IMG/VR virus record: IMGVR_UViG_3300031963_000004
Location: 124,001-188,000 of that record
Strand: one strand, 5' to 3'
Length of the DNA: 64,000 nt
The notes beneath the pieces are model-generated. The model was not told where the DNA came from, searched no databases, and worked only from the letters and a program-made list of their open reading frames with translations. Both the position numbers and the translations under genes were made by a program. Below, piece by piece: positions 1 to 64,000 of the stretch (positions are counted from its first letter, which is position 1; the number at the start of each line of letters is the position of its first letter).

Positions 1-1173
1 TGCAAAATGAGGTCCTATATCTGTTGAATACTTTTTATCGTATTCTCCGATATAACCATTGATTCTTTCAATGATAGAATCTTTAAACTCATCTGGTAAA
101 ATATGAACGTGATAATAACTAGGTTGTTCAAGTAGATTAATGAAGAAGTTTTTATACCAAAGCTTTTCTTTAATAACACCCAACTCTAGCAATTTATCAA
201 TTATCTCAGGTAGTCTGAATACGTTCATAGCACCAATAGTTAATCCAGGTCTGACTATAAGATTATCCAATTTAGTCATTGCTATAAGATTTTCTTCTAC
301 TTTAGGCCATATAGTACCGCTGCGAATTAACTCTGCTCTTGCACCTATCTCATCAATACTAGGCCAAATTTCTAACTTACCGTAATCCCATTGACTCCAG
401 TAATCTAACACATTCTTTTTACCATATTCTAATACTGAACAGTTTGTATTATATGAAAGCTTAACGTCGAAACGTTTACCTTCAACTAACATATCAAGTA
501 TCTGCCAATGCTCAGGCATTAACAATGGTTCACCACCTGCAAAGTAAATCTTCTCTACATGTTGAACCTGATCCTGTAAGAAATCATAGTTAGTTTGTTG
601 ACCGACTGCATCAATATTCCAAACTTTTTCCTGATCAGTGTAGCCTAATTTCTTTGCATCAGGTACCCATGCTGAACTATATCTTGGCCCACAGCTACGA
701 CATTTAAAATTACACAGATTACTAAATCTAAAGTCCCAATACTTTAATTTCATTTCATTACAAGTACCATCTTTTTCTGTAATGACTGGAATCTTTTTTA
801 ATACTGATTTGAATTCACGGTTGTGATATATTCTACCACTTTCACCTGTAACTTTTTCTTTGTCGTAACACTTTCTACATATCTCAGGCTCCTCGTTGTT
901 CATCATCTGTACACGGAGATTTTTCATATTGTCGCTGTTCCAAATCTGATCAATTGTTTGATGAGTTAGGTCGCCAGCAAAATAATTATATGTAGAAGTT
1001 AAGCAGCAAGGAACTACTTTACCGTTTGGTTCAAAGTTTAAGTGCATCCACGGGACTGCACATATTTTATTGTCTGTCTCTTTCATTAGCTTTCTGTATC
1101 TCCGTTTAGCATATTTGTACAACTGTGTGTTTAATAAAAATCTTTTAATCTTAACTTTAAGTGGAACTGACAT
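1..1173 (-). CDS. Radical SAM protein with N-terminal Twitch/SPASM-like Fe-S domain (partial, runs off left edge; not in ORF track)
   Basis: Manual translation gives ...KICAVPWMHLNFEPNGKVVPCC...IWNSDNMKNLR...CRKCY...WDFRFSNLCNFKCRSCGPRYSSAW...IYFAGGEPLL, with the CxxxCxxC and GGEP motifs. ATG at 1173 overlaps the upstream stop (TAATG); an alternative in-frame start is at 1086. Confidence 0.9.
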   Translation of the reverse strand, partial: MSVPLKVKIKRFLLNTQLYKYAKRRYRKLMKETDNKICAVPWMHLNFEPNGKVVPCCLTSTYNYFAGDLTHQTIDQIWNSDNMKNLRVQMMNNEEPEICRKCYDKEKVTGESGRIYHNREFKSVLKKIPVITEKDGTCNEMKLKYWDFRFSNLCNFKCRSCGPRYSSAWVPDAKKLGYTDQEKVWNIDAVGQQTNYDFLQDQVQHVEKIYFAGGEPLLMPEHWQILDMLVEGKRFDVKLSYNTNCSVLEYGKKNVLDYWSQWDYGKLEIWPSIDEIGARAELIRSGTIWPKVEENLIAMTKLDNLIVRPGLTIGAMNVFRLPEIIDKLLELGVIKEKLWYKNFFINLLEQPSYYHVHILPDEFKDSIIERINGYIGEYDKKYSTDIGPHFA

Positions 1174-2105
1174 TACCAGCCTTCAATTTTCCGTATAATG
1201 TCCATTTCTCTGACTAAGGGACCTAAATTATATTTATCGGCATTATAGTGTCGTTTGAAGAACTTCGATTGTTCTGCACTTAACGCACACATAGGTAACC
1301 CTAACTTGTCAGACAATAACTCGGCTAATTGTTTAGGTTCATTATGTTCAAATGTGTCCCATAACTTTACTAGTTCATCAAAATCTTGAACTTTGTTATA
1401 GTCCCACTCAGTTAGCATAGTCAAATATGTTCCTAATCTTGCACCATAGATAGCCCATTCACCGTTCTCAACATCCATACCCACATTCTGCCATATAGTA
1501 AGATTATTAAGATTTCTACTCGCTACACTTTCTTTAAATGAACTAATACTTGGTTTATTGCCCACTACTAGGCACATCTTTACACCTTCTCTAAATCCTG
1601 CACGCCAAGCTTGAAATGGTGTATAGTTAGGATACGTGGTTGAATAACAATCATACATGCTCCAGTATATATTGTCACTACTATCTAAACAAAAATCAAC
1701 CGTCGTCGCCGCACCGCCGTCACTATTTTCGTGTGTTCGCATATTCATGACGTAAGTTTTAGTCCAACTACTCATGCCACCATTACCGTAACGTAAACCG
1801 TTAACAGCATTAATTGCTCTCCAACGATATTGTGCGATTTGATAGGTAGGGTGTTTATCAGTGAAATCTAAATCTAAATCAAAGAATGACGGATCAGGCA
1901 TATTGTCACCGTCGATTAATATAAATCTTTCTGTGTCGCTTGCCTCTGCTGCTGCTTTGTGTGCGGCATCACTTCCCTTAACTCCATCTACTCTTTTAGC
2001 CCACGGAACCATGTTTTGAATTTTAACCCAAAATTCTTCTTTTTGTGGTTCATCATAACTAAGGTATATACAATCTAAATCTCTTACGCTTACAATCTCA
2101 GACAT
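1173..2105 (-). CDS. Putative GT-A fold glycosyltransferase
   Basis: Motifs YLSYDEP, GVKGSDAAHKAAA, FILIDGDN (DxD) and AWRAGFREGVKM; lies in a cluster of GT-like genes. Confidence 0.6.
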   Translation of the reverse strand: MSEIVSVRDLDCIYLSYDEPQKEEFWVKIQNMVPWAKRVDGVKGSDAAHKAAAEASDTERFILIDGDNMPDPSFFDLDLDFTDKHPTYQIAQYRWRAINAVNGLRYGNGGMSSWTKTYVMNMRTHENSDGGAATTVDFCLDSSDNIYWSMYDCYSTTYPNYTPFQAWRAGFREGVKMCLVVGNKPSISSFKESVASRNLNNLTIWQNVGMDVENGEWAIYGARLGTYLTMLTEWDYNKVQDFDELVKLWDTFEHNEPKQLAELLSDKLGLPMCALSAEQSKFFKRHYNADKYNLGPLVREMDIIRKIEGW

Positions 2106-2400
2106 TTTTTACGTTCCAAAAATAAGTTTCACCTGTGTAGTTTTCATTAGCTATAATAGTAATATCTTCTACAGGACATTTAGTGCCAGTTGTATCTTTT
2201 GCTAGTTTAAAAATTGTGCTAGTATACTTAATTGGTTCTATTTTACCATCTACAACCTGAACATCAAATCTACCCTCAGCATATGTCATGGCATCTATGA
2301 CCAAATAATCGCCCTCATGCATGTCGCAAGAATAGAACAACACTTTACCAAAAGTGTCATAATATAACTTAAATTCAGGTTCGTTCATAGGCTTGTTCAA
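2098..2400 (-). CDS. Hypothetical protein
   Basis: 100-aa ORF overlapping both neighbours in the operon. Confidence 0.7.
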   Translation of the reverse strand: MNKPMNEPEFKLYYDTFGKVLFYSCDMHEGDYLVIDAMTYAEGRFDVQVVDGKIEPIKYTSTIFKLAKDTTGTKCPVEDITIIANENYTGETYFWNVKNV

Positions 2401-3178
2401 GTTTATCAGAAAATTCTTTGTTATGATAGTGAAATGGATACTTTTGATAAATTGTATTAATTCTTAAACATTCTGGTAGAATTTCATAAACTAATTCGTC
2501 AGTCCAATCTTCTGTTAATAATCCATTAATATCTTTTTTCATATGAACCATTGACATATCTGTAAAGAAAGGCATCGTAGTGTTTTCTACTCCTAGTATA
2601 TGACAAGCTATTGCATATACCCAATCTGTTGTAGCCCTTTCTTTCATATCACATTTAAGTATTGTTTTATATTCTTCCCAGTTATTAAAAATTTCTTTAA
2701 TTAATTCAAAGAATTGTTTAGCGAACTCTGATTTTTTAAAGTATGTTATAGCATTGTAAGTATCAGGTAATTTGTTATCGTATATAAACTTTCTATAAGA
2801 CTTTACCTCACTAATATCACCGGTAAAATCTCGTATGTGAGTAGAAACTACGACATCCTTATGTTTCAATATATCCCACCAATAATCAATTGATCTTGTT
2901 AAACACATATCAGCTTCAAGCTTAATTGTGTAATCGTATGGGCTAGCTTCATAAACTTGCCAATCATTGATTAGTTTCCAAAAACTATTTGGTGCTAAAT
3001 CACCATAAGGTAGTGGAATTATATTATCAAAAATACTGTCTGTGCAGTCATTACTGGTAATCAAACTAACACTTGCATTTGGCATAAAGTTTTTAATACT
3101 CTTTGCTAAAACTCTAGCACATTTTATATAATCTACATTAGCTGTATTTTGGGCGAGTATAACGTAACCACACTTCAT
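2375..3178 (-). CDS. Putative glycosyltransferase (GT8-like GT-A fold)
   Basis: GYVILAQN...A..LAKSIK N-terminus, SPYDYTIKLEADM (DxD variant) and TTDWVYAIA; paralogous to 3175..3975. Confidence 0.65.
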   Translation of the reverse strand: MKCGYVILAQNTANVDYIKCARVLAKSIKNFMPNASVSLITSNDCTDSIFDNIIPLPYGDLAPNSFWKLINDWQVYEASPYDYTIKLEADMCLTRSIDYWWDILKHKDVVVSTHIRDFTGDISEVKSYRKFIYDNKLPDTYNAITYFKKSEFAKQFFELIKEIFNNWEEYKTILKCDMKERATTDWVYAIACHILGVENTTMPFFTDMSMVHMKKDINGLLTEDWTDELVYEILPECLRINTIYQKYPFHYHNKEFSDKLEQAYERT

Positions 3179-3975
3179 ACAACCTCCAAAAAGTTTTTCT
3201 TACTAAGCATATGAAGGTCTGTATCTTTTACCTCTAGATATGTAGTTTTTTCTGGTTCAAAAGGATCAGACATTGTTTTTAAAACCGACACGAATTCTGT
3301 GTTAAATTGCTTATCCGATTTACTAAAAAGTTGTAATTCATTTGACACATGTAGTAAGTCCCATGGAATAAAATTAGATTTATCTCGAATATGACCATTT
3401 AAAGTTCTTGCTGCAATAGTCAATGCATAATCATTTCTATATTGTGTAGAAAAACAATTGTGTAGAGTCACATAATGCGTGTAATTATCTTGCACCATTT
3501 TAATAAAATCAAATAAAAGGTTACTTCTATGTGTCTTTTTAAATACAATTACCGTTGCCCAATAAGTTAAGAATGTGTTAGTTCCTATTAAATCGGAACC
3601 AGCTTCTTTAAACATTAAATATTTGGCATTTTGATGGAAACAAAAATCTTCACAATAATCAAACGCTGATAATAACTTATCCGAGTTTACTAAATAATCC
3701 GTATCTAATAACAATGTTTCATCATATGGACTAAACTGATAGGCTTGATATCTTCCTTTGTTAATCCAAATTTTCTCATCTCTAAAATTACTTAAGTCGC
3801 CGGCTACGTTAATTACTTTATCAAACTGATAATTGTTGTTTGGTGTTGTTTTATCCGTAACTATAGTGACAGGTAAATTTAAAAAATGATTAATTCTTTT
3901 AGCAGTTTTGACTGCCATTGTGTAATAATCAATAGCATCATTGTTAAAAGCAAAGAGTAATGCACCGCGCTTCAT
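3175..3975 (-). CDS. Putative glycosyltransferase (GT8-like GT-A fold)
   Basis: GALLFAFNN, SPYDETLLLDTDY (DxD), YRNDYALTIA and C-terminal HMLSK. Confidence 0.7.
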   Translation of the reverse strand: MKRGALLFAFNNDAIDYYTMAVKTAKRINHFLNLPVTIVTDKTTPNNNYQFDKVINVAGDLSNFRDEKIWINKGRYQAYQFSPYDETLLLDTDYLVNSDKLLSAFDYCEDFCFHQNAKYLMFKEAGSDLIGTNTFLTYWATVIVFKKTHRSNLLFDFIKMVQDNYTHYVTLHNCFSTQYRNDYALTIAARTLNGHIRDKSNFIPWDLLHVSNELQLFSKSDKQFNTEFVSVLKTMSDPFEPEKTTYLEVKDTDLHMLSKKNFLEVV

Positions 3976-4277
3976 CTTTGCTTTCTTAATTTAGACCATT
4001 CTTCATGCCACTCAGTCATAACATCATTGTATGTTTGATGAGCCTTTATACTAAGTAATTCTGTTTCTACTTTAATTGGATTTTCATGTAAGTCTAAAAT
4101 GACTATTTCATCAGTAGTAACAGAGCCAAGAAAACTTAAAAATTCTGGTGTGGCTTTCCACAAACCACCTTGGTCTGCAAAAATTAATTTGCTCTGATAT
4201 TTGTCTTTGAGATAGTCTTTTGCTGCGTTGTGATTAAATTTGGCTTTTGCTTCTTTTAAGAATGAATTGGTGTCCAT
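3972..4277 (-). CDS. Hypothetical protein (~101 aa; start reassigned to ATG 4277)
   Basis: AGGAG RBS and a TATAAATA late promoter lie just upstream of ATG 4277 (MDTNSFLKE...); ATGA overlap with the next gene. Confidence 0.7.
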   Translation of the reverse strand: MDTNSFLKEAKAKFNHNAAKDYLKDKYQSKLIFADQGGLWKATPEFLSFLGSVTTDEIVILDLHENPIKVETELLSIKAHQTYNDVMTEWHEEWSKLRKQR

Positions 4278-4293
4278 TATATACTCCTGAGAG

Positions 4294-4301
4294 TATTTAT
4301 A
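4294..4301 (-). promoter_or_regulatory. T4-type late promoter TATAAATA
   Basis: Exact T4 gp55 late consensus upstream of the GT/radical SAM gene cluster. Confidence 0.7.
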
Positions 4302-4325
4302 ATGAACACCTTTTACCAAATTTTA

Positions 4326-6215
4326 TTAAGTGATGATTGTATCTGTGTTGGTATTTGGGAACGCTCTGTTGATGCCAGAACTACCTGACCAGATGAGTCT
4401 AACAGCTCCATGTCCACCATTACATCCTGGAGTTGTCTTAGCATCATTACTTTGTCCACCGCCACCTCCGCCTGGGAAGCCGCCTGTGTTACTTGCACCA
4501 CCTACTGTGAACAATGGGGAACCGTTGCTGCCATTACTTCCACCTTGACCTGATAAACTTCCTGAATTACCTGAACCTAATAATCCTGTACCGCCACCTG
4601 ATCCTGAAGATCCAGCTGATCCATTTGATCTATCGTGCGCACCACCTGCTGATCCGCCACCTAAACCGCCTGTAAATGATCCACTGTTTTGACTTCCGCC
4701 GCGGCCACCGGTGCCAGAATATCCACCTGCACCACCACCGCCACCAGGATAATCGCTATTACTTGAGCCACCATCACCACCGCGGCCACCGCCGTCACCT
4801 GCAAATGAACCACCAATCCCGCCTGCGTAACTTGTATTTGTGTTACTTGCTGTGCCTATACCCGCGGTTCCACCGAAGCCTGCAACAGTGCTTGAGTTAA
4901 TAAAATAACTGTCACCACCATTAGTACCTTGTCCACCTGCTGCTGCACTAACACCAACACCACCTGCACCAACTACAACAGTGTAGTTATTTCCTGGTAC
5001 TATAGGTATATTATTCTTCCAGCCGAGACCGCCACCGCCGCCACCGCCACCTGCCCAATAAGCTGCGCCGCCAGCGCCACCGCCGCCAACTGCGACAGCA
5101 TGTACACTTGTAACACCAATTGGTGCTCTCCATGTATAGACACCCGGATTAGTAAATAATGCTTCACCTGCACCGCCTGGCAATGTTGTTACTGTGCTTC
5201 CAGTAGTGTATCCTTGATAGTTAGGACTGTTAACTGCCAATACGTTACCTATAATTAATGGATTGCCCCATGTATTTGCGATATACGCGGTACTTGGTGG
5301 CCTTAATGATACTGTCACTGCGCTACCGCTACTTACCATTGATCTGCCGTAACTCAAATAATGTCCATCAGGTACTTGATCAAATTTCGTAACAATGGTG
5401 ATTACATTACCTACGTCACCATTACTACCTCTTGTGCCATTTGTTTTTACGTTTACGCTTATAAAACTCTGTAGATATTTGTAATTACCTTGCGCTGCCT
5501 TTTGCTTAAACACTTCACGATATGTTGTATTAAGATTATAATACCCCATTGATGCAGTTAGTGTAGTAGGTGCGCCAGAGCCGCCTATTCTCGTTACGCC
5601 TGAATAGTCTACACCTGCTATTTTTGTAGTACCGCTAACTGGACTACTGATTACTACAGTTCCACAATCTCTGGTTAAGTTATTCCATAATGTATTGATA
5701 CCAGTACCACTCGGGTGTGTGAAGTTGATAGCGATTTGTCCGCCTGCATTAAAGAAATGTCTTGCAGCGTCTCCGGAATCGAAGGTGATTGTATGACTAA
5801 AGAATACGTGATTATTCCATTGTTCTTGTTTTACTACGGTAGCTGAGATTGTTGCTCCCTGAGCAGCGCAATTATTTCTATTATTATAGATTGAGGTTAA
5901 TGCAGTTTCAAACGCTGAAGTAACGCTATCGTTATCTTCCGCTTCAATAATTTCAGATTCATTTATAGAGATAGTAGGAACAATAGTATTTTGATGCCTA
6001 GAAACACTATTAATGCCAGATATCAAATTATTCCAATTACCCCAAGATACAACTGCGTCTGTAGCTACTAGTGGAAGGGGTATCTGACCATATCCTGATC
6101 TTCCACTTCCCATACCATATACGGTATTGAATCTATTCGGGGCTGCACTGGGATCAGTGCCTACGTAATTATTATAGTCACTTGCTTGTATTAATCCGCC
6201 CGCAATGTAAGCCAT
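4326..6215 (-). CDS. Tail fibre / virion protein with C-terminal glycine-rich domain
   Basis: N-terminal MAY..G.LI.A.DYN and ARHFFNAGG motifs; C-terminal Gly-rich domain (VGGGGAGG...GGHGAVRLIW). Confidence 0.7.
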   Translation of the reverse strand: MAYIAGGLIQASDYNNYVGTDPSAAPNRFNTVYGMGSGRSGYGQIPLPLVATDAVVSWGNWNNLISGINSVSRHQNTIVPTISINESEIIEAEDNDSVTSAFETALTSIYNNRNNCAAQGATISATVVKQEQWNNHVFFSHTITFDSGDAARHFFNAGGQIAINFTHPSGTGINTLWNNLTRDCGTVVISSPVSGTTKIAGVDYSGVTRIGGSGAPTTLTASMGYYNLNTTYREVFKQKAAQGNYKYLQSFISVNVKTNGTRGSNGDVGNVITIVTKFDQVPDGHYLSYGRSMVSSGSAVTVSLRPPSTAYIANTWGNPLIIGNVLAVNSPNYQGYTTGSTVTTLPGGAGEALFTNPGVYTWRAPIGVTSVHAVAVGGGGAGGAAYWAGGGGGGGGLGWKNNIPIVPGNNYTVVVGAGGVGVSAAAGGQGTNGGDSYFINSSTVAGFGGTAGIGTASNTNTSYAGGIGGSFAGDGGGRGGDGGSSNSDYPGGGGGAGGYSGTGGRGGSQNSGSFTGGLGGGSAGGAHDRSNGSAGSSGSGGGTGLLGSGNSGSLSGQGGSNGSNGSPLFTVGGASNTGGFPGGGGGGQSNDAKTTPGCNGGHGAVRLIWSGSSGINRAFPNTNTDTIIT

Positions 6216-6226
6216 TTTACAATTCC

Positions 6227-7441
6227 TTATTTAATTACAACAATGGCTTCAACCGTGCCTGAACCATTCGTAGTTTTGTTAGCAAGACTTCTTCCAATAG
6301 TATTGAATGCGTTTGCTTCGCCTGGTTTAGCTGCTCTTGCATAACCCTTGCCTGCACTTACTAAACGATCACCTTTTTTAACTTTACCATTAACTTTAAC
6401 TTGAACTCTACCGCTAATAGCTACAGGAGGATGAGTATTATCTTCACCTGCACCAGTATTCATCAAGTAAGCGGCAGTGTTACTTACAACTCCGAACACG
6501 CTCTCACTTAACTCATCTCTAACAGCAGTAATTTCTTTTTCACCACCCAACTCAACAACTGTACCTGCATCATATAAGTCGTCTGCTTCAAATCTTTCTG
6601 CTAAGTCAGCATATGTTGCCTGTAATCTTGCGCCGGCTGCTAGTGTCCATATACCTGCGATAACACCGCCGCCGTCTAATCTTGTTGTAGTAACTCTTGT
6701 TGGAGCAATGTTTCCTGTAAATCTTGAAACACCATTAGCGCCAGTTAAGAAAGCAGATACGTTACTGTTAGTGTATGTACCAGCTGGATTAAATGTGACA
6801 CCGTTTGCATACATGTAGTTGTCGCACTTGATACCGTTAACACTGTTGGCTGAGAAAGCTAAGTTACCTGAGTTAACTACTACTGCGTTACCATTTGTTT
6901 GACCATATACTGTCCAAATACCAGTTAGTGTGCCTGAAGTTGTGTTATTTCCTGATGTAATTTGTTGAGTGACTACATTAGCTAAAGTAGCTGTTTGTAT
7001 TGTGCCACGCAATGCGTATAAATCACCAGTTACATTGGCATTCAAAGTAGTAATTGTGTTTCCTACTTGTAAATCAGTTAATGCTTGAATATTATTTGCT
7101 ACTAAATTGCCTGTAACTGCAACGTTTCCAAATGTAGTTGTTCCAGATTCGCCTGTAGCAGCGAGTTCTAACCAGGAATTAGCGGTTACTGTGTTGTCTG
7201 CTGGGCAAACATTTAACGTGCCTCTAGTGGTGTTAAACCAAAGTTGGCCTCTTAGTGGATTAGCAGGTGGACTAGCACTCGCAAAATTCTCTAGTATACG
7301 AACAAAGTTAGTATCAATTGTCTGTCCATATCCTGCGTAACTACGTCCGGGAAGTCCTAAAGACGTACTTGTAGTGTTGATAGTACCGTCCTGAATAGTA
7401 GTTAACGTACTTCCATCACTTCTAATAATCGTATAAGCCAT
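6227..7441 (-). CDS. Tail fibre protein with C-terminal intramolecular chaperone/autocleavage-like domain
   Basis: N-terminal LENFA...P..GQLWFN baseplate-attachment motif; C-terminal ATYADLAERF...GTVV..GG..EIT...GVVS...GRV.VKV.G.V.KGD.LVS. Confidence 0.75.
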   Translation of the reverse strand: MAYTIIRSDGSTLTTIQDGTINTTSTSLGLPGRSYAGYGQTIDTNFVRILENFASASPPANPLRGQLWFNTTRGTLNVCPADNTVTANSWLELAATGESGTTTFGNVAVTGNLVANNIQALTDLQVGNTITTLNANVTGDLYALRGTIQTATLANVVTQQITSGNNTTSGTLTGIWTVYGQTNGNAVVVNSGNLAFSANSVNGIKCDNYMYANGVTFNPAGTYTNSNVSAFLTGANGVSRFTGNIAPTRVTTTRLDGGGVIAGIWTLAAGARLQATYADLAERFEADDLYDAGTVVELGGEKEITAVRDELSESVFGVVSNTAAYLMNTGAGEDNTHPPVAISGRVQVKVNGKVKKGDRLVSAGKGYARAAKPGEANAFNTIGRSLANKTTNGSGTVEAIVVIK

Positions 7442-7463
7442 TGTTTTACTCCGCTATTTTGTA

Positions 7464-7471
7464 TATTTATC
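7464..7471 (-). promoter_or_regulatory. Late promoter (GATAAATA)
   Basis: Recurrent intergenic xxTAAATA motif upstream of structural genes. Confidence 0.55.
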
Positions 7472-8089
7472 TTAAATTGTCACTACATTGGTCAAGCTTT
7501 GGATTCTGACCGTGTAATCAATCTGTATTTGTCTGTTTAAGCTTTTCTGCACAGGGTGAAAAACCACGTGCGTAAGCAGTCTTGTTTGCTCATTTCCTGC
7601 TACATCAGTCCCGTATCCAGCTAAAATGCCCATCTCATCAAAGGTATATAAACTATCCACTTGAGTTCCGTTGTCAAACGCTGTCTGCCCAGCTGGTTCA
7701 CCGAAATCTAATAAGCATTGTATTAGAATGTCTGTGTAGACCTTACCTGGGCTATGAGAAACTAGCATTTTGTTTCTAGCAGGATCTACGTTAAGTATGC
7801 TGGTGTCGTCTACAATTTTGCTATATGTCTGATTGTATAGGCTAGCATTTTGTCCTACTGTATTTGGTGGCAAATATGTGATTATTCCAGTGTCATCGAC
7901 ACTAGAACCACCGTTTCCAAAAGCCATTCTGTACATTGAGCCATACCCTCTATTACTTAATGTGTCGGCTATCGCTTCAGATATGTTTTCGTAGTGTATA
8001 GCATTCTTCTTGTCAACTAACACCTCTCCTGTGTTGGGGTCGGAAATTTTAATAAATCCCTCAATTTTTAGTGTATGTATTAATGACAT
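7472..8089 (-). CDS. Baseplate/virion structural protein
   Basis: FGNGG, FDEMG and LLTHVVFHPVQKSLNR.IQIDYTVRI motifs; lies between the giant wedge gene and the fibre genes. Confidence 0.65.
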   Translation of the reverse strand: MSLIHTLKIEGFIKISDPNTGEVLVDKKNAIHYENISEAIADTLSNRGYGSMYRMAFGNGGSSVDDTGIITYLPPNTVGQNASLYNQTYSKIVDDTSILNVDPARNKMLVSHSPGKVYTDILIQCLLDFGEPAGQTAFDNGTQVDSLYTFDEMGILAGYGTDVAGNEQTRLLTHVVFHPVQKSLNRQIQIDYTVRIQSLTNVVTI

Positions 8090-8235
8090 TAATCGTCACC
8101 CCTTTGCTGTACCAAGACTTCTTTAGTGTTAGGATCAAAGATTTTGAAAGCTGAACTGAAGTAAAACCCGGATGTTTCGTTGGGCCTGTCTTCTTTTTGT
8201 TGGGTTTGGTTCAAATCTTTAGTATTTTCGTTCAT
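8089..8235 (-). CDS. Small 48-aa protein (not in ORF track), similar to the N-terminus of the downstream gene
   Basis: MNENTKDLNQTQQKEDRPNETSGFYFSSAFKIFDPNTKEVLVQQRGDD; TAATG coupling to 7472..8089; late promoter at 8243-8250. Confidence 0.7.
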   Translation of the reverse strand: MNENTKDLNQTQQKEDRPNETSGFYFSSAFKIFDPNTKEVLVQQRGDD

Positions 8236-8242
8236 AATAATT

Positions 8243-8250
8243 TATTTATC
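8243..8250 (-). promoter_or_regulatory. Late promoter (GATAAATA)
   Basis: Recurrent motif, 7 nt upstream of ATG 8235. Confidence 0.5.
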
Positions 8251-8252
8251 AT

Positions 8253-11200
8253 TTATTTTGTACCCTGTTGCAGGAACTTAGCTGGGGCAGAATCGCTTAT
8301 TTGTAATGGATCTCCTGCTGTGTCGTTATAAATTTCACTATTCCAGCTTCTATTATAATAGAAATTAAACAACGTGTTACTTGGAGTAATTCCCACCACC
8401 GAAGAATATTTTAGGTGCATCTTGTTTATAGCAGTGCCCTGAATACCTCGTTTTAAGTTGCTTATGGTATTGTTTTGATAGTCAACTTTTGAGTATCTTA
8501 TCTTTTCTCCGTTAACGTTTATAGTGTCACCTAATCTCATAACAACATTGATTTGATCGCCCTCAGAAACTCCGTTTCTAAAGACAAGATAAGCTACACT
8601 ATTATTTGTTAATAGAGTAAAATCACTAGAATTTAATTTAGAAAGAGTGGTTTCATTATAAACTTCGGTTTCTTTGATTGTTTCTAGGTCATATATAATT
8701 CTGACCAATAATCTGTCACTATCGGCTACTACAATATATGTATCTTCTACAATATCAATTAGCTTAGAAACGTCTTTTACATGAATAACGTCTTGTAGTG
8801 GTTCTAAGTTTTCTGTCAACCAGGTTCTATTACTAGAATTTGCTCTGTAAATAAATTGATCTCCGTTTTTATCAACTTCATTCACATAAATCATTTCATT
8901 TGGTGTTGCGCTGGATACCATACTTGTAATCATTATAACGTCATCTGGTTTAATATCAGCCAAAATGCTTAAATAATTACCGTCATTTAATCTAAGTCCG
9001 TCGCTGCCCAATCTTATTCCATTAACTGAAACGTTTAATCTAGTTTTATCACTAATATCGATGGTTTGAGGTATTACATGTGTATCTTCATACTTCCACA
9101 CGAATCCACCTCCGACATATTCTGACAAGAACCTACTAGTAACTGGTCTACTTAAAGAATCATTAAACCACAATGTGATTGGGTACACATCTTTAGTGTA
9201 AGACGTTTCCGTACCTTCATCATCGTATTCAGTAAATGTTTCACTAAATTTCGTTTCTAACTTCATGTAATACGTATTATTGTTTAATTGGTTAGTACCA
9301 GAAATACCATCTATCTGAATTAAATCACCTGTAGTTAATCCAGGATCTTCGTCTGTTTCTGTTGTTATATACAAATATACCACATCCTTGTCAATCGCAA
9401 CAGCTAATAACGGAGTAACTCTCAATGTAGAAATGCTTTCTTGTAAGAAATACTGCTCTCTAGTGTCATTAAATGTAGTGATACTTATTATATCGCCCTC
9501 GTTCAACGTTGGGATAATTGCCAAAGTAGACACAGGTCCTATTGTAATAGTGTAGTCAGTGATGGGTAGTTCTAATCCATTGACTCTAACAATCCTAGGA
9601 ATATAATCATTTTCATTTTCTATTAATTGATAATCTAACGCTAGACCAGTTTGACCTGTACTGTCAAATTCAAAAACTTGTGTTTCTGGCAATGAATAAC
9701 CATAATTTTGTACCGTGCTACCAAATAATACAAAACTTATGAAATTAACGGTTGTATCATAAACTCTATCAAATAACAGCTTTGTTCTGCCGTTATCAGT
9801 AGAAGCTATTACATAATCATTAGTAAATGTTTTCTTTTCTCCGTTTATGTAAACTGCAGGATCAGCAGTCAATAATTCTTCATATTTTATATTGAATACG
9901 ATTTGGCTATGTCCTGTGGATTCATCTATAGTAACTGGTATATCATCTGACGTTGCTCTTACTAATTGATTACCATTACCGAATTCATAAACTTCAACTA
10001 AAATAATTTCTGTTTCTCTAATCTCTTTGTTTAGTGTGATTTTCTTTTGAATCCAATCAACTGAATATGTGTATTCATTATTGTCAGTTGGTGTAACGTT
10101 TGGATGAATCATTTTACTAAGGTTAGATAACGGATCCATTATAGATAATGCTAATTGTGCTGGTGCTTGTGAGAAATTAGAGAAATCAATTTCTACACCA
10201 TTAGGGGATACTTTGTTACCTATAACTTTATATCCATTATGTTGATATACTTCAGGATTCCATGTACTGCCTGATCTTGTAATTACTGTCATTGAGAATT
10301 GATCAGTAATAGCTCCTGGAACCATTTCTTCAGGACCATATCCAGAAGTGAAAGGATCACCTTTAACTTCATAGAATGTATTTGCACCGCCTATTGCAGA
10401 TACATTTTGCCATACTAATCCTTCCCAACTGCGTAGAATTGTAGCATTGTTACCTACTGCTAAGAAATGTTGTCCATCGTGTGTAACACTATTAAGATTC
10501 TGATTCGTTCCTGAGGTAATCTTAGACCATGACATACCATCATAACTAACTAAGATTAATCCATTCTGTCCTACAAACACAAACGTATTAGCAGCATAAC
10601 AACCAGCTAAAATGTTATCTGTTATAGTATCACCTTCTATTGTTCCTGCAAATATATTCTGCATGTTCGTAGAATACAATACTGTTCCGTTATCGCCACC
10701 TAAAACAATCATTTCAGGTCCACCTACTACTGTGTTCAATCCATTATTAGTTGGGTGTGGATATATTGGTGTCCATGCTCTACCATTTTCACTTAATAAT
10801 ACTCTGCCAATAGTTGTTACTTGCGCTGATACTTCTTCAGTTGGATCTTCAATAACATCTAATCCATATCCAACTGCAATAAAGCCAGCATAGAATTCAC
10901 TGTTAATGTAGTCGATATAATTTGCTCTTGCTTCTGTTCTACTTTGGAAGCTATAAACGCTGTCCCAAGCATATGCGTCTGTACTTGCTACAAGTTGATC
11001 ACCTGCTGCCACATAAAAATCATTATGGCTAGCTACATTATAAAGCCCGCCGCTGGGAGCAGTTAATGATGAGCTATCCCATGCTTCACCGGGCTCGTCA
11101 AAGTCAACTTTATCATAAGGTGTGTAACTACCTAAACCTAACCATGACAACCCGTCGTAACTTATAAAGACAGGATTGCTAGGCTTTCTAGTTGTTAATA

Positions 11201-14200
11201 CATAATGTGTTCCAGAATGTATCACGTCGGAAACTTCTAGTACATCAGCACTTATTCTCTTAATTTGCCAAGTAATACCTTCATCGTAACTCAACAATAT
11301 CATAGAATAATCTCTACCGTCTGCTACAGCAAGATACTTTTCATTATCCCATAATACGGATCTAATCTTTATATCTTTTGGATAGAATGGTTGATCTTTT
11401 AGTTGTGTATCTAAAGTATAATTTTCATCAAACTTATTTGAATAATATGTATTATTAGGGTAATCGACACCTGTTAATAATAATGGTAAGTTTTTACCTG
11501 GCATGTTAGTAGTGGGCTGATAAAAACCCACGATTCTGTCTAATGCATTTAATTCTTCTTTGTTACTATCTAAAACTTGCCATTTGTCAAAATCAAACTC
11601 TGTGTCATTGTTACTAACCAAGCACTTGTACAGTCTGTTGTTTAAGCTTACTATACTACTTGTAGTACGTGAGTATCCTGAAGTTAATTGAACAGGCTCA
11701 GGTAAGTACATATAGCTGTTATTATCAAATGGGAACGGGTTATCTTCTAATCTGACGTAACCTGCAGGATTAAACTCATTTAAATAAACAAATGCAGAGG
11801 CGTTTATAAAGATGTTGCCATTTGCTGTAGCTGTAAATGGTTCAGTACCTGCTAATTCATTTGCGGTGTCGGCTCCGATTACGGTCCAGTCTATTAATCC
11901 AACTGTTTTTACATAATAACTCTTATCTTTTACGATACTTCTTGCACTGACAGTTGTTGGCTCAACATCAGCTATTGCTCTATAGTATTTTCCATTAGCT
12001 AAAACAATGTCACCACGTTTGTAACTCTTGTTGCCTTTCCAAACTTGACTAGCAATTACAGGTCTAACCATTGGGGCATCATGATAAACTTTTAGCTGAG
12101 TTTGATTTATAGGTTTCACATAGTATTGCTTAAAGGCACCTACTGCCAACCCAGACAATTCATATAATTCCATTTTGTTAGCCTGTGTATAGACTACCTT
12201 AATTGTTGCATCATTTGCTCCGCTAACACCACCTAAATAAACACCGTCTACAGTAATTTTATCACCTACATTGTAGATTGTGCCTTTGTTAAACACTTCT
12301 ACAAAATACTCATTGTATACTTTGTTGAAAACAAAGTTAGGTCTGTAGAATTTGATTAGAGCATGGCCCTCTTCTATTGCTTTGCCTGGAGTAGATCCAA
12401 AATTAGATGGTGATAAATCTTCAATCCAAATTCTGTTTCCTACCTGATAAATAATTCCCTCGGTCTGAGCAATTAAATCCCATCTCGTATCTCCTAACTC
12501 GGCAATCACATACCATTTGTCGTACTCTAAGTTATTAGGTGCTAAAAATGCTGTGACAACTCCGGTGCCCATCCCTCTTACTACAGGCTTGATTGAATCT
12601 CCTACGTTATATGTTAAGCCTGTTGTCCCTGCCATAAAGTTCCAATTAGTATCGCCTAAAGATAAAATTTTGTATTGGTTACCTATAATTATATCTTTAA
12701 CTTTAACATGCTGAGGGTACATGTATGTAGGTGGAACTACGTAGAAATACAAAGGTAGACCTTTTAATTGTCCTGGTGATAAACTAGAACCGGTATAATC
12801 AATTGATACTGCAACTTCATTTGTGCCTTCTTCAAGTGTTACTTCTTGTATATCAAACACACGATGCTGTACACTTGATAGTGTTGAACCTGAAGCTGAT
12901 ATTGAGGAAGTACTTGACTCATCTCCTGAGGGAGAGAATTCGCTAGCATAAAATTCACCTGATTTCCATTCCGTAACTTTACTTACGTAGCTTGTTCTGT
13001 CAAACTTAAGTTTAGTAGAAATCTCTCTGGTTGGTGTGTTACTTGCAACTGCAACTGCTCTAGCTGTTAACTCTAGTTTATTATCAGTAGAAGAACCAGT
13101 GTCTATTAAGTCAATTCTATGGTTGTCTAGCTGTGCATTAACTGCTGTGCTATATAAAGCGATTATAGATTTAGCTCCAAACACTTCATCTTTCCAAAGT
13201 ACTCTTACGTGATAATATTTTTTATTTGCAAGACCCTTAATTGGGTTACCTTCACCATGCACGAATCTTACTACGTCGCCTGTGTTTAAATCCACACTAT
13301 CAATATTAATTGAGTTAACTAAAAAGTTTACAACAGAACTATTGAACTTAAATGTTTTTGAAGCTTGGATAATTATTTCAGGTGTTGCTGCGTAACCAGC
13401 ACCTGAATCTACAACTTTCACACCTACTACTTTATCGTCTGCCATAATAGGTTCAAGAACCGCTTCACGTAATGGAGCAGGATATCTAGTTGTGTCAATA
13501 TATGCTATAACAGTCGGTACATCAATGTAGTTTCTACCTGTATTAAGGACTACGACCTCAGGCAAATCTATAATAACTTTGCTATTTGGATTATGATCAG
13601 ACGCCACACTGCCTCGTAAACCCCTGCTTACGAATGTGAGTTTTCCTGCATCTCTATCAACACCTGCGTAGCCAATATATTCATTATTAATTTTGACTAC
13701 TCCGTTTACTGGTAATCCATAAGCATTATCAATATAAATTGTTTCACTAACAGGAGTAATATACTTTGTCAATGAACCTATTGTTACAGACTTTTGTCCA
13801 GTTAAAGATAATCCATAATTATCTAACCAATCAAAATAAATTGATCTGTTCCATATTGCGTCAGTTGGTCCAAATTCTCCTACTGCTGTTACAGGGAAGA
13901 AAGTTAGATTAGGAGTAATAAATTTACCTAAATTAAAATCATATTGCGCCGGTAAATCAAAATCTGTAAGTTGACCATCATATGTATCATTTACTGTATA
14001 CTTTATTGCAAACTCTTTCATAACAACATGATAAGGCTTAATCTCTTTGAGATATCCTTGCAAGAAATCTTGATTATCTGAACGATAATTCAAGTCGGCT
14101 TTCAACTCACGTAGTGTATTAGTTACATCTACTAAACTTGTTTTGTTTAACCATGTTAGGTAACAATTTGTTGATGTAGCTTCACTTATAATGTACTCAA

Positions 14201-17200
14201 ATAGGGTAATTAAACTCTTATTTCTATGAATCAACAATTCGTTTGTAAATATTTCTTCAGTCACGGACCTTACAATATATCTTGTTTCTGTGTGAGGGAA
14301 AACGTCAAAACTATCTGTATCATAGAATGTATTTCCGAATCCCAATCCAAGTATCTCATAGTTCCATAATGATTCTTTTATTTGAATGGTGCCCTGCTCA
14401 AGACCAACTCGTACCCAATCACCATTAGTATAAAGATATACCTCACGTTTGCCATCACTGTTGGTTGTTACACCAGCTAACATGTTTTCAAATGGATTCA
14501 ATGTGGCTAAATCATAATACTTTAACACTTCAACATCAGGCTTTGTATTATTATTGTAGCCGTCTGCCCACCAATATACATGCTCCCAATAATCAGGTGT
14601 GTTGAAAAACTCTCCGCTAGTTGTTAAAAAGCCCGGAGCTCCTTTTGGTACTGACTCTTTGTTAGATTCTCCGATAAAGCTTGGTGTTAAAATTTCTGAT
14701 ATAGGATGCTTGATTAAAACACTGTTTACATACTTGCAGTAATTCTCAAGTGCCTTTAATCTATTACTAAAGAAACTTTGTCTTGGTCTTACTTTAATTC
14801 CTTGCTGTAATAGCTTTGGAAGATGTATGTCAGGGACTAAATTACCTCTCTCGTCTATACCAGATAAGCTATCAAGTAGTTTATCATATAAACTCTCTGG
14901 CATTTCAAATGCAGTATACGCACTAGGTACTCCTGGTAAGAAATCATTAGGATTACCATCTTTGATTAATTTAAATTCATTATAAGAATCATCTTTTTTG
15001 ATTTTATCTGTGAATCCAATATGCAATCCCGTAGACTTACCTTTAATAGAATCTATAGCATTAAATAACCCATACACATTGTTTTGTAGTGCGGCAAAAT
15101 AACCTATACCTGAACTTTGTGGATCAGTAATATATTGTTCTAATATTGAATCAGGTAATGTTTTATCGCTACTCAAAATATTTGTACTACGTACCCAATA
15201 ATAATATTTGTTTGTCAATGCACCCGAGTTGTCAACATTATACAATGAAGTATAATATTCTATATTATATGGGGTACCTGGTCCTTGATAATTTACAGGC
15301 AACACATTGCTTTCTATCCACGTGTAAATTGTGACTGTACTGCCAGGGAATATTTTACCCCAGTTCTGTGCATTATAAAGTACATCTTCTTGATGGTAAT
15401 TTAAAAACTTTGTTGTCGAAGTGTCAAACCATATTTTACCTACAAATGCATCTCCCCAAACTAAATTACCAGTTGTTAATTGAGAGTTATATCCTGCAGG
15501 ATCTTGACTACTGATATAATCAATATTTTCAGTTACGATTCCTAACAATTTACCTTGTAGAGGGTCTATATAATCCAAAGACTCAATTCTTTCATTGTTT
15601 TCGGCATTGAATATTTGAATGTTTTGTAATCTATTAACATCAATAACATCATTAGATTTTCTAAGCACATGCCAGTTTCTTAAGTTTTGTTTGTTTTCAT
15701 AAAATACTATTCTACCATTATCAACACCTGGTTTATAATCAGGACATCCAATGATTAGATTATAATCTTTAAATTCAATAACCTTACCGTAATGCGGGTT
15801 AGCACCAATATCTAATGTTGTATCATTTGCAGCCTGTGAGTAAACAAATTTACCTAATTTGTCTGCGCTTTCATTATGATTAGCCAAATAGTCATAGATA
15901 TAAACTGAGCCGGCTGACCCCAATTCATCAACAAATTTCGTATAGTTGTTGTCAAATATAGTGTCATTAGTTGTGTCTAGATCATCTGTAAAATCGAACG
16001 TGGTTAATGATTTTCTTGTACTAGTTGGTGCTCCAACAGCAAAAGAATTATATTCATTAAACTTGATTGAGAAACCAAATTGTGATGCACCCTCTACGTT
16101 CTCAGGATCAGAGATTCTTTGACTTTCTTGATATTCAAGTATACCAATTTGTTGTAGTGTTGTAGAATTTAGTGCTTGAATTGTTAATTTTTCTTCTATA
16201 GGACCTAAGTTAGGGTCAACTAATCCTATAACAAGTTTATTATCTACTACTCTTGCATAAACATTAGTTATGTTAGCATCATTAATAGCATTTACTGCAC
16301 CTAGTAGATTAGTGGGTAATGTAACTTGATATCCGTTTATTAATATTTTACTTGAGCTAGCAAGTGAATAGTTATTAGTAGCCTGTATTATTCCGTATTT
16401 TTTACCATAGTTAGTATAGCGTACTACTAAGCCTTCTAAATTATTTTCACTTACAAAGAATGGTGCACCAACTAGTAATTCAGATCCATGTCTATTTGTG
16501 TCTAATGCATGACCAAAAGCGTTACCAGGACGAATTTCTGCTAGATTAGTTAATTGAAATTCTTGTGTCTTGAATAAATCAGGATATGATATTTCAATTA
16601 CGTCTCCCGCTTTAAGATCATACAAGAATTGTAGTCCAGCTACTGTAATTTGATATTTTGTATTTTCAATCAGCTTACCATTAACAAAAACATCTAGATA
16701 ATGATCTGTTGTTGGAGCCGAAACTGATAGATTATAATAAACCTCGGTATCCTCAACATAATCACGCTTAACATCAATCTTTTCAATAACTCTGTTTAAA
16801 ACAGCAGCCATACCCACGTTTACTATTTGATTGGGTGATGTACCATAATTCTTTAATGGCGCGCCGATAAACAATTTACTACCGTTGTAGTTTGTAGAAA
16901 GAGTAATCTTAGAAAAGTCCTGTAAGTCTCCGCCTAAGTTATAAGTTTTCACAAACTCATAGGTTTGAGCAGCAGTCTTTTTATATGTTCTTACAAAATT
17001 ACCTGATACTGTGTGAGAAGATGCATATAGCCAATTAGCATCACCCGATAATGCAATTGAATCTCCTACTCGCTGAGAATTAATTGTTATTGCAGGTTTT
17101 TCAACATAATTACCTGTTCGTGTTCGTTTAATTTGATATACATAAATTGTGCTATTTGTTCCTGGTTTAGTCACAATCATAGTATCCTGAGCGATAGCTA

Positions 17201-20200
17201 TTTGTGTACCGAATCCGGCTCCAATGGTCACGCCTAAAAATTTATCTATAACTTCATTGGCTCTGTATTTTGATTTTTCAAAATCATCTGGTTGATATCT
17301 ATAAATTTTACCTTGTGCTGCGTCGGATACAAAATATCCCAATTTAGAGTGATGCGCTATTGCTGATCCAAATGTTCCTGTACTATTTGGTTTTACAATG
17401 TCTTGCTTTATATAATTTATATTTTTTTGATAAACTGCCCAAGTACCATCGGTATCTTCATCTACCCAAACTTTTGCTTTACTAAAGCCACTGTTAATTA
17501 ACTGTAAATTGTTAATGCTGCTTGGGGTAGATACACGTTGATTTTGAAACTTAGCAACAATACCTTCACCTACAATACTTAACACATTGTTAGGCAAAGT
17601 AACTTCAATTACAATAGTATCTAAGGTTGTAACGTTTTTAACTTCATAGTAACCATCAACTCTATAATCAAATTTCAATAAAATGAAATGATTACCTAAA
17701 ACTAAGTTGTGTTGATTTTCAAACCTTAATGTGATTGTTCCGTCTAGATTATTGACAGCTTCAACTACTTTTACTGTAGAATTCTTTTCGCTAATTGAAA
17801 TTGCAGTGTTTACTAACCAGTCATCTTTTTCATCTGCAACCCAAATATAATCATCCATATTAACATCATTTGCTGTTATTGGATTATTTTTTAATGACGA
17901 TATACTGTATCCTGTAACTCTTACATCATCAAAATGCACATAGCCTGCCGATGGTAACTTCTCAATATAATTTGCTTTTATGACAGGTGCGATTTTGTTC
18001 TCACTGAATGGTCTTCCATAATTTATGACAGAATTTAAAGGTATTGACTGCATTACGTTAGGTATAATCATTTTGTCAACGATTCCAACGATTGCAGGAT
18101 TACCTGTTAATTTTGTCTCATCAAATATAAATTCTACAAAGTTTTCATTTTCAACGCCGCCAAATTCGCTAACTTTTAAAGCCCAGTTTTCGTAAACATC
18201 ATAGCTTATTTTACCGGTAGTAAGTGTGATATTTTGAACTGCATCTGCTATTAATCTTGTGCCTTTTTCAGAAATAATGTTCTTATAAACATTAACTTGT
18301 GAGATATCATCTAAGTTACTTGCATTTAAATAATCTCTTGGTCTATAACCAATTAAACCAAACGCTAATAAGTTGGCATCACTTTCTAAATTAGTATTTG
18401 TAGTGTCGTAATATAGTTCACTTTCCAAACTGCGATTACTTGCGTTAGGTAATAAACCTTTTTGAATTTTTTCGTAATCTGTTTTAATCCACTTGGTTTG
18501 ATTAAAGGTTGCTTCGGCAGCTATTCTATCCGCTGCCATCCAATAACTGTTTTTATAGTAAACTATTTCACCCTTAATATATCTCTGATTAGATTGCCAA
18601 TCTTTAATGTTATCTTGATTTAATATAAATCCGTAGGTATCAAGCGTGCCTTTCCACTCAGCAGTTTTTGTACCCTTCATTAATATTCTATGCTGTCTCA
18701 ATCCTGTTATTGGATTATAGATAGTATCATTAAACTGAGTATAATTATCAAACACGATTCCATGCTCAATGGTACTCATATTAGCAGTGAAATAGGATAC
18801 AGAATCTCCTGTATTAAGAGTTTGTAATGTAAATTCTGTGCCTTTTCTAGATATAACTAAATCTTTAAGTTGTATAGGAACAAGGTTTTGATTCAGTGCA
18901 TAGTTTTGTTGGAATAGTGTAAGTGGTTGAACTATAGCATTTTCTTTATCAATGACTAAACCATTTGCACTTGGGTTGATATTAATTGTACTGCCTGCTT
19001 CCCATCCAGTTAAATTCCAATATATTAATTCGGCAATCATTTGCTGCCAATTAATTTCTATACCTTCTTCAATGTTCGTAAACTTCATACCCTGATCTTC
19101 AAGGTATCTGCCATAGTTAATAATAAATTCTGATAATGCTTCTAATGAAACGAACTCACTTCCATAAGGAACAATTATTTCATTTTTATAAAAGTTTTCC
19201 GAAACATATATTGTTGTTTCAAGTACAGTTATATTCTTATATCTACCATTGTAATTAGGCGTGTATTGTACGAAGTAAGACTTGTTTTGGCTATTACCGT
19301 ATACTTTGAATCCTTTATTAGTCTTTTGAACAATCACGCTACTATAAATTACTCTGTCATACGGTTCATTTTCGTATAACATCAAAGCAAAGCTACCATC
19401 TGGTATTAATAATGAATTGCTTTTTGAGCCAGCAGAACTTTTTTCTAAGTAAAATTTTAGTAAATCTTTATCACTAAAACCAGCCATGCGATATACTAAT
19501 CTAACATCTAAATTATTTAAAAGCTCTTTAAATGTTGCGTTTCCGTTTAGACCAAAGCTTTGAACATAATCTACAATCCAATTTATATATCCATGCTGTG
19601 CTTTTCCAGAACCATAATCTACGAAACTCGTTGTTATTCTGCTTCTGTCGTTAATTAACCACTGATTAAATTCAGCATTTTTATTGTATGCATCTAAATT
19701 TTGGGTTAGAGCAAAAAATTTAGCTGGTCTAGCTATGGCTAATATTTTAATTAAATCAAATGGATAGGTACTGCTTTTACAATATGAAAATTCTTGCGGA
19801 CCATAATCACCTGCATTCCAACCTCTGTCATATGTAGGTTGGTCTGTTCCAATAGTTAGAAAATCTAATGGATTTCTTAAATTACCTCTACTATCAACTG
19901 GAATGATTTTACTTAAACCTGGTCTCTTTCTTGTTGGTATAGTATAACTGTCACCGTCATTGTAGACGACTCCATTTTCTAAATCTTCCCATAAAATCTT
20001 GTTATCGTATGTATATGGTGCTGCACCATATCGTTCGTCCCACCATGATGGTTTTGAAACGAAGCCTAACATTTCCCATGGGGATTTGTGCGGAGTTGTA
20101 GTATCATATAGATGTAGATATATACCTCTCCAATTTCCTTGCTTAAACCCTTCACCGTCTAATTTGAACTTACACTGATCAAAATTATAGGTAAATTGAT

Positions 20201-23200
20201 TGTCTGGCAAGAAATATTGAGTTTTATAATCCACTCTGTGTTGACCTATCCAGTTTAAGAAATATGTCGTATATAAATTTTTTGTAAATTCATATGTAAA
20301 ATCAGTTTTTCTAAAATAACCGGATAGAACATCATCGTTGGATACAAAAGTGTTTACATTTAACTTAACATTATTATAAACTCTGCATTCAAATTCAAAT
20401 AATACTCTGTCTCTAAAATCTAATAAAGTACCTTCTTTTGATACTTTACCATATATTCTAGTATATGAGCCATCATGACCTTGTATGAAGTATGCAGGGA
20501 AAACGTATGTATCATCGTAAACCACTTTTGGTTCGAATAAAGGATATAAACCTAACTTGGTTGGAGTATTTGGTACGAAGCTACCATAAGTTTGATTATA
20601 CTCTTTTATTGTAATCTTATCACCAGGTTCTAAATCTAATGTAATAATAACTTTTGGTTCGTCTTGGCTAATTGTATAATCACGATTTCTTAATAGCTGC
20701 GTTATTCGTGTCTCACTCTCTGTTTCTTTAGTTAGGTATATCAAAATTCCATCATAGCTTGCTTTACTAAAATCGTAAATCTTGCTTAATGGAAAGAAAC
20801 TTGTATCTATAAATGCGTTGAATGCGTAGGTATTTGCAGCGAAAGGTGCTCTGCTAGGTATCATGTCACTCCAAAAGAATGAAGTGTTTTGATCCTTATA
20901 GCTTGCGATTTGTTGTAGTGCTAAATCTAATAAATCAGATGCACTCTCTCCGCTATATTCTACTGTTTCAATAATACTTGTAATTAATAATTTAAAATTA
21001 ACATATTCATTTGCACTATAAGTTAATGAATCAAATAAATTAAAATTTTTGTTTCTTAGACATGCCGCAGCATAAATTAATGGGGCACTGTTTTGAATAA
21101 TTTTATCACCATACGTGATTAAATTACCCGCATCTCTGTAATTGTTTGATCCAAAAACTTGTCCTGTCAGTTGTTGACTATTAACAAAAATAGTTTGATA
21201 GTGATTTCTTATATCACCTAAACTTAATGACGCTATCGGTGTGTTAAATGGGTTGCTGCTTAAGTTAATAGGGATAGTATAGTATGCCCCCTCACCCAAT
21301 GGTCCCTCACTGTGTATAAGTACCTCAACAGGGGACTCAGTTACAGGAGGATTTAGTAGTGTAACAATTGTTTCTTTATCAGTTTTAGTAACTGTGTACT
21401 GATCACTGGTTAATATATTTTCATTTACACTGACCTTAATGACTGGCCATGGGCTATCGTTCTGATCTATAGCGACTGCATTACATGTAAATGAATTTTG
21501 TCTTAGTATAGGATTATATGTAAAATTATATGCTTGATACTGAAAGCTTTCACCAACTGTTTTTACCCAACCCAATTCTCTCGTAAATTCATATCTATCC
21601 GTATAGCGATGAGGATAACCTATGCTAACTTTTTCTGTTACAGGTCCTGTCATTAAAGAATATTTGAATACATCTTCATTCAATGATATTCTAAAACTGA
21701 TATCTCCAATATTGGCTACTGAACTGTATGCTAATGGAAACCCTAATACTGGGTCATTTTCGCCCACACCAGGTTTAAATTCAAACAACGTGCAACCTAT
21801 AAAATTACTGCCTGGATAAAAATCTTTATCGGCTAAACTTATATTGTTTTTATCAAAAATATCAAATAATGGTGGTTGATTTACATATGTTTTTTGTTGT
21901 GCTTGATTCCAATATCCTTTATCAAAATAAAAACTCTTTCCACTGTTTGCTGTCCCAAAGTTAACATAAACTTGATCTAGGTCTTGTATGTCGCCATCTG
22001 CTGCCTTTGTAAGAACAATGGTTGGTTCTTGTGTTTCGTTTATTGATGCAAAGTTAATAATGAAAATTTTATTTCTTACATTTGGATCACTGTCGTTTGC
22101 AAAAATAACTCTACTACCTTGAATAGCTTTATACTGATTCCCATCAGGATAATATTCTGTTCTGCCAACTACCCCTATAGTTGGATTACTATTCATTACG
22201 TCAGTTGTAGTATTATCGATAAAGTCTACGTAGCCCTTACCAATGGTTCCTGAATCAAATAATTTTAGCTCAGGATAAAATTCTAAGATAGGTCTATTTG
22301 CTCTGTTTTCTCTATTATTAAGTGCGGCTAAAACTACATCACCCGAAGTGTATTCTGCTGTTGCCTTAAGAACATCTATATGAAACCAACGATTGCTGCG
22401 ACTCCATGCATTTTTATTGATTGCGCTACGATTAATTGTAATATAATCTTTTTGTGCTGGCATTGAAGTTCTGCCACCGTATCTTAGTGTATCGAATCCT
22501 TCATTATCATAGATTGTGTAAATTAGTTGCCCAAATGGTTCTACAATATTTAAATCTTCTGCTTTAATTAATTTTATACTTGTCCCTACTCCTTCAACAT
22601 AATAACTACCTGTTTTATATGGAGCTGGAATAATATTACCAACAAATTTAACTTTTAACCCGTTTGTAAATTGTACACCATTAGGACCTGTATAATTTTT
22701 CTTCCCTAATACATCAGTTTCAATATTAATAGCATTGTTAACTTTGGCATCTAGTAATTTAATTGTTCCTACTTTATTAGGTGTGCTTTCATCTTGATAA
22801 TACAGAGTATCTAATGGGGCAGTTATAATAGGTATTTTTGCTATTTCACCTACAGGCAATCTGACAAACTCTTGACTAACGTATTTTCTCCCGTTCGTTG
22901 CTATAATCTTTTCTGCTATAGGAAGTTCACCATCTTCATCTACGCTTATTATAAAATCATTGTCTAGTTGTAAAAATCTAATTTTATAATAATTATTATT
23001 TGGAATAGTTTTTGGAGCATCATCAAACTCTTTTTCTTCTAGTGAATAGAGATCGTACGGAGTCGGTAGTTCAACTGATTGACCTGGTTTGTAATTTAAA
23101 AATATAACTCTTTTTTCACGGATTTGATTAATACCGTCAATTAATCCCTTAGGATACTTAGATAAAACTTCACTTAACTTTTTACCATGTAATTCACTTA

Positions 23201-23993
23201 TCGGTGTATCAGAAATTAAGTCAACATAATTTTCACCAGAAAAAATCCACTCATCCTGATCAGATGCTTGTGGCACAGTGAATTCGATTATACCGGCATT
23301 TGCACCATTATTTTCAACACCATAAATTTCTCTAGATGTTACATTAGGTCTAATAGGATTTTTACCATTTATACCAGGATCAGTCTGTATCCAAAAGTTA
23401 CTATTTTGATTTACTATAAACTTGTATGTGCCGCCACGAACTAATTTTAGTGTAGGATTACTTTGAGGTATTCTTTTAAAATTTTCTCTTACGGCATAAA
23501 CTGATGAATCTGATATGATTGTAAAGTCGGCTTCACTGTTTACTGTTTCTGTTGTGACTGGTACCTGATCAGGACCGTCAGGTAACCAATAATACTGACT
23601 AAAATTTACAACCTTATCTAAGTCTACAAAACTATCCCAACTATAAAATTCATTTCTAAATAATAAAGAATGGTTATCAGTAATACCATTTTGTGTTTTG
23701 ATAGCATCAATTAATCCAGGGTAGCTTATAAAATCTTTTGCTACAGAAGTCTCTGGTTTAGTAAAGACAACTCCGGGTTCTAATTGATAATTCTGTCTTG
23801 TTGAATTAGGTTCTTTAACATATACGGCATTGGGATCAATACCATATTCAAACTTTCTTCCAATATATCCTTCGACACGTTGTGTGTTAGGTGTCTGAAC
23901 CAATTGGTCTAATGTCGCGCCTAAAAATTCTTCATTAGGCTTGGTTCTAAAAATCTCAGGAAGAAAATCTAAAGTTCTTACTTTATTAACCAT
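8253..23993 (-). CDS. Giant (5246 aa) baseplate wedge protein, gp7-like, with beta-propeller and carbohydrate-binding-like modules
   Basis: Follows gp6; N-terminal LDFLPEIFRT; IKPYH motif; FG-GAP-like repeats (FGHALD..LLVGAP, FAVGAP); S.DG..W propeller repeats; W...Y..GD.V...G..Y.A modules. Confidence 0.75.
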   Translation of the reverse strand: MVNKVRTLDFLPEIFRTKPNEEFLGATLDQLVQTPNTQRVEGYIGRKFEYGIDPNAVYVKEPNSTRQNYQLEPGVVFTKPETSVAKDFISYPGLIDAIKTQNGITDNHSLLFRNEFYSWDSFVDLDKVVNFSQYYWLPDGPDQVPVTTETVNSEADFTIISDSSVYAVRENFKRIPQSNPTLKLVRGGTYKFIVNQNSNFWIQTDPGINGKNPIRPNVTSREIYGVENNGANAGIIEFTVPQASDQDEWIFSGENYVDLISDTPISELHGKKLSEVLSKYPKGLIDGINQIREKRVIFLNYKPGQSVELPTPYDLYSLEEKEFDDAPKTIPNNNYYKIRFLQLDNDFIISVDEDGELPIAEKIIATNGRKYVSQEFVRLPVGEIAKIPIITAPLDTLYYQDESTPNKVGTIKLLDAKVNNAINIETDVLGKKNYTGPNGVQFTNGLKVKFVGNIIPAPYKTGSYYVEGVGTSIKLIKAEDLNIVEPFGQLIYTIYDNEGFDTLRYGGRTSMPAQKDYITINRSAINKNAWSRSNRWFHIDVLKATAEYTSGDVVLAALNNRENRANRPILEFYPELKLFDSGTIGKGYVDFIDNTTTDVMNSNPTIGVVGRTEYYPDGNQYKAIQGSRVIFANDSDPNVRNKIFIINFASINETQEPTIVLTKAADGDIQDLDQVYVNFGTANSGKSFYFDKGYWNQAQQKTYVNQPPLFDIFDKNNISLADKDFYPGSNFIGCTLFEFKPGVGENDPVLGFPLAYSSVANIGDISFRISLNEDVFKYSLMTGPVTEKVSIGYPHRYTDRYEFTRELGWVKTVGESFQYQAYNFTYNPILRQNSFTCNAVAIDQNDSPWPVIKVSVNENILTSDQYTVTKTDKETIVTLLNPPVTESPVEVLIHSEGPLGEGAYYTIPINLSSNPFNTPIASLSLGDIRNHYQTIFVNSQQLTGQVFGSNNYRDAGNLITYGDKIIQNSAPLIYAAACLRNKNFNLFDSLTYSANEYVNFKLLITSIIETVEYSGESASDLLDLALQQIASYKDQNTSFFWSDMIPSRAPFAANTYAFNAFIDTSFFPLSKIYDFSKASYDGILIYLTKETESETRITQLLRNRDYTISQDEPKVIITLDLEPGDKITIKEYNQTYGSFVPNTPTKLGLYPLFEPKVVYDDTYVFPAYFIQGHDGSYTRIYGKVSKEGTLLDFRDRVLFEFECRVYNNVKLNVNTFVSNDDVLSGYFRKTDFTYEFTKNLYTTYFLNWIGQHRVDYKTQYFLPDNQFTYNFDQCKFKLDGEGFKQGNWRGIYLHLYDTTTPHKSPWEMLGFVSKPSWWDERYGAAPYTYDNKILWEDLENGVVYNDGDSYTIPTRKRPGLSKIIPVDSRGNLRNPLDFLTIGTDQPTYDRGWNAGDYGPQEFSYCKSSTYPFDLIKILAIARPAKFFALTQNLDAYNKNAEFNQWLINDRSRITTSFVDYGSGKAQHGYINWIVDYVQSFGLNGNATFKELLNNLDVRLVYRMAGFSDKDLLKFYLEKSSAGSKSNSLLIPDGSFALMLYENEPYDRVIYSSVIVQKTNKGFKVYGNSQNKSYFVQYTPNYNGRYKNITVLETTIYVSENFYKNEIIVPYGSEFVSLEALSEFIINYGRYLEDQGMKFTNIEEGIEINWQQMIAELIYWNLTGWEAGSTININPSANGLVIDKENAIVQPLTLFQQNYALNQNLVPIQLKDLVISRKGTEFTLQTLNTGDSVSYFTANMSTIEHGIVFDNYTQFNDTIYNPITGLRQHRILMKGTKTAEWKGTLDTYGFILNQDNIKDWQSNQRYIKGEIVYYKNSYWMAADRIAAEATFNQTKWIKTDYEKIQKGLLPNASNRSLESELYYDTTNTNLESDANLLAFGLIGYRPRDYLNASNLDDISQVNVYKNIISEKGTRLIADAVQNITLTTGKISYDVYENWALKVSEFGGVENENFVEFIFDETKLTGNPAIVGIVDKMIIPNVMQSIPLNSVINYGRPFSENKIAPVIKANYIEKLPSAGYVHFDDVRVTGYSISSLKNNPITANDVNMDDYIWVADEKDDWLVNTAISISEKNSTVKVVEAVNNLDGTITLRFENQHNLVLGNHFILLKFDYRVDGYYEVKNVTTLDTIVIEVTLPNNVLSIVGEGIVAKFQNQRVSTPSSINNLQLINSGFSKAKVWVDEDTDGTWAVYQKNINYIKQDIVKPNSTGTFGSAIAHHSKLGYFVSDAAQGKIYRYQPDDFEKSKYRANEVIDKFLGVTIGAGFGTQIAIAQDTMIVTKPGTNSTIYVYQIKRTRTGNYVEKPAITINSQRVGDSIALSGDANWLYASSHTVSGNFVRTYKKTAAQTYEFVKTYNLGGDLQDFSKITLSTNYNGSKLFIGAPLKNYGTSPNQIVNVGMAAVLNRVIEKIDVKRDYVEDTEVYYNLSVSAPTTDHYLDVFVNGKLIENTKYQITVAGLQFLYDLKAGDVIEISYPDLFKTQEFQLTNLAEIRPGNAFGHALDTNRHGSELLVGAPFFVSENNLEGLVVRYTNYGKKYGIIQATNNYSLASSSKILINGYQVTLPTNLLGAVNAINDANITNVYARVVDNKLVIGLVDPNLGPIEEKLTIQALNSTTLQQIGILEYQESQRISDPENVEGASQFGFSIKFNEYNSFAVGAPTSTRKSLTTFDFTDDLDTTNDTIFDNNYTKFVDELGSAGSVYIYDYLANHNESADKLGKFVYSQAANDTTLDIGANPHYGKVIEFKDYNLIIGCPDYKPGVDNGRIVFYENKQNLRNWHVLRKSNDVIDVNRLQNIQIFNAENNERIESLDYIDPLQGKLLGIVTENIDYISSQDPAGYNSQLTTGNLVWGDAFVGKIWFDTSTTKFLNYHQEDVLYNAQNWGKIFPGSTVTIYTWIESNVLPVNYQGPGTPYNIEYYTSLYNVDNSGALTNKYYYWVRSTNILSSDKTLPDSILEQYITDPQSSGIGYFAALQNNVYGLFNAIDSIKGKSTGLHIGFTDKIKKDDSYNEFKLIKDGNPNDFLPGVPSAYTAFEMPESLYDKLLDSLSGIDERGNLVPDIHLPKLLQQGIKVRPRQSFFSNRLKALENYCKYVNSVLIKHPISEILTPSFIGESNKESVPKGAPGFLTTSGEFFNTPDYWEHVYWWADGYNNNTKPDVEVLKYYDLATLNPFENMLAGVTTNSDGKREVYLYTNGDWVRVGLEQGTIQIKESLWNYEILGLGFGNTFYDTDSFDVFPHTETRYIVRSVTEEIFTNELLIHRNKSLITLFEYIISEATSTNCYLTWLNKTSLVDVTNTLRELKADLNYRSDNQDFLQGYLKEIKPYHVVMKEFAIKYTVNDTYDGQLTDFDLPAQYDFNLGKFITPNLTFFPVTAVGEFGPTDAIWNRSIYFDWLDNYGLSLTGQKSVTIGSLTKYITPVSETIYIDNAYGLPVNGVVKINNEYIGYAGVDRDAGKLTFVSRGLRGSVASDHNPNSKVIIDLPEVVVLNTGRNYIDVPTVIAYIDTTRYPAPLREAVLEPIMADDKVVGVKVVDSGAGYAATPEIIIQASKTFKFNSSVVNFLVNSINIDSVDLNTGDVVRFVHGEGNPIKGLANKKYYHVRVLWKDEVFGAKSIIALYSTAVNAQLDNHRIDLIDTGSSTDNKLELTARAVAVASNTPTREISTKLKFDRTSYVSKVTEWKSGEFYASEFSPSGDESSTSSISASGSTLSSVQHRVFDIQEVTLEEGTNEVAVSIDYTGSSLSPGQLKGLPLYFYVVPPTYMYPQHVKVKDIIIGNQYKILSLGDTNWNFMAGTTGLTYNVGDSIKPVVRGMGTGVVTAFLAPNNLEYDKWYVIAELGDTRWDLIAQTEGIIYQVGNRIWIEDLSPSNFGSTPGKAIEEGHALIKFYRPNFVFNKVYNEYFVEVFNKGTIYNVGDKITVDGVYLGGVSGANDATIKVVYTQANKMELYELSGLAVGAFKQYYVKPINQTQLKVYHDAPMVRPVIASQVWKGNKSYKRGDIVLANGKYYRAIADVEPTTVSARSIVKDKSYYVKTVGLIDWTVIGADTANELAGTEPFTATANGNIFINASAFVYLNEFNPAGYVRLEDNPFPFDNNSYMYLPEPVQLTSGYSRTTSSIVSLNNRLYKCLVSNNDTEFDFDKWQVLDSNKEELNALDRIVGFYQPTTNMPGKNLPLLLTGVDYPNNTYYSNKFDENYTLDTQLKDQPFYPKDIKIRSVLWDNEKYLAVADGRDYSMILLSYDEGITWQIKRISADVLEVSDVIHSGTHYVLTTRKPSNPVFISYDGLSWLGLGSYTPYDKVDFDEPGEAWDSSSLTAPSGGLYNVASHNDFYVAAGDQLVASTDAYAWDSVYSFQSRTEARANYIDYINSEFYAGFIAVGYGLDVIEDPTEEVSAQVTTIGRVLLSENGRAWTPIYPHPTNNGLNTVVGGPEMIVLGGDNGTVLYSTNMQNIFAGTIEGDTITDNILAGCYAANTFVFVGQNGLILVSYDGMSWSKITSGTNQNLNSVTHDGQHFLAVGNNATILRSWEGLVWQNVSAIGGANTFYEVKGDPFTSGYGPEEMVPGAITDQFSMTVITRSGSTWNPEVYQHNGYKVIGNKVSPNGVEIDFSNFSQAPAQLALSIMDPLSNLSKMIHPNVTPTDNNEYTYSVDWIQKKITLNKEIRETEIILVEVYEFGNGNQLVRATSDDIPVTIDESTGHSQIVFNIKYEELLTADPAVYINGEKKTFTNDYVIASTDNGRTKLLFDRVYDTTVNFISFVLFGSTVQNYGYSLPETQVFEFDSTGQTGLALDYQLIENENDYIPRIVRVNGLELPITDYTITIGPVSTLAIIPTLNEGDIISITTFNDTREQYFLQESISTLRVTPLLAVAIDKDVVYLYITTETDEDPGLTTGDLIQIDGISGTNQLNNNTYYMKLETKFSETFTEYDDEGTETSYTKDVYPITLWFNDSLSRPVTSRFLSEYVGGGFVWKYEDTHVIPQTIDISDKTRLNVSVNGIRLGSDGLRLNDGNYLSILADIKPDDVIMITSMVSSATPNEMIYVNEVDKNGDQFIYRANSSNRTWLTENLEPLQDVIHVKDVSKLIDIVEDTYIVVADSDRLLVRIIYDLETIKETEVYNETTLSKLNSSDFTLLTNNSVAYLVFRNGVSEGDQINVVMRLGDTINVNGEKIRYSKVDYQNNTISNLKRGIQGTAINKMHLKYSSVVGITPSNTLFNFYYNRSWNSEIYNDTAGDPLQISDSAPAKFLQQGTK

Positions 23994-24007
23994 TTAATTA
24001 TCCGTAC

Positions 24008-27000
24008 TTAATTAATCTGTGTAAGGGCTGAAATTACCACTACATCTGTTGCTTGTGCTGCGTTGACAAATATCTCATATGGAGCTGAACGAATTTCATA
24101 CAAAGTACCAAACGTAGCATTAGGGTCGTTAGGTGTCAATACTATTGAGCTTATTAATGTACCTAACCTTCTATGTAAATACGCACTTAATTCGCTGAAG
24201 TAAAATGTATCTCCAAAATTCCAATTAGCTATATCAAAATAAGTATTAATTTCATTAATTACAGCTATTCTTATTTCACTATCACTTGCTGATGCATTAC
24301 TATTTTTAATTACTTTAAATGTTGCCTGTAAATTAGATGGTGCTTTGTCACCAAATAATGGTTTAAACTTAACGCTATTTAGAACCACAGTATCGCTCAA
24401 CATTTTATAATCATCAATTTTGCTATATGATTGTTTAAGTTCTACAATACTTGGCATTGACGGTTCTTTGATTGTGCCAGTTGAATCTTTAATCCAATTC
24501 TGATATCTTGTATAATAGCTGTTAGTTACCAAATATAAATCAATTATATTTGTAGTTGCTGGATTAATTCTTGTTGTGTTGCTACTATTATGTCTGTAAT
24601 GAAAGTATAATCCTTGACGACCATCATAAGCTTTGTAATTAGTAACCTGTGCAAGTAATAATATATTAGCAGAGGTTGTATCTTCTATCGTTTTGAAAAA
24701 TTTATTTTCACCGTATGCGTAGAACATTTGTCCTACTGGGTATTCATACTTTACTACAGCAATTTGATTTTCCGTAGGATAAGCATAGACGATGTCCTTA
24801 CTTGCAACTAATTCAAACTTACTCAATAAGTTAACATCTATAATTTGTCTAGTAAACACGAACTTATCTGTGTTGTTAACTCCAACTTGATAACCTGTAA
24901 TATTAGTAAAGAAGTCAGGATCTGCTAATAATCTACTGCTCGTTGGGTCAAAACTACATACTTCAACACTATAATCGTTAGGATATCCGTCTGTCTCAAT
25001 AGTCTGACCAACAACTGCCAATGCAATATCTTCTGCCATTGAATAGTTGTTGTTAGGTAGTGAATTAGCCTTTAATACTTTAATCATATCATATAACAGT
25101 TTACCTGTTAATGGGTCATAGATTACTTTGGTTCTGTCGTAAGTAAATCTTGTGTCCTTTACACTACCAAAATAATATGACAATGCTTTGTTTGTGACTT
25201 CATACTTACCCTCACCCAAACTTTTAAATTTAACAAAAGCGTTCGCATTGTCAAAATTTCTAATGAACCAACGACTTACATTAGACGTAAGGCTATTGTC
25301 AAAAACCAAACTGAAACTTTGTCCGATGTTTACTCTAGCAATTGCGCTTTGTATAACATCGTTTGGTACCATATTATCAAACGCTGGTATAATTTCTTCT
25401 AATAATGCCCCATTGGGTATATGTTCGTTTAAAGTTACAGGACCTAAACCATTATACAAATCACCTTTACCACCATTATATCCATCGTCTACGACATTTA
25501 ATACTGTAGTCCAAATATGTGTTTTGCTGCTAGGTGTCGCTAATCCTGCTACTAATCTACCTTCATCAAAGAAATATCCTGCAGGTGGAACAAACTTAAC
25601 GTATGCACCAGTTGTGAAGTATTTTAAGTTATCACTTGTGAATACACCAACTGGAACTGGTTCATTATCTACTGTAAAATGTCCAGTTATCTTTGAACCC
25701 TTATAAGACGTTAACTTCCAAATTGGCTTTAATACAACAGGTGATCCACCTATTATTCTATTAAAAATAACTTTGTATTTAGGATAATTTGTAATATAAT
25801 ATTGTATCGCCCTATTACTTGATAATACTTTTAGAATTTTGTTTGTTAAAAAGGCTACTAATGTGCCTGCACCTCTTTCAACAGTGAATTCACTAAAGTC
25901 ATCTTTTTCGACTTTATATAGAGCGCCATCGTGACTAAAACTACTTGTGCTACTATACTTTCCTGTAGGATCAAGTAAGTCTAAGTTTCTGCTTGTACCA
26001 ATACTGCTTCTGTTTAATGCTTTACTTTTAATAATAGAGTTATACAATGTAAATGGGAAAACATTATAATCTTCCCCATTAACCATACGATTTTGTGTAT
26101 AATAGCGTGTTGGTGCTTTTAGTTTAATATCTTCTAATGTTTCTCTTGATTGAGCATTTGAAATGGTTGATGTTAATGTTAACACCATAGTCATAGTTTC
26201 GTTTCTACCTAACTTACTAACATAGGTAAATGAAATTTGAACATTTTGCATTTCACTAGGATCAATCGTATATGTTAAAGCATTACTTGAACGAATAAAT
26301 GCTTTGAAGTTTCCTAATGGAATTTCACCAAATACACCGTCACCAAAAGTATATGTTACTTGGTCGTTGAATCTAGATTTTACGCTAAAAAATTTTCTAT
26401 CTTCGGAATTATAATTGCTGTACGCACTTGCATACACACTTTCTACTTGCTTCCACTCACTTAATTCTAATGTAGTTGGATCCACTTTAAACAACCAAGT
26501 ATCAGTTTCATTTATACCCTGTATGTCGATATCGACCGCTTGGTTAGCTATCTGTTGATCCGTTGTAAAATCAAATGTTTGAAGGGTGCCCTGCTTAAAG
26601 TATATAAAGAAGCCTGTGTTTGCGCTTCCATAGCCCAAATTATCATTGCGATATATTATGTTAAATTTGCCTGCTGGGTTAGGAGTTTGTTCATAGATAT
26701 ATTCTTGTCCCAAACTTGTGACATTAACCGCTTCAAAGTTCATGTTGGTACTTTGAACTCTGGCAGTAAATGGTATTACTGGAACGGCTGTAGTTGGAAT
26801 TTGTACCGTATATTCTTGCGTATCTATACCTAAAATAGTCTGTCTGTTGCCGGGACGACCAATTTTTTGAGTTCCACGCAATGAAGCATTGACTACTGTA
26901 TTGAACTGTTCTTGCCAATTGGTATTAGCCGGATCATTCCAAATAACAGGAATACCAGCTAAGTTAAATCCATTAATATCAGATATATTTTCTGTGGTCT

Positions 27001-27370
27001 GTACGCTGGTAACTTTTAAATACCCTTGAGCCGGCGTATTTCTTTTAGGATTATATCCAACTAGATTAGCTAATTTAATAATACTATCTCTGCGTTCAGC
27101 AGTATCGATAAAGTTTTCTCTAGTATTTAGGTCGTTTCTAAACGCTAATGCTTGCCCCATAAAGGCAATAACGTCAAGCAAAGCGATGTATTCTGAGCTT
27201 TCTGTATAATCGTTGAAGGTTTCAGGATACTGTGTTCTAAGGTAGTCTACGAAACTCTTTCTTAATGTTTCGTAATCATAACTTTGAAAGTCTGCCTGAC
27301 TAAAGGTTTGGTATACTGCTTTCCAATCGTTAGCACCAAAGATAGCGGTTTGTCTAGAACTTGTGGCCAT
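24008..27370 (-). CDS. gp6: Baseplate wedge protein, T4 gp6-like
   Basis: SYDYETLR...FNDY.ESSE..ALLD...RENFIDTAERRDSI..LA..VGYNPKR; FGDGVFG; ETLEDIK..AP..Y.TQNRMV..EDY. Confidence 0.85.
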   Translation of the reverse strand: MATSSRQTAIFGANDWKAVYQTFSQADFQSYDYETLRKSFVDYLRTQYPETFNDYTESSEYIALLDVIAFMGQALAFRNDLNTRENFIDTAERRDSIIKLANLVGYNPKRNTPAQGYLKVTSVQTTENISDINGFNLAGIPVIWNDPANTNWQEQFNTVVNASLRGTQKIGRPGNRQTILGIDTQEYTVQIPTTAVPVIPFTARVQSTNMNFEAVNVTSLGQEYIYEQTPNPAGKFNIIYRNDNLGYGSANTGFFIYFKQGTLQTFDFTTDQQIANQAVDIDIQGINETDTWLFKVDPTTLELSEWKQVESVYASAYSNYNSEDRKFFSVKSRFNDQVTYTFGDGVFGEIPLGNFKAFIRSSNALTYTIDPSEMQNVQISFTYVSKLGRNETMTMVLTLTSTISNAQSRETLEDIKLKAPTRYYTQNRMVNGEDYNVFPFTLYNSIIKSKALNRSSIGTSRNLDLLDPTGKYSSTSSFSHDGALYKVEKDDFSEFTVERGAGTLVAFLTNKILKVLSSNRAIQYYITNYPKYKVIFNRIIGGSPVVLKPIWKLTSYKGSKITGHFTVDNEPVPVGVFTSDNLKYFTTGAYVKFVPPAGYFFDEGRLVAGLATPSSKTHIWTTVLNVVDDGYNGGKGDLYNGLGPVTLNEHIPNGALLEEIIPAFDNMVPNDVIQSAIARVNIGQSFSLVFDNSLTSNVSRWFIRNFDNANAFVKFKSLGEGKYEVTNKALSYYFGSVKDTRFTYDRTKVIYDPLTGKLLYDMIKVLKANSLPNNNYSMAEDIALAVVGQTIETDGYPNDYSVEVCSFDPTSSRLLADPDFFTNITGYQVGVNNTDKFVFTRQIIDVNLLSKFELVASKDIVYAYPTENQIAVVKYEYPVGQMFYAYGENKFFKTIEDTTSANILLLAQVTNYKAYDGRQGLYFHYRHNSSNTTRINPATTNIIDLYLVTNSYYTRYQNWIKDSTGTIKEPSMPSIVELKQSYSKIDDYKMLSDTVVLNSVKFKPLFGDKAPSNLQATFKVIKNSNASASDSEIRIAVINEINTYFDIANWNFGDTFYFSELSAYLHRRLGTLISSIVLTPNDPNATFGTLYEIRSAPYEIFVNAAQATDVVVISALTQIN

Positions 27371-27394
27371 ATGTATTTCTTCTGTTTATCAATA

Positions 27395-27402
27395 TATTTA
27401 TC
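27395..27402 (-). promoter_or_regulatory. Late promoter (GATAAATA)
   Basis: Recurrent motif upstream of gp6. Confidence 0.5.
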
Positions 27403-27422
27403 TATGCTGAAAACCCGCATTT

Positions 27423-27878
27423 TTACAGCATTATTGCGGTTGTGCTTCTCTCGTCAAATTGAATTGTTAGTATTTCTACCATATTTTGAGGTCTAATTGC
27501 TATCTCTGCTTCTACGATAATTATATTTTCTCCTGAACTTGAACTAACTTCAACTCTGTTTACTGCAACTCTAGGATCCTGTTCAATAATTCTGCGAACT
27601 TCATATTCCACCTGTGCTTGTACATCAGCAGTGTTTGGTTCGTAAATCATATTATAAATTGCTGTGCCGTATTCAGGTCTACCTGGCTTAGATCCTTGAG
27701 GGATATTAAAAGCATTCAATAAGTCTCTTTTTACTAGATCATTATCAGTAAGCCTAAATTTGTTAGACGCAGGCGCTACTGGCCTACGCAAACCCATATC
27801 CTCAGTGACCCCTGTGGGTATATTTACATCTCTAGGTTTATTTGTATGTTGCGTTGAAAATCCTACGTAGTAAGCCAT
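27423..27878 (-). CDS. gp25: Baseplate wedge subunit, T4 gp25-like
   Basis: LVKRDLLNAFNIPQGSKPGRPEYGTAIYNMIYEP...IIEQDPRV (gp25/GPW family pattern). Confidence 0.85.
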   Translation of the reverse strand: MAYYVGFSTQHTNKPRDVNIPTGVTEDMGLRRPVAPASNKFRLTDNDLVKRDLLNAFNIPQGSKPGRPEYGTAIYNMIYEPNTADVQAQVEYEVRRIIEQDPRVAVNRVEVSSSSGENIIIVEAEIAIRPQNMVEILTIQFDERSTTAIML

Positions 27879-27882
27879 AATT

Positions 27883-30687
27883 TTATCCTTTTAACTTATA
27901 AATTTCTGTGTTGATACTGTCTAATTTGTTTAACAGAGTTTTGTAATTTTCTTCCGCATTTTTAGCATCAGTACTATCAGGACCATATTTCTTTCGGGCT
28001 TCTAAGTAAGTTTGGTATGATTGATTCTTTTGCGGCAGATAAGCGTCACGCTCTTGTTGCAATTCTTCTAATCTTGTGATTTGATTATTTGGATCAAGAG
28101 ATGATGTACCCGTAAATGAACTTGCTGATACTGGTACTCCGGATCCTAATAATGTTTTTACCTTTTCATTAATTTCAGTACGGTCGAAAGTATCTACACC
28201 TACAGCAGGCAGTCGGGCATCGTTAAGGTTAGATGTGTTTAAAGAACCAAATAGATTATTTAAATTTTTCTTTTTTTCTGCATCGGCTTCAAAATATGCT
28301 GCTGACTTAAGACTAATCTTTTTGTTCTGCATTAGTGTTTTCATTTTCTCAGGATCTAATACTGGAAAACTAAAGGATGAAAATCTTCTTTCGTTACTAA
28401 AACTGAAGTCAGTAATTTTGTTTGTTGCAAGATTTAAAGGTCCTGTTCCCAACGGGGCGTATGACTTTTTAATTTTTTCAAACAAACTATTACTAGAACC
28501 TCTATTATCATTATTTGTAGAATCGTCATCTGTTGAATCTGATAACTTGCCGGCTGCGCTTAATTTTTTATCTGCTATTATAGCTGCATAGTTACCTGAA
28601 GCATAAGTTTTAACAATAGGATCAAATCGATTATTGTTGCTTGGGTCGTTGACAAATTGAATTGTTTTGTCAGAGCCAAACTTAGCACTAGTTAATGCTA
28701 ATCCTCCCAATTGATCTGAGCTTTCTTTACCTGATATAATACCTTTTCTATATAGGTCTGTCATTCCTTTTGTAATTAAAGTTTGTTCAGCTTTTATTTG
28801 AATCTTTTTATTAGACAAATATTCATTTACAGAATTTATGTTATCTTTTCCTGTGAATAACCTATTAGGCATTGCAGCAGATAATGCACTACCCGAAGAA
28901 ATTAACTTTTCGGCTAATAGTCCACTTCCTGGCTTTAAATAACCTGCTCTTTCTAGTTGAGTTGGTGTGTGCCCAAACTTACCAATAACAGCAAATTTAT
29001 TCCCACTAGAATCTGTTGTAATACCGTTCACTGCTCTCTTATTAAGTTCATCACTTTCGGCGTTTGTTGCTGATTGTGCTATTAGTGTTGCAGTTGTTGT
29101 TTTATCGAAAATAACTGGATTAACTTGTATTTCTTCTGATTCCGGCACCGTGTCCTTTACCGGCGGTTTTACTGGATTAGAACAGCTTGATCCAACCGAA
29201 CCATTGCATGATGATACCTTACCACTACAACCAGATGATTGTTTTGCGCTAGCATTGCAACTACCTTTACAGCAAACACCTTTATTATGATCTGGCCAAG
29301 GTGTATGTGTAGGGCATCGTGTTGTTATACTTTTTAGTTTACCAGGACATGGTGTCCAACCTTTTGTTTTGTCAAACAATGTTTCAGCGTAGCAAGATGG
29401 AACGAAAGGTTTTAATGTAGCTGGTTTAAGTGATGTAGAGCCTGTATTTAAATTTACTTTAGCTCCGTTAACAAATGAGGTAGCTGCGCTAGCCATACTC
29501 GCATCACCTGCACTATCAAAACTCATTTTTTTGTCAACTTTAAGAGTATGGTCTCCTACTGTGTGTTGTTTAAATTCTGTGCCTACTCTAATGCTAGTGT
29601 CTTTGGAACTTTCTACTGTGATTTTTTCTGTAAATAAATTAACTTCTTTACCTGCATGAAAATTAATTTTTCTATCAGCATGAAAATTTAAATCACCTTG
29701 TGTTCTTATGTTAACGCTGTTGGTAGCAAACACATCAACCGTGCCTTCTTTTCCTAATTCAACGTAACTTTGTCCATTGCTATGAATTACGAAGATAGTT
29801 TGACCGTCATCACTCATTGTAATTTGATGACCTGCTGAGGTTCTAACTCTTACTAAATTATTTTTTCCATCAAAATCACCGTCATCCATAACAAGTGAAT
29901 GACCACCTCTACGACCTATAATCTTTAAATCTTCATCATTTGCGTTTGGTATTTTCGCTGCTATTTCTTCATCGGTACCTTCAAATCCGCCCTTATATAA
30001 AGGTCTGCCTGGGGTGCTTATACCAAACACTCTTGAGGGACTCTCACGCATACTTGAGCTTGTGATTACTCCTCTAACTTTATCTTTTATTAAACCTTGT
30101 TCAAATAATTGTGTGGCTACTCTTTTATGCGTTGGTCTAACTGTAGCATACGGATTTCGGCTATTTGCTAAGGCTTTATTGTAGGGCTGCATTTCAACTA
30201 CAGGCAGTACACTAGCACCGCCGTATGCAGTTGATTCATCAGAATCTAATACAACAAAATTCGTTGATCCAACAGCAGGAACCATGTGCGTAAGTCCTGG
30301 CGCCGGAACACATCCTATATAAAATCCAAAGTCTTTTTTACCATTTAAAAATAAACAAACTACTTCTGATTCAACATCAGGTGGTTGCGCCCAAAATCCA
30401 TATGCATGTGGATTCTCTTTATATTTGCCATATTCAGAAGTTTCTTTGTCAATTGTTCCTGTAGTTCCACCAAAGAAAGGAGGTAAGAAACTAACTGGTA
30501 TCCATTGGTCAGCATTGTCAGGATCAAGACCACTAAAAGCTTCAATATAAACACGAATTCTTCCTGTTCTTGCAGCGTCAATGTTGTCTTTAACTATACC
30601 TTTTACAGGATAGGGAATTTCTACTTGTCCACCAGGATTAGGTTTATACGACCCGGTAGTACCTCTTACTTTAGTTACGTCATCCAT
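27883..30687 (-). CDS. gp5: Baseplate central spike, T4 gp5/VgrG-like, with C-terminal extension
   Basis: N-terminal OB-fold (GIVKDNID..RTGRIRVYI...W...PPD....V...F.NG); beta-helix motifs (GHSLVMDD, RTSAGHQITMSDD); PTH.PW..H motif. Confidence 0.8.
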   Translation of the reverse strand: MDDVTKVRGTTGSYKPNPGGQVEIPYPVKGIVKDNIDAARTGRIRVYIEAFSGLDPDNADQWIPVSFLPPFFGGTTGTIDKETSEYGKYKENPHAYGFWAQPPDVESEVVCLFLNGKKDFGFYIGCVPAPGLTHMVPAVGSTNFVVLDSDESTAYGGASVLPVVEMQPYNKALANSRNPYATVRPTHKRVATQLFEQGLIKDKVRGVITSSSMRESPSRVFGISTPGRPLYKGGFEGTDEEIAAKIPNANDEDLKIIGRRGGHSLVMDDGDFDGKNNLVRVRTSAGHQITMSDDGQTIFVIHSNGQSYVELGKEGTVDVFATNSVNIRTQGDLNFHADRKINFHAGKEVNLFTEKITVESSKDTSIRVGTEFKQHTVGDHTLKVDKKMSFDSAGDASMASAATSFVNGAKVNLNTGSTSLKPATLKPFVPSCYAETLFDKTKGWTPCPGKLKSITTRCPTHTPWPDHNKGVCCKGSCNASAKQSSGCSGKVSSCNGSVGSSCSNPVKPPVKDTVPESEEIQVNPVIFDKTTTATLIAQSATNAESDELNKRAVNGITTDSSGNKFAVIGKFGHTPTQLERAGYLKPGSGLLAEKLISSGSALSAAMPNRLFTGKDNINSVNEYLSNKKIQIKAEQTLITKGMTDLYRKGIISGKESSDQLGGLALTSAKFGSDKTIQFVNDPSNNNRFDPIVKTYASGNYAAIIADKKLSAAGKLSDSTDDDSTNNDNRGSSNSLFEKIKKSYAPLGTGPLNLATNKITDFSFSNERRFSSFSFPVLDPEKMKTLMQNKKISLKSAAYFEADAEKKKNLNNLFGSLNTSNLNDARLPAVGVDTFDRTEINEKVKTLLGSGVPVSASSFTGTSSLDPNNQITRLEELQQERDAYLPQKNQSYQTYLEARKKYGPDSTDAKNAEENYKTLLNKLDSINTEIYKLKG

Positions 30688-30698
30688 AGTTTAATACC

Positions 30699-33350
30699 TT
30701 AAAAATAACTTCTGCTCTTAATCCAATCCATGTCCTTAGATGATTGACTATTATCATCATCAATGGCTTGATTGGGTTTTGGGTTTGTGGGACTTCTGAT
30801 GGCACCTACAATGCTAGCATTTGTTCGTTGATTAAATTGATTAGCTGCTATTATACCGGCTGGATCAGGACCTTGTCGTGCAGTTGCTACTTGCGGCATA
30901 CCAGTTGGTTGTTTACCTTGATAAGTTGTTGGGGAGGCTGCTTCAGCAGACGAACGCTGTGCTTCCCCATAACTTACTGATTGTGCGTACCCGCCTGGAT
31001 TAGTTGGTCCTGAATAGTAACTACTACTAGTATTATTAACAGAAGTTTGACTAGCGGTTGTATTACTTGATTTAGTTGCACTTGCACCATTATTCCATGG
31101 TGGGCTCCACAATATTAAATTTAAATCTTGTGTAAATCTGCCTCTACTAAAAGTTGATGTTACATCTACCACCATATAAGAAATTGCACCGTTCAAAACT
31201 TTTTCAAGTTCAGGGGGGTATTTATAAACTTCAATATTTTCACTTGGAGTCATTAATCCAGTATTGTTATCATAATCAATTGCTTCATTAAATTTAATTT
31301 CAATAAACACTTGACCATCATGTGCGTCTACACTATTATCTGGTCCATATCGCTTTGGATACAAATCATATCGCATACCTGAAGTGGCTATTAAGAAATC
31401 TGGATCGCCCAATATTGAAATTTTTGCCGAAGCCTTATCACCGGGGCTATACAAACTAGTTCTAATACTTGCTGCTGCTTGACCTGCTTTACCAAATGCT
31501 CCGGAGTCTGACTCATTCTGTTTGGTCATCATATTAACTTCAACAGGAGGACTTGTATTGGGCGGAGATTGTTGTAAACTGTTCATGTAATACAAGGCAT
31601 TATAACTTTGTTCATAACTTAAAATTTCATTATTAAGACCTGTATAGATATAGTTATACCTTTTATGTGGACCGGGGTAAGAACTTGTTTTGTTAATGAA
31701 TGCTGAACGTAGATATGGTATTTTATAATTATTAATTAAGTAGGTCGTGTCATAGACATGACCCTTTCTTATGTTATCGTATCCGGTACGCTTCACTACC
31801 GGAGTCACAGTAAACCACATAAACTCTTTTTTCTCACCACCGCCTGCACTTTCATCAATGTCTGGTTCTGGATCTTCCTTGTACTGTTTGTTAAGTGCCT
31901 CTCTTACATAACTACTTTGTCCTATTATGGTATCTATAGCTTGTGCTATAGTGGTTCCAGAGTCAATACCAAATGTTCTATTTTTTCTATCGAAACTTGC
32001 AGTGGCTATTTGACTATTTTTATCATTCGATTCACTTGTTTTTTTAATGTTTGTTGATGTATTGGCTTTATAGTTTTTAATTTCATTATCAGTTTCATCA
32101 ACTAATAACGAACTTTTTATTGATCCGTTATCTATAAATTTAATTTGATAAGTGTTTTTTAATTCTGCTGCTTGAATTTTGTTAGTGCCACCTGTAATCA
32201 AATCATCTTCAAATTTGTTCAGTGATGTGATAAGACTATCTGTAGGATGCGTTGATAAAATTTCTTCAACTGTTTTACCACAAAGGGTAAGTTGATTTTT
32301 AATTATTCCCCTTTTAGTTCCGAATCCTGCCTGTACTGACGTATTTTGTGCTTTAATACTATAAGTAGTTGCTTTGCCGTCTAATTTGAATGATATACCT
32401 GTTAGTGTTAGGGGAAAATATCTTGGGAACAAACTGAATTGATCTGTCCCTCCACCTTTAACTGGATTGCCTTCACTGTCATATCCATAAAATTTGATAC
32501 CCAATATATACAATTGTTGCATATGATGGTTTGCCATATTCCCATTTGGAATTTTTTCTTGTGATGATACTCTAAGTGCAGCAGTTTTAAGTTCACTTAA
32601 AAATTTAAATCCATATGGTTCATAGATTTTGAACTCAAATGCTGTACTATCAACAGTTGGGCCGTCAGTTGATTTTGTATTAACAAATGTTTTAAAATTT
32701 AAATCATCAATATAATAATCACGTTCAAATAAAGCCTTACCTCCTGAACCACTGCGGTTAGTTCCGCCCGATTCAGCAACTACATACATACCTTCTAAAG
32801 ATGTTTCACCTGTTTCTATAAAATCATTATAAATTTCACTAGTACACATATACAAACTTAAATTGTAAGTATAGCTTATCATAGTTGATAGTGGGTTGTG
32901 TAGGCGAGGACCTGTTGCTGTTGCAACACTTGATGGCGTAACCGGAGGCTTAAATGCGACATCGTTTCCTGTATTAGATACGACTGCTGATTGTGCATAT
33001 CCACCGGGATTAGTTGGTCCTGAATAATAACTGCTACTTGAATTGTTGGTAGGCACAATAGTGTCTGTGAAATTATTTGCCGATTGTGCATATCCACCGG
33101 GATTAGTTGGTCCTGAATAATAACTTGATGTGCTTATTGTGCTTGTGCCATTAGCGTTTATCTGTCTACCAAAAGCAGCGGCATTTCTATCATCAGGATT
33201 TATAGCGGTTATAGGAGTCGTAGAAGTTGTCGGAGTCGCAGGAGTCGTATTTTGTTTTGTGACGGCAGCCACAAAGTCTGCATTTGTTTTTTGATTAAAT
33301 TGATTTGCAGAAATTACACCGCCTATATTATTCAGTGTTGGGAAAGTCAT
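30699..33350 (-). CDS. Baseplate hub protein (gp27-like) with low-complexity repeat-bearing termini
   Basis: Position between gp53 and gp5; NPL....SYTY..SLY, F.I.EPYG..F, ILGDPDFL and F..G.FTQ.L motifs. Confidence 0.6.
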   Translation of the reverse strand: MTFPTLNNIGGVISANQFNQKTNADFVAAVTKQNTTPATPTTSTTPITAINPDDRNAAAFGRQINANGTSTISTSSYYSGPTNPGGYAQSANNFTDTIVPTNNSSSSYYSGPTNPGGYAQSAVVSNTGNDVAFKPPVTPSSVATATGPRLHNPLSTMISYTYNLSLYMCTSEIYNDFIETGETSLEGMYVVAESGGTNRSGSGGKALFERDYYIDDLNFKTFVNTKSTDGPTVDSTAFEFKIYEPYGFKFLSELKTAALRVSSQEKIPNGNMANHHMQQLYILGIKFYGYDSEGNPVKGGGTDQFSLFPRYFPLTLTGISFKLDGKATTYSIKAQNTSVQAGFGTKRGIIKNQLTLCGKTVEEILSTHPTDSLITSLNKFEDDLITGGTNKIQAAELKNTYQIKFIDNGSIKSSLLVDETDNEIKNYKANTSTNIKKTSESNDKNSQIATASFDRKNRTFGIDSGTTIAQAIDTIIGQSSYVREALNKQYKEDPEPDIDESAGGGEKKEFMWFTVTPVVKRTGYDNIRKGHVYDTTYLINNYKIPYLRSAFINKTSSYPGPHKRYNYIYTGLNNEILSYEQSYNALYYMNSLQQSPPNTSPPVEVNMMTKQNESDSGAFGKAGQAAASIRTSLYSPGDKASAKISILGDPDFLIATSGMRYDLYPKRYGPDNSVDAHDGQVFIEIKFNEAIDYDNNTGLMTPSENIEVYKYPPELEKVLNGAISYMVVDVTSTFSRGRFTQDLNLILWSPPWNNGASATKSSNTTASQTSVNNTSSSYYSGPTNPGGYAQSVSYGEAQRSSAEAASPTTYQGKQPTGMPQVATARQGPDPAGIIAANQFNQRTNASIVGAIRSPTNPKPNQAIDDDNSQSSKDMDWIKSRSYF
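32989..33125. repeat. Two identical 44-nt direct repeats (32989-33032 and 33082-33125) encoding SYYSGPTNPGGYAQS; third copy with synonymous changes at ~30978-31029
   Basis: gattgtgcatatccaccgggattagttggtcctgaataataact read twice directly in the sequence. Confidence 0.9.
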
Positions 33351-33351
33351 A

Positions 33352-33654
33352 TTATAGTCCTAAAATTTCTTTTATTGCAGTTGCTTGTGGCAAGTAAATT
33401 GAGGTGCCTGAAACAAAATCGAATAAAGGATCTTTTAGTTTATTAGGATTTCTAGCAGCAAAGACCCACCATAAATTTGCGTCATCATATAAGTCATATG
33501 CCAATAAATCAGGTCGTAAATTATATGTTACATTTATTGTCCAATTTATATCTTGTGGATTTTTAGGTATATACCTATTTTCCATAATATCTAAAAACTG
33601 TTTATTAACAAGTTTAGTAGTAAAATATGGACTAGTTTGTTTATATGCAGCCAT
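33352..33654 (-). CDS. gp53: Baseplate wedge protein, T4 gp53-like (LysM-like)
   Basis: RPDLLAYDLY....LWWVF..RN....DP.FDF..G..IYLP; start probably ATG 33654 (TAATG coupling). Confidence 0.85.
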   Translation of the reverse strand: MAAYKQTSPYFTTKLVNKQFLDIMENRYIPKNPQDINWTINVTYNLRPDLLAYDLYDDANLWWVFAARNPNKLKDPLFDFVSGTSIYLPQATAIKEILGL

Positions 33655-34934
33655 TACCAAATACCTTTCTTGATTAGATCACCTTTAGCATAATCTTTAA
33701 CAGAGAACTTGTTACTAGAATCATATCTACTAATCATTGGGCTTGCACCTAATTGAATAGTAAGTTTAGTCGGTACGTATGTAGCCTCTTTAGAATGTTC
33801 GTTACGAAACATAGGTCTGTCAGGTTCGGCCCCTGCAGGTATTTGTGCTGATTCTCTGCGAAGTACTTTTGATATGATCGTATTAAAAATTCCCCCTACA
33901 CCGGATCTACCTCCGCCGGCAGCAGATTTAGTTACAGGACTATATGAGCCTAAATTTTGTCCGCCAGTGTTGGCGGGCAAACTTGCTCTTATATAATCAA
34001 CATCATTTGGAAGAGAATAGGTAAAGTTAGTTATCACTAATGGATGTTTAGAAAATTGATATTGTCCGTATCCAGACAAATAGCATAATGGCGGGGGAGT
34101 CCCTTTCATGGGATCCTTATCCATACCATAAAACATTTTTGTCACTGATTTAAAGAAATGAATTACTGCAAGTAAATATCTTGCTTCATTGGTATCTTGT
34201 GCAGTAAATTCTGCTGAAATTTGTATCTCACCTACATTACTGTTTCTATATTGATAAAATTTATAATTTGTATGAGTTAAATCAACAGGATCATAACTTG
34301 CTTGATAACTTAAGTTTATTATAGGAGTATACGGGAATATAACGCCGTTAGTTTGTCTTAAAGGATATAAAACATGACTATCATCTCTTGCATCCATATA
34401 CAAATAATTTGCGTTTGGTGCTAATTGTAACCTTACTCTCCAGTCATTTTCATTGATATTAAATCCTCTAGAGGGTTGAGCAGGAGGCATTGTTGGGTTA
34501 GCGAATATACCTTTTTTAAGTGGTTCCGCACTAAATGTAGTAGGTGCGGCTCCGGTGCTATTTGTAGCTGAAGCTGCATACCCTCCTCCCGATGTAGGTC
34601 CTGAATAATAGCTTGAGCTAGTATTAAAGTTTTCAGGCTTAAAATTAGTCGCAGACTGTGCATATCCACCCATACTAGTTGGTCCCGGAGAATAACTACT
34701 AGTCACTGGTCCTGAATAGCTGATTGGTGAATCTTTAAAATTGCTAGCAGATTGTGCGTAGCCACCAATATTAGTTTGTCCTGAAAAATAACCACTGCCA
34801 CTGTTACCTACTGTTGGTTGTGGACTGTTATTCCTAGTGATAGCAGCTACTACACTTGCGTTGGTATTTTGATTGAATTGATTAGCTGCAATTATACCAG
34901 CTGCGTCCGGAACTGTTGGGGTTGGGAATGCCAT
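33654..34934 (-). CDS. Baseplate tail-tube initiator/cap, gp48/gp54-like, with repeat-bearing N-terminal extension
   Basis: DWRVRL, GVIFPYTP, H.NY....Y.NS, FTAQ...EA.YLLA..HF.KSVTKMFYG and PPP...LSGYG; position beside gp53. Confidence 0.65.
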   Translation of the reverse strand: MAFPTPTVPDAAGIIAANQFNQNTNASVVAAITRNNSPQPTVGNSGSGYFSGQTNIGGYAQSASNFKDSPISYSGPVTSSYSPGPTSMGGYAQSATNFKPENFNTSSSYYSGPTSGGGYAASATNSTGAAPTTFSAEPLKKGIFANPTMPPAQPSRGFNINENDWRVRLQLAPNANYLYMDARDDSHVLYPLRQTNGVIFPYTPIINLSYQASYDPVDLTHTNYKFYQYRNSNVGEIQISAEFTAQDTNEARYLLAVIHFFKSVTKMFYGMDKDPMKGTPPPLCYLSGYGQYQFSKHPLVITNFTYSLPNDVDYIRASLPANTGGQNLGSYSPVTKSAAGGGRSGVGGIFNTIISKVLRRESAQIPAGAEPDRPMFRNEHSKEATYVPTKLTIQLGASPMISRYDSSNKFSVKDYAKGDLIKKGIW

Positions 34935-34951
34935 AATTGTATCCTTTTTGA

Positions 34952-34967
34952 TATTTATCGCTAAATA
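34952..34967. promoter_or_regulatory. Back-to-back late promoters (GATAAATA on -, CTAAATA on +) at the strand switch
   Basis: tatttatc g ctaaata in the divergent intergenic region. Confidence 0.55.
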
Positions 34968-35001
34968 ATATCACTATTTTTACCTTTTCCTAAAAAAATA
35001 C

Positions 35002-35030
35002 TTAACTTTCTTGTATTTTTATGTTACAAT
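35002..35030 (+). promoter_or_regulatory. Sigma70-like promoter for the gp55 gene
   Basis: TTAACT-17 nt-TACAAT with an extended TGn -10. Confidence 0.5.
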
Positions 35031-35054
35031 ACATGTAACTTTACACACTAACCT

Positions 35055-35951
35055 ATGACAATACCAACAAAAAAACCAGTAAATTACCTAAACAACAAAG
35101 ACATTCTCAAAGAAATACATGCAAGTAAAAACACATTTTGTACATATCTAGATCCAAAAAACGATCACAAGTATGATTTTATTGTGGATATGCCACATGC
35201 TAGTATTGAAGATAGTCTAAAATACGCAGCAAAACCAAAGATAATCAAAGAAGCTAAAGCTAATCGTGCAGCTAGATTATCTGTAGAAACAGGAACTACG
35301 GTTGATCCTAAGAAAGTACCAAACACAGATTTAGTGTTTAGAGTAATGACTTGGGATCATGTTCCGGTTGCCCCTAAGCAACCCAGAAAGATTGATAAGA
35401 AGAAAAGTGCAAAAGACATTTTTGAGTTTGAAGAAATCGTTGACGAGGCGTTTGTTGATCTAGAGGATCCAACTACAGCGGGAGAAGTTGATGATATGGT
35501 TCATATCAAAGTTAACTTTCCTCCTTTCCAACATTTTCGGATGGATGAAAACAAGTCGTTCCAATGCATAGGAAAAAGCCATTGGGAGGGTGACTTAACA
35601 ACAGGCACCTTTAATAAAGATCACGGCAACATAACCAATAAGCTAGCCCGTATGTATATTATGTTATGTGAAAAATACGCTATGAAATATAATTGGCGTG
35701 GATATACGTACAATGATGAGATGCGTAATAGTGCCATTTTACAGTTAACCTATGTTGGGTTAAGATTCAATGAGGCAAAGTCGGCTAACCCATTCGCATA
35801 TTATACTGCCGCAATCACTAATAGTTTTTGTAGAGTGTTGAATTCAGAAAAACGAAATCAAAACATTCGTGACGATATCTTAGAGATGAATGGACTAAAT
35901 CCAAGTTGGAGTAGACAAGGGGCCGAAGGCTCAACCGTTTACGAAGAATAA
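35055..35951 (+). CDS. gp55: Late-transcription sigma factor, T4 gp55-like
   Basis: YLNNKDILKEI...NWRGYTYNDEM...LRFNEAKSANPFAYYTAAITNSF.RVLN.EKRNQ; precedes gp47/gp46 as in T4. Confidence 0.85.
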   Translation: MTIPTKKPVNYLNNKDILKEIHASKNTFCTYLDPKNDHKYDFIVDMPHASIEDSLKYAAKPKIIKEAKANRAARLSVETGTTVDPKKVPNTDLVFRVMTWDHVPVAPKQPRKIDKKKSAKDIFEFEEIVDEAFVDLEDPTTAGEVDDMVHIKVNFPPFQHFRMDENKSFQCIGKSHWEGDLTTGTFNKDHGNITNKLARMYIMLCEKYAMKYNWRGYTYNDEMRNSAILQLTYVGLRFNEAKSANPFAYYTAAITNSFCRVLNSEKRNQNIRDDILEMNGLNPSWSRQGAEGSTVYEE

Positions 35952-35960
35952 CCAATGTAG

Positions 35961-35989
35961 TTGATTTGTTGTGCTAAAGTTGTTAATAT
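35961..35989 (+). promoter_or_regulatory. Sigma70-like promoter directly before gp47 (probably leaderless mRNA)
   Basis: TTGATT-17 nt-TAATAT with TGn; ATG 6 nt after the -10 and no SD. Confidence 0.4.
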
Positions 35990-35995
35990 ATCCTT

Positions 35996-37009
35996 ATGGC
36001 AAATTTATTTAATAAAGCAGCAGTATTCACAGATATACATTTTGGTTTAAAGTCAAATAGCTTACAGCACAATCAAGATTGTGAAAAGTTTGTAGATTGG
36101 TTTATCTCCCAAGCAAAGAAAGAAGGGTGTGAGACTTGTTTCTTCTTGGGAGATTATAACCATCACCGTGCTAGTATAAACATTCAGACCATGCAATATG
36201 GTTTAAGAGCATTGGAAAAACTTAATGATAATTTCAGTAGCGTCTATTTTATCCCCGGTAATCATGATTTGTATTATAGGGATCGTCGTGATATACATTC
36301 AGTAGAGTGGGCTAAACATTTACCAAATGTAAAAATTATCAATGATTGGTTCGTAACAAACGATGTAGTCATTGCTCCATGGCTTGTACAAGAAGACTGG
36401 AAGCGTTTACAAAAGATGGGCGGCAAGTATCTATTCGGTCATTTTGAATTGCCTAGATTCTATATGAATGCTATGGTAGAGATGCCTGATCATGGTGAGC
36501 TTAATGATACGCATATGGTTGGCTTTGAAAAAGTATTCAGTGGTCATTTTCATAAACGTCAAGCACGTAGTAATGTATGGTATATTGGTAACGCATTCCC
36601 GCATAACTATGCTGACGCAGGCGATGACGCTAGAGGCATGATGATACTTGAATGGGGAAGTGAGCCAGAGTTTGTTAGTTGGCCAGATCAACCTAAATAT
36701 CGTGTTTATAAACTAAGTGAAATTTTAGAAAATCCAGAAGGATTATTACTAAAAGATTCTCATGTAAGAGTTCATTTAGATATAGATATAAGTTACGAAG
36801 AGGCTAATTTCATTCGTGAGACACTAATACCACAACATAGTTTACGTGAAATGGCATTGATACCAATGAAACTAGATACTATGGCAACTGATTACACAGG
36901 CGAATTAAAGTTTGAGTCAGTTGACCAAATTATACTTGATCAAATAAGTTCTATTGAAAGTGAATTTTATGATCAAAAGTTGTTGCTGGACATATATAGA
37001 AATCTATGA
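35996..37009 (+). CDS. gp47: Recombination endonuclease subunit (gp47/Mre11/SbcD-like)
   Basis: Metallophosphoesterase motifs FTDIHFG, LGD, GNHD, GHFE and SGHFH. Confidence 0.92.
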   Translation: MANLFNKAAVFTDIHFGLKSNSLQHNQDCEKFVDWFISQAKKEGCETCFFLGDYNHHRASINIQTMQYGLRALEKLNDNFSSVYFIPGNHDLYYRDRRDIHSVEWAKHLPNVKIINDWFVTNDVVIAPWLVQEDWKRLQKMGGKYLFGHFELPRFYMNAMVEMPDHGELNDTHMVGFEKVFSGHFHKRQARSNVWYIGNAFPHNYADAGDDARGMMILEWGSEPEFVSWPDQPKYRVYKLSEILENPEGLLLKDSHVRVHLDIDISYEEANFIRETLIPQHSLREMALIPMKLDTMATDYTGELKFESVDQIILDQISSIESEFYDQKLLLDIYRNL

Positions 37010-38766
37010 TTTTATTAAAAAATATTACATTACGAAACTTTCTAAGTATCGGAGCAGTAACACAAGCAGTTGATTTTAACAGATCGGATTTAACTCTTAT
37101 CTTAGGTGAAAACTTAGACCTAGGTGGCGACGGTGCCCGTAACGGTACGGGTAAAACCACATTGATTCAGGGACTCTGTTATGCGTTGTTCGGTAATCCA
37201 ATCAATAACATTCGCAAAGATAATCTAGTAAATCGAACAAACGGTAAGGGTATGTTAGTTACCCTAGAGTTTGAGGTTAACGGTGTTTCTTATAAAATAG
37301 AAAGAGGTCGTAAGCCGAATATACTTAGATTCTATGCAAACAATGAGCAAACATCTAAAGATGATGCGCAGGGTGAAAATAAAGAAACGCAAGCTGAGAT
37401 AGAAAAAGTCATTCACATGAGTTTGGATATGTTCAAGCATATCGTTGCGTTGAACACGTACTCTGAACCGTTCTTAGCTATGAAGGCTAACGACCAAAGA
37501 AACATCATTGAGCAATTACTTGGCATTACATTGTTAAGTGAGAAAGCAGAAGTAATTAAGGGCTTAATTAAAGATAGCAAAGATAATATTCAACAAGAGG
37601 AATTTAAAATAAAAGCTATTGAAGAAGCAAATAAAAGAGTTAAGGAGCAGATTGATTCATTAAGACGCAGACAGACGCTTTGGAAGCAAAAGCATGAAAC
37701 GGATTTGTCTGCTTTAGTTACAAAATATGATGAGTTGTCAAAGCTTGACATTGCGATAGAGTTGAAGGCGCACAAAGACTTGGCAGCTTATAATGAGAAG
37801 GTTAAAGATAAGACCGAAAAACAAAAATGGTTGACAAGTGCTGAGCTTTCGTTAGCCAAAGAAAACAAGTTGTTAGAAAAGCTTAATCTTGAGGTTGAGA
37901 AATTAAGAAAACATGAATGTTATGCTTGTGGTCAAACAATGCATGACGCTAAGCATGAAGAGGTTCTTGCTAGCAAAGAAAAGCAGTTACAGGAAACTGC
38001 GTTGCAAGTTTTATCTACCTCAGGTCAAATAGATGAATTAATAACACAAATTGCAGACATAGGCGACGTGGGTTCTATGCCTAAATGTTTCTATGATACT
38101 GAACAGTTGGCGTTCGAACACGCAGGTAAGATAACTAGCCTAGAAGAACAGATTGCTAAAAAATCAGAAGAAACTGATCCATATGCAGAACAAATCACTG
38201 ATATGGAAAATCAAGCATTACAAACTATAGACTTTGATGCAATCAATAAGATTACTAGGGTTATGGAGCATCAAAAGTTCCTATTAGATTTGTTAACAAG
38301 CAAAGATAGTTTTGTTCGTAAAAAGATTATTGATCAGAACCTAAGTTATTTGAACGCAAGATTGACACACTATCTTGACAAGATTGGACTACCCCATCAA
38401 GTTATATTCTTAAATGATCTAACCGTAGAAATTACAGAGTTGGGTCGTGAATTAGACTTTGATAACTTGTCTAGAGGTGAGCGTAATAGATTGATACTAG
38501 GATTAAGTTTTGCTTTTCGTGACGTGTGGGAGAACTTGTACACCCCAATCAATGCATTGTTTATTGACGAATTAATTGACAGTGGTCTCGATACTATGGG
38601 CGTTGAAAATAGTATTGCGATTTTAAAAGATATGTCACGTAGACGACAAAAATCTATTTGGTTAGTATCACATAGAGAAGAATTAGCAGGAAGGGTGCCT
38701 AGTGTCTTGAAGGTTATAAAAGAGGGTGGATTTACCTCATACTCATCCGCAGCCGAAATAGGATAA
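37006..38766 (+). CDS. gp46: Recombination ATPase subunit (gp46/Rad50/SbcC-like)
   Basis: Walker A NGTGKTT, coiled coil with CYACG zinc hook, LSRGE signature, Walker B FIDE and VSH. Confidence 0.95.
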   Translation: MILLKNITLRNFLSIGAVTQAVDFNRSDLTLILGENLDLGGDGARNGTGKTTLIQGLCYALFGNPINNIRKDNLVNRTNGKGMLVTLEFEVNGVSYKIERGRKPNILRFYANNEQTSKDDAQGENKETQAEIEKVIHMSLDMFKHIVALNTYSEPFLAMKANDQRNIIEQLLGITLLSEKAEVIKGLIKDSKDNIQQEEFKIKAIEEANKRVKEQIDSLRRRQTLWKQKHETDLSALVTKYDELSKLDIAIELKAHKDLAAYNEKVKDKTEKQKWLTSAELSLAKENKLLEKLNLEVEKLRKHECYACGQTMHDAKHEEVLASKEKQLQETALQVLSTSGQIDELITQIADIGDVGSMPKCFYDTEQLAFEHAGKITSLEEQIAKKSEETDPYAEQITDMENQALQTIDFDAINKITRVMEHQKFLLDLLTSKDSFVRKKIIDQNLSYLNARLTHYLDKIGLPHQVIFLNDLTVEITELGRELDFDNLSRGERNRLILGLSFAFRDVWENLYTPINALFIDELIDSGLDTMGVENSIAILKDMSRRRQKSIWLVSHREELAGRVPSVLKVIKEGGFTSYSSAAEIG

Positions 38767-38780
38767 TTTTATGCAAATTT

Positions 38781-38788
38781 GATAAATA
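38781..38788 (+). promoter_or_regulatory. Late promoter (GATAAATA) for the HNH gene
   Basis: Motif followed by AGGAG RBS and ATG 38815. Confidence 0.5.
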
Positions 38789-38814
38789 AGAAGTGAATCC
38801 AAACAGGAGAACTT

Positions 38815-39462
38815 ATGTTTATCAAAAACGAATCATATATTAGATACTATGAAATAATTGAAAATGCAAATAAAATTTGCCCAAGAACTATAAAAAAGAC
38901 TGAAGCAATGGAAATTAGAGGGTACATTGAAGATCATCACATCATACCTAAATGTTTAGGTGGAAAAGATGTTCTTTCTAACAAAGTATGGTTAACCGCA
39001 GAAGAACATTTCATATGTCATAAACTACTCACAGAAATGACGGTTGACACTGCTAATGGTAAAATGTGGAGTGCATTGTGGCGAATGATGAATAAACAAA
39101 GCAAAAATCAATCACGTGATTATCAAATAGATGCAAAAGAATATGCAATAGCTAGAGAACAAAATGCAAAAAATCATAGCATTAGGATGCAAGGTAGTTT
39201 GAACCCGTTTCATAATAAAAAACATTCTGATTCTACTAAAGAAGTTATGTCTGCTAAGAAAAAAGGTAAATCATACGAAGAAATTTTTGGTGCGACTAAG
39301 GCAAAAGAAATGCGACTCCGCAGAAGTAAAGAATCATTAGGAAAATTAAAAGGTCCTCAACAAAAAATTAAATGTTTGCATTGCGGGTCTGAAGGTGGGT
39401 TAGGGATTATGAAACGGTGGCACGGTGATAGATGTAAAAATTTAAATAACATACTAAAATGA
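38815..39462 (+). mobile_element. Free-standing HNH homing endonuclease with NUMOD3-like DNA-binding motif
   Basis: EDHHIIPKCLGG...N.V.LTAEEHFICHKLL; NPFHNKKHS..TK..MS; C-terminal C..C...RWH...C. Confidence 0.85.
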
Positions 39463-39944
39463 AATCGACATTATATCTAGATATGGACGGGGTCGTAGCT
39501 GACTTCAACAAATATGCGTATGACGTATTACGTGCGCCACCAACTGAGGGAGTTTACCCTAATGAGAAGTGGGTTAAGTTGCGTGATAATGAAAGATTGT
39601 ACAGAGATTTAGATAAAACTTCTTATGCGGATGAACTTATTGAGTTTTGTAGAGAGTTCGCATGGAACAAGTACAATTTAATATTTTTAACTGCTGTACC
39701 AAAAAACAATGACATGCATTGGTCATTCTACGATAAGGTAATGTGGGCGCACAAACATTTTCCAAACATACCTGTTCACTTTGGTCCGTTTAGTAAAGAT
39801 AAACATGTCCATTGTGTAATGGGAGACATATTAATTGATGACAGAACCAGCAACATAGAAGAATGGCGTAGTGCTGGTGGCATTGGAATACATCATAAAA
39901 CATTTAAAGATACAATTGAACAACTAAAAAATCTGCAGGATTAA
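39459..39944 (+). CDS. HAD-family 5'(3')-deoxyribonucleotidase-like protein
   Basis: LYLDMDGVVADF, LTAVP, K..W and ILIDDR..NI.EW...GG.GI. Confidence 0.85.
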   Translation: MKSTLYLDMDGVVADFNKYAYDVLRAPPTEGVYPNEKWVKLRDNERLYRDLDKTSYADELIEFCREFAWNKYNLIFLTAVPKNNDMHWSFYDKVMWAHKHFPNIPVHFGPFSKDKHVHCVMGDILIDDRTSNIEEWRSAGGIGIHHKTFKDTIEQLKNLQD

Positions 39945-39964
39945 GGAACTAGATAAGTAGACTC

Positions 39965-40525
39965 ATGCCATCACCACAGAAAGCTAAAGGATCAGGATTT
40001 GAGCGAGAAATTGCTAAGTATCTCAGTGAAACATACGGAGAGAGCTTTATTCGTGCGCCCGGATCCGGTGCTTATATAGGTGGCAAAAATCAGAATCGCA
40101 CTCAGATATTACATGAGGGCCAGATTCGCAGTTTCAAAGGGGATATTGTTCCCGGAGAAAGTTTTCCAAAATTCAATGCAGAATGTAAGTTCTATAGTGA
40201 CTTTGCATTTCATTTGTTGCTAACAGGTGAACATAAGGTTTTAGATGGTTGGATACAACAATTACTTGATGTAGCTGACCCGGGTGATTGCAACATACTT
40301 TTTATGAAGTTTAATAGAATAGGAAGATATGTAGCAGTGCAATGTCACTTAACATGGATCATTGATAATTTTACTTTTTATGCAAGTAAAAAAGTTGGTG
40401 ATTGGTATATAATAGAATTTGATCATTTTATGGCTCACAATAAAAATTTACTCAAGGCATATTCAGGCAACACAGGCACATCAGACACCAAGTCAAGCAC
40501 TTCATTACTTACAATAGACATTTAA
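39965..40525 (+). CDS. Putative Holliday junction resolvase (PD-(D/E)xK, Hjc-like)
   Basis: KAKGSGFEREIA..L...F.R.PGSGA...GDI...AECK. Confidence 0.75.
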   Translation: MPSPQKAKGSGFEREIAKYLSETYGESFIRAPGSGAYIGGKNQNRTQILHEGQIRSFKGDIVPGESFPKFNAECKFYSDFAFHLLLTGEHKVLDGWIQQLLDVADPGDCNILFMKFNRIGRYVAVQCHLTWIIDNFTFYASKKVGDWYIIEFDHFMAHNKNLLKAYSGNTGTSDTKSSTSLLTIDI

Positions 40526-40983
40526 TACAATTCGACGGTCAAGTTGTTGACCCTCCTTGAGGACGTACAGGTAGTGCTGTGCTGACGGATCTGGAGTACG
40601 CCTAAGATTAATCTTAGGGAACACCGACAGGGCAATCGTGTGGAGCGAACCCTGAATGAGTACATAGTTAACTTTGTCTTGCGACTATGTAACATGCGTT
40701 GCTGAGGCGTTATTTATAAGAAATAATAGTCTCACTACAGTCCCAATAAACTTTACAGAGCAACCGGTGGCGATTGACAGCGAAAAGGGCTAGTTAGTCG
40801 GGGAATAGACAACATGGGTGACGGTCATGGCAAGTAACCTTTACCAATGGTAGTGCTGAATAGCACTACCATGGATTCAAATCGGCAATTAGTTAATATA
40901 ATCCTATAATAAGAATAAGTCCGAACAAACGAATGAGCGATAGCGAATGAGTGTGAAGGACTTAGATTAGCGAAGCTAATCTC
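40526..40983 (+). ncRNA. Unclassified ~460-nt highly structured non-coding element (putative RNA)
   Basis: No ORF of 60 aa or more; GC-richer than the flanks; at least 10 helices, including nested CACCG/CGGTG and GTTGCT/AGCAAC pairings; G-U wobbles work only on the + strand. Confidence 0.65.
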
Positions 40984-41160
40984 TTAAAAGAATGGCATCT
41001 GAGATTTTTTTGTGGTTTCTAGGTTTTCTTCAATAATTTCGTTTAATGATTGGAGTTCTTCCGGGCTCATGTTTAATACATCTTCATAGGATACAGCTCC
41101 GCGCATATACCAGGCTATACGTTGTGCATTTTTCTTAATAGCCTTAACGTCTTTCTCCAT
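40984..41160 (-). CDS. gp51-like baseplate/tail assembly chaperone (58 aa from ATG; probably expressed as a -1 frameshift extension of the upstream gene)
   Basis: MEKDVKAIKKNAQRIAWYMRGAVSYEDVLNMSPEELQSLNEIIEENLETTKKSQMPFF; the frame stays open back to the slippery site at 41214-41220. Confidence 0.75.
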   Translation of the reverse strand: MEKDVKAIKKNAQRIAWYMRGAVSYEDVLNMSPEELQSLNEIIEENLETTKKSQMPFF

Positions 41161-41169
41161 GCCTTCTAT

Positions 41170-41220
41170 AAGCTTCCCGATACCCTCGGAGTCGAGGTAT
41201 AGAAGCTTTATTCGAAAAAA
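41170..41220 (-). promoter_or_regulatory. -1 programmed ribosomal frameshift signal (U UUU UUC, 5-nt spacer, stem-loop)
   Basis: mRNA reads GAU UUU UUC GAA UA AAGCUUC U AUACCUCG ACUC CGAGG G UAU CGG GAAGCUU. Confidence 0.75.
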
Positions 41221-42041
41221 TCGCTGATGTTCAACGTGAATGGTTGATCATATTCATGCTTACAATGTGTACATGCAATATGTAATGGTTTAATTTGTGT
41301 GGTTTCTCTTAATTTAATGCTGGTTTCACGAATCATTTCAAAGGTTTTCTTATCGGTATTATTGAGAAAATCTTTAATATAAGCCTTTTCAGATACTACT
41401 GCTTCAGGTGTAGCTATGTATTCTATAACATTAACTAATACATCAATTGTGCTGTCCCCGATTATTTTGAGAATTTCGGTACTTCTAGCCTCACGTTCTG
41501 GGCCTTCTTCCATAGAGTTTAGAGTGATAAATGCTCTTTGAATTTCTAATTGCCTTGCAGTGCTATTAGTAAGTTCTTTGTACATTAATGGTCTAAATTT
41601 AATACGTAAATTATCAATCATTAATGGTCTATCATAATCACCCGGGGCGAAGTTATTAAGTACAAAACTTAAATTTAATCCAAACTTACTATCTTCATTA
41701 CAATTTGGACATGTAGTATCTAAATCCATATCATTACCATTAGTCGCTATTTTAATAGCAACTAATATAGCATCCAAATCAACACTGCTTATAGCCCATG
41801 GGTCTTTAATACTAGGTACACAACTGCGTATTATCTCAGCCACCGCTGATCCATTGTATAATGCATCAGGTGTTTTACTGGTTATCTCATCAATAGCAGT
41901 CATAGGATAAACTGGTAGTTCACCAGTTTCTGTCATAACCAAAACATCAGGACCATATCCTTTCCCTTGAGTTGGTAATTTTAAATAGATTCCTGGTCTG
42001 CGAAAGTATTGCTTAAGTGGGTTATGTTCGATACTGCTCAT
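41208..42041 (-). CDS. Baseplate hub/tail assembly chaperone, T4 gp26-like
   Basis: NPLKQYFRRP.IY.KLP..G, PMTA.DE..KTPDAL.NG, D.DAIL.AI.IAT.G, two CxxC motifs (CPNC, CTHC) and C-terminal DFF. Confidence 0.75.
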   Translation of the reverse strand: MSSIEHNPLKQYFRRPGIYLKLPTQGKGYGPDVLVMTETGELPVYPMTAIDEITSKTPDALYNGSAVAEIIRSCVPSIKDPWAISSVDLDAILVAIKIATNGNDMDLDTTCPNCNEDSKFGLNLSFVLNNFAPGDYDRPLMIDNLRIKFRPLMYKELTNSTARQLEIQRAFITLNSMEEGPEREARSTEILKIIGDSTIDVLVNVIEYIATPEAVVSEKAYIKDFLNNTDKKTFEMIRETSIKLRETTQIKPLHIACTHCKHEYDQPFTLNISDFFE

Positions 42042-42070
42042 TCTATCTCCTAAAACGGTAATTTTTTGCG

Positions 42071-42097
42071 ACTAAATATAATAGTCAAATATTTAGT
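42071..42097. promoter_or_regulatory. Inverted pair of late promoters (ACTAAATAT...ATATTTAGT) serving the divergent gp26-like and tape-measure-like genes
   Basis: Perfect 9-bp inverted repeat in which each arm contains CTAAATA. Confidence 0.55.
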
Positions 42098-42109
42098 GGC
42101 AAAAAACAC

Positions 42110-44539
42110 ATGGCTGATATTCCTGATGACTTAAGAGATACAAGCGAAGATGCTTCCAGAGCGGCTAGGGAAGCTGCCAACGCCCTACGTAGGGCAGTAG
42201 AAGCAGAAGCAGAAAAAAGAGAAAGAATAGAAAGAGCTAAAGCCGGAGTTGAGCAGTTAGCCGGAAGTGCCATATCCTTTTCAAGAACTTTAACTGAAAA
42301 TTCGGGGAGTATGGGAAAATACGGATCTGCTATCGATCAAGCAGCTTCAGGGGTAGGTGATTTAGTAAGCTTGTTAGGACCTTTTGGTATAGTCGCAGGT
42401 TTATTAATAAAAGTTGTAGGTAAACTTGTAGGACAGGTTTTAAAAACAGACGATACTCTTATTCAGGGGTATGACAAATTAGCAGAGATGGGAGGTGCTA
42501 CTGCATTTAGCACCGACGGCTTAAGAGATTTAGCACTTGAAATGAAGTGGACTGTTAGCGACGGTGCATTTACGCAACTAGTAGATGTGGTCGCTGAATT
42601 TGGTAACAACGTAACAGGATTGGGCACAACAGCTGGCGTTGGTATTAAAAACTTCATGAAAATTGTCGAGATGGAACCTGTTGTTAGGGAAGAATTCACA
42701 CGCTTAGGTATAGGACAAAAAAAGGTAGCGCAATTACAAGCTTCATATCTTGCTAATGAAATAAAATTAGGTGGCCGTAGATACAAAGATAATGAAACTT
42801 TAAGAAAAGAATCATTATCTTATATAAGAAATTTAGTTGAGTTAAGTGCCTTAACTGGTGAAAATATTGATGAGATTAAGAAAAGGCAAGAAAACGATTT
42901 AAAAGACATTGGATATAATCTAGCGTTGCAAGAAAGAATGCAACAAAAGAATGGTCAACAACTTAAGTTGAATATTCAAAGAGGTGTTGAACTAGCAGGC
43001 CAAGTTGATGAAGGCTCACGTAAAGCAGTTATGGAAGTTGTTGCTAAGGGATCTGCCGTTGGTCCTGCCGCTGCTGCGCTACAGCAACGATTTAGTATGG
43101 CTGGTTTAGATTTTGTAGAAACAGTGCAATCATTCGAAAAGGGAATGATTAAAGAAGATGAGTTTAGAAGAAGATTTCAACAAGCTAATAAGGCTACATT
43201 TGAAAAATTAGGAAAAGGATTCCAACTAGATGCGCAAGGTTTAAGCAATGTTTATGCGATTTCTGCAAAAACAATGGAATTCCAATCTAAAACGATTGGT
43301 GAAAACACATCGCAGCAAGTAAAAGACGATGTTAAAAATGTCAAAGATAGAAAAGACGAAATAAAAGATGGTCAAGTTGCGATTCAAGATGCAACTACTC
43401 AATTAACCAGAGCGTTTGATGAATTTATAAAATTAATTTCTGGACCTGTACATGCTGCATTCAAAGGATTAATTTATTCATTGCAGGCATTAACTAAAGG
43501 TATAACGAAGTTTGTAAATTTTATTGGCTTAGCTAAAAATTTCGGTGATAAGTCTAAAGTAGATCCTACTATGCCATTTGCGTTTGATTCTATTGAAGAA
43601 TTACTTGATCAACAGATCGAATCAAATAAAGAAATGATTCGAATAGAAAAATTATTTAAAGAAAAAGGAACATCACCTAAATCAAAATTTGAAGATCCAA
43701 ATTCTGTAAAGGCCCTACTTAAGAATCCATCTTTAGTTAAAGAAAGATACAACTATCTTGAAGCAGAAGAAACATACAGGGGAACAACCCAACAATTAGA
43801 AAAACTTTTAGGTACTGAAGGATATAAAAAAGCATTAGAAGAAAGAGAGAAAAATTTAAGAGAAGGTAAAACAAAAGAAGAAGCGGCAAATAAGGAAGCA
43901 GCGAAGAATCAGCAACCAAAAGAATCAGCTACCGCAAATACTGTTGGACCACCTCAAACTCCTACAAGTACAACTACTGCGACGGTAAATACTAACGAAC
44001 AACCAAGAACAAGTACATCTGCTCCTAGCAATGGTCAACAACCAACACAAAAATTTATGCGAGGTGGTATCGCTAGGAATCCAAATCAAGCTAATAGCCT
44101 TGTTTCACATTTAGGTGGAAATGCCAAAATACCTTTACCGAATGGTATTAATTTACCAGCTGATGTTTCTTTATCTGAAGATTTACTATCAAAATTAATG
44201 TCAGCACAACCCGGTGCTAGTAATAACACTGACATTTTTGCATCACTTCAAAATGCTATGCAAAATATGAAAATAGATGCCGTACCTGCTAATTTTGAAA
44301 TGAATAGTAAAAATATATTGAGAGATACGGATAATATGGATAGTATTACAGGTAACTATGCAGAAACACTTAAAAAATCAATTGATAATACTATTAAGAT
44401 GCCCGAAAAATCTCAAATGAAATCTAATAATGTTAATGATATTTTATCTGTTATAGTTGAAAAAATGGATGTTTTAGCTAGTAAGATGAATGAAAACGTA
44501 GATAATCAATATACTACTTTACTAAAGAGTAGAAGATAA
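42110..44539 (+). CDS. Tape-measure-like protein 1
   Basis: Long Ala/Gly/Lys-rich helical protein with a hydrophobic segment (LLGPFGIVAGLLI); paralogous to the next gene; next to the chaperone gene. Confidence 0.6.
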   Translation: MADIPDDLRDTSEDASRAAREAANALRRAVEAEAEKRERIERAKAGVEQLAGSAISFSRTLTENSGSMGKYGSAIDQAASGVGDLVSLLGPFGIVAGLLIKVVGKLVGQVLKTDDTLIQGYDKLAEMGGATAFSTDGLRDLALEMKWTVSDGAFTQLVDVVAEFGNNVTGLGTTAGVGIKNFMKIVEMEPVVREEFTRLGIGQKKVAQLQASYLANEIKLGGRRYKDNETLRKESLSYIRNLVELSALTGENIDEIKKRQENDLKDIGYNLALQERMQQKNGQQLKLNIQRGVELAGQVDEGSRKAVMEVVAKGSAVGPAAAALQQRFSMAGLDFVETVQSFEKGMIKEDEFRRRFQQANKATFEKLGKGFQLDAQGLSNVYAISAKTMEFQSKTIGENTSQQVKDDVKNVKDRKDEIKDGQVAIQDATTQLTRAFDEFIKLISGPVHAAFKGLIYSLQALTKGITKFVNFIGLAKNFGDKSKVDPTMPFAFDSIEELLDQQIESNKEMIRIEKLFKEKGTSPKSKFEDPNSVKALLKNPSLVKERYNYLEAEETYRGTTQQLEKLLGTEGYKKALEEREKNLREGKTKEEAANKEAAKNQQPKESATANTVGPPQTPTSTTTATVNTNEQPRTSTSAPSNGQQPTQKFMRGGIARNPNQANSLVSHLGGNAKIPLPNGINLPADVSLSEDLLSKLMSAQPGASNNTDIFASLQNAMQNMKIDAVPANFEMNSKNILRDTDNMDSITGNYAETLKKSIDNTIKMPEKSQMKSNNVNDILSVIVEKMDVLASKMNENVDNQYTTLLKSRR

Positions 44540-44542
44540 TAC

Positions 44543-47305
44543 ATGGCAACTCCAGAAGAAATTAACAGAGAATTATCTAACCTAGCTAGATCGTTAGGTT
44601 CTGCCAGCGCAGATATTGCATCTGCTTCTAAAACTGCTGCAACAGGAGCAAATGCAGTAAAACTATCTTTACAAACATTTGCCACTACTCTTAAATCAAC
44701 TGCTTCTAGTATAAGTGATATAAACAGCGATTTTCAAAAATTTGATGGTGCAATTACTGCCACCTCAAATTCCATACAAAGATTTAGCGTATTTTTTGGA
44801 AAATATGGAATAGCATTTAAGGGAGTAATAAAAGGCTTTGAAGCAAGCTTAAAGTCAGTGACTCAGTTTGGTGAAAGCTTAACTCAATTTTATGATAGTG
44901 TATCGGCATTAGGAGTAACAGCAAGTAGAACTACAGATCAAATTCTTGATTTAATGCACCAAGCAGGATATACACTTGCTAATTCAAAAGAGTTTTATAA
45001 GCTAGTCAAAGATTCGGGAACAACTCTTACCTCATTAGGAGAAACATCGGCTAAAGGTTTAGATAGATTAGCAAGTGTTTTTAACGTTACCCAACTAGAA
45101 GGGGCGCAGGAAAGCTTTTTAAAGTTGGGTTTGGGTCCAAAAGAACTAAACAAACTTCAATTAGAATATATTAAAAGTCAAGCTACAGTAGGATTAAAAC
45201 TTACATCAAATGATAATCTATTGCGTGAAAGCTCATTAGAGTACGCAAAATCTTTAACTAAGTTAAGTGCATTAACAGGTGAATCAAGAGATAAAGTTGC
45301 TCAAGAAATTGCTAAGAATCGCAAAGATATTAGGTACGCATTAAAAATTCAAGAACTTACAGCCAAAGGTAATCAAAAAGCTATTGATGCATTTGATAAG
45401 GCAGGAGCCATTGTTGGATTAAATTTAGGTGATGATTATAGTTCGGGATTAAGAGATTTCGTAGCTAATGGTACAGCTACTACCAAAGAAGGTGAAATGC
45501 TATTGTATAAAACTCAAGGACAAATTGCAAAATGGGTTCGTGATGTTGAAGCAGGAACAATGGATGAGGTTGAACTCGCAAGAAAAATAGCAAAAGCAGA
45601 ACAACAATTTACGCAGGGCAATAGAGAAGCTTTAACCTTCAGTGATGAATTTAGAGAAAGAATGTCATCATCAGGTGATACTATCGCAGGCGCAACTAGA
45701 TTATTAGAAATTAGAAGTAAAGAAGATGTTGATAAAATGGTAGAGGCTGCTGCTAAACGGGAGGATGCTAGAAAATCAAATCAAAGTGAAACAATAAATT
45801 TAGAGAGAAAAGCCAGTCATTTAAATGATAAACTAAGTCAAATGTTGTTTGGAACCGGCGTAGATGTTATACTTGGATTAATAGAAATTGTAAAGCAGAC
45901 AGCAAGAGGTACTATTAAATTAGCACTTATGTTACCAATTGACGGGAAATTAGAAGAATCATTAAAAGAATTAGAAACTATTTTAAGTAGTAAGGATGGA
46001 TTAGGAGAAACTAAAAAAGAACTAGATGGAAAAATTGATGAGATATCCAAACAAATAAAAGATAGAGAAAATATAGCTAAATCAATTAAACTCTCTGAAT
46101 CGGAATTAAAAGAAGCACAAGAAAGAAAAACAAAATTAGATGCAGACGTTCAAAAAGATCCAACAAGCGACCTAGCTAAAGAAACACAAAGAAATAACGA
46201 AATATTGATTGAGCGTAAACAAAGAGAAATTGAAATATTAAAACGTAAAGAAAAAGAATTAGAAGAAAAAAGAACCAAACAAGAACTTGAAAGAGATAGA
46301 AAAAAACTACTTGATCAAAGTCGTAGGGTAGAAAAAGAACGCAAGCAAACAACTAAAGCGGATCAAACAGTTCCGCCCGTAAGAACAGACAAAAAAGATG
46401 ATGGGAAAAGAAGACCATATAAGCCGCCTAAGATGGAGAGCGGTGAAGATGATGATAGAACAATATACCCTGAGCTAGCACCTGTCAAAGGAAAGTTTAG
46501 TAACATAGATTATGTAGATGCTAGATTCCAAAAACAATTTCAAGGATTGATTGATGAAATGGAAGAAAGGGGCTATAAGGTAAAAACACTAAGCGGTTAT
46601 AGAAAACATAATACGGTTCGTGGAGGTCCTTATAGCGCACATGCCTTTGGTATAGCCATTGATGTTAATGCTAAAGAAAACTGGGGTAACATGGATACTG
46701 GAGGTGAAGGACCAGTTAAAACTGACATGCCAGCATATTTTTCTCAATTAGCGAAAAAATATGGCTTAGGATGGGGTAAGGATTGGGGAGGTAAGTGGAA
46801 GGATCCTATGCATTTTAGCGGCATGCCTAAAGAGGGTGGTAGTTTAGTTAAGGGAACAAAACACATTTATCCTCAGTTTAAAAGAGGTGGCGTAGGTCAA
46901 GGTCCAGAATCTGGTTATGATGTTACACTACATGGTAGAGAGGCAATCGTCCCATTCAATGGAAAACCAATTCAAGTAAAGATTAATGACAAAAATCTTA
47001 AGATTGACCATAAGAAAAAGTTTAATGAATTAGCTGAAAGAGCTAATGAAATGCGTCAAAAACTACAAGAAAAGACCAACAAAGTTGATCTAAAAGCTAA
47101 AGATACTACAGTAGATTTTACTGAGATAACCAATAATATTAAGGCAAAAATAGTAAACTTAAATCAATTTTACCAAGAAAATCAAGAGGATACAGTAGAT
47201 ACATCATTAGCAGATGCGTTAGTTAATAAGCTTGAAAATATGATTTCTAGTGTGGATCGCAGCAATTCCATACACAACGATCTAAAAATGTATCTACGCA
47301 ATTAA
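44543..47305 (+). CDS. Tape-measure-like protein 2 with M15 peptidoglycan peptidase domain
   Basis: Helical N-terminal part; SGYR...SAHAFGIAID...WGKDW...DPMHF (M15 Zn-peptidase); GG...GP.SGY...LHG.EA.VP motif. Confidence 0.7.
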   Translation: MATPEEINRELSNLARSLGSASADIASASKTAATGANAVKLSLQTFATTLKSTASSISDINSDFQKFDGAITATSNSIQRFSVFFGKYGIAFKGVIKGFEASLKSVTQFGESLTQFYDSVSALGVTASRTTDQILDLMHQAGYTLANSKEFYKLVKDSGTTLTSLGETSAKGLDRLASVFNVTQLEGAQESFLKLGLGPKELNKLQLEYIKSQATVGLKLTSNDNLLRESSLEYAKSLTKLSALTGESRDKVAQEIAKNRKDIRYALKIQELTAKGNQKAIDAFDKAGAIVGLNLGDDYSSGLRDFVANGTATTKEGEMLLYKTQGQIAKWVRDVEAGTMDEVELARKIAKAEQQFTQGNREALTFSDEFRERMSSSGDTIAGATRLLEIRSKEDVDKMVEAAAKREDARKSNQSETINLERKASHLNDKLSQMLFGTGVDVILGLIEIVKQTARGTIKLALMLPIDGKLEESLKELETILSSKDGLGETKKELDGKIDEISKQIKDRENIAKSIKLSESELKEAQERKTKLDADVQKDPTSDLAKETQRNNEILIERKQREIEILKRKEKELEEKRTKQELERDRKKLLDQSRRVEKERKQTTKADQTVPPVRTDKKDDGKRRPYKPPKMESGEDDDRTIYPELAPVKGKFSNIDYVDARFQKQFQGLIDEMEERGYKVKTLSGYRKHNTVRGGPYSAHAFGIAIDVNAKENWGNMDTGGEGPVKTDMPAYFSQLAKKYGLGWGKDWGGKWKDPMHFSGMPKEGGSLVKGTKHIYPQFKRGGVGQGPESGYDVTLHGREAIVPFNGKPIQVKINDKNLKIDHKKKFNELAERANEMRQKLQEKTNKVDLKAKDTTVDFTEITNNIKAKIVNLNQFYQENQEDTVDTSLADALVNKLENMISSVDRSNSIHNDLKMYLRN

Positions 47306-47320
47306 ACAATAAATACAAGT

Positions 47321-49075
47321 ATGAAATATAAAAAGCGTTTTACGGCTGTTAATACTACAGGGGCACTAAGCCCCATTTCTGGTTTTAACAGTAATTCCGA
47401 TAATTGGAACAGCCCAACTGGTGGTTGGAACAATCAAGAATTTGGATACAAGAATTATCTAAGCAGATTGCCAGAAGTTTATACTGGACATCCTAATCGT
47501 ATTGAAAGATATAACCAATACGAAATGATGGATGTAGATGCCGAAGTCAATGCTTGTTTAGACATTATCGCTGAGTTCAGTACACAACTAAACGAACAAA
47601 ATAGCACACCTTTTCACATTGATTTTAAAGAAGATCCTACTGAACACGAAGTAGAACTAATTAAAAAGCAACTACAACAATGGTGCAAACTCAATGAGTT
47701 TGACAACCGTATGTTTAAAATCTTCAGAAACACTATAAAGTACGGTGATCAAGTCTTTATCCGTGACCCTGAGAATTTTAAGTTATATTGGGTAGACATG
47801 ACTAAAGTTGGCAAAGTAATTGTCAATGAAAGTACAGGTAAAGAACCTGAGCAGTATGTCATCAAAGACATTAACGTAAATTTACAGAATCTTTCAGTTG
47901 CAGCAAAGACTACAACAGATTTTCAAGCGCAACCCCCAACAGCAGGATATAGCGCGCCATATAGTTACACAGTTCCGAATGAGCCTTACGGTACCACAGG
48001 AAGTAGATTTAGTTTAGGACAAAATGAATCCGCAATAGATGCTAAACATATTGTTCATCTAAGTTTAACAGAGGGGTTAGACAGATATTGGCCTTTTGGT
48101 CAAAGTATTTTAGAGAATATATTTAAAGTATACAAACAAAAAGAATTGCTGGAAGATGCTATTCTTATCTACCGTATTTCACGTGCTCCAGAGCGCAGAA
48201 TGTTTAAGATTGATGTTGGTAATATGCCAAGTCATATGGCTATGGCTTTCGTTGACCGTGTTAAGAATGAGATTCATCAGCGTAGAATCCCAACAGTAGG
48301 TGGCGGTGGCGGCACAATGGATGCTACATATAATCCACTAAGTATCAATGAAGATTACTTCTTTCCTGTTACTGCTGACGGTCGTGGATCAAGCGTAGAA
48401 ATACTACAGGGCGGTCAAAACTTAGGTGAGATTGATGACCTAAAATACTTCAATAATAGATTAGCACGTGGTCTACGTGTTCCAAGTAGTTACTTACCTA
48501 CTGGACCTGATGATGGTCAAACACCATTAAATGATGGTCGTGTAGGTACTGCAATGATTCAGGAATTTAGATTTAATGAATATTGCAAGAGATTACAAAA
48601 GTCTGTCAGTCAACAAATAGATAATGAATTCAAGCTTTTCCTACGTTGGAGAGGGTTTAACATTGATTCTAGTTTGTTTGACTTACGATTCAATGAACCA
48701 CAGAACTTTGCAGCATATCGCCAAAGTGAACTTGACACAGCAAGAGTAACAACATTTGCTAGTATGGAAGCCTTCCCCTACATTAGTAAACGATTCGCAC
48801 TCAAACGTTTCTTAGGATTGACTGAAGAAGAACTCAAAGAAAACGAAAAAATGTGGGAAGAAGAAAGAGAAAAGCCTGATGATATGGAACCACAAGGCGG
48901 AGACCTACGTAACATCGGAGTTAGTGCAGGTGACATAGACACTGACTTAGAAAGTGCAGAAGGTATGGAACAAGGTCAAGATATGGGCCAACCTCCTGAA
49001 GTAGCCCCAGGTGTTATGGGTCCTGAATCAGCGCCCGCAATGGCACCACCAATGGCTCCACCGGGCGCTATGTAA
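47321..49075 (+). CDS. gp20: Portal protein, T4 gp20-like
   Basis: Y..M..D.EV...LD.IA; LLEDAILIYRISRAPERR.FKIDVGNMP; EDYFFP...GRGS.VE.L.GGQNLGEIDD..YF. Confidence 0.95.
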   Translation: MKYKKRFTAVNTTGALSPISGFNSNSDNWNSPTGGWNNQEFGYKNYLSRLPEVYTGHPNRIERYNQYEMMDVDAEVNACLDIIAEFSTQLNEQNSTPFHIDFKEDPTEHEVELIKKQLQQWCKLNEFDNRMFKIFRNTIKYGDQVFIRDPENFKLYWVDMTKVGKVIVNESTGKEPEQYVIKDINVNLQNLSVAAKTTTDFQAQPPTAGYSAPYSYTVPNEPYGTTGSRFSLGQNESAIDAKHIVHLSLTEGLDRYWPFGQSILENIFKVYKQKELLEDAILIYRISRAPERRMFKIDVGNMPSHMAMAFVDRVKNEIHQRRIPTVGGGGGTMDATYNPLSINEDYFFPVTADGRGSSVEILQGGQNLGEIDDLKYFNNRLARGLRVPSSYLPTGPDDGQTPLNDGRVGTAMIQEFRFNEYCKRLQKSVSQQIDNEFKLFLRWRGFNIDSSLFDLRFNEPQNFAAYRQSELDTARVTTFASMEAFPYISKRFALKRFLGLTEEELKENEKMWEEEREKPDDMEPQGGDLRNIGVSAGDIDTDLESAEGMEQGQDMGQPPEVAPGVMGPESAPAMAPPMAPPGAM

Positions 49076-49088
49076 GATAAATAATAGT

Positions 49089-49313
49089 ATGAAACTTTTC
49101 GAAATGTTTGACAAAGCAGTACCAGGTTATCAGGATGAAAAAGACGATAACAGCAAACCACGTTGGAAAGAAAGTCGCAAAACTAAACTCACATTACGCC
49201 AAATTCGTAAACTACGTAAGATGAATGATGTAAGAAATTACGAAAGGGCACAAAAACTCAAAAAAATACGTAATCAATATAAACCAGCTGAACAGGCTGC
49301 GGCACCAATTTAA
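49089..49313 (+). CDS. Small basic prohead-associated protein (74 aa; start reassigned to ATG 49089)
   Basis: MKLFEMFD...RKTKLTLRQIRKLRKM; late promoter GATAAATA at 49076-49083 immediately upstream. Confidence 0.7.
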   Translation: MKLFEMFDKAVPGYQDEKDDNSKPRWKESRKTKLTLRQIRKLRKMNDVRNYERAQKLKKIRNQYKPAEQAAAPI

Positions 49314-49417
49314 TCCAAAATTTTTCAAAAAACGTAAAAAAATAGCACATTTTGAGCTGTTTTTAGTACTACTCGCTAAATAAATTTACAAAGCCATTTC
49401 TATAGGAGAATTGAATA

Positions 49418-50287
49418 ATGGATAACAGAAAATTTGAACAACTTATTGATATGATTATCAATGAGGAAGAAGATAAAGCACGTGCGTTATTTCACGATAT
49501 CGTAGTAGAAAAAAGTCGTGAAATATATGAGTCCATGATGTACGCAGAAGGCGATATGCCCCATGGTGAAGTAGGTGATCTATTAGGTGAAATCGGAGCC
49601 GAAGTTGAGAGAGAAGAATCAGGCATGACCGAAGAAGATGATGAGTTTGCCGACATTGACGTTGATGACGAAGATGGTATGGGCGATGAGTCAGACATGG
49701 ATATGGATATGGGCGACGGTGAAGAAGAATTAGAGGACCGTGTTGTTGATCTAGAAGATAAACTAGATATGCTAATGGCTGAGTTCGAAGAACTAATGGG
49801 CCAAGAAGGCGACATGGGCGATGAAGAAATGGGCGACATGGGCGATGAAGAACAGTTTATGGAAGGCTCTCGTGACCCAGAAGGAGAAGAAGCAGTTGAA
49901 GAATCAGAAGCACTAGATGAAGAAGAAAATCTAGAAGAATCTGTTCAATTGAAAAAAGTTCCTGGCCTATATGACAGCAAAATAGGTGGTGATGACGGTC
50001 AGAACACAAAGAGTGTTGCACTAAGCAAGCCAAAAGTCACACAAACTGGCGCTAAAGCAGTTAACTTCTCAGGTGAGTCAAGTTCAGGTGGTACACAAGG
50101 TGGTGTATTAAACCCAAGTCCAAAGACAATTCCAGGTAGTTACAAGAACGCACCAGGTGGTAAGAACTTTAGTGAAAAGGGCGAAGCAGCTCCTAAGCCA
50201 AAGCACGGTGAAGGAAGCCAAGGACAAAACAACAAGAGTATCGTTGGTGAGTCCAAGAAGTCCGTTAAGAAAATTATTAAGAAGTAA
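49418..50287 (+). CDS. Acidic prohead core protein (gp67/68-like)
   Basis: Very Asp/Glu-rich; between portal and protease; A..LFHDIVVEKSR.IYE; GGAG RBS and late promoter at 49375-49382. Confidence 0.65.
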   Translation: MDNRKFEQLIDMIINEEEDKARALFHDIVVEKSREIYESMMYAEGDMPHGEVGDLLGEIGAEVEREESGMTEEDDEFADIDVDDEDGMGDESDMDMDMGDGEEELEDRVVDLEDKLDMLMAEFEELMGQEGDMGDEEMGDMGDEEQFMEGSRDPEGEEAVEESEALDEEENLEESVQLKKVPGLYDSKIGGDDGQNTKSVALSKPKVTQTGAKAVNFSGESSSGGTQGGVLNPSPKTIPGSYKNAPGGKNFSEKGEAAPKPKHGEGSQGQNNKSIVGESKKSVKKIIKK

Positions 50288-50302
50288 GGAACTCTAAAAC
50301 AA

Positions 50303-50938
50303 ATGGCTTTGTATCTTAGAGAAAACTTAACATTCGACCGTGCTAACATGGTCGTTGAAAGTATAGCAGATGGAGAGAACAAAAAGTCTCTCTATATGAA
50401 GGGTATTTTCATTCAGGGCGGGGTAAAGAACGCAAATGAGCGTGTTTACCCTGTTAATGAAATTGAAAATGCTGTGCAAACTCTAAATGAACAAATTCTT
50501 GAAGGCAACAGCGTTTTAGGCGAGGTTGACCACCCAGATGATTTAAAAATCAATTTAGACCGTGTGTCACACATGATTACTAATATGTGGATGGACGGTC
50601 CTAATGGTTTCGGTAAATTGAAAATATTACCAACTCCAATGGGACAACTTATTTCAAGTATGTTAGAAGCTGGAGTGAAGTTAGGTGTTAGTAGTAGAGG
50701 AAGCGGCAACGTGGATGATACTACAGGTAAGGTTAGTGACTTTGAAATAGTCACTGTGGATATTGTCGCACAGCCTAGTGCGCCTAATGCTTATCCAAAA
50801 GCAATTTATGAAGGCATGATGAATATGAAGCATGGTCATAAGTTACTAGAAATAGCAAAAGACGCACAAAACGACAAGAAAGTACAGAGATACCTGAAAG
50901 ACGAAGTGGTTCGTCTTATCAAGGACCTCAAGATATAA
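50303..50938 (+). CDS. gp21: Prohead protease, T4 gp21-like
   Basis: GIFIQ..VKNAN.RVYP, GEVDHP, RVSH, GVSSRGSG and DIVAQPSAPNAYP. Confidence 0.95.
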   Translation: MALYLRENLTFDRANMVVESIADGENKKSLYMKGIFIQGGVKNANERVYPVNEIENAVQTLNEQILEGNSVLGEVDHPDDLKINLDRVSHMITNMWMDGPNGFGKLKILPTPMGQLISSMLEAGVKLGVSSRGSGNVDDTTGKVSDFEIVTVDIVAQPSAPNAYPKAIYEGMMNMKHGHKLLEIAKDAQNDKKVQRYLKDEVVRLIKDLKI

Positions 50939-50950
50939 GGGAGTTTAAGC

Positions 50951-52051
50951 ATGTTAGATGCTATCAAACCATTACTTGAGAGTGGTATCATTAACGAAGA
51001 AACCAGCCAAGCTATAAACGAGGCATGGGAATATAAGTTACATGAAGCCAAAGAACAAGTCCGTGCAGAACTACGTGAGGAATTCGCACAAAGATATGAA
51101 CATGACAAGAATGTAATGGTGGAAGCCCTTGACAACATGATGACAGAGAGTTTATCACAAGAAATTGCAGAATTTCACAATGATAGACAAGCAATGAACG
51201 AAGACCGCGTTAAGGCACAATTAAAACTACGTGAAAACGCAAGTAAGTTCAATGATTTTATGGTAACAAAATTAGCAGAAGAAATCAAAGAACTACGTAG
51301 TGATCGCCAAATACAAAAAGAAAGTCAACAAAAGCTAGAGCAATTTATTGTTCATGCACTTGCACGTGAAATTAAAGAATTCGCACAAGACAAGCAAGCA
51401 GTTGTTGAAGCTAAGGTTAAGTTGGTTGCTGAAGGACGCAAGCAATTAGTGGCATTGAAGCAAAAGTTCGTTGCCGAAAGCGCAAAGCGTATCAACAGTG
51501 CTGTTACATCACAACTTAAGGGTGAAATTGGTCAGTTGAAGGAAGATATCCAACTTGCACGTGAAAATGCATTTGGACGTAAAATCTTTGAAGCATATGC
51601 AAGCGAGTTTAGCGTAACTCATTTAAATGAGAAAGCGGAAACACGTAAGTTAATTAATGCATTAGAAGAAAAAGACCAACAACTAGCCGAGTCCATCGAC
51701 CAAATCAACAGAGCGAGAGTTCTAGTTGAGAGTAAAGAACGTGAAGTTCGTGTAATTAAGGAAAGCAACCTTCGTGAAAAGACTATGGCAGATTTGCTAG
51801 GTCCATTAAACGAAGAAAAGGCTTCATTAATGAAGAACTTACTAGAAAGCGTCCAAACACATCGTTTACAGGCCGCTTTTGATAAGTATCTACCAGCAGT
51901 TCTTAATAACGGAACAGAAAAAACAACAAGTAGAAAACCTGTTTTAACTGAATCAGTTAAGGAAGTTACTGGTGATAAAGCTGCAATCAAACCTAAAGTC
52001 GAAGAATCACGTGACAACGTGATCGACATTAAGCGTTTGGCAGGGCTTTAA
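50951..52051 (+). CDS. gp22: Prohead scaffold protein, T4 gp22-like
   Basis: Coiled-coil Glu/Lys/Ala-rich protein between protease and capsid; FGRKIFEA.A.E. Confidence 0.8.
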   Translation: MLDAIKPLLESGIINEETSQAINEAWEYKLHEAKEQVRAELREEFAQRYEHDKNVMVEALDNMMTESLSQEIAEFHNDRQAMNEDRVKAQLKLRENASKFNDFMVTKLAEEIKELRSDRQIQKESQQKLEQFIVHALAREIKEFAQDKQAVVEAKVKLVAEGRKQLVALKQKFVAESAKRINSAVTSQLKGEIGQLKEDIQLARENAFGRKIFEAYASEFSVTHLNEKAETRKLINALEEKDQQLAESIDQINRARVLVESKEREVRVIKESNLREKTMADLLGPLNEEKASLMKNLLESVQTHRLQAAFDKYLPAVLNNGTEKTTSRKPVLTESVKEVTGDKAAIKPKVEESRDNVIDIKRLAGL

Positions 52052-52080
52052 TTAGACATACGAATTAGGAGAAATATATT

Positions 52081-53277
52081 ATGTCACAAGTACTCTTAGA
52101 AAGCCGTTGGGACGAGACCAAAGAAGCTCTGTTAGAAGGCTTAAAGGCAAATCGTCGTTCAACAATGGGTGTTCTTTTAGAAAACACTCGCAAGCAACTA
52201 CTTGCTGAAAGTTCAGCAGGTACAACAACAGCTGGTAACATCGCTACATTAAACCGTGTAATTCTACCGGTTATCCGTCGTGTGATGCCTACTGTTATCG
52301 CTAATGAACTAGTCGGCGTTCAGCCAATGACTGGTCCAGTAGGCCAAATTCATACACTACGTGTACGTTATGCAAACAGCTTAACAGACAACAGCGCAGC
52401 AGGTACAAGCGTTGTTGCAGGTGAAGAAGCACTATCACCATTCAAGATTGCTCAAGCATATTCACGTGCTAAGTCAGGTGATTCATCAACAAGTGGTTAC
52501 ACTGGTAACGATACTGCTGCTTTAGAAGGTAACGGCGGTAAGCAAATCAGCGTACAAATCTTACGTCAGGCTGTTGAAGCTAAGTCACGTAAGCTACAAG
52601 CTCGTTGGACATTCGAAGCTGCACAAGACGCTCAAAGCCAGCATGGTATTGACGTTGAAGCAGAAATTATGGCAGCGTTAGCACAAGAAATTACTGCTGA
52701 AATCGATCAGGAAATCTTGCTATCACTACGTACATTAGCAACAACTGAATTTACATTCAACCAAGCTACAGTAAGCGGTACAGCTACTTATGTTGGTGAC
52801 GAACACGCTGCATTAGCTGTTCTAATCAACCGTGTTGCTAACTTAATCGCTCAGCGTACACGTCGTGGCGCTGGTAACTGGGCAGTTGTTAGCTCAGCAG
52901 CATTGACTGTTCTACAGTCAGCTACAACTTCAGCATTTGCACGTACAACAGAAGGTACATTCGAAGCTCCTACAAACACTAAGTTTGTTGGTACATTGAA
53001 TGGTGCTATGCGTGTGTTTGTTGATAGCTATGCTCCTGACACAACTCCAGTACTAGTTGGTTACAAAGGATCAAGCGAAACTGACGCAGCAGCATTCTAT
53101 TGCCCATACATTCCATTGATGAGCAGTGGTGTTGTTCTAGATCCATCAACATTTGAGCCAGTAGTTAGCTTCATGACTCGTTATGGTTATATTGAGTTAA
53201 CTAACACTGCATCAAGCTTCGGTAACGCGGCTGACTATGTTGGTGAAATCGCAGTAAGCAACCTAACATTCCAATAA
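52081..53277 (+). CDS. gp23: Major capsid protein, T4 gp23-like
   Basis: LPVIRRVMP..IANELVGVQPMTGP.GQI, AKSRKL.A.W..EAAQD...HG.D.E.E, EIDQEI, FYCPYIPL and FMTRYG; strongly biased codon usage. Confidence 0.97.
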   Translation: MSQVLLESRWDETKEALLEGLKANRRSTMGVLLENTRKQLLAESSAGTTTAGNIATLNRVILPVIRRVMPTVIANELVGVQPMTGPVGQIHTLRVRYANSLTDNSAAGTSVVAGEEALSPFKIAQAYSRAKSGDSSTSGYTGNDTAALEGNGGKQISVQILRQAVEAKSRKLQARWTFEAAQDAQSQHGIDVEAEIMAALAQEITAEIDQEILLSLRTLATTEFTFNQATVSGTATYVGDEHAALAVLINRVANLIAQRTRRGAGNWAVVSSAALTVLQSATTSAFARTTEGTFEAPTNTKFVGTLNGAMRVFVDSYAPDTTPVLVGYKGSSETDAAAFYCPYIPLMSSGVVLDPSTFEPVVSFMTRYGYIELTNTASSFGNAADYVGEIAVSNLTFQ

Positions 53278-53311
53278 TCTTTTATTCTCAATCGGGATGG
53301 GAAGAACAAGG

Positions 53312-53335
53312 AAGCGCACTTCGGTGCGCTTTTTT
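53312..53335 (+). terminator. Rho-independent terminator after the major capsid gene
   Basis: AAGCGCAC-TTCG-GTGCGCTT followed by a T run (cUUCGg tetraloop). Confidence 0.9.
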
Positions 53336-53368
53336 GTTATGTTGCGTAACATATAAAGCCAAAATAGA

Positions 53369-53376
53369 GATAAATA
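53369..53376 (+). promoter_or_regulatory. Late promoter (GATAAATA) for the fibre gene cluster
   Basis: Recurrent motif just after the terminator. Confidence 0.55.
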
Positions 53377-53409
53377 AAGTATATTACTATATTTTTTACG
53401 GAAGAATTC

Positions 53410-54093
53410 ATGGCAGCAGAACCATTTAACTCAGCAGGCGGTTATACATATGGTATACCTCCTCAACCACTCATAACATCAAACGGTAATCTTAGTGCAA
53501 TAAACGCAACCTTTGCAAATGTTAACGTGTCTGGTAATCTTATCACTAGTGGAACAATAAGTGCGGATAATTTTATTGGAAACGTTCAAGGAAATATTAC
53601 TGGTGATTTTGCAGTTGTGGGTCCGGACAAAGGTATTGTATATAATAAAGCTGGGATAATTTTTTCAGACGATAATTTTAAGTTTGACTATGCAAATGCT
53701 ACTTTAAATTTAAATGGTAATCTAGTAACAAATAGTATTACGTTGGGGGTAGGACCTCTTGAATTTAGCAAAGCCATAGTGTTTAACGCAACAACAAACA
53801 GTAGCACACCAGAACAGCCCCTACATACAATAGCTGCTAACACAGTATCTTCAATTGACTATGTTGTTGTTGCAACTGATGCAACTGCTAACACAAGACA
53901 AACTAGTAAATTAATTGCAGGTGTTTTAGGTGACACCGTTGAGTATTTTGAATACGGTACAATTGATATAAACGGTGGAGTATGCGATGTTAGAATCAAA
54001 AACGAAACAGGTAACGTCATACTGACTGTAAGCCCAATGACTTCTAATCAGATCACCTATAAGATTATGGTGACTACAGTTAAAGAAGGATAA
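53410..54093 (+). CDS. Virion fibre/decoration protein
   Basis: N-terminal FNSAGGY, Asn-rich beta repeats, and a C-terminal domain resembling those of 54103.. and 61583.. Confidence 0.6.
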   Translation: MAAEPFNSAGGYTYGIPPQPLITSNGNLSAINATFANVNVSGNLITSGTISADNFIGNVQGNITGDFAVVGPDKGIVYNKAGIIFSDDNFKFDYANATLNLNGNLVTNSITLGVGPLEFSKAIVFNATTNSSTPEQPLHTIAANTVSSIDYVVVATDATANTRQTSKLIAGVLGDTVEYFEYGTIDINGGVCDVRIKNETGNVILTVSPMTSNQITYKIMVTTVKEG

Positions 54094-54102
54094 CAAAAAG
54101 AA

Positions 54103-56394
54103 ATGTCAATTAAAGCCCTTAACTCGGTTGCAGGTTTTTCGGTAGGGGAAAATCCAACAGAAGTTATTTTAGCGAATGGCGATATTACCACAGGTAATGC
54201 TTTATTGTCAGGCAATGTTGTAACAGGTTCTATATTCACAGATGACTATCGCTATGCTAATGGAGCTCCCGTCGATTTCGCACAGCCTGCAGGAAACACA
54301 TATCAGTTACAATATAATCTTAACGGTGACTTTGGAGCCACAGATTCACTTACTTTTAATCCAATATCGAATACATTAAACGTTGCTAATGCAATTATAG
54401 CCGGAAACATAACATCAATTGGTAATGTTTCAGCACAATACTTTTTTGGCAACGTTATAGGTAATATCGCAGGTAACTTAACAGTTCCTGGAATCAATAC
54501 CTCTGTTATTTTTAATACTACTGGAACAGCAGATGCTACTGATGCGTTTACATTTAATAAAAATTTAAATGTATTAGACGTAAGAGGAACCATTCAATCA
54601 CAAAATATAAGTGCAACACAGTCTATTGCTACAGAAAATATAATAGGCACATTACAAACTCCTAATCAGCCTAATATTATACAATTAGGTAATTTAGGTA
54701 ATTTAACTGTTAACACGTTTATAAACACTGATAGTATTACAGGTAATACTGCAAATTTTGCCAACGTTAATAGCAACAATATAACCAGTAATTCAATAAC
54801 TAGTAATACAATTAATTCTGCTAATTTAAATGTTAGTCAAAATATAAGTGGTTTAAATCAAGAGTTGACTGGTAATCTATCTGTTTTAGGTAATGTAGCT
54901 GCTAATAACTATTCTGGAAATAATTTAAACATAAGCAATAACATTGCTGCGAACACCGGATCTTTTACAGGTAATCTATCAGCGGGAGAAACTTCAGTTA
55001 CAGGAAATTTAACTACTACCGGTAACGTAACTGCTGATATCATAACTGCAAATCAAATTGTTTTAACAAGTAACTTATCAGTTGGTGCATCATTATCTGC
55101 AAGCGACTTATCAGTTTCGGGTAACTTACAGGTAGGTAATTTAAGTATTACCAGTACGATAAGTTCTAATTTAATACCTAATGTTAGTAACACCTATGTC
55201 ATAGGTAATCAAGAAAATCGTTGGAGTAATTTATGGTTATCTAATGACGGTGTATATTTAGGTGATCTGCCTATCAAAAACGATAGCGATACCTTAGTTA
55301 CTAATAATATCAGATCAAATGGTAACGTAACAACAACTAATTTAAATGTCACTGGCGCAACAACTGCTACAGGTGATGTTAATATTACAGGAAATCTTAC
55401 TGTTAACGGTAATACAAAATATGTGAATGTAGACACTGTTGCTATTAAAGATCCTATAATACCAATTGGTGGTAGTACGAATGGTGCTAACGCAGAAGGG
55501 TATGACGGTAAAGATAGAGGTTTACTATTACAAAACTACACATCTGACGGAACAGCCCCAGAAAATCAGTTCTTTGGTTGGAAAACTCAGGATCAAGAAT
55601 TTATAGCAGTTTCAAATGTAGGAAGCTCACTAAACGAACTTATCATACCTAATCATTTAGGTAACATTAGAGCAAACGTTTTCAAAGGTAATATTGAGGG
55701 CAGAGTTTTAACTGGTACTCAACCTAACATTACAAGTTTAGGTAACTTGACCGGACTAAATGTTAATGGTAATTTAAATGTAACTGGTGTAGCAAATACT
55801 ACAGCATTAAGAATAGCAAATACATTATATCCAACGACACCTGGCACAGATGGTCAGGTATTAACAACAAATGGTGCTGGTTCAATATATTACACAACAC
55901 CGATTACAGACGAATTATTTAACGGTACCAGTAACGTAAAAGTCAACGAAAACAGTAATGTAACCATAAGTGTTAATGGAAACGCTAATGTACTTACAGT
56001 CACATCAAACACTGCGGAAGTTAATGGCACATTATTAGCAAATACAATATCAGGTTCTGAGTTTGTATTAGGTATTACTAAAGTTGGACACGCAACTGTT
56101 ACAACTTCATCAACTGCGCTTAATCAAGTAATCGCTAGTATACCAATAGCTGATATCAGAGGGGCAGAATTTTTCATAAAAGGTGAAGAAAATTCGGGTG
56201 CTAAATATAGCGTTGAGTCTATATCTGCCGTACACAATGGTACTTCTGTAGAATTTTCAAAATACGGAGCTGTTAATTTAGGTGGGGCAACAGGTGCATT
56301 AAGTGTTAGATTAGCAGCAGGATTTTTACAATTAATAGTTACACCAAGCAGTAGTAACTCTACTAATTGGACTACACAATATAGGACAATTTAA
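54103..56394 (+). CDS. Asn-rich virion fibre protein
   Basis: LNSVAGFSVG N-terminus, GNL/GNV beta-helix-like repeats, KDPII module and QPNITSLG. Confidence 0.65.
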   Translation: MSIKALNSVAGFSVGENPTEVILANGDITTGNALLSGNVVTGSIFTDDYRYANGAPVDFAQPAGNTYQLQYNLNGDFGATDSLTFNPISNTLNVANAIIAGNITSIGNVSAQYFFGNVIGNIAGNLTVPGINTSVIFNTTGTADATDAFTFNKNLNVLDVRGTIQSQNISATQSIATENIIGTLQTPNQPNIIQLGNLGNLTVNTFINTDSITGNTANFANVNSNNITSNSITSNTINSANLNVSQNISGLNQELTGNLSVLGNVAANNYSGNNLNISNNIAANTGSFTGNLSAGETSVTGNLTTTGNVTADIITANQIVLTSNLSVGASLSASDLSVSGNLQVGNLSITSTISSNLIPNVSNTYVIGNQENRWSNLWLSNDGVYLGDLPIKNDSDTLVTNNIRSNGNVTTTNLNVTGATTATGDVNITGNLTVNGNTKYVNVDTVAIKDPIIPIGGSTNGANAEGYDGKDRGLLLQNYTSDGTAPENQFFGWKTQDQEFIAVSNVGSSLNELIIPNHLGNIRANVFKGNIEGRVLTGTQPNITSLGNLTGLNVNGNLNVTGVANTTALRIANTLYPTTPGTDGQVLTTNGAGSIYYTTPITDELFNGTSNVKVNENSNVTISVNGNANVLTVTSNTAEVNGTLLANTISGSEFVLGITKVGHATVTTSSTALNQVIASIPIADIRGAEFFIKGEENSGAKYSVESISAVHNGTSVEFSKYGAVNLGGATGALSVRLAAGFLQLIVTPSSSNSTNWTTQYRTI

Positions 56395-56400
56395 AATTAA

Positions 56401-59400
56401 ATGGCATTAACTAAATTTAATTCAGAAGCAGGTTTTTCAGTAGGAGCATATCCTGCTATAGACGTTATTGATCGTAATGCTAATATTACGGCTAACAGCC
56501 TGCAGGCTACTGGTGCTGTTGATTTAGGTATAATCGGCAACTTAACTATTACTGGTGGTAACGCAGGTCAATATCTGCAAACTGATGGATCAGGAACATT
56601 AGTTTTTGCTAATGTTGATTTACCTTATGCAAGAGGTCCAAATCTTGCAGTACAATATAACAACACTTCTGCATTCAGCGGTGACAATAACTTTACATAC
56701 GATCCTACAACAGGTACAGTAAACGCTATCGCATTTGCGGGAGATGGTAGTAAACTTTCAGGTATAACAGGAGCAAACGTTGTTGGTGTAGTTGCAAATG
56801 CAAACTACGCAGCATTTGCAAACGTTACACTAAACTCATTAGCAGCTAACACAACTCAATTCGTTATTGGTAACAGTCAACCAAATATTACCAACGTTGG
56901 TAATTTAGAGCAGCTTAATGTTACAGGTAATCTTTTAGCAGAGGCTTTGGTAGCGAATTCATCATTACTAGTTCAAGGCGATGCAACAATTAACGGTAAT
57001 CTAGTTGTTCAAGGTACCGCAATATATTCAAACGTACAAACATTAAATGTTAAAGATCCTATACTAGAATTAGGTGGTGATCCATTTGGTGGCGCATTAG
57101 TAGCAAATGATTATATCAACCGCGGTATATTAGTTCATTACTATGATGGTATCCCCCTTAAAGGTTTTATGGGTTGGGACAGTAATGCTAATGGGTATAC
57201 TTTTGCCAGTAATATATCGCTAACTAATAATGAAGTAATCATTCATAATTTAGGTAACATTACAGCCCAAAACTTTATAGGTAACGGTGTAGGTATTACT
57301 GAGATAGAAGGCGGTAACGTTACAGGAATCGTAGCGAATGCTAACTTTGCTCAATACGGAAATTACGCAAGCTTTGCAGGAAATGTAACTGCATCAAATC
57401 AACCAAATATTACTACAGTTGGTAGTTTAGGTAATCTAACAGTTTTAGGTACAAGTAATTTAGGAAACGCTGCTGTTGCTAATTTTTTAGTAGGAGACGG
57501 CGGTTATCTATCAAATATTAAAGGACCTAATGTTGTAGGCACAGTTGCAAATGCTAACTATGCTCTTTATACAAACTACGCTAATACAGCAGAAACAGTA
57601 ACAATAGGGGCACAGCCAAATATTACAAGTGTTGGCACATTAACAGGATTAAATGTTGATGGTATAATAACTGGTGATGAAGCAACCTTTGTTGATGACG
57701 TAACAGCAGCATATTTTATAGGTGATGGTTATCAACTATCAAACATCACAGGTGCTAATGTTACTGGCACGGTAGCAAATGCATCAAATGCTAATTCATC
57801 TCATTACGCTACACATGTATTAGGTGCAGAACAACCAAATATTACAAGCGTTGGCACATTAACAAGTTTAGCAGTCACAGGTAATATTTCAGGTAATGTA
57901 ATTACTGGTAATTTATTTGTAGGTAACGGATCACACTTATCTAATATAACAGGCGCGAACGTAAGCGAAGTTCCAAATGCTAACTTTGCTACCTATTCAG
58001 GTCAGGCTAACAACGCAAACTTTGCAGGAAATGTCACAGTAGCAGATCAACCTAATATTACAAGTTTAGGTACATTAGTAAGATTAGACATAACAGGTAA
58101 CCTAACAGCAGGTAATGCTAATTTAGGTAACATGGTTAAGGCTAACTTTATAGACGCAAATGGTTATTTCTTAACATATACAGCAGGGCCAAATGTTGTC
58201 GGTTTAGTTGCCAACGCTAATCACTCATGGCATTCAAATGCTGCTAACTTTGCTAATTTAGCCAGTTTTGCAAATACAGTTGTATTCGCTAATCAACCTA
58301 ATATTACAAGTGTTGGTACACTAACTAATCTATCCGTATCCGGTAATATTATATCCGGTAATGCTAGCCTAGGTAATTTTGTACAAGCTAATTTTTTCTC
58401 AGGCAATGGTTATTATCTAACAGATTTACAGGCAGCTAATATAGTAGGTACTGTAGCAAACGCCAACTACGCAAATTTTGCAGGCAATGCTACACAAGCA
58501 AATCACGCTAATACAGCAAATACAGTTACCAATGCAGCACAACCTAATATTACAAGTGTTGGCACATTAACTTCACTAACAGTATCAGGGAATGTTTCAG
58601 CACAAAATGCTAATTTAGGTAATATTGCTGTAGCAAACTTCTTTGTTGGTGACGGAAGTAATCTATCTTTAATAAATGGTGCGAACGTAAGTGAAGTACC
58701 TAACGCTAATTTTGCAAGCTATTCTGAGCAAGCTAATAATGCTAATTATGCTACATCAGCGGTAACTGCGGGTACTGTAACAACAGCAGCACAGCCAAAT
58801 ATTACATCGGTCGGCACATTAACTGATTTAACCGTAACTGGTAATATAACAACAGGTAATCTAGTAAGCTTGCTTGATGTTACAGCAGTAAACTATTTTG
58901 GTAATGCGTATAATTTATTTGATATAAATGGTGCAAATGTAAGTGAAGTTCCGAATGCTAACTTTGCTACTTACTCAGGTCAAGCAGACAATGCAAACAC
59001 TGCGGTTAAAGTTACATCAAGCAGTCAACCTAATATTACTAGCGTAGGTTCACTTGTTGACCTAGATGTTATTGGAAACATTTCTGTAGGTAATATTAAT
59101 GATGCAGAAACAATAACAGCAACATTCTTTGTCGGTAGTGGCGCAAGTTTAAGTGATATCAACGGAGCAAACGTAAGCGAAGTAGCAAATGCAAATTACG
59201 CTACGTATTCAGGTCAAGCAGATAACGCAAATACTGCCGGAACAATAACAGCAAGTAGTCAACCTAATATTACCAGTGTCGGCACGTTAACTAGCTTATC
59301 GGTAACAGGTAATGTTAGTGCAGGAAATGTATTAGGTGGTAACGCAGTAAGTGCTAATTATTTTGTCGGTAACGGAGCATTTTTAACAGGTGTTATTACA

Positions 59401-61581
59401 GGAATTGATGATACTATTGCAAATGGTAATAGTAACATAACAATATTTGAAACAAGCGTAGGACTTTCAGCTAACGGCGTAGCGAATGTAATGCTCATCG
59501 GTAAAGATACCGTTGACGTAATTGGATCAATAACAGCCACTGGTGATATAACAGTAGACAATGTTATTTCAAATCTAATCACAGGTACATTAACAACTTC
59601 TGCGCAACCAAACATTACTACTGTAGGTACACTAGATGAATTAACTGTAGACGGTAATGTAACAGCAAATTACTTTATAGGTAATGTAGTTGGTAATATA
59701 CAAGGTACATTACAAGCACCTGGTGGCAATACACAAATACCATTTAATCAAAATGGTAATTTAGGTGCGACAGATAAACTTCAGTTCAATTACGCTACAA
59801 ACACATTATCTGTAATAGGAAACATATCCACATCTAATAATCTTACTAGAGATAGCAAGGTCGTTACTACATTCGTATCACAACCAACTGCCCCTACTAA
59901 TGCTAAAATGGGTGATCAGTGGTATGACACTGATAACGATGTCATTTACCAGTACATATATAATGGCACAACATTTGCATGGATTGATATTAGCTCTGGC
60001 TTCACAAGTTCAGATGCGAATGCTATCCCACAAACATTAGCCTTAAGAGATGATGAAGCTAATCTAAAAGCTAATGGTTTTGTTGGTAACACAATACAAG
60101 TAACTGATGCAGTTGTTACTGGAAACTTGACAGTAAGCGGCAACATAACCTATGTAAGCACAACTAATATTGATGTAAAAGATCCTATTATAGAATTAGG
60201 CGGCGGACCTAATGGCGCAGCATTAACTCAAAATGACGGTTACGATAGAGGTAGCCTACTACATTTATATCAGGGCAGCAATACAGTTGACGCATTTATG
60301 GGTTGGGACAACTCAAATGCAGAATTTACACTAGCGAGTAACGTAACATTAGATAACAATGTAGTAACTATAAATCAGTTAGGCAATATCAGAGCGGCCT
60401 ACTTTATTGGTGATGGTAGTCAATTAGCAAACATTCCTGCATCAGCGGTTCAAGGTGGAGTTGCTAGCGTAGATGCTAATATTACTTCAATTGTACCTGG
60501 TTCAGCTATTGGAGTATCTATGGATTATTCTGATCCATTATTTCCAGCAGGTAAGTTTATGATATATCAGTTAGGACCAGTTAGTTTGACAGTTACAAAT
60601 AATTGGCAATCTAGTAGTTTGTCAAGTAAAAATGCATATGCTAATTTCTTAGCAAGCTCAATTAATACATCAAATGTTAGAATGACATTCTCATTGGCGA
60701 ACGCGGTGTTTAATGTACAAAGCACCGATACAATTACGATCGGGGGTAGTGTGGTAACAGGAGCTAATTTATTAGCAATAGGAATAACAGGAAATAGCGG
60801 TACCTATACTATTCCTAGCGACTATTTCGCAGCAAGCGTACAAACAAATGCTACTAGTACAGTCAGTGCAAACTTAACTACATCTAGAGGTGTTTATACA
60901 GGAAGTGGCACTACACTTACTACAGCACAACCTGTGGCATACAATGTTAACAGTATAACTGGTAGCTTCCCAGTAAGTTCTGTTCCTTATTGGAACTTGA
61001 ATCAATCATTCAATTGGAGCGTAAGCGTTACAGGAACGACAGCTAGCGGTAATTTAACATACAGCGGTGGCGTAGTAACTACAACTTCACTTTCTTCTAC
61101 TGGTCAAACAAGTGGAACAAGTGGAAGTATTAACAGTACTAGCAGCTATACTATTACAACAAATGATTACACAGGAGCAGGCTTGAACGGGTATGGAACT
61201 AGAACGATCCCTAATACAGTTAATGGTACAGTAAACGCAGCTACCAAATACTATCCGTTGTTCTGGAAAATTACAGCGAATAGTACATTGCCTACATTTA
61301 CTGTAACTGATAGTAGAAATAATAATAATTTTGCAATCAACCAAAGCGCAAATACAAGTACGACAGTTTCAGATTATTTATGGATGGCAGTACCTAATTC
61401 GGGAAATGCAGCCACATTACAAAGTAGAACATTTAAACACATATTTGGAGGATTCGATATTATAGATACGCCTACTGTTACAGGCACACAAACAATTTCT
61501 GCTAACGGAGAAAGCTATAATTATTCAATTTATGGTTTCTCAGGATTCAGCCAAACATCATCTATAATAGTGACATCATAA
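56401..61581 (+). CDS. Large Asn-rich repeat fibre protein (11 QPNIT[S/T/N]xG motifs)
   Basis: Mostly ~70-85-aa repeats QPNITSVGTL...GN...ANFFVGDGS.LS.I.GANV; duplicated VKDPI.ELGG...FMGWD module. Confidence 0.75.
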   Translation: MALTKFNSEAGFSVGAYPAIDVIDRNANITANSLQATGAVDLGIIGNLTITGGNAGQYLQTDGSGTLVFANVDLPYARGPNLAVQYNNTSAFSGDNNFTYDPTTGTVNAIAFAGDGSKLSGITGANVVGVVANANYAAFANVTLNSLAANTTQFVIGNSQPNITNVGNLEQLNVTGNLLAEALVANSSLLVQGDATINGNLVVQGTAIYSNVQTLNVKDPILELGGDPFGGALVANDYINRGILVHYYDGIPLKGFMGWDSNANGYTFASNISLTNNEVIIHNLGNITAQNFIGNGVGITEIEGGNVTGIVANANFAQYGNYASFAGNVTASNQPNITTVGSLGNLTVLGTSNLGNAAVANFLVGDGGYLSNIKGPNVVGTVANANYALYTNYANTAETVTIGAQPNITSVGTLTGLNVDGIITGDEATFVDDVTAAYFIGDGYQLSNITGANVTGTVANASNANSSHYATHVLGAEQPNITSVGTLTSLAVTGNISGNVITGNLFVGNGSHLSNITGANVSEVPNANFATYSGQANNANFAGNVTVADQPNITSLGTLVRLDITGNLTAGNANLGNMVKANFIDANGYFLTYTAGPNVVGLVANANHSWHSNAANFANLASFANTVVFANQPNITSVGTLTNLSVSGNIISGNASLGNFVQANFFSGNGYYLTDLQAANIVGTVANANYANFAGNATQANHANTANTVTNAAQPNITSVGTLTSLTVSGNVSAQNANLGNIAVANFFVGDGSNLSLINGANVSEVPNANFASYSEQANNANYATSAVTAGTVTTAAQPNITSVGTLTDLTVTGNITTGNLVSLLDVTAVNYFGNAYNLFDINGANVSEVPNANFATYSGQADNANTAVKVTSSSQPNITSVGSLVDLDVIGNISVGNINDAETITATFFVGSGASLSDINGANVSEVANANYATYSGQADNANTAGTITASSQPNITSVGTLTSLSVTGNVSAGNVLGGNAVSANYFVGNGAFLTGVITGIDDTIANGNSNITIFETSVGLSANGVANVMLIGKDTVDVIGSITATGDITVDNVISNLITGTLTTSAQPNITTVGTLDELTVDGNVTANYFIGNVVGNIQGTLQAPGGNTQIPFNQNGNLGATDKLQFNYATNTLSVIGNISTSNNLTRDSKVVTTFVSQPTAPTNAKMGDQWYDTDNDVIYQYIYNGTTFAWIDISSGFTSSDANAIPQTLALRDDEANLKANGFVGNTIQVTDAVVTGNLTVSGNITYVSTTNIDVKDPIIELGGGPNGAALTQNDGYDRGSLLHLYQGSNTVDAFMGWDNSNAEFTLASNVTLDNNVVTINQLGNIRAAYFIGDGSQLANIPASAVQGGVASVDANITSIVPGSAIGVSMDYSDPLFPAGKFMIYQLGPVSLTVTNNWQSSSLSSKNAYANFLASSINTSNVRMTFSLANAVFNVQSTDTITIGGSVVTGANLLAIGITGNSGTYTIPSDYFAASVQTNATSTVSANLTTSRGVYTGSGTTLTTAQPVAYNVNSITGSFPVSSVPYWNLNQSFNWSVSVTGTTASGNLTYSGGVVTTTSLSSTGQTSGTSGSINSTSSYTITTNDYTGAGLNGYGTRTIPNTVNGTVNAATKYYPLFWKITANSTLPTFTVTDSRNNNNFAINQSANTSTTVSDYLWMAVPNSGNAATLQSRTFKHIFGGFDIIDTPTVTGTQTISANGESYNYSIYGFSGFSQTSSIIVTS

Positions 61582-61582
61582 A

Positions 61583-62644
61583 ATGGCAGCGGCAACACTT
61601 ACCTTCCCCTCAGCAACGCTACTTAAAAATGTTGTAGATCCAGTAGATTTACAGGACGCTGCTACCAAAAATTATGTTAATCAAGCACTTGGTGCTGGTG
61701 GTGCAAGCATAGGTGCTGCGGGCAGTAATACACAAATACAATTCAATAATGCAGGTACATTAGGAGCAAGTGCTAACCTAACATTTGATGGTAATTTACT
61801 AACAATTACAGGTAATATAAGTTCACTAAATGCTAATTTAGGAAACTTAACTATCAGTAATTACTTTAGAGGCGTATTCGATGCTCAATCATCAAGTCAG
61901 CCCAACATTACCAGTTTAGGAACATTAACTGGATTAAATGTTGCAGGTAATGTTGATGTTGGAAACTTAAATGTTACTGGTTCTATTTCAGGTAACGTCA
62001 GTGGATCCTTTACTGGTACAGTCAGTGCTCCGGGTGCAAATACTCAAATCGTATTTAATGATGATGGCACATCCAATGCTACGTCAGGACTTACTTTTGA
62101 TAAATCTACGAATTTAATTACAGTAGCAGGAAATGCTAATGTTCAGGGTGGACTAGTTACTATTGGCGGCGCAACTATTGCAGCTAATGTTTCTACAGGT
62201 AACGCAGCTATATTCCCAATAGCTATTTCTAATTTAACAGTAGGTGCTTTAGCAGGTAATATTACTATTGGATCAACCGGTGGCACTGTAACAGCAAGAG
62301 GCACACTTGTAGCTAATACTATTGTTGGTTCTAATGTAATAAGTAATAGTTCAAACATAGCAGTTACAACAGACACCGTAGTAGACCAGTTCAATCCAGC
62401 ACTTTACAGAACCGCTAAATACTTAATCAAAGCTGGAAATGATGATGGATTCCAGTCAATTGAAGTGCTTTTGGTACACGACAATACAGACAGCTATATC
62501 ACCATATATGGTGCAGTAAGTTCTACTGAATTTGACATTGTAGACTTGTCAAGTAATATTTCAGCAGGAAACGTAAAACTGTATGCGACCGGAAGCAACG
62601 CTAACACTGTGGTAAACATACTAAGCACATACGTTAAAGATTAA
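61583..62644 (+). CDS. Virion fibre protein
   Basis: DP...QDAATKNYV, G.NTQIQFN, QPNITSLG and the C-terminal YRTAKYLI...EVLLVHD domain. Confidence 0.65.
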   Translation: MAAATLTFPSATLLKNVVDPVDLQDAATKNYVNQALGAGGASIGAAGSNTQIQFNNAGTLGASANLTFDGNLLTITGNISSLNANLGNLTISNYFRGVFDAQSSSQPNITSLGTLTGLNVAGNVDVGNLNVTGSISGNVSGSFTGTVSAPGANTQIVFNDDGTSNATSGLTFDKSTNLITVAGNANVQGGLVTIGGATIAANVSTGNAAIFPIAISNLTVGALAGNITIGSTGGTVTARGTLVANTIVGSNVISNSSNIAVTTDTVVDQFNPALYRTAKYLIKAGNDDGFQSIEVLLVHDNTDSYITIYGAVSSTEFDIVDLSSNISAGNVKLYATGSNANTVVNILSTYVKD

Positions 62645-62646
62645 CA

Positions 62647-63459
62647 ATGACAACTAAGAATTTTAATGTAAAAAAGGGAATAACTACCGGTAACGTTAGG
62701 TTAGACGCCAACACTGGTAACATTGTAGGATCAAACGTAAATGCATCAAGTTTAGTTACAACATTAGACCTAGAAGTAACAGGGAATCTTAGATCAAATC
62801 TACGCCCAAACGCTAATGGTGTATTATCTTTGGGCAACTCTAGTGCAAGATATAAAGACCTGTATCTTTCAAACGTAGTTTATATAAACGATCAAAGTAT
62901 TAGTGCAAATGCCACTACAACGACAATATCTGGTAACCTACAATTAACAGATGCAAATATTGGAAATGTCGCAGTAGCAAATGCTAACATAGCATATCTT
63001 GAAACCGCAAATATTGTCGGAAATATTGCAAGCTTTAGCAACGTCACAATAGTAACTTTTGCTGCGAATCAAGCTAATGTTAATATATTAGCAGCTAACG
63101 TGATTACCGCAAATACAGGAAATATCACAAATCTGAATGTTTCTAATACAATTGTAGCAAACAAAATTGAAGTTGATTTGGTTGAGGGCAATATATTCCG
63201 CGCAAATTCTGCGAATATAAAGACCATAATTAGTGATCAAATCACGGTAAATAATCAGATTATCATAAATAGTACTACACAAGCTACCTCAACGACCACG
63301 GGAAGTTTCGTAACGGCGGGTGGTGCAGCAATTGGTAAAGATTTATATGTTGGTGGTTCCATACATTTAGCTAACGGAAACGGTGGCACAACAAGTAAGG
63401 GAATCATCAATTATAACGATGGAGTCAATAGCATTGACTTTGGATTTAACAACACTTAA
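62647..63459 (+). CDS. Asn-rich virion fibre protein
   Basis: KNFNVKKG N-terminus, LG.SSARYKDLY and ATSTTTGS....GG..IGKDLYVGG motif. Confidence 0.6.
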   Translation: MTTKNFNVKKGITTGNVRLDANTGNIVGSNVNASSLVTTLDLEVTGNLRSNLRPNANGVLSLGNSSARYKDLYLSNVVYINDQSISANATTTTISGNLQLTDANIGNVAVANANIAYLETANIVGNIASFSNVTIVTFAANQANVNILAANVITANTGNITNLNVSNTIVANKIEVDLVEGNIFRANSANIKTIISDQITVNNQIIINSTTQATSTTTGSFVTAGGAAIGKDLYVGGSIHLANGNGGTTSKGIINYNDGVNSIDFGFNNT

Positions 63460-63472
63460 TGGATAGACAAAT

Positions 63473-64000
63473 ATGCCTACAGTAGGAGCAAGACTAAAAA
63501 ATGACGGAACTCTGCTTACAGCAGGGGAGTTTGAGGAAAATGGCATCAGCGGTGTTTCCCAAAGAGCATCTGGTCACGGAATAACCGTTGCAAATGTTTT
63601 TGCAGATGAGTTTGACGAAATTACACTTGGTGAAGGTGAACCTTCCGGTGGTTCAATAAAGCTCAATGGAACAACACAAAAAATAGACATTGCAGGTTCT
63701 GGAGATCTTCAGTTCGGCACCGGAGACTTTTGTGTAGAAGGTTGGTTCTATCTAAGATCAACTGGATATACAAGACTTTGGTGTTTTCCTGACGGAGACA
63801 ATGTTGAAGTAAACGGGACTAATGTATACTATTGGAACGGCGGCGGTAGTGTTGTAGCAAGTGGCAACAACACTGTACAACCATTTTCATGGTTCCACAT
63901 TGCATTAGTTAAAAGTAGCGGAACCGTTACAGTTTACGTAAATGGTGTTTCAAAAATTACAGACAACAGCCCATTTAATTCACAGACATCACGTGCATTG
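63473..64000 (+). CDS. Virion protein with LamG/ConA-like lectin domain (partial, runs off right edge; not in ORF track)
   Basis: MPTVGARLKNDGTL...FDE...FGTGDFCVEGWFY...WFHIALVKSSGTVTVYVNGV. Confidence 0.75.
   Translation, partial: MPTVGARLKNDGTLLTAGEFEENGISGVSQRASGHGITVANVFADEFDEITLGEGEPSGGSIKLNGTTQKIDIAGSGDLQFGTGDFCVEGWFYLRSTGYTRLWCFPDGDNVEVNGTNVYYWNGGGSVVASGNNTVQPFSWFHIALVKSSGTVTVYVNGVSKITDNSPFNSQTSRAL

What the first reader, a model, noticed from the sequence alone, without database searches (positions are those of the whole stretch)
40900..40983. G.A-rich hairpin and GCGAAGC mini-hairpin resembling ssDNA priming signals: candidate replication origin
Seen: after a short AT-rich stretch (~40888-40915), a TAAGTCC/GGACTTA stem encloses the purine-rich repeat CGAATGAG-CGATAG-CGAATGAG. 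It is followed at once by AGATTAGC-GAA-GCTAATCT. Established: d(GCGAAGC) is an unusually stable DNA mini-hairpin closed by a sheared G.A pair, and ColE1-type primosome assembly sites are GA-rich hairpins of similar appearance (CGAACGACCGAGCGCAGCGAG...). Inference: structured RNA, AT-rich stretch and ssDNA hairpin together resemble a ColE1 RNA II/pas-type, R-loop-primed origin. The element lies near where overall gene orientation switches and beside the recombination genes. A simpler alternative for the last hairpin is a terminator between convergent operons.
Basis: partly seen in the sequence, partly recalled or inferred. Interest (0 to 1): 0.65.

Follow-up and report, generated by a model that had tools for sequence, protein, structure and literature searches.

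The report
Conserved double hairpin of jumbo phages
Two small hairpins with G.A mismatches and G-N-A loops, just downstream of an undescribed structured RNA gene, are conserved from lake viruses to E. coli, Salmonella and Agrobacterium jumbo phages; they are not ordinary terminators and may be a single-stranded-DNA signal for starting replication, which is not yet shown.

Summary
Window 40916-40982 holds two abutting hairpins. hp1 has an outer stem, then 2-bp steps alternating with tandem G.A pairs, then a GAUA loop. hp2 is an 8-bp stem with a C(GAA)G apex.

In 71 distinct relatives, 98.9% of stem cells pair and 14 of 15 pairs show compensatory change. 66 of 71 hp2 loops are G..A, and the closing C-G pair never varies.

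Upstream on the same strand lies a ~350-nt structured RNA (40538-40889; 38 of 69 pairs compensatory; no Rfam match), then a variable AT-rich spacer.

The module recurs in Salmonella phage 7t3 and Atu_ph07 (model matches), and more weakly or only by eye in XbC2, CBB, GAP32, UE-S1 and Phosso. In most enteric copies it lies beyond the upstream block's own terminator. At the hub locus it lies between two convergent terminators.

It has no U-tract and almost no wobble pairs, and its loops follow the DNA mini-hairpin rule rather than GNRA. A plain terminator is therefore unlikely.

An origin or priming role is coherent but untested, and GC skew gives no support. An RNA-level role is nearly as likely.

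Verdict: a new conserved element, function open.

The parts
39965..40525 (+). PDDEXK_15 / 'endonuclease VII'-type nuclease gene, the upstream neighbour. Context only; not shown to act on the element.
   Evidence: Pfam PF24608 at E 1.6e-23. Its homologue sits beside the same noncoding gap in Phosso (38% identity), UE-S1, GAP32 and 7t3.
40538..40889 (+). Conserved structured noncoding RNA core, 11 helices. The invariant single-stranded CCUCCUUGAG is at 40552-40561. The last hairpin is 40844-40874. The conserved tail AAUCGGCAAU is at 40880-40889.
   Evidence: Alignment A1: 69 pairs, 98.5% paired, 38 compensatory, 0/500 shuffles, slid controls 27-43%. There are 197 G.U against 13 A.C cells, so the + strand is the one that folds. 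Indels are mostly not multiples of 3, and the window's ORF is not conserved. No Rfam hit. GC is 0.44 against 0.36 for the window as a whole.
40890..40915 (.). AT-rich variable spacer (15% GC here).
   Evidence: In relatives it is 22-58 nt, GC 0.25, with mean identity 0.48 against 0.74-0.77 for the flanks. A sigma70-like TCGGCA-17-TATAAT lies at 40882-40910 but is no more than chance would give.
40916..40964 (+). Hairpin 1: a 7-bp outer stem, then 2-bp steps alternating with tandem G.A/A.G mismatches, then a C-closed GAUA loop (40939-40942).
   Evidence: Across relatives, tandem GA is kept on the 5' side in 64/71 and on the 3' side in 57-64/71. Apical loops are GAA in 31 and GATA in 12, with the remaining short loops nearly all G..A. 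Outer and inner stems covary.
40964..40982 (+). Hairpin 2: 8 bp with a C(GAA)G apex. It contains GCGAAGC at 40970-40976.
   Evidence: 7 modelled pairs, 100% paired, 6 with compensatory change, closing C-G 70/70. Loops are GAA 46, GTA 8, GTTA 4, GCA 2, GTAA 2 and others; 3 are TGC. There are no G.U among the hp2 stem cells of A3 (about 490) and 1 in 413 in A1.
40984..41160 (-). Conserved 58-aa ORF. Its stop codon abuts hp2. It is the convergent neighbour, followed by the baseplate-hub gene at 41208-42041 (-).
   Evidence: tblastn shows the order nuclease gene, noncoding gap, small ORF (-), hub (-) kept in nearly all of ~200 loci. T4_baseplate Pfam match.

Best explanation
The two hairpins are a separate, strand-specific, structure-selected module. 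They are neither a terminator nor a chance palindrome. The module is coupled to an upstream noncoding RNA gene.

My preferred reading is that the module works as folded single-stranded DNA on the non-template (+) strand of a transcription-activated replication or priming site.
- Transcription of the structured RNA runs into the AT-rich spacer and opens it. This step is inferred.
- An RNA 3' end, or the open complex, lets DNA synthesis start rightwards. This step is inferred.
- The displaced + strand snaps into two very stable C-GNA-G / tandem-G.A hairpins. These would resist SSB and offer a landmark for primase or helicase loading. This step is inferred by analogy with the phage G4, St-1 and alpha3 origins and with RSF1010 ssiA.

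What is shown: the structure, its strand specificity, its deep conservation, its position after the RNA and the spacer, and its lack of terminator features.

What is not shown: any replication activity, or that the module acts as DNA rather than RNA.
For: (1) The loops obey the DNA mini-hairpin rule, C-GNA-G or C-GNNA-G with any N, rather than the RNA GNRA rule. 57/71 hp2 loops are triloops. Among the tetraloops, GTTA and GCTA occur as often as true GNRA. The closing C-G is invariant. The review PMC13037366 reports that the RNA versions are much less stable. It also reports that GCGAAAGC and GCGTTAGC interchange at the G4, St-1 and alpha3 primase origins, that RSF1010 ssiA carries CCGAAGG, and that N4 promoters carry GGA or GAA loops.
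(2) hp2 stems are almost purely Watson-Crick: 0 G.U in A3 and 1/413 in A1. The adjacent RNA core has 4.9% wobble cells.
(3) There is no U-tract after hp2: 3.45 T per 10 nt against a background of 3.3. Real terminators in this genome are GC-rich stems with A and T runs or C(UUCG)G loops.
(4) In most enteric relatives the module lies after the upstream block's own covarying intrinsic terminator. At the hub locus it lies between two convergent terminators.
(5) It is single-copy in complete 352- and 364-kb relatives. Salmonella phage 7t3 has three copies at E about 1e-3 and two weaker ones, all on one strand, 54-82 kb apart.
(6) An AT-rich variable spacer always precedes it.
(7) It lies among recombination and replication genes: gp46/47 and the nuclease here, and the RNase HI gene next to the gap in Phosso.
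Against: There is no direct evidence of initiation.
- The GC-skew minimum is 6-9 kb away here and about 44 kb away in the complete relative G002. In this genome skew follows gene strand, so it says little either way.
- There are no iterons or repeated boxes.
- No promoter for the RNA could be defined in the lake clade.
- Pfam searches found no gp59, DnaG zinc-ribbon or RNase H in three genomes. These are weak negatives, and the gp59 control did not ring anywhere.
- Tandem G.A and G..A loops are also ordinary RNA motifs.
- The module always follows an RNA on the same strand, as a 3' RNA domain would.
- At paralogous enteric loci it ends about 10-30 nt before the next gene's start, as a 5' leader would.
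- One 151-nt contig from an RNA library spans it, although DNA carry-over cannot be excluded.
- A highly structured, covarying 350-nt RNA is more than a mere primer needs.
Confidence: 0.36

Rival explanations
1. RNA-level element. The module would be transcribed with, or just after, the structured RNA. It could act as a 3' terminal domain that caps or protects the RNA, as a protein-binding or docking domain, or at paralogous loci as a 5' leader, stabiliser or operator of the next gene.
For: It is on the same strand as the folded RNA core and immediately downstream of it in ~200 lake loci and in the enteric cassettes. Tandem sheared G.A and G..A loops are classic RNA motifs. In the window, nothing else could stop + strand transcription before it runs antisense into the hub operon. 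At three 7t3 loci, and in XbC2 and CBB, the module ends about 10-30 nt before a co-directional start codon. An RNA-library contig spans 40883-41033.
Against: The loops are mostly triloops and include non-GNRA tetraloops. hp2 has almost no wobble pairs, unlike the neighbouring RNA. The 5-bp hp2 of 7t3 folds at only -2.7 kcal/mol as RNA. A canonical terminator precedes the module in most enteric copies. The hub-locus copy, the one shared by all clades, has no downstream co-directional gene. In UE-S1, three of the four copies of the RNA-like block lack the module. The linker is variable in both sequence and length.
Confidence: 0.32
2. Another DNA-level signal: a binding or cleavage site for a structure-specific protein. 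Candidates are the neighbouring PDDEXK / endonuclease VII-type nuclease, a clamp-loading or nicking site, or a hairpin promoter of the N4 kind.
For: It lies in the same noncoding gap as the nuclease gene in the lake clade, Phosso, UE-S1, GAP32 and 7t3. A short stem with a 3-nt purine loop closed by C-G is the architecture of N4 virion-RNAP promoters.
Against: In Atu_ph07 the module is about 200 kb from the nuclease gene. 7t3 has copies at loci without that gene. The related phage PA5oct is reported to rely on host RNA polymerase (PMC7318152). The module is not near the ends of the relative that has terminal repeats.
Confidence: 0.12
3. Right end of a duplicating noncoding cassette. The hairpins would be strand-specific ssDNA recognition structures for a transposition- or homing-like process that copies the unit of RNA block, terminator and module.
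For: Each enteric genome has 4-6 places matching the ~470-nt block, with some copies 92-93% identical. The 7t3 module copies are all co-oriented.
Against: No transposase or HUH enzyme was looked for or seen. The lake clade has a single copy in conserved synteny. The hairpins do not resemble IS200/IS605 or REP ends as I recall them; this was not tested.
Confidence: 0.06
4. A plain bidirectional intrinsic terminator between convergent operons.
For: The window has a convergent gene arrangement. Watson-Crick-only stems would serve both strands. The sequence 5' of hp1 is A-rich, 5.3 per 10 nt against a background of 3.05. That gives a U-rich tail on the - strand.
Against: There is no U-tract on the + strand. 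On the - strand, hp1 becomes a weak stem with U/C mismatches. Loop and G.A conservation is strand-specific and far above what terminators need. Enteric relatives carry separate canonical terminators on both sides. Phosso and the paralogous loci are not convergent.
Confidence: 0.06

Closest known systems
ColE1-type origin (RNA II primer plus primosome assembly site)
   Same: The order of parts on one strand matches: a long structured RNA, then an AT-rich transition zone, then hairpins on the strand that primer extension would displace.
   Different: No antisense RNA I, RNase H site or PriA dependence could be tested. There is no sequence or Rfam similarity. This is a phage, not a plasmid. Most enteric relatives have a canonical terminator between the RNA block and the hairpins.
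G4-type single-strand initiation signals and DNA mini-hairpins (phage G4, St-1 and alpha3 complementary-strand origins; RSF1010 ssiA)
   Same: The apex is C-GNA-G or C-GNNA-G, and the same interchange of loops (GAA, GTA, GTTA, GCAA and others) occurs among relatives. The hairpins are strand-specific and clustered (PMC13037366).
   Different: Those systems act on ssDNA phage or plasmid strands with host DnaG or RepB'. Here the genome is a ~350-kb dsDNA phage. The repeated tandem G.A steps of hp1 are not described for them. Activity is untested.
T4 oriF/oriG R-loop origins (promoter plus downstream DNA-unwinding element; from general knowledge)
   Same: A transcript runs into an AT-rich unwinding zone. 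The site lies among recombination and baseplate genes of a T4-related myovirus.
   Different: As I recall, T4 origins have no long structured RNA and no GNA hairpins. No MotA-type or other promoter was identified in the window, and no gp59 homologue was found (weak negative).
Phage N4 virion-RNAP hairpin promoters
   Same: A short stem with a 3-nt purine loop (GAA or GGA) closed by C-G, which functions as an extruded DNA hairpin on one strand.
   Different: No N4-type RNA polymerase is known in this phage group, and PA5oct is reported to use the host enzyme. N4 promoters are single hairpins with flanking consensus sequence.
Intrinsic terminators and T4-type stable RNA hairpins, C(UUCG)G or GNRA
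   Same: Compact, very stable hairpins at the ends of transcription units.
   Different: The module has no U-tract. Its loops are mainly triloops. This genome uses UUCG and ordinary A-run/T-run terminators elsewhere.
HK022 put antiterminator RNA (two stem-loops about one nucleotide apart; from memory)
   Same: Two abutting stem-loops downstream of a promoter, acting in cis.
   Different: No similarity was tested. The universal hub-locus copy points into a convergent operon, where antitermination would make no sense.

Membership tests
ColE1 RNA II / pas origin | A long primer RNA that folds and runs into the origin | tested here: inconclusive
   A structured + strand RNA of ~350 nt with 38 compensatory pairs lies upstream. 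Its ends, and any R-loop, are unknown.
ColE1 RNA II / pas origin | RNase H processing, antisense RNA I control, and a PriA-recognised pas hairpin | not testable with these tools
   No assay is available. No RNase H Pfam hit in G000-G002. An RNase HI gene lies beside the gap in Phosso only.
Replication origin (generic) | Coincides with the cumulative GC-skew extremum or strand switch | tested here: not met
   The minimum is at genome 156-159 kb against the module at 164.9 kb. In complete G002 the module is at 293 kb and the minimum at ~337 kb. In this genome skew tracks gene strand, so the test is weak.
Replication origin (generic) | Iterons or initiator boxes | tested here: not met
   No tandem or clustered direct repeats in 40300-41300.
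Replication origin (generic) | An AT-rich unwinding element next to the signal | tested here: met
   The spacer has GC 0.15 here and 0.25 across relatives, is variable in sequence, and is always present.
DNA mini-hairpin (GCGNAGC / GCGNNAGC) | A G..A loop of 3-4 nt closed by C-G | tested here: met
   hp2: 66/71 loops are GNA or GNNA, with closing C-G 70/70. hp1 apex is mostly C-GAA-G or C-GATA-G.
DNA mini-hairpin (GCGNAGC / GCGNNAGC) | The exact heptamer or octamer, with a G-C second pair | tested here: inconclusive
   The window has GCGAAGC (40970-40976), but most relatives have ACGAAGT. The heptamer is not enriched in the genome.
DNA mini-hairpin (GCGNAGC / GCGNNAGC) | Acts as DNA, not RNA | not testable with these tools
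   Indirect evidence only: the loop spectrum, the lack of wobble pairs, and the position beyond terminators.
Intrinsic (rho-independent) terminator | A GC-rich stem followed at once by a U-tract | tested here: not met
   T count after hp2 is 3.45 per 10 nt against a background of 3.3, and the longest T run is 3 or fewer in 68/71. The terminator scan does not call it.
Any Rfam 15 family | A covariance-model match | tested here: not met
   No hit at gathering score in the window. No hit up to E 10 within the noncoding gap, only three chance-level hits in the flanking genes. None in the enteric, Atu_ph07 or Phosso loci at E 0.05.
N4-type hairpin promoter | A 5-7 bp stem with a 3-nt purine loop on one strand | tested here: met
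   hp2 has a 5-9 bp stem, with GAA, GTA or GCA loops.
N4-type hairpin promoter | A cognate virion RNA polymerase encoded by the phage | not tested
   Not searched. PA5oct is reported to rely on host RNAP.

The most novel reading that the evidence does not exclude
Rak2/PA5oct/Atu_ph07-like jumbo phages may share a previously unrecognised origin cassette. Its parts would be a promoter-driven, highly structured RNA; an RNA 3' end, set in most enteric copies by an intrinsic terminator, that supplies the primer or opens the duplex; an AT-rich unwinding zone; and two ultra-stable DNA mini-hairpins on the displaced strand that load the primase or helicase. The cassette would be present once in the lake clade and as several co-oriented, spaced copies in enteric phages. 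This would be a ColE1- or G4-like logic in giant dsDNA phages.
Probability: 0.3. Interest if true: 0.85.

Novelty: new variant of a known kind. Interest (0 to 1): 0.62.

Why it matters
Origins of replication are unmapped in this large group of jumbo phages, which includes candidates for phage therapy (PA5oct; 121Q/PBECO4-like).

A single short element that can be found by search and is conserved from uncultured lake viruses to culturable E. coli and Salmonella phages makes the question directly testable.

Whatever the module does, the work also uncovers two undescribed, strongly conserved noncoding families. One is a ~350-nt covarying RNA in more than 200 lake-phage contigs. The other is a ~470-nt block present in 4-6 places in each enteric genome, currently annotated as strings of tiny ORFs.

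If the module acts as DNA, it would be the first natural use of the GNA mini-hairpin plus tandem-G.A architecture in a large dsDNA phage.

Tried and rejected
- Rfam at gathering score and at permissive E-values on the window, and tRNA/tmRNA scans: nothing in the gap.
- Megablast and blastn of the window region against isolated phages: no match.
- nhmmer with the core profile against Atu_ph07, Phosso, PA5oct and UE-S1 loci: nothing significant. Homology between the lake RNA core and the enteric ~470-nt block is therefore not shown. I noted only a shared 3' layout by eye: a strong hairpin, then a CAAATC..CG.CA motif, then the AT spacer, then the module.
- EGFOA (RF02955): one sub-threshold hit in the Phosso gap (29 bits, E 0.005). 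It disappears in a larger search, so I treat it as unproven.
- RNA-library contigs: low, even coverage of genes and gap alike, with no ends or strands visible. Inconclusive.
- GC skew in G000 and in complete G002: not centred on the module.
- Iterons: none.
- Coding potential of the core: rejected.
- Pfam searches for gp59, the DnaG zinc-ribbon and RNase H in three genomes: no hits. The gp59 control rang nowhere, so these are weak negatives.
- The genome-contig hit in Chitinophaga: a chance match to the pattern only.
- A second model hit in the window at 47070-47122 (-): weak (E 0.005), inside a coding region, and judged chance.
- PA5oct's four published ncRNAs lie elsewhere. The CBB genome paper does not mention the element.
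- No covariance model of the whole core was attempted, because a ~350-position model exceeds the calibration limit stated for the tool.

Full report
**Setting.** The window is bases 124001-188000 of a 223-kb IMG/VR virus contig, about 63% complete. Its genes mark a T4-related jumbo myovirus. The + strand carries SbcD/SbcC (gp47/gp46) homologues, a free-standing homing endonuclease, a 5'-nucleotidase and a PDDEXK_15 nuclease. A 58-aa ORF and a T4-type baseplate-hub gene follow on the - strand. The nearest isolates by hub protein (29-35% identity) are Sinorhizobium phage Phosso, Agrobacterium phage Atu_ph07, Pseudomonas PA5oct and the Rak2/121Q/PBECO4/GAP32 group. The finding lies in the 458-nt gap (40526-40983) between the nuclease gene and the convergent small ORF.

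Read directly (coordinates checked), the spacer 40890-40915 is 15% GC. hp1 (40916-40964) has the outer stem TAAGTCC/GGACTTA. hp2 (40964-40982) is an 8-bp stem with a GAA loop closed by C-G. The purine-rich 'repeat' inside hp1 is one symmetric helix, AC-GA-AU-GA-GC-[GAUA]-GC-GA-AU-GA-GU. It consists of 2-bp steps alternating with tandem G.A/A.G mismatches in the Py-GA-Pu context. hp2 is the only perfect hairpin of 7 bp or more with a GAA triloop in the 223-kb genome. The bare heptamer GCGAAGC is not enriched.

**Conservation of the lake clade.** The nuclease protein retrieved 80 related viral contigs. A motif from the core retrieved 120 more. Nearly all keep the order nuclease gene, noncoding gap, small ORF (-), hub (-). 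A structure-blind alignment of 59 distinct gaps (A1) shows three zones:
- a core of median 354 nt (GC 0.44, mean identity 0.74);
- a spacer of 22-58 nt (GC 0.25, identity 0.48);
- the double-hairpin module of 46-59 nt (identity 0.77).

Both conserved zones look better conserved than the flanking hub protein, which is about 50% identical at the amino-acid level. This compares nucleotide identity with amino-acid identity, so it is only indicative.

**The hairpin module.** A covariance model built from 16 relatives, without the window, finds the window at E 2e-8 and finds most divergent loci. On 71 distinct sequences, 98.9% of cells pair, 14 of 15 pairs show changes on both sides, no shuffle of 500 reaches this, and slid controls give 31-52%. 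That alignment is fitted to the model, but the structure-blind A1 shows the same compensatory changes by eye.

The hp2 loops are GAA 46, GTA 8, GTTA 4, GCA 2, GTAA 2, and GCAA, GCTA, GATA, GTG and GTTAA once each. TGC occurs 3 times and one sequence has an insertion. So 66 of 71 are G..A loops, and the closing C-G is invariant in 70 of 70. In hp1 the tandem GA is kept on the 5' side in 64 of 71 and on the 3' side in 57-64 of 71. Its apical loops are mostly GAA or GATA.

**The upstream RNA.** RNAalifold on A1 gives 11 core helices. Counted on the structure-blind alignment, 69 pairs are 98.5% paired, 38 have compensatory changes, 0/500 shuffles reach this, and slid controls give 27-43%. G.U cells outnumber A.C cells 197 to 13, so the + strand is the folded one. 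Indels are mostly not multiples of three, and the window's 57-aa ORF on the - strand is open in only 19 of 59 relatives. There is no Rfam match at any threshold in the gap. The invariant core hairpin pattern found no true match in about 185,000 prokaryote genomes. This is an undescribed phage RNA family at window 40538-40889.

**Is the module a terminator?** Several results say no.
- The 10 nt after hp2 hold 3.45 T on average against a genomic 3.3. The longest T run is 3 or fewer in 68 of 71 sequences.
- The terminator scan does not call it.
- Real terminators in this genome are GC-rich stems flanked by A and T runs, or C(UUCG)G hairpins on the sense strand.
- On the - strand there is a mildly U-rich tail (5.3 A per 10 nt upstream of hp1), but there hp1 becomes a weak stem with U/C mismatches.

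The strongest argument comes from distant relatives.
- The enteric Rak2-like phages have a noncoding gap at the same place, between the 'endonuclease VII' (PDDEXK) gene and the small-ORF/hub operon.
- In it, on the strand convergent with the hub operon, lies an extended -10 promoter (TG-n-TATAAT) followed by a ~470-nt block. The block is conserved at about 70% identity across Escherichia, Salmonella, Erwinia, Pectobacterium, Cronobacter, Yersinia and Xanthomonas phages, with 4-6 places per genome.
- Most copies then carry a canonical intrinsic terminator whose stem covaries and whose T-run is kept. After it come a GC-rich hairpin, a short conserved motif, an AT-rich stretch, and only then an hp1-type hairpin and a short C(GAA)G or C(GUA)G hairpin. 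An example of the hp1 type is AUAAC-GA-AU-GAA-AU-GA-GUUAU in 7t3.
- A second model, built from the lake sequences, scores the 7t3 module at E 2e-5, hp1 of XbC2 at 4e-4 and the Atu_ph07 module at 2.7e-5. CBB, UE-S1 and GAP32 are weaker or seen only by eye. The Phosso module was not found by the model and rests on inspection.
- At the hub locus of 7t3, GAP32 and UE-S1, the hub operon has its own canonical terminator on the other strand. The module therefore sits between two convergent terminators.
- In Phosso the gap is divergent, between an RNase HI gene and the nuclease gene.
- At paralogous loci of 7t3, XbC2 and CBB, the module is followed within about 10-30 nt by a co-directional start codon.

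A function as 'terminator of convergent operons' cannot be the conserved one.

**RNA or DNA?** Three observations lean towards single-stranded DNA.
- The loop spectrum follows the DNA mini-hairpin rule, C-GNA-G or C-GNNA-G with any N. 57 of 71 loops are triloops, and GTTA and GCTA are as frequent as true GNRA. A recent review reports that the RNA counterparts are far less stable. It also reports that GCGAAAGC and GCGTTAGC replace each other at the primase origins of G4, St-1 and alpha3, that RSF1010 ssiA carries CCGAAGG, and that N4 promoters carry GGA or GAA mini-hairpins (PMC13037366).
- hp2 has essentially no wobble pairs (0 in A3, 1/413 in A1). The RNA core next to it has 4.9%. Relatedness among the sequences inflates any such contrast.
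- The module lies beyond a terminator in most enteric copies.

Against this, tandem G.A and G..A loops are also common RNA motifs. The module always follows an RNA on the same strand. In 7t3 it accompanies several copies of the block and abuts the next gene. One contig from an RNA library spans it, although DNA carry-over cannot be excluded. The nearest-neighbour folds do not discriminate.

**Is it an origin?** The geometry fits a transcription-activated origin. The RNA and the G..A loops are on the same strand, so the hairpins would form on the strand displaced by an R-loop or by primer extension, downstream of an AT-rich zone. Copy number fits as well. There is one copy in complete 352- and 364-kb lake genomes. 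In 7t3 there are three copies at E about 1e-3 plus two weaker ones, co-oriented and 54-82 kb apart. In UE-S1 only the hub-locus copy of four blocks has GA hairpins.

No direct evidence exists, however. The cumulative GC-skew minimum lies at the divergent gene switch 6-9 kb away in this contig, and in this genome skew follows gene strand locally. In the complete relative G002 the module (293 kb) is about 44 kb from the minimum at ~337 kb. There are no iterons. No promoter could be fixed for the lake RNA. Searches for gp59, the DnaG zinc-ribbon and RNase H were negative, and these are weak negatives. No paper that I could find describes the element.

**Verdict.** The plain-terminator reading is unlikely (about 0.06). 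I rank a single-stranded-DNA priming or origin signal first (about 0.36), an RNA-level role close behind (about 0.32), other DNA-level signals at about 0.12, and a mobile-cassette end at about 0.06. Membership in the ColE1 family is not supported. The resemblance is one of logic, not of homology.

Noticed in passing
window 40538-40889 (+): An undescribed ~350-nt structured RNA family: 38 compensatory pairs, in more than 200 lake-phage contigs, with no Rfam match. It has an invariant single-stranded CCUCCUUGAG (40552-40561), identical to the anti-Shine-Dalgarno core. This could pair with an invariant GGAG about 40 nt downstream or with mRNA SD sites.
   Followed up: partly
window 40570-40579, 40849-40858 and 40862-40870: GGTAGTGCTG occurs twice, and both copies are complementary to AGCACTACC. 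This allows an alternative long-range pairing that competes with the last core hairpin, so it is a possible conformational switch. The 5' copy is only partly conserved in relatives.
   Followed up: no
L212 4241-4790 (-), L242 701-1215, L245 701-1193; UE-S1 record at ~80.7, 174.5, 229.7 and 311.3 kb: Enteric Rak2-like jumbo phages carry 4-6 copies of a ~470-nt noncoding block with an extended -10 promoter and, in most copies, an intrinsic terminator. In several records the blocks are annotated as strings of 30-70-aa 'hypothetical proteins' (e.g. 7t3_0444-0448), which are probably spurious.
   Followed up: partly
most relatives, e.g. L015 ~1040-1081; absent from the window: A third conserved element lies between hp2 and the small ORF's stop. 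It is a short stem with the conserved loop AUAAAUGAAYAGUUA. On the - strand a U-rich run follows it, so it may be the hub operon's own terminator in those phages.
   Followed up: no
L203 6158-6287 (-), Sinorhizobium phage Phosso: A sub-threshold match to the Rfam EGFOA RNA (29 bits against a gathering score of 37.7) in the 1-kb unannotated gap next to an RNase HI gene. It is not significant in a larger search.
   Followed up: partly
L202 ~4573-4950 (Atu_ph07 record 470318-470695, +); L210 782-2807: Atu_ph07 has an unannotated open frame homologous to the PDDEXK nuclease, overlapped by small annotated ORFs. The module sits elsewhere, in a 2-kb gap with no annotated features.
   Followed up: no
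window 38815-39462 (+): A free-standing homing-endonuclease gene (phrog_655) inserted between the gp46 homologue and the 5'-nucleotidase gene.
   Followed up: no
window 53312-53331; genome 79470-79491 and 116102-116123: Three long perfect hairpins with C(UUCG)G tetraloops. The first reads UUCG on the + strand and the other two on the - strand. The first two lie in + and - gene blocks respectively, so they resemble the T4-type stable RNA hairpin.
   Followed up: no

Follow-up and report, generated by a model that had tools for sequence, protein, structure and literature searches.

What fills the stretch left free between two sets of convergent genes in a giant T4-like phage genome, and is it the site of a functional RNA? 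The question is raised by positions 40526 to 40983 of the window, as we call the whole 64,000-nucleotide stretch of DNA that was analysed. To the left of this interval, all on the + strand, lie an SbcC-like gene (37006-38766), an HNH homing endonuclease gene (38815-39462), a 5'-nucleotidase gene (39459-39944) and a PD-(D/E)XK "resolvase" gene of 186 aa (39965-40525; Pfam PDDEXK_15, 1.6e-23; RusA-like resolvase in PHROG), the PDDEXK_15 domain of which is complete (profile positions 2-161 of 164). To the right, on the - strand, are a conserved ORF of 58 aa (40984-41160) and a gene for a T4 gp51-like baseplate hub (41208-42041; Pfam T4_baseplate, 3.7e-18). The interval is therefore bounded by convergent genes, and it closes a block of recombination and replication genes (SbcD, SbcC, resolvase). 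The closest cultured relatives of the flanking proteins belong to the jumbo phages Phosso, SCTP-2, PA5oct, Atu_ph07 and Rak2-like, with an amino-acid identity of only 30-48%. When ORFs of at least 90 aa are counted, the window contains only two internal ORF-free stretches of 150 nt or more, 8090-8252 and 40526-41207, and subtraction of the 58-aa gene from the latter leaves 458 nt free. A previous sequence-only reading had described this gap as the only long one without ORFs and as GC-richer than its flanks, and had inferred that it harbors an undescribed large structured phage noncoding RNA on the + strand. Both descriptions held, the first for internal gaps at the 90-aa cutoff and with the conserved minus-strand gene of 58 aa placed inside the gap, the second with a GC content of 0.42-0.445 over 40500-40899 vs 0.31-0.39 in the flanks.

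A first collection of 160 IMG/VR loci, fetched with the hub and resolvase proteins, contained the element in 157 cases according to blastn. A second search, with a motif from the element (ACTACAR..TAMAG...AACCGGT), yielded at least 118 new IMG/VR loci, 116 of them with the whole RNA, and at least 120 metagenome loci, 87 of them with real copies, including a TARA scaffold and ENA "marine metagenome" contigs. Altogether, 245 full-length copies corresponding to 154 distinct sequences were available. The carrying contigs reach 524,565 bp and correspond to uncultured jumbo phages of 200-525 kb. One RNA is present per window, and second, weak model matches (57231-81 in our window, and 17285-349 in locus L483, described below) were judged to be noise. 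The conservation profile delimits an element of about 355 nt on the + strand, from approximately 40537 to 40893 (the nhmmer envelope being 40540-40911), which corrects the end at 40880 previously proposed. The remainder, 40894-40983, is an A/T-rich, non-conserved spacer with two local hairpins that ends at the stop codon of the convergent 58-aa gene, and no alignment among homologues was obtained past about 40910.

Beyond these loci the element was not recovered. No match was found by blastn against 50,697 GenBank phage records; neither the core covariance model nor nhmmer detected a homologue in the resolvase regions of the cultured jumbo phages Phosso, SCTP-2 and PA5oct, or in 35 loci sharing only the search motif; and none of 81 motif matches in GTDB genomes was real, the one scoring 10.8 bits (L404) being attributable to chance. 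The RNA family is confined so far to a clade of uncultured jumbo phages. Since the cultured jumbo phages carry homologous resolvases without the RNA, it is not needed by all relatives.

The element is kept in the resolvase-to-hub interval of related jumbo-phage contigs, and in tblastn searches both the 58-aa ORF and the hub gene adjoin it in nearly all loci. Wherever the flank suffices, apart from the rearranged locus described next, the gene order is resolvase (+), RNA (+), and then the 58-aa and hub genes (-). Three hub-bearing loci had no match: in L045 the flank stops just past the hub, and in L018 and L050 other genes on the + strand come after the 58-aa gene. A longer piece of the L018 contig, L483, explains the missing match: it carries the hub and 58-aa genes in inverted orientation, the resolvase comes directly after SbcC, and the RNA (98 bits with the core model) is found just 3' of the resolvase, on the resolvase strand. 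As the hub is inverted in this locus and the RNA still follows the resolvase, the RNA is tied to the resolvase gene and not to the hub, and the resolvase lies upstream on the same strand in every locus with enough flank. L483 is also the most divergent member of the family. As for the resolvases themselves, those linked to the RNA have at their C-terminus an additional tail, about 20 aa long, missing in PA5oct, Phosso and SCTP-2 (186 aa vs roughly 165-174 aa), and the PDDEXK_15 family is common in phages without the RNA.

A protein-coding explanation does not account for this conservation. No conserved ORF was found in the element, as the longest open frames vary in frame and length among 55 representatives, and indels among homologues are not multiples of three; the small-ORF reading fails for these two reasons. 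An AUG located 3' of the last hairpin was likewise rejected as a start, because a 1-nt insertion shifts the frame though the bases are conserved.

The folding statistics point to RNA. On the + strand the single sequence folds at -138.3 kcal/mol (z = -4.07, with none of 100 shuffles as good), vs z = -2.69 on the - strand. RNAalifold, applied to 46 sequences, returned 62 pairs, 40 of them with compensatory changes. A core covariance model of 195 positions, which covers only the core and not the full length, was used to align 72 sequences; in this alignment 98.7% of cells pair, compared with 29-36% in controls whose partners were slid by 1-3 columns, 31 of 40 core pairs have changed in a compensatory way, and covariation scores 0.547 vs 0.04-0.07 in the controls, none of 500 shuffles reaching any of these measures. 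On a tree of the 154 distinct sequences, single pairs underwent 10-19 independent double changes. The usual test for a structured RNA, compensatory pairs beyond controls and on one strand, is therefore met. Across homologues, G-U pairs outnumber A-C ones by 456 to 88, from which it follows that the RNA corresponds to the + strand; the same argument had been advanced for the single sequence, and it held. These data bear on the proposal that the conservation reflects a DNA-level element (a packaging site, an origin or a cruciform) or a chance structure. In its favor, the arms of the 3' hairpin do not vary and form a perfect inverted repeat, as in operator-like DNA sites. Against it stand the strand asymmetry of G-U and A-C, the existence of pseudoknots, and loop-length changes that preserve the hairpin and not the spacing of half-sites, whereas chance is countered by the 500 shuffles, none of which matches the observed covariation. 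We regard this explanation as highly unlikely.

Pair counts, made on 67 sequences below 87% identity, confirmed helices H1, H1b, H2, H3, H4 (inner 3-bp stem), H5, H6, H7 and H8. The RNA opens with the 5' hairpin H0 (40537-40552, GGTCAA/TTGACC with a 4-nt loop), whose sequence varies while the hairpin is kept in the alignments, its pair counts being blurred by the MAFFT register. H1 (CUCC/GGAG, 40553-56 with 40593-96) is 100% canonical in the 67 sequences, with double changes CG<->UA and UA<->CG at three of its four pairs; this covarying long-range helix replaces the CCTC..GAGG hairpin of the single-sequence fold. Within its span (40553-40596) it encloses a conserved UUGA, the hairpin H1b (40561-86, inner stem 40565-70/40577-82, where the commonest pair at 40566-81 is U-G) and a conserved GGAUCU. 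The following hairpin, H2 (40601-40618), has compensatory changes at all seven pairs and is capped by a GNRA tetraloop (GUGA, GCGA, GCAA or GUAA) in 103 of 154 sequences, the copy in the window having UUAA. A K-turn in the H1/H1b loop was considered and did not fit when judged by eye.

The central multibranch domain is closed by H3 (40622-26 with 40765-69; 98.6% paired), whose outer pair is UA in 36 sequences, CG in 19, UG in 8 and AU in 3. Inside it, H4 (40628-32/40650-54) is 100% paired with compensatory changes at four of five pairs, both sides of pair 40630-40652 having changed together about 19 times on the tree; it continues into an inner UCG/CGA stem (40636-38/40646-48) with conserved GCAAU and GAAC bulges. 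H5 (40656-58/40693-95 and 40661-68/40684-91) is 99% paired, 10 of its 11 pairs being compensatory, and carries a 15-nt loop, L5 (40669-83). H6 (40698-703 with 40759-64; 96.5% paired, 4 of 6 pairs compensatory) encloses a variable hairpin of 9-109 nt, H6a (40704-32), which adopts a hairpin fold in about 95% of the 154 sequences, and a conserved internal loop, J6 (40733-58), that contains ACUACAG, UCCC and AC.UUACAG. The ACUACA motif is invariant in the main clade, and the full ACUACAG becomes ACUGCGG in L483. Beyond the domain, H7 (40771-78/40793-800 and 40779-81/40789-91) is a hairpin with one bulged A, 98.4% paired and compensatory at 10 of 10 pairs.

An all-against-all covariation scan detected two pseudoknots that the sequence-only reading lacked. 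The first, PKB (UCCC/GGGA), joins J6 at 40741-44 with 40801-04, immediately 3' of H7; it is 96-100% canonical with double changes at all four pairs, and its pair 40741-40804 is UA in 109, CG in 24, AU in 8 and GC in 6 of 154 sequences, with 14-17 changes on the tree. The second, PKA (UUGUCU/AGACAA), joins L5 at 40674-79 with 40807-12; it is 97-100% canonical, five of six pairs are compensatory, and the tree of 154 sequences shows 10 joint changes of the two bases of pair 40674-40812. In L483, H0, H1, the junction and PKB are kept, and PKA extends to 8 bp made of new letters. Mutual information further revealed complementarity between 40752 and 40769 (UA 95, CG 22, UG 20, AU 17). Because 40769 also pairs with 40622, and the letter at 40622 equals that at 40752 in 134 of 154 sequences, the contact of 40752 (perhaps with C40751) to 40769 (and G40770) may be a base triple or an alternative pair.

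The 3' domain begins with region P (40813-40846, consensus AAUGGAUGACGGGCAUGGCAA), a highly conserved segment in the conservation profile, in which an optional small hairpin (40823-25/40837-39) is missing in some homologues. It is followed by the 10-11 bp hairpin H8 (40847-40872). Its stem shows 96-100% identity across the 67 sequences and is unchanged in L483, while the loop is variable; the loop-closing pair switches UA<->AU, and loop insertions lengthen the stem. The conserved tail (40873-40893), which reads GGCUUCAAAGCGGCAAU in most homologues, lacks its GGCAAU end in L483 and in two other lineages, and conservation ends near 40893. Positions 40825 and 40882 covary in a non-Watson-Crick manner, both being G or both U, and about 16 changes of this state are seen on the tree; no resolvase or hub residue was associated with it. 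We do not claim a pairing between ACUAC in J6 and the 5' strand of H8, as the complement spans only 5 nt with a chance expectation of about 0.65 for an RNA as long as this one, by our own estimate. Judged by eye, a T-arm reading of GGCUUCAAAGC does not fit, CsrA-type GGA sites are too few and lie inside a complex fold, and no consistent closing pairing was seen between the 5' leader and the 3' tail.

In sum, 40537-40893 is a real, conserved, single-copy noncoding RNA gene on the + strand, with a multi-domain and doubly pseudoknotted structure. Its two pseudoknots and possible base triple come on top of about 14 helices, and it also has GNRA loops and long stretches of unpaired, invariant bases. 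The helices of the sequence-only reading were all present in the sequence at the positions given, and comparative support held for GGTCAA/TTGACC, GTACAG/CTGTGC, the 40601-18 hairpin, CACCG/CGGTG, CAGGG/CCCTG, TACATAGT/ACTATGTA, GTTGCT/AGCAAC, the variable inner hairpin and the hairpins at 40771-40800 and 40847-72. The covariation measured here is massive, and the core inference of an undescribed large structured phage RNA is supported. The statement that the element is almost fully base-paired was an overstatement, as a tally of the listed helices gives about 55% of bases paired in the comparative model, with invariance at many of the unpaired ones.

Does the RNA belong to a described class? 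None of the 4227 models of Rfam 15 reached its gathering score anywhere in the window, and a laxly filtered search of 40300-41300 at E<=10 brought up only three chance matches, all outside the element; Rfam likewise returned nothing on the resolvase regions of Phosso, SCTP-2 and PA5oct, and ARAGORN found no tRNA or tmRNA gene in the 64 kb. The earlier reading, which did not recognize a tRNA, tmRNA, group I/II intron or riboswitch, thus held, and no description of the RNA was found in the literature searched. The idea that the models missed a strongly diverged representative of a known class (group I intron, RNase P RNA, tmRNA, GOLLD or ROOL) may draw on some resemblances. The RNA is similar to the group I introns of T4-like phages in size, in a GNRA-capped peripheral hairpin, in its occurrence in T4-like phages and in its strand order (stem 5', pseudoknot 5', stem 3', hairpin, pseudoknot 3'). 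The succession H3 5'...PKB 5'...H3 3'-H7-PKB 3' recalls P3...P7-P3'-P8-P7' of group I, the closest known counterpart in strand topology, although the likeness is only partial: an extra helix, H6, encloses the pseudoknot 5' strand, and PKA, which reaches a hairpin loop, has no group I counterpart. In addition, the RNA interrupts no gene, being placed between convergent genes next to a complete resolvase domain, and Intron_gpI gave no match at E<=10. As for RNase P RNA, ACAGUCC and ACAGAGCAACCGGU recall its two P4 strands, but this candidate was rejected, as there is no Rfam match and the look-alike motifs pair elsewhere (in H3, H6 and PKB). With no Rfam match in the element at E<=10 under lax filters and no tmRNA according to ARAGORN, a missed known class appears very improbable.

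The element is closest in kind to GOLLD and ROOL, which it resembles in being phage-borne and large, with many covarying helices, long-range pairs of pseudoknot type, no associated protein and unknown function. It differs from them in that it matches neither family model, is not beside tRNA genes, and occupies a fixed syntenic site after the resolvase gene of lytic jumbo phages. GOLLD and ROOL measure roughly 600-800 nt, vs about 355 nt here. It shares with the phi29 pRNA, an RNA of about 174 nt, the condition of a structured phage-encoded RNA, the latter forming oligomers through loop-loop pairing, and it is located beside morphogenesis genes; there is nevertheless no similarity between the two, and T4-type packaging motors are not known to use an RNA. 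The sole large survey of intergenic structures in IMG/VR (Fremin et al., 2023; PMC10690425) resembles our study in its source and in its covariation-based logic, and the motifs it reported are all 29-151 nt long. Fragments of the RNA may be present in that list; the whole pseudoknotted RNA is not described there. We conclude that the family is new and uncatalogued, and that it has precedents in GOLLD and ROOL within the category of ornate orphan phage RNAs.

The precedents raise the question of whether PKA forms within one molecule or between molecules, both of which are possible and cannot be separated by covariation. In ROOL and GOLLD, covarying contacts between loops and strands had at first been taken for pseudoknots and turned out to join separate molecules (PMC12286853). 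By extension, PKA could be an intermolecular bridge through which the RNA self-assembles into rings or cages. This alternative is favored by the comparable ROOL/GOLLD contacts, by the strongly covarying junction in PKA of a hairpin loop with a distant single strand, and by a phage-borne RNA without known protein partner, as in those families. On the other hand, covariation is blind to this distinction, PKA lies 2 nt from PKB on one strand, an arrangement suited to an intramolecular coaxial stack, and the RNA is half the size of ROOL, with no tRNA genes nearby. We therefore consider self-assembly unlikely.

How might the RNA be produced? It starts about 10-14 nt 3' of the resolvase stop codon on the same strand (about 11 nt in the window), after an A/U-rich spacer (40526-40536) in which most homologues keep a semi-conserved ATAAAAATT.GT.G motif, according to an anchored consensus of 152 distinct upstream sequences. 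From sequence alone, we infer that this spacer leaves no room for a separate promoter outside the resolvase ORF. No T4 late promoter motif (TATAAATA) was found upstream of the RNA, the motif being depleted in the window (3 found vs 11.9 expected), and a sigma-70-like match at 40882-40910 was rejected, since homologues do not share it and there is nothing for it to transcribe. No terminator-like structure (a G+C-rich hairpin with a U-tract) was found in 40526-40983, where H8 is followed by GGCUUCAAAG. Because the RNA begins about 11 nt after the stop codon, co-transcription with the resolvase gene is the most likely origin; the transcript would then probably be trimmed to a stable molecule, with H0 protecting the 5' end. 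An origin by processing of the upstream mRNA is plausible by likeness to the 3'-UTR-derived sRNAs CpxQ and SroC, in which a stop codon, an A/U-rich stretch and a hairpin at the presumed 5' end also follow one another. Those sRNAs, however, are 50-150 nt long, of simple structure, and act with Hfq by base-pairing, whereas the present RNA is of about 355 nt, globular and pseudoknotted.

Such a location also admits a role in cis. A riboswitch or other 5' leader was rejected, given that no + strand gene lies downstream and the next genes are convergent, as they are in all homologous loci. A cis-acting 3'-UTR element with no role of its own, which would stabilize the resolvase mRNA by blocking 3' exonucleases or act as an insulator toward the convergent hub operon, would explain why the RNA is always close 3' of the resolvase stop, on the same strand and between convergent units, and why it stays with the resolvase when neighbors rearrange. 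Conversely, a simple hairpin would suffice for this purpose and the RNA is far more elaborate, there is no U-tract terminator, and related resolvase genes do without the RNA. A function as a cis control element, in this or another form, thus seems improbable to us.

The constant neighbor suggests as well that the RNA might serve the adjacent PD-(D/E)XK nuclease as a guide, activator or regulator. The adjacency of gene and RNA is invariant in >350 loci and survives rearrangement, and the C-terminal tail of the linked resolvases could be cited in support. Against this, PDDEXK_15 proteins are widespread in phages without the RNA, RNA variants do not co-vary with resolvase residues, and no variable guide-like segment with matches elsewhere was seen, so that we hold a partnership of this type to be most doubtful. 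Still less support exists for a replication primer or origin RNA (cf. ColE1 RNA II, T4 oriF/oriG) transcribed toward the A/T-rich 40894-40983. It would be consistent with a position at the end of the recombination/replication block and with a non-conserved A/T-rich stretch 3' of the RNA; however, a primer could do without GNRA loops, double pseudoknots and invariant bases at the junction, the DNA 3' of the RNA lacks conservation, and no special switch in skew was observed around the region. This possibility also ranks as very unlikely. Strictly, the sequence data neither confirm nor exclude the roles suggested by the sequence-only reading, namely ribozyme, packaging or scaffold RNA, and replication primer.

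The reading we favor, as somewhat more likely than not, is that of a stable trans-acting RNA, catalytic or scaffold; this is an inference made without data on transcripts, catalysis or partners. In the comparative fold, the 3' strand after H7 runs straight into the 6-bp PKA pairing with the H5 loop, and the flanks of H7 pair back to the H6 internal loop through PKB and the 40752/40769 contact. According to the proposed model, the strand GGGA-AU-AGACAA would in this way staple the H5 loop and the H6 internal loop together into a compact core with invariant unpaired bases. Such a design, as in ribozymes and in ligand- or protein-binding RNAs, may provide an active site or a binding pocket. The invariant 3' domain (region P, H8 and tail) is, by inference, the likely surface for contact with a partner. 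The RNA would probably act in trans during infection, either as a catalyst or as a scaffold on which a protein or more copies of the same RNA assemble, and its fixed place in essentially every member of a large clade leads us to infer a core step of the phage cycle rather than an accessory gene for defence or counter-defence. Some considerations weigh against this trans-acting reading: the promoter, ends, stability and action in trans are inferred without transcript data; a fixed position after one gene is also what a cis-acting 3'-UTR element would show; neither a partner protein nor a ligand or substrate has been identified; and the invariant H8 stem has no tested explanation.

Very few classes of large, intricately folded RNAs are known outside the ribosome, RNase P and self-splicing introns, and the discoveries of OLE, GOLLD, ROOL, HEARO and raiA each opened a line of work. 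The comparative support is unusually clean, almost every helix and two pseudoknots being established by repeated independent double changes in 154 distinct sequences, and the RNA reported here may well represent a new functional RNA class, for which it is a strong candidate, its function not having been shown. Entire RNAs of such a length can escape motif catalogues that stop at about 150 nt. The molecule is small enough for chemical probing and cryo-EM, and a concrete hypothesis to start from is offered by its constant location behind the gene of a recombination nuclease. A bolder reading, which remains possible, is that of a new natural RNA machine of this giant-phage clade, either a large ribozyme or a self-assembling RNA-only particle; if true, a ribozyme active site would be located in the junction stapled by PKA and PKB, and an RNA derived from the 3' end of a DNA-repair gene transcript would be needed for a core step of infection.

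Two dependencies within the RNA, a conserved structured noncoding element of approximately 355 nt (40537-40893, + strand) lying directly 3' of the resolvase gene, extended beyond simple pairing. Position 40825 (region P) and position 40882 (3' tail) covaried across the 154 distinct full-length homologues, with approximately 16 switches on the tree; G/G was found in 76 of the 154 and U/U in 44, a letter pattern that is not Watson-Crick. The local contexts of both positions are alike (G.CAUGGCAA and A.C-GGCAA), and this similarity suggests either a tertiary contact or one binding motif present twice. Further, position 40622 shares its letter with position 40752 in the J6 internal loop, each being complementary to 40769, the partner of 40622 in the outer pair of helix H3 (U/U/A, C/C/G and A/A/U for 40622/40752/40769), a dependence compatible with a major-groove base triple or with two mutually exclusive pairs.

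Further elements were noted in the sequences flanking the RNA. The 3'-terminal part of the resolvase gene contains a GACAC-N3-GTC motif (40484-40494), where the window copy, GACACCAAGTC, encodes ..DTKS... Among homologous loci, this motif was conserved as nucleotides within the C-terminal tail of the RNA-linked resolvases, the rest of which is variable; it lies approximately 40-90 nt upstream of the RNA with variable spacing, is duplicated in some loci, and occurs 3 times in the 64 kb against 0.66 expected. It may constitute a site acting at the RNA level or bound by a protein. On the other side, two local hairpins were identified at 40926-40983 (AAGTCC..GGACTT and AGATTAGC-GAA-GCTAATCT), immediately past the convergent 58-aa gene's stop codon; these could mark where the transcript of the hub operon ends, and neither is accompanied by a U-tract on either strand.

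Gene order around the RNA differed between the window and L483, the contig carrying the most divergent RNA copy. In the window, HNH homing endonuclease and 5'-nucleotidase genes separate SbcC from the resolvase (38815-39944), whereas both are missing from L483 (61-2733), in which SbcC is directly followed by the resolvase; this block resembles a mobile insertion. Relative to the window (40984-44539), the L018/L483 lineage has its hub and 58-aa genes in inverted orientation (L483 3347-11055), and a 2188-aa Phage_lysozyme2 protein gene converges on the RNA in their place. Separately, the structural gene block of the window harbors a single 5246-aa ORF (8253-23993, - strand), neighbored by ORFs of 1120, 934 and 883 aa.

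Regarding cultured relatives, a stretch of approximately 1-1.5 kb precedes the resolvase gene in Sinorhizobium phage Phosso (L161 4987-6000), with no annotated genes, and in PA5oct (L163 4479-5991), whose sole ORFs are 'hypothetical' and of 38-50 aa. Neither stretch was matched by Rfam, nhmmer or the 195-position covariance model of the RNA core; conceivably, they contain noncoding RNA unrelated to that of the window.

What the first reader, a model, noticed from the sequence alone, without database searches (positions are those of the whole stretch)
53410..63459. Array of Asn-rich fibre proteins after the capsid gene, dense in N-x-S/T and resembling chlorovirus glycoprotein repeats
Seen: five consecutive proteins are built from shared modules, namely QPNITS(V/L)G (11 copies in the 1726-aa protein, also present in the 763- and 353-aa proteins), (Y/F)F(I/V)G(D/N)GS.L, KDPI..GG...D..RG...FMGWD and G.NTQI.FN. 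Asn is very often in N-x-S/T context; I count about 13 in one ~180-aa stretch of the 763-aa protein. From memory, the FxGNGSxL repeat resembles chlorovirus Vp260-like glycoprotein repeats. Inference: long head/neck fibres that could be the substrates of the phage GT cluster, forming a glycan coat. Caveat: Asn ladders in trimeric beta-helices and N/S/T-rich composition can produce such sequons by themselves.
Basis: partly seen in the sequence, partly recalled or inferred. Interest (0 to 1): 0.6.

Follow-up and report, generated by a model that had tools for sequence, protein, structure and literature searches.

The report
Plug-and-socket tail fibres, jumbo phage
The five Asn-rich genes after the capsid gene are modular fibre proteins of an uncultured freshwater jumbo phage that probably join head-to-tail through a T4 gp9-like socket, and their many N-x-S/T motifs come from beta-strand repeat composition, with no evidence of a glycan coat.

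Summary
The five ORFs and their shared modules are real. They are only the start of a family of at least 14 fibre genes in a 223-kb, about 63% complete, virus record. That record is a freshwater jumbo myophage with a T4-type head and baseplate core related to RaK2/PA5oct/CBB phages.

**Sequons.** N-x-S/T is 1.4-fold over composition. The mirror pattern S/T-x-N is also enriched, and equally so across 42 orthologues. Two thirds of sequons are N-(I/V/L)-(S/T). Sequon positions are no better conserved than mirror pairs.

**Glycosyltransferases.** No GT1, GT2, GT8, GT41 or Nucleotid_trans model matches anywhere in the record.

**Chlorovirus repeat.** The resemblance (PF06598) falls on the (Y/F)FxG(D/N)G motif but is below threshold in these five proteins. 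Chloroviruses themselves do not glycosylate at sequons.

**New observation.**
- p227, p763 and p353 end in a beta-sandwich that superposes on the C-terminal domain of T4 gp9, the long-tail-fibre socket (Z 12.8).
- p227, p763 and p1726 start with one conserved motif, FNSxxGFSVG; p270 has a divergent form. It aligns with the gp34 N-terminus.
- A 3+3 complex model docks this plug on the socket (0.94 against 0.00 in controls).

My best reading is a serially joined or branched tail-fibre apparatus. The glycan coat is not supported, though it is not excluded.

The parts
53311..53337 (+). Intrinsic terminator after the capsid gene: GC-rich hairpin with TTCG loop, then a T-run. An AT-rich spacer and GGAAG RBS precede the first fibre gene.
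   Evidence: Read directly. One search lists the same hairpin.
53410..54093 (+). p227, a short adaptor: plug (aa 1-45), one degenerate NTQ module (aa 68-110), gp9-like socket (aa 120-226).
   Evidence: Module HMMs: Nterm 7.6e-26, NTQ 1.6e-5, Cterm 1.6e-48. Socket part hits a cyanophage 'baseplate wedge subunit'. 213 clusters in 1.84 billion representatives, cassette at the extreme C-terminus.
54103..56394 (+). p763: plug (1-45), two NTQ modules (59-105, 125-170), single-chain beta-helix region (about 185-400, the densest sequon stretch), KDPI module (428-530), one QPNITS element (537-565), gp9-like socket (657-763).
   Evidence: Orthologues 41-56% identical on many 280-370-kb contigs.
56071..56391 (+). 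Socket domain of p763 (aa 657-763). The predicted interface is residues 703 and 715-736.
   Evidence: Foldseek match to T4 gp9 1qex, E 3.6e-5. Complex model 0.94 vs 0.00. Interface columns are conserved at 0.69 against 0.58 overall.
56401..61581 (+). p1726, a long shaft protein: plug (1-45), NTQ (73-120), KDPI (196-296), ten tandem units (aa 330-1026; nine of 71-84 aa, the last about 77-115 aa depending on where it is bounded), NTQ (1102-1149), KDPI (1238-1340), distal S/T-rich domain (1345-1726).
   Evidence: The distal domain equals the C-terminus of the 741-aa ORF at G000 192644-194869 (E 7e-119). No match for it in cultured phages.
56401..56535 (+). Plug of p1726 (aa 1-45). Residues 2-10 and 16-19 contact the socket in the model.
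   Evidence: Aligns with the T4 gp34 N-terminus on an F-x4-G-hydrophobic-x2-G pattern.
57388..59478 (+). Tandem repeat units of p1726: QPNITSVGTL...(Y/F)FxG(D/N)GxxL...ANANYA. There is no DNA-level tandem repeat, so the duplications are old.
   Evidence: Sub-threshold PF06598 hits fall on the FxGDG motif.
61583..62644 (+). p353: an alternative N-terminus (shared with the 564-aa ORF at G000 194870), NTQ (42-85), one QPNITS element (103-139), NTQ (145-191), gp9-like socket (251-353).
   Evidence: AF2 model has pLDDT above 90 over 260-350. VIA-align to T4 gp9 176-284: Z 12.8, rmsd 1.7 A over 98 aa.
62647..63459 (+). p270: divergent plug (MTTKNFNVKKGITTGN), N-rich beta region, and a C-terminus like that of the 1315-aa ORF at G000 188413.
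   Evidence: In relative L022 the same N-terminus heads a 1046-aa fibre that ends in a socket.
63473..64000 (+). Start of a 299-aa Laminin_G_3 / ConA-like lectin-fold protein that runs past the window end. More fibre genes follow it.
   Evidence: PF13385, E 1.1e-9. Length. Downstream genes.

Best explanation
The five genes encode virion fibre proteins of an uncultured freshwater jumbo myophage. They open an array of at least 14 fibre genes built from a small set of shuffled cassettes:
- an N-terminal 'plug' (FNSxxGFSVG);
- a ~45-aa NTQ module;
- a ~100-aa KDPI module;
- a 72-84-aa shaft unit (QPNITSVG...FxGDG...);
- a beta-helix stretch;
- a ~105-aa C-terminal beta-sandwich 'socket'.

Proposed mechanism (inferred). 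The fibres are trimers joined head-to-tail. The plug of one protein seats coaxially on the socket trimer of the previous one, as the N-terminus of T4 gp34 seats on the C-terminal domain of gp9.

The chain would start at a gp9-like baseplate protein (262 aa, G000 90492-91280) that has the same socket. p227 and p763 have both plug and socket, so they would be adaptor or extension pieces. p1726 has a plug but no socket, so it would be a long terminal shaft with a distal, probably receptor-binding, domain. p353 has a socket and a different N-terminus, so it would offer a further joint.

The Asn/Ser/Thr richness and the many N-x-S/T follow from beta-solenoid and beta-strand motifs such as (G/A)N(I/L/V)(S/T) and QPNIT(S/T). 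They are not evidence of selection for glycosylation sites.

Shown here: the modules, the fold match, the synteny and the sequon statistics. Modelled only: the plug-socket contact. Inferred: trimer state, order of assembly and tail location.
For: Phage context. T4-type portal, protease, scaffold, capsid, gp25, gp6, gp5 and gp53 genes lie in the window. The nearest DNA relatives are RaK2/PA5oct/CBB-like jumbo phages, where tail-fibre genes follow the capsid gene.

Modules. Shared at E 1e-20 to 1e-53.

Socket.
- AF2 pLDDT above 90.
- T4 gp9 residues 176-284: Z 12.8, rmsd 1.7 A over 98 aa. KP1 baseplate chain: Z 10.7. Foldseek E 1.3e-5 and 3.6e-5.
- gp9's C-terminal domain is where long tail fibres attach coaxially (PMC3004832).
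- RaK2 tail-fibre protein gp529 also ends in a gp9-like domain that its authors propose as an attachment site (PMC10253068).
- The same socket HMM hits a 262-aa protein (E 3.9e-8). Its N-terminus matches gp9/10_N weakly and matches annotated baseplate proteins.

Plug-socket model. Score 0.94 in three runs, best of 3 controls 0.00, 143-148 contacts, partner pLDDT 89, runs agreeing in at least 97% of contacts. The mark was reached by 51 of 78 solved complexes and 2 of 108 mismatched pairs. The interface falls on the best-conserved columns.

Topology. Among 240 homologues, 149 have plug plus socket, 70 have the socket with another N-terminus and 13 have the plug only. The socket sits at the extreme C-terminus in 219 of 220. 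Gene order capsid, ~230 aa, ~780 aa, giant plug-bearing fibre is conserved in relatives about 50% identical at p763. The plug aligns with the T4 gp34 N-terminus.

Sequons..
Against: - No virion, no proteomics and no cultured relative carry these proteins, so tail versus head location is inferred.
- The gp9 relation is structural only. No sequence or profile match to any PDB chain was found.
- The same fold is a distal, non-joining C-terminal domain in Acinetobacter tailspikes and in Kp9 gp42.
- The complex job (3+3 chains, no alignments) is unlike the tool's calibration, and a pass does not tell which family member binds. Only one pair could be tested.
- The gp34 similarity is a short motif with no statistical weight.
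- Fibre shafts were modelled as monomers with mean pLDDT 67-73, so trimer state and Asn orientation are untested.
- Over all 14 paralogues the forward sequon (1.40x) still exceeds its mirror (1.17x). This is only partly explained by about 50 QPNIT copies.
Confidence: 0.55

Rival explanations
1. Independent fibres. Each protein is a separate trimeric fibre. All are anchored through the same N-terminal plug to one baseplate socket (the gp9-like 262-aa protein). The gp9-like C-terminal domains are distal knobs for folding, trimerisation or receptor binding, not joints.
For: The same fold is the distal C-terminal domain of Acinetobacter phage tailspikes (Z 8-10) and of Kp9 gp42. The complex test cannot say which socket a plug uses. 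The baseplate-type 262-aa protein has the socket.
Against: The p763 socket and its predicted interface are strongly conserved across 42 orthologues, which is unusual for a receptor-binding tip. Plug plus socket in one chain is the commonest architecture, 149 of 240. The tested pair was a fibre socket, not the baseplate one, and it scored 0.94.
Confidence: 0.25
2. Head or neck fibres without glycans. The genes right after the capsid gene encode capsid decoration fibres or collar whiskers.
For: They lie directly downstream of the capsid gene, with only a terminator between. The related phage CBB is described as having whisker-like structures along its tail (abstract listed).
Against: The fold and motif links all point to the baseplate-fibre joint: gp9, gp34 and RaK2 gp529. 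Relatives carry tail-fibre genes at this position. No Hoc, Soc, fibritin or Ig-like decoration families were found.
Confidence: 0.1
3. The fibres are N-glycosylated at their many N-x-S/T sites by phage-encoded enzymes and form a glycan coat.
For: - 131 sequons in 3339 aa, 1.4x composition.
- The beta-helix stretch is of the generic kind found in HMW1 and TibA adhesins. HMW1 is N-glycosylated at sequons by the cytoplasmic enzyme HMW1C (abstracts listed).
- ORF 3175-3975 resembles sugar-nucleotide transferases by language-model features (0.96, lead only). It sits beside a NodU-like carbamoyltransferase and two radical-SAM genes.
- The PF06598 likeness.
- The record is only about 63% complete.
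Against: - No GT41, GT2, GT1, GT2_3, GT8 or Nucleotid_trans HMM match in 223 kb.
- The enrichment is mirrored in S/T-x-N and is dominated by N-(I/V/L)-(S/T).
- Sequons are no better conserved than mirror pairs; only 1 of 35 is kept in 80% or more of orthologues.
- Chlorovirus glycans are not on sequons, and the role of Vp260 is unknown.
- The virion glycosylation described for phages in the text I read (citation of Freeman et al. 2023 in PMC12619734) is on the C-termini of mycobacteriophage capsid and tail-tube subunits. That it is O-linked is from my own knowledge.
Confidence: 0.08

Closest known systems
T4 gp9 (long-tail-fibre socket) with the gp34 N-terminus
   Same: The C-terminal domains of p227, p763 and p353 have the fold of gp9 residues 176-284 (Z 12.8, rmsd 1.7 A). 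In T4 the fibre attaches coaxially to that domain. The plug motif aligns with the gp34 N-terminus. A model docks the plug on the socket.
   Different: Here the socket sits at the end of fibre proteins themselves, three in this locus. It often shares a chain with a plug, so joints could be serial. There is no detectable sequence similarity to gp9. T4 joins its fibre segments (gp34-35-36-37) by other interfaces.
RaK2 / phiK64-1 (Alcyoneusvirus) branched long tail fibres
   Same: Both are jumbo myophages of the same broad head-gene clade. Both have many tail-fibre genes. RaK2 gp529 ends in a gp9-like domain that is proposed as an attachment site.
   Different: RaK2 fibres are mostly depolymerase tailspikes assembled through conserved N-terminal domains. 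Here no depolymerase family is detected, the proteins are Asn-rich shafts, and the recurring joint is plug-to-C-terminal-socket.
Chlorovirus glycoprotein repeat (Pfam PF06598; PBCV-1 Vp260/A122R)
   Same: The (Y/F)FxG(D/N)GxxL...V motif of the shaft unit aligns with profile positions 1-~20. One paralogue reaches the cut-off.
   Different: Sub-threshold in all five proteins. The motif occurs once per 72-84-aa unit, not as 34-aa tandem repeats. The family name describes the protein it was found in, not a glycosylation site. Chlorovirus glycans are not on sequons.
T4-like cyanophage 'structural / tail fiber-like' proteins (Syn33, S-RIM12, P-SSM3, S-SM2, S-SRM01)
   Same: The KDPI module (p763 428-524) and the socket (p353 234-344, p227 135-226) give weak tblastn hits to them.
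   Different: Identity is 31-49% over about 70-110 aa only. Those proteins are themselves uncharacterised.
HMW1 / NGT cytoplasmic N-glycosylation of beta-helical adhesins
   Same: An Asn-rich beta-helix with many N-x-S/T.
   Different: No GT41 enzyme in the record, and no sequon-specific enrichment or conservation.

Membership tests
Pfam PF06598 Chlorovi_GP_rpt | Match to the profile at or above the gathering score (27 bits) | tested here: not met
   The best hit in the five proteins is 19.2 bits (p1726 aa 1334); the others score 6.9-16.9. hmmscan at E<=0.1 does not list it. A 981-aa paralogue outside the window reaches 27.2 bits.
Pfam PF06598 Chlorovi_GP_rpt | The protein is a glycoprotein | not testable with these tools
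   Needs mass spectrometry. The name comes from PBCV-1 Vp260, whose role in the virion is unknown.
T4 gp9 C-terminal (socket) domain | Eight-stranded antiparallel beta-sandwich fold | tested here: met
   1qex_A residues 176-284: Z 12.8, rmsd 1.7 A over 98 aa for p353. Foldseek E 3.6e-5 for p763. p227 is linked by HMM (E 1.6e-48).
T4 gp9 C-terminal (socket) domain | Detectable sequence homology to gp9 / Pfam T4_gp9_10 | tested here: not met
   No PDB sequence or profile hit. PF07880 appears only at E 0.024, on the N-terminus of the separate 262-aa protein.
T4 gp9 C-terminal (socket) domain | Coaxial binding of a fibre N-terminus to the trimer | tested here: inconclusive
   Model only: score 0.94 against best control 0.00. 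The mark was reached by 51 of 78 solved complexes and 2 of 108 mismatched pairs. The job format is unlike the calibration.
T4 gp9 C-terminal (socket) domain | Located at the baseplate periphery | not testable with these tools
   No virion structure is available.
Substrates of a cytoplasmic N-glycosyltransferase (HMW1C/NGT type) | A cognate GT41 enzyme is encoded | tested here: not met
   PF13844 has no match in the 223-kb record. The record is about 63% complete, and the host is unknown.
Substrates of a cytoplasmic N-glycosyltransferase (HMW1C/NGT type) | Sequons enriched or conserved beyond what composition and structure give | tested here: not met
   +2 is 1.38x and -2 is 1.21x. Orthologues have 30.8 sequons against 30.4 mirror pairs, kept in 31% against 28%. 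A residual forward excess remains over the whole family, 1.40x against 1.17x.
RaK2-type branched tail-fibre apparatus | An array of many tail-fibre genes with conserved joining domains | tested here: met
   At least 14 paralogues. Four plugs and four sockets in the partial record.
RaK2-type branched tail-fibre apparatus | Depolymerase (tailspike) catalytic domains | tested here: not met
   No pectate-lyase or other depolymerase family in Pfam or PHROGs for the five proteins or four paralogues. The beta-helix of p763 gives only generic solenoid matches.

The most novel reading that the evidence does not exclude
The plugs and sockets are promiscuous joints. At least four plugs (p227, p763, p1726, p270) could enter at least four sockets (the gp9-like baseplate protein, p227, p763, p353). 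Proteins with both ends (p227, p763) could also self-concatenate. One freshwater jumbo-phage lineage would then build fibres of variable length, or a branched combinatorial network, from a 'Lego' set of 14 or more genes.
Probability: 0.15. Interest if true: 0.7.

Novelty: new variant of a known kind. Interest (0 to 1): 0.4.

Why it matters
The glycan-coat idea is not supported. Dense N-x-S/T in Asn-rich beta-solenoid fibres should not be read as a glycosylation signal unless it survives a mirror-pattern control.

What remains is useful in its own right. A widespread, entirely unannotated protein family turns out to be modular phage fibre proteins with a recognisable joining rule. The searches found about 730-940 homologues in the 5.8-billion-protein set, and 213 clusters for the short adaptor among 1.84 billion representatives. 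Some members are mislabelled 'bactofilin'.

If the plug-socket contact is confirmed, it gives a simple way to annotate the architecture of adsorption machines in uncultured jumbo phages. It also gives a compact pair, about 20 aa on about 105 aa, for engineering fibre chimeras in laboratory phages.

Tried and rejected
- **Family libraries.** Pfam, PHROGs and NCBIfam on the five proteins gave only noise (Bactofilin, DUF4292, Peptidase_S26, all below cut-off) plus one PHROG 'tail fiber' hit on p1726.
- **PDB by sequence.** Single sequences and profiles found nothing.
- **Cultured phages.** tblastn found only short cyanophage hits, and none for the distal domain of p1726.
- **DNA tandem repeats.** None under the protein repeats.
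- **T4 late-promoter motif TATAAATA.** Depleted rather than enriched, and absent before the operon. The sigma-70 and terminator scans were at background, apart from the hairpin after the capsid gene.
- **Glycosyltransferase HMMs over the whole record.** GT2, GT1, GT2_3, GT41, Nucleotid_trans and GT8 all came back blank. Pfam at E<=5 and NCBIfam on ORFs 1173-3975 were also blank.
- **Literature.** Nothing on the chlorovirus repeat in phages. The 'moraphage' paper (PMC12619734) describes a different lineage.
- **Asn orientation.** The fold tools return no coordinates, and the shafts were modelled as monomers.
- **Complex prediction.** Only one job was allowed, so the other plug-socket pairs were not tested.

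Full report
**Context**

The window is bases 124001-188000 of a 223,151-bp IMG/VR virus record that CheckV rates about 63% complete. It encodes a T4-type structural core:
- a gp23 capsid protein (PF07068, E 7e-99), portal, prohead protease and scaffold;
- gp25-, gp6-, gp5- and gp53-like baseplate proteins;
- a late sigma factor and gp46/47-like nuclease.

At DNA level only the protease-scaffold-capsid block matches cultured phages. All of those are jumbo myophages of the RaK2/PA5oct/CBB/121Q kind, plus Vibrio phage 2.275.O.

Near-identical copies of the first two fibre genes occur in lake and freshwater metagenomes from at least 17 studies. The same protein sits on contigs up to 369,578 bp. 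This is therefore a common, uncultured freshwater jumbo phage.

**The observation**

All five ORFs exist as described. They are tightly packed on the + strand, with gaps of 1-13 nt. An intrinsic terminator at 53311-53337 and an AT-rich spacer separate them from the capsid gene.

- 11 QPNIT-type elements in p1726, and one each in p763 and p353;
- KDPI...GW once in p763 and twice in p1726;
- GxNTQIxFN in p1726 and p353.

I built HMMs from the genome's own copies and defined six cassettes:
- an N-terminal 45-aa motif, in p227, p763 and p1726;
- a ~45-aa NTQ module, present 1, 2, 2 and 2 times in p227, p763, p1726 and p353;
- a ~100-aa KDPI module;
- a shaft unit of mostly 71-84 aa, repeated ten times in p1726;
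- an N-rich beta stretch;
- a ~105-aa C-terminal domain, in p227, p763 and p353.

Two corrections are needed. First, p227 and p270 carry none of the four named motifs strictly. Second, the family is much larger than five genes: at least 14 ORFs of the record, up to 2613 aa, carry these cassettes. Nine of them lie outside the window.

**Sequons**

Against residue shuffles, N-x-S/T is enriched in p763 (35 vs 24.4, z 2.7) and p1726 (68 vs 46.9, z 3.7), but not in the other three.

The offset profile explains most of this:

| Offset of S/T from Asn | Observed / expected |
|---|---|
| +2 | 1.38x |
| -2 | 1.21x |
| +1 or -1 | 0.72x |

This is the alternation expected of beta-strands. In 86 of 131 sequons the middle residue is I, V or L (NIT, NLT, NVT, NVS). 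Asn is preceded by G or A more than twice as often as expected. The typical site is therefore (G/A)-N-hydrophobic-(S/T), a turn-to-strand motif. Twelve of the sequons are copies of the single motif QPNIT(S/T); 14 in all are preceded by proline.

Across 42 orthologues of p763, the mean counts are 30.8 sequons, 30.4 mirror S/T-x-N pairs and 22.3 expected from composition. A sequon of the window protein is kept in 31% of orthologues, a mirror pair in 28%. Only 1 of 35 sequons is kept in 80% or more. The p353 family behaves the same way.

Over all 14 paralogues a forward excess remains (1.40x against 1.17x), while the rest of the genome sits at 1.03x and 0.99x. About 50 QPNIT copies account for roughly half of that difference.

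Sequons are therefore dense, at 4 per 100 aa, because of composition and repeat structure. I see no signal of selection for them as sites. This does not exclude glycosylation.

**Glycosyltransferases**

Six Pfam GT models, searched over all six frames of the record, find nothing: GT2, GT1, GT2_3, GT41, Nucleotid_trans and GT8. Each model gave matches in some of the control genomes (2 to 14 of 14).

The left end of the window and the DNA just upstream hold the following:
- a twitch-domain radical-SAM enzyme;
- a second radical-SAM protein;
- a NodU-like carbamoyltransferase;
- three unannotated ORFs.

One of those ORFs (3175-3975) resembles nucleotide-sugar transferases, but only by language-model features. 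It could equally be a DNA-modification cluster.

**The chlorovirus repeat**

PF06598 is the only Pfam family that recognises the shaft unit. Five of its six hits in p1726 fall on the (Y/F)FxG(D/N)G motif, at 6.9-19.2 bits against a cut-off of 27. A 981-aa paralogue near the end of the record reaches 27.2 bits.

The recollection was therefore correct at motif level, but family membership fails for the five proteins. The family name says nothing about glycosylation of the repeat. Chlorovirus N-glycans sit on Asn outside N-x-S/T, and the role of Vp260 in the virion is unknown (PMC5408694).

**What the proteins look like**

With a 40-sequence alignment, AF2 models the C-terminal 100 residues of p353 at pLDDT above 90. 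p763, modelled with 42 orthologues, has a confident beta region (about 230-400) and the same C-terminal domain.

The C-terminal domain matches the C-terminal domain of T4 gp9 (1qex residues 176-284) at Z 12.8, rmsd 1.7 A over 98 residues. The next matches are a KP1 baseplate chain (Z 10.7) and the C-terminal domains of Acinetobacter tailspikes.

The middle of p763 is a generic single-chain beta-helix of the tapirin, TPS-adhesin and tailspike kind. That explains the 'bactofilin' labels some databases give its orthologues.

In T4, gp9 is the 'socket protein'. Its N-terminus binds gp7, and the long tail fibre attaches coaxially to its C-terminal domain (PMC3004832). RaK2 tail-fibre protein gp529 also ends in a gp9-like domain, which its authors propose as an attachment site (PMC10253068).

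The socket HMM also finds a 262-aa protein elsewhere in the record (E 3.9e-8). Its N-terminus carries the gp9/gp10 N-terminal motif and matches annotated baseplate proteins. It is the likely gp9 orthologue.

**The plug-socket hypothesis and its test**

Three proteins begin with the nearly invariant motif FNSxxGFSVG; p270 has a divergent form. This N-terminus was disordered in the monomer model.

I asked for a complex of three copies of p763 650-763 with three copies of p1726 1-60. The verdict was 'supports binding':
- score 0.94 in all three runs, best of 3 controls 0.00;
- 143-148 contacts, partner pLDDT 89, runs agreeing in at least 97% of contacts;
- the mark was reached by 51 of 78 solved complexes and 2 of 108 mismatched pairs.

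The tool adds three caveats. The format differs from its calibration. A pass may reflect likeness to solved complexes. It cannot say which family member binds.

The contacts are residues 2-10 and 16-19 of the plug, and 703 and 715-736 of the socket. These are among the best-conserved columns of the family.

Independent observations fit head-to-tail joining:
- Among 240 retrieved homologues, the socket is at the extreme C-terminus in 219 of 220. Of the 240, 149 have both plug and socket, 70 have the socket with one of several other N-termini, and 13 have the plug only.
- The order capsid, ~230 aa (plug-NTQ-socket), ~780 aa (plug...socket), giant plug-bearing fibre is conserved in relatives about 50% identical at p763. 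A third relative shows the cassettes reshuffled.
- The plug aligns with the N-terminus of T4 gp34 on F-x4-G-hydrophobic-x2-G. This is a short motif without statistical weight.

**Verdict**

The locus is best read as part of a large, modular tail-fibre apparatus whose pieces are joined by a gp9/gp34-like plug-and-socket contact. The Asn-rich, sequon-dense sequence is a by-product of the fibre folds.

The main alternative is that the gp9-like domains are only distal knobs, and each protein is a separate fibre plugged into the baseplate. Head fibres and a glycan coat are less likely but not excluded.

This is a new variant of known kinds (T4 gp9-gp34 and RaK2 branched fibres). It is moderately interesting, chiefly because it gives an annotation rule for a large unannotated family, and a specific pair to test.

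Noticed in passing
window 1-3975 (- strand) and upstream G000 116.8-124 kb (L011): A cluster holding a twitch-domain radical-SAM enzyme (NF033640, E 5e-99), a second radical-SAM protein, a NodU-like carbamoyltransferase (E 5e-42) and three unannotated ORFs. ORF 3175-3975 resembles nucleotide-sugar transferases, but only by language-model features.
   Followed up: partly
window 8253-23993 (- strand): A 5246-aa ORF next to the gp6/gp25/gp5-like baseplate genes. It carries none of the fibre cassettes and was not characterised.
   Followed up: no
window 60433-61578, and G000 192644-194869 (L012:5245-7469): The distal ~370-aa S/T-rich domain of p1726 is nearly the same as the C-terminus of a 741-aa fibre 7 kb downstream (E 7e-119). 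Two fibres therefore carry the same tip. The domain has no match in cultured phages.
   Followed up: partly
G000 90492-91280 (- strand; L019:2492-3280): A 262-aa protein with a gp9/gp10-type N-terminal motif and the same C-terminal socket. It is the probable gp9 orthologue and lies far from the baseplate cluster. The 1022-aa ORF at G000 31320-34388 starts with a similar N-terminal motif.
   Followed up: partly
L022:18842-21982 (relative from a JGI metagenome): The p270-type N-terminus heads a 1046-aa fibre that ends in a socket, and the p763 equivalent appears as a 765-aa plug-bearing protein without a socket next to a 772-aa socket-bearing protein without a plug. Cassettes are therefore shuffled between relatives.
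   Followed up: partly
window 53410-56394: DNA with 97% or more of its 31-mers identical occurs in lake and freshwater metagenomes of at least 17 studies, 2019-2025. That is unusually uniform for fibre genes. One metatranscriptome holds a small share.
   Followed up: no
window 63473-64000 and beyond: A 299-aa Laminin_G_3 (ConA-like lectin fold) protein follows the five genes. Another 35 kb of fibre-family and other large ORFs then runs to the end of the record.
   Followed up: no
orthologues of p763 in public databases: Several are named 'cytoskeletal protein CcmA (bactofilin family)' or carry PF04519 or PF03961. This is a beta-helix misannotation.
   Followed up: yes
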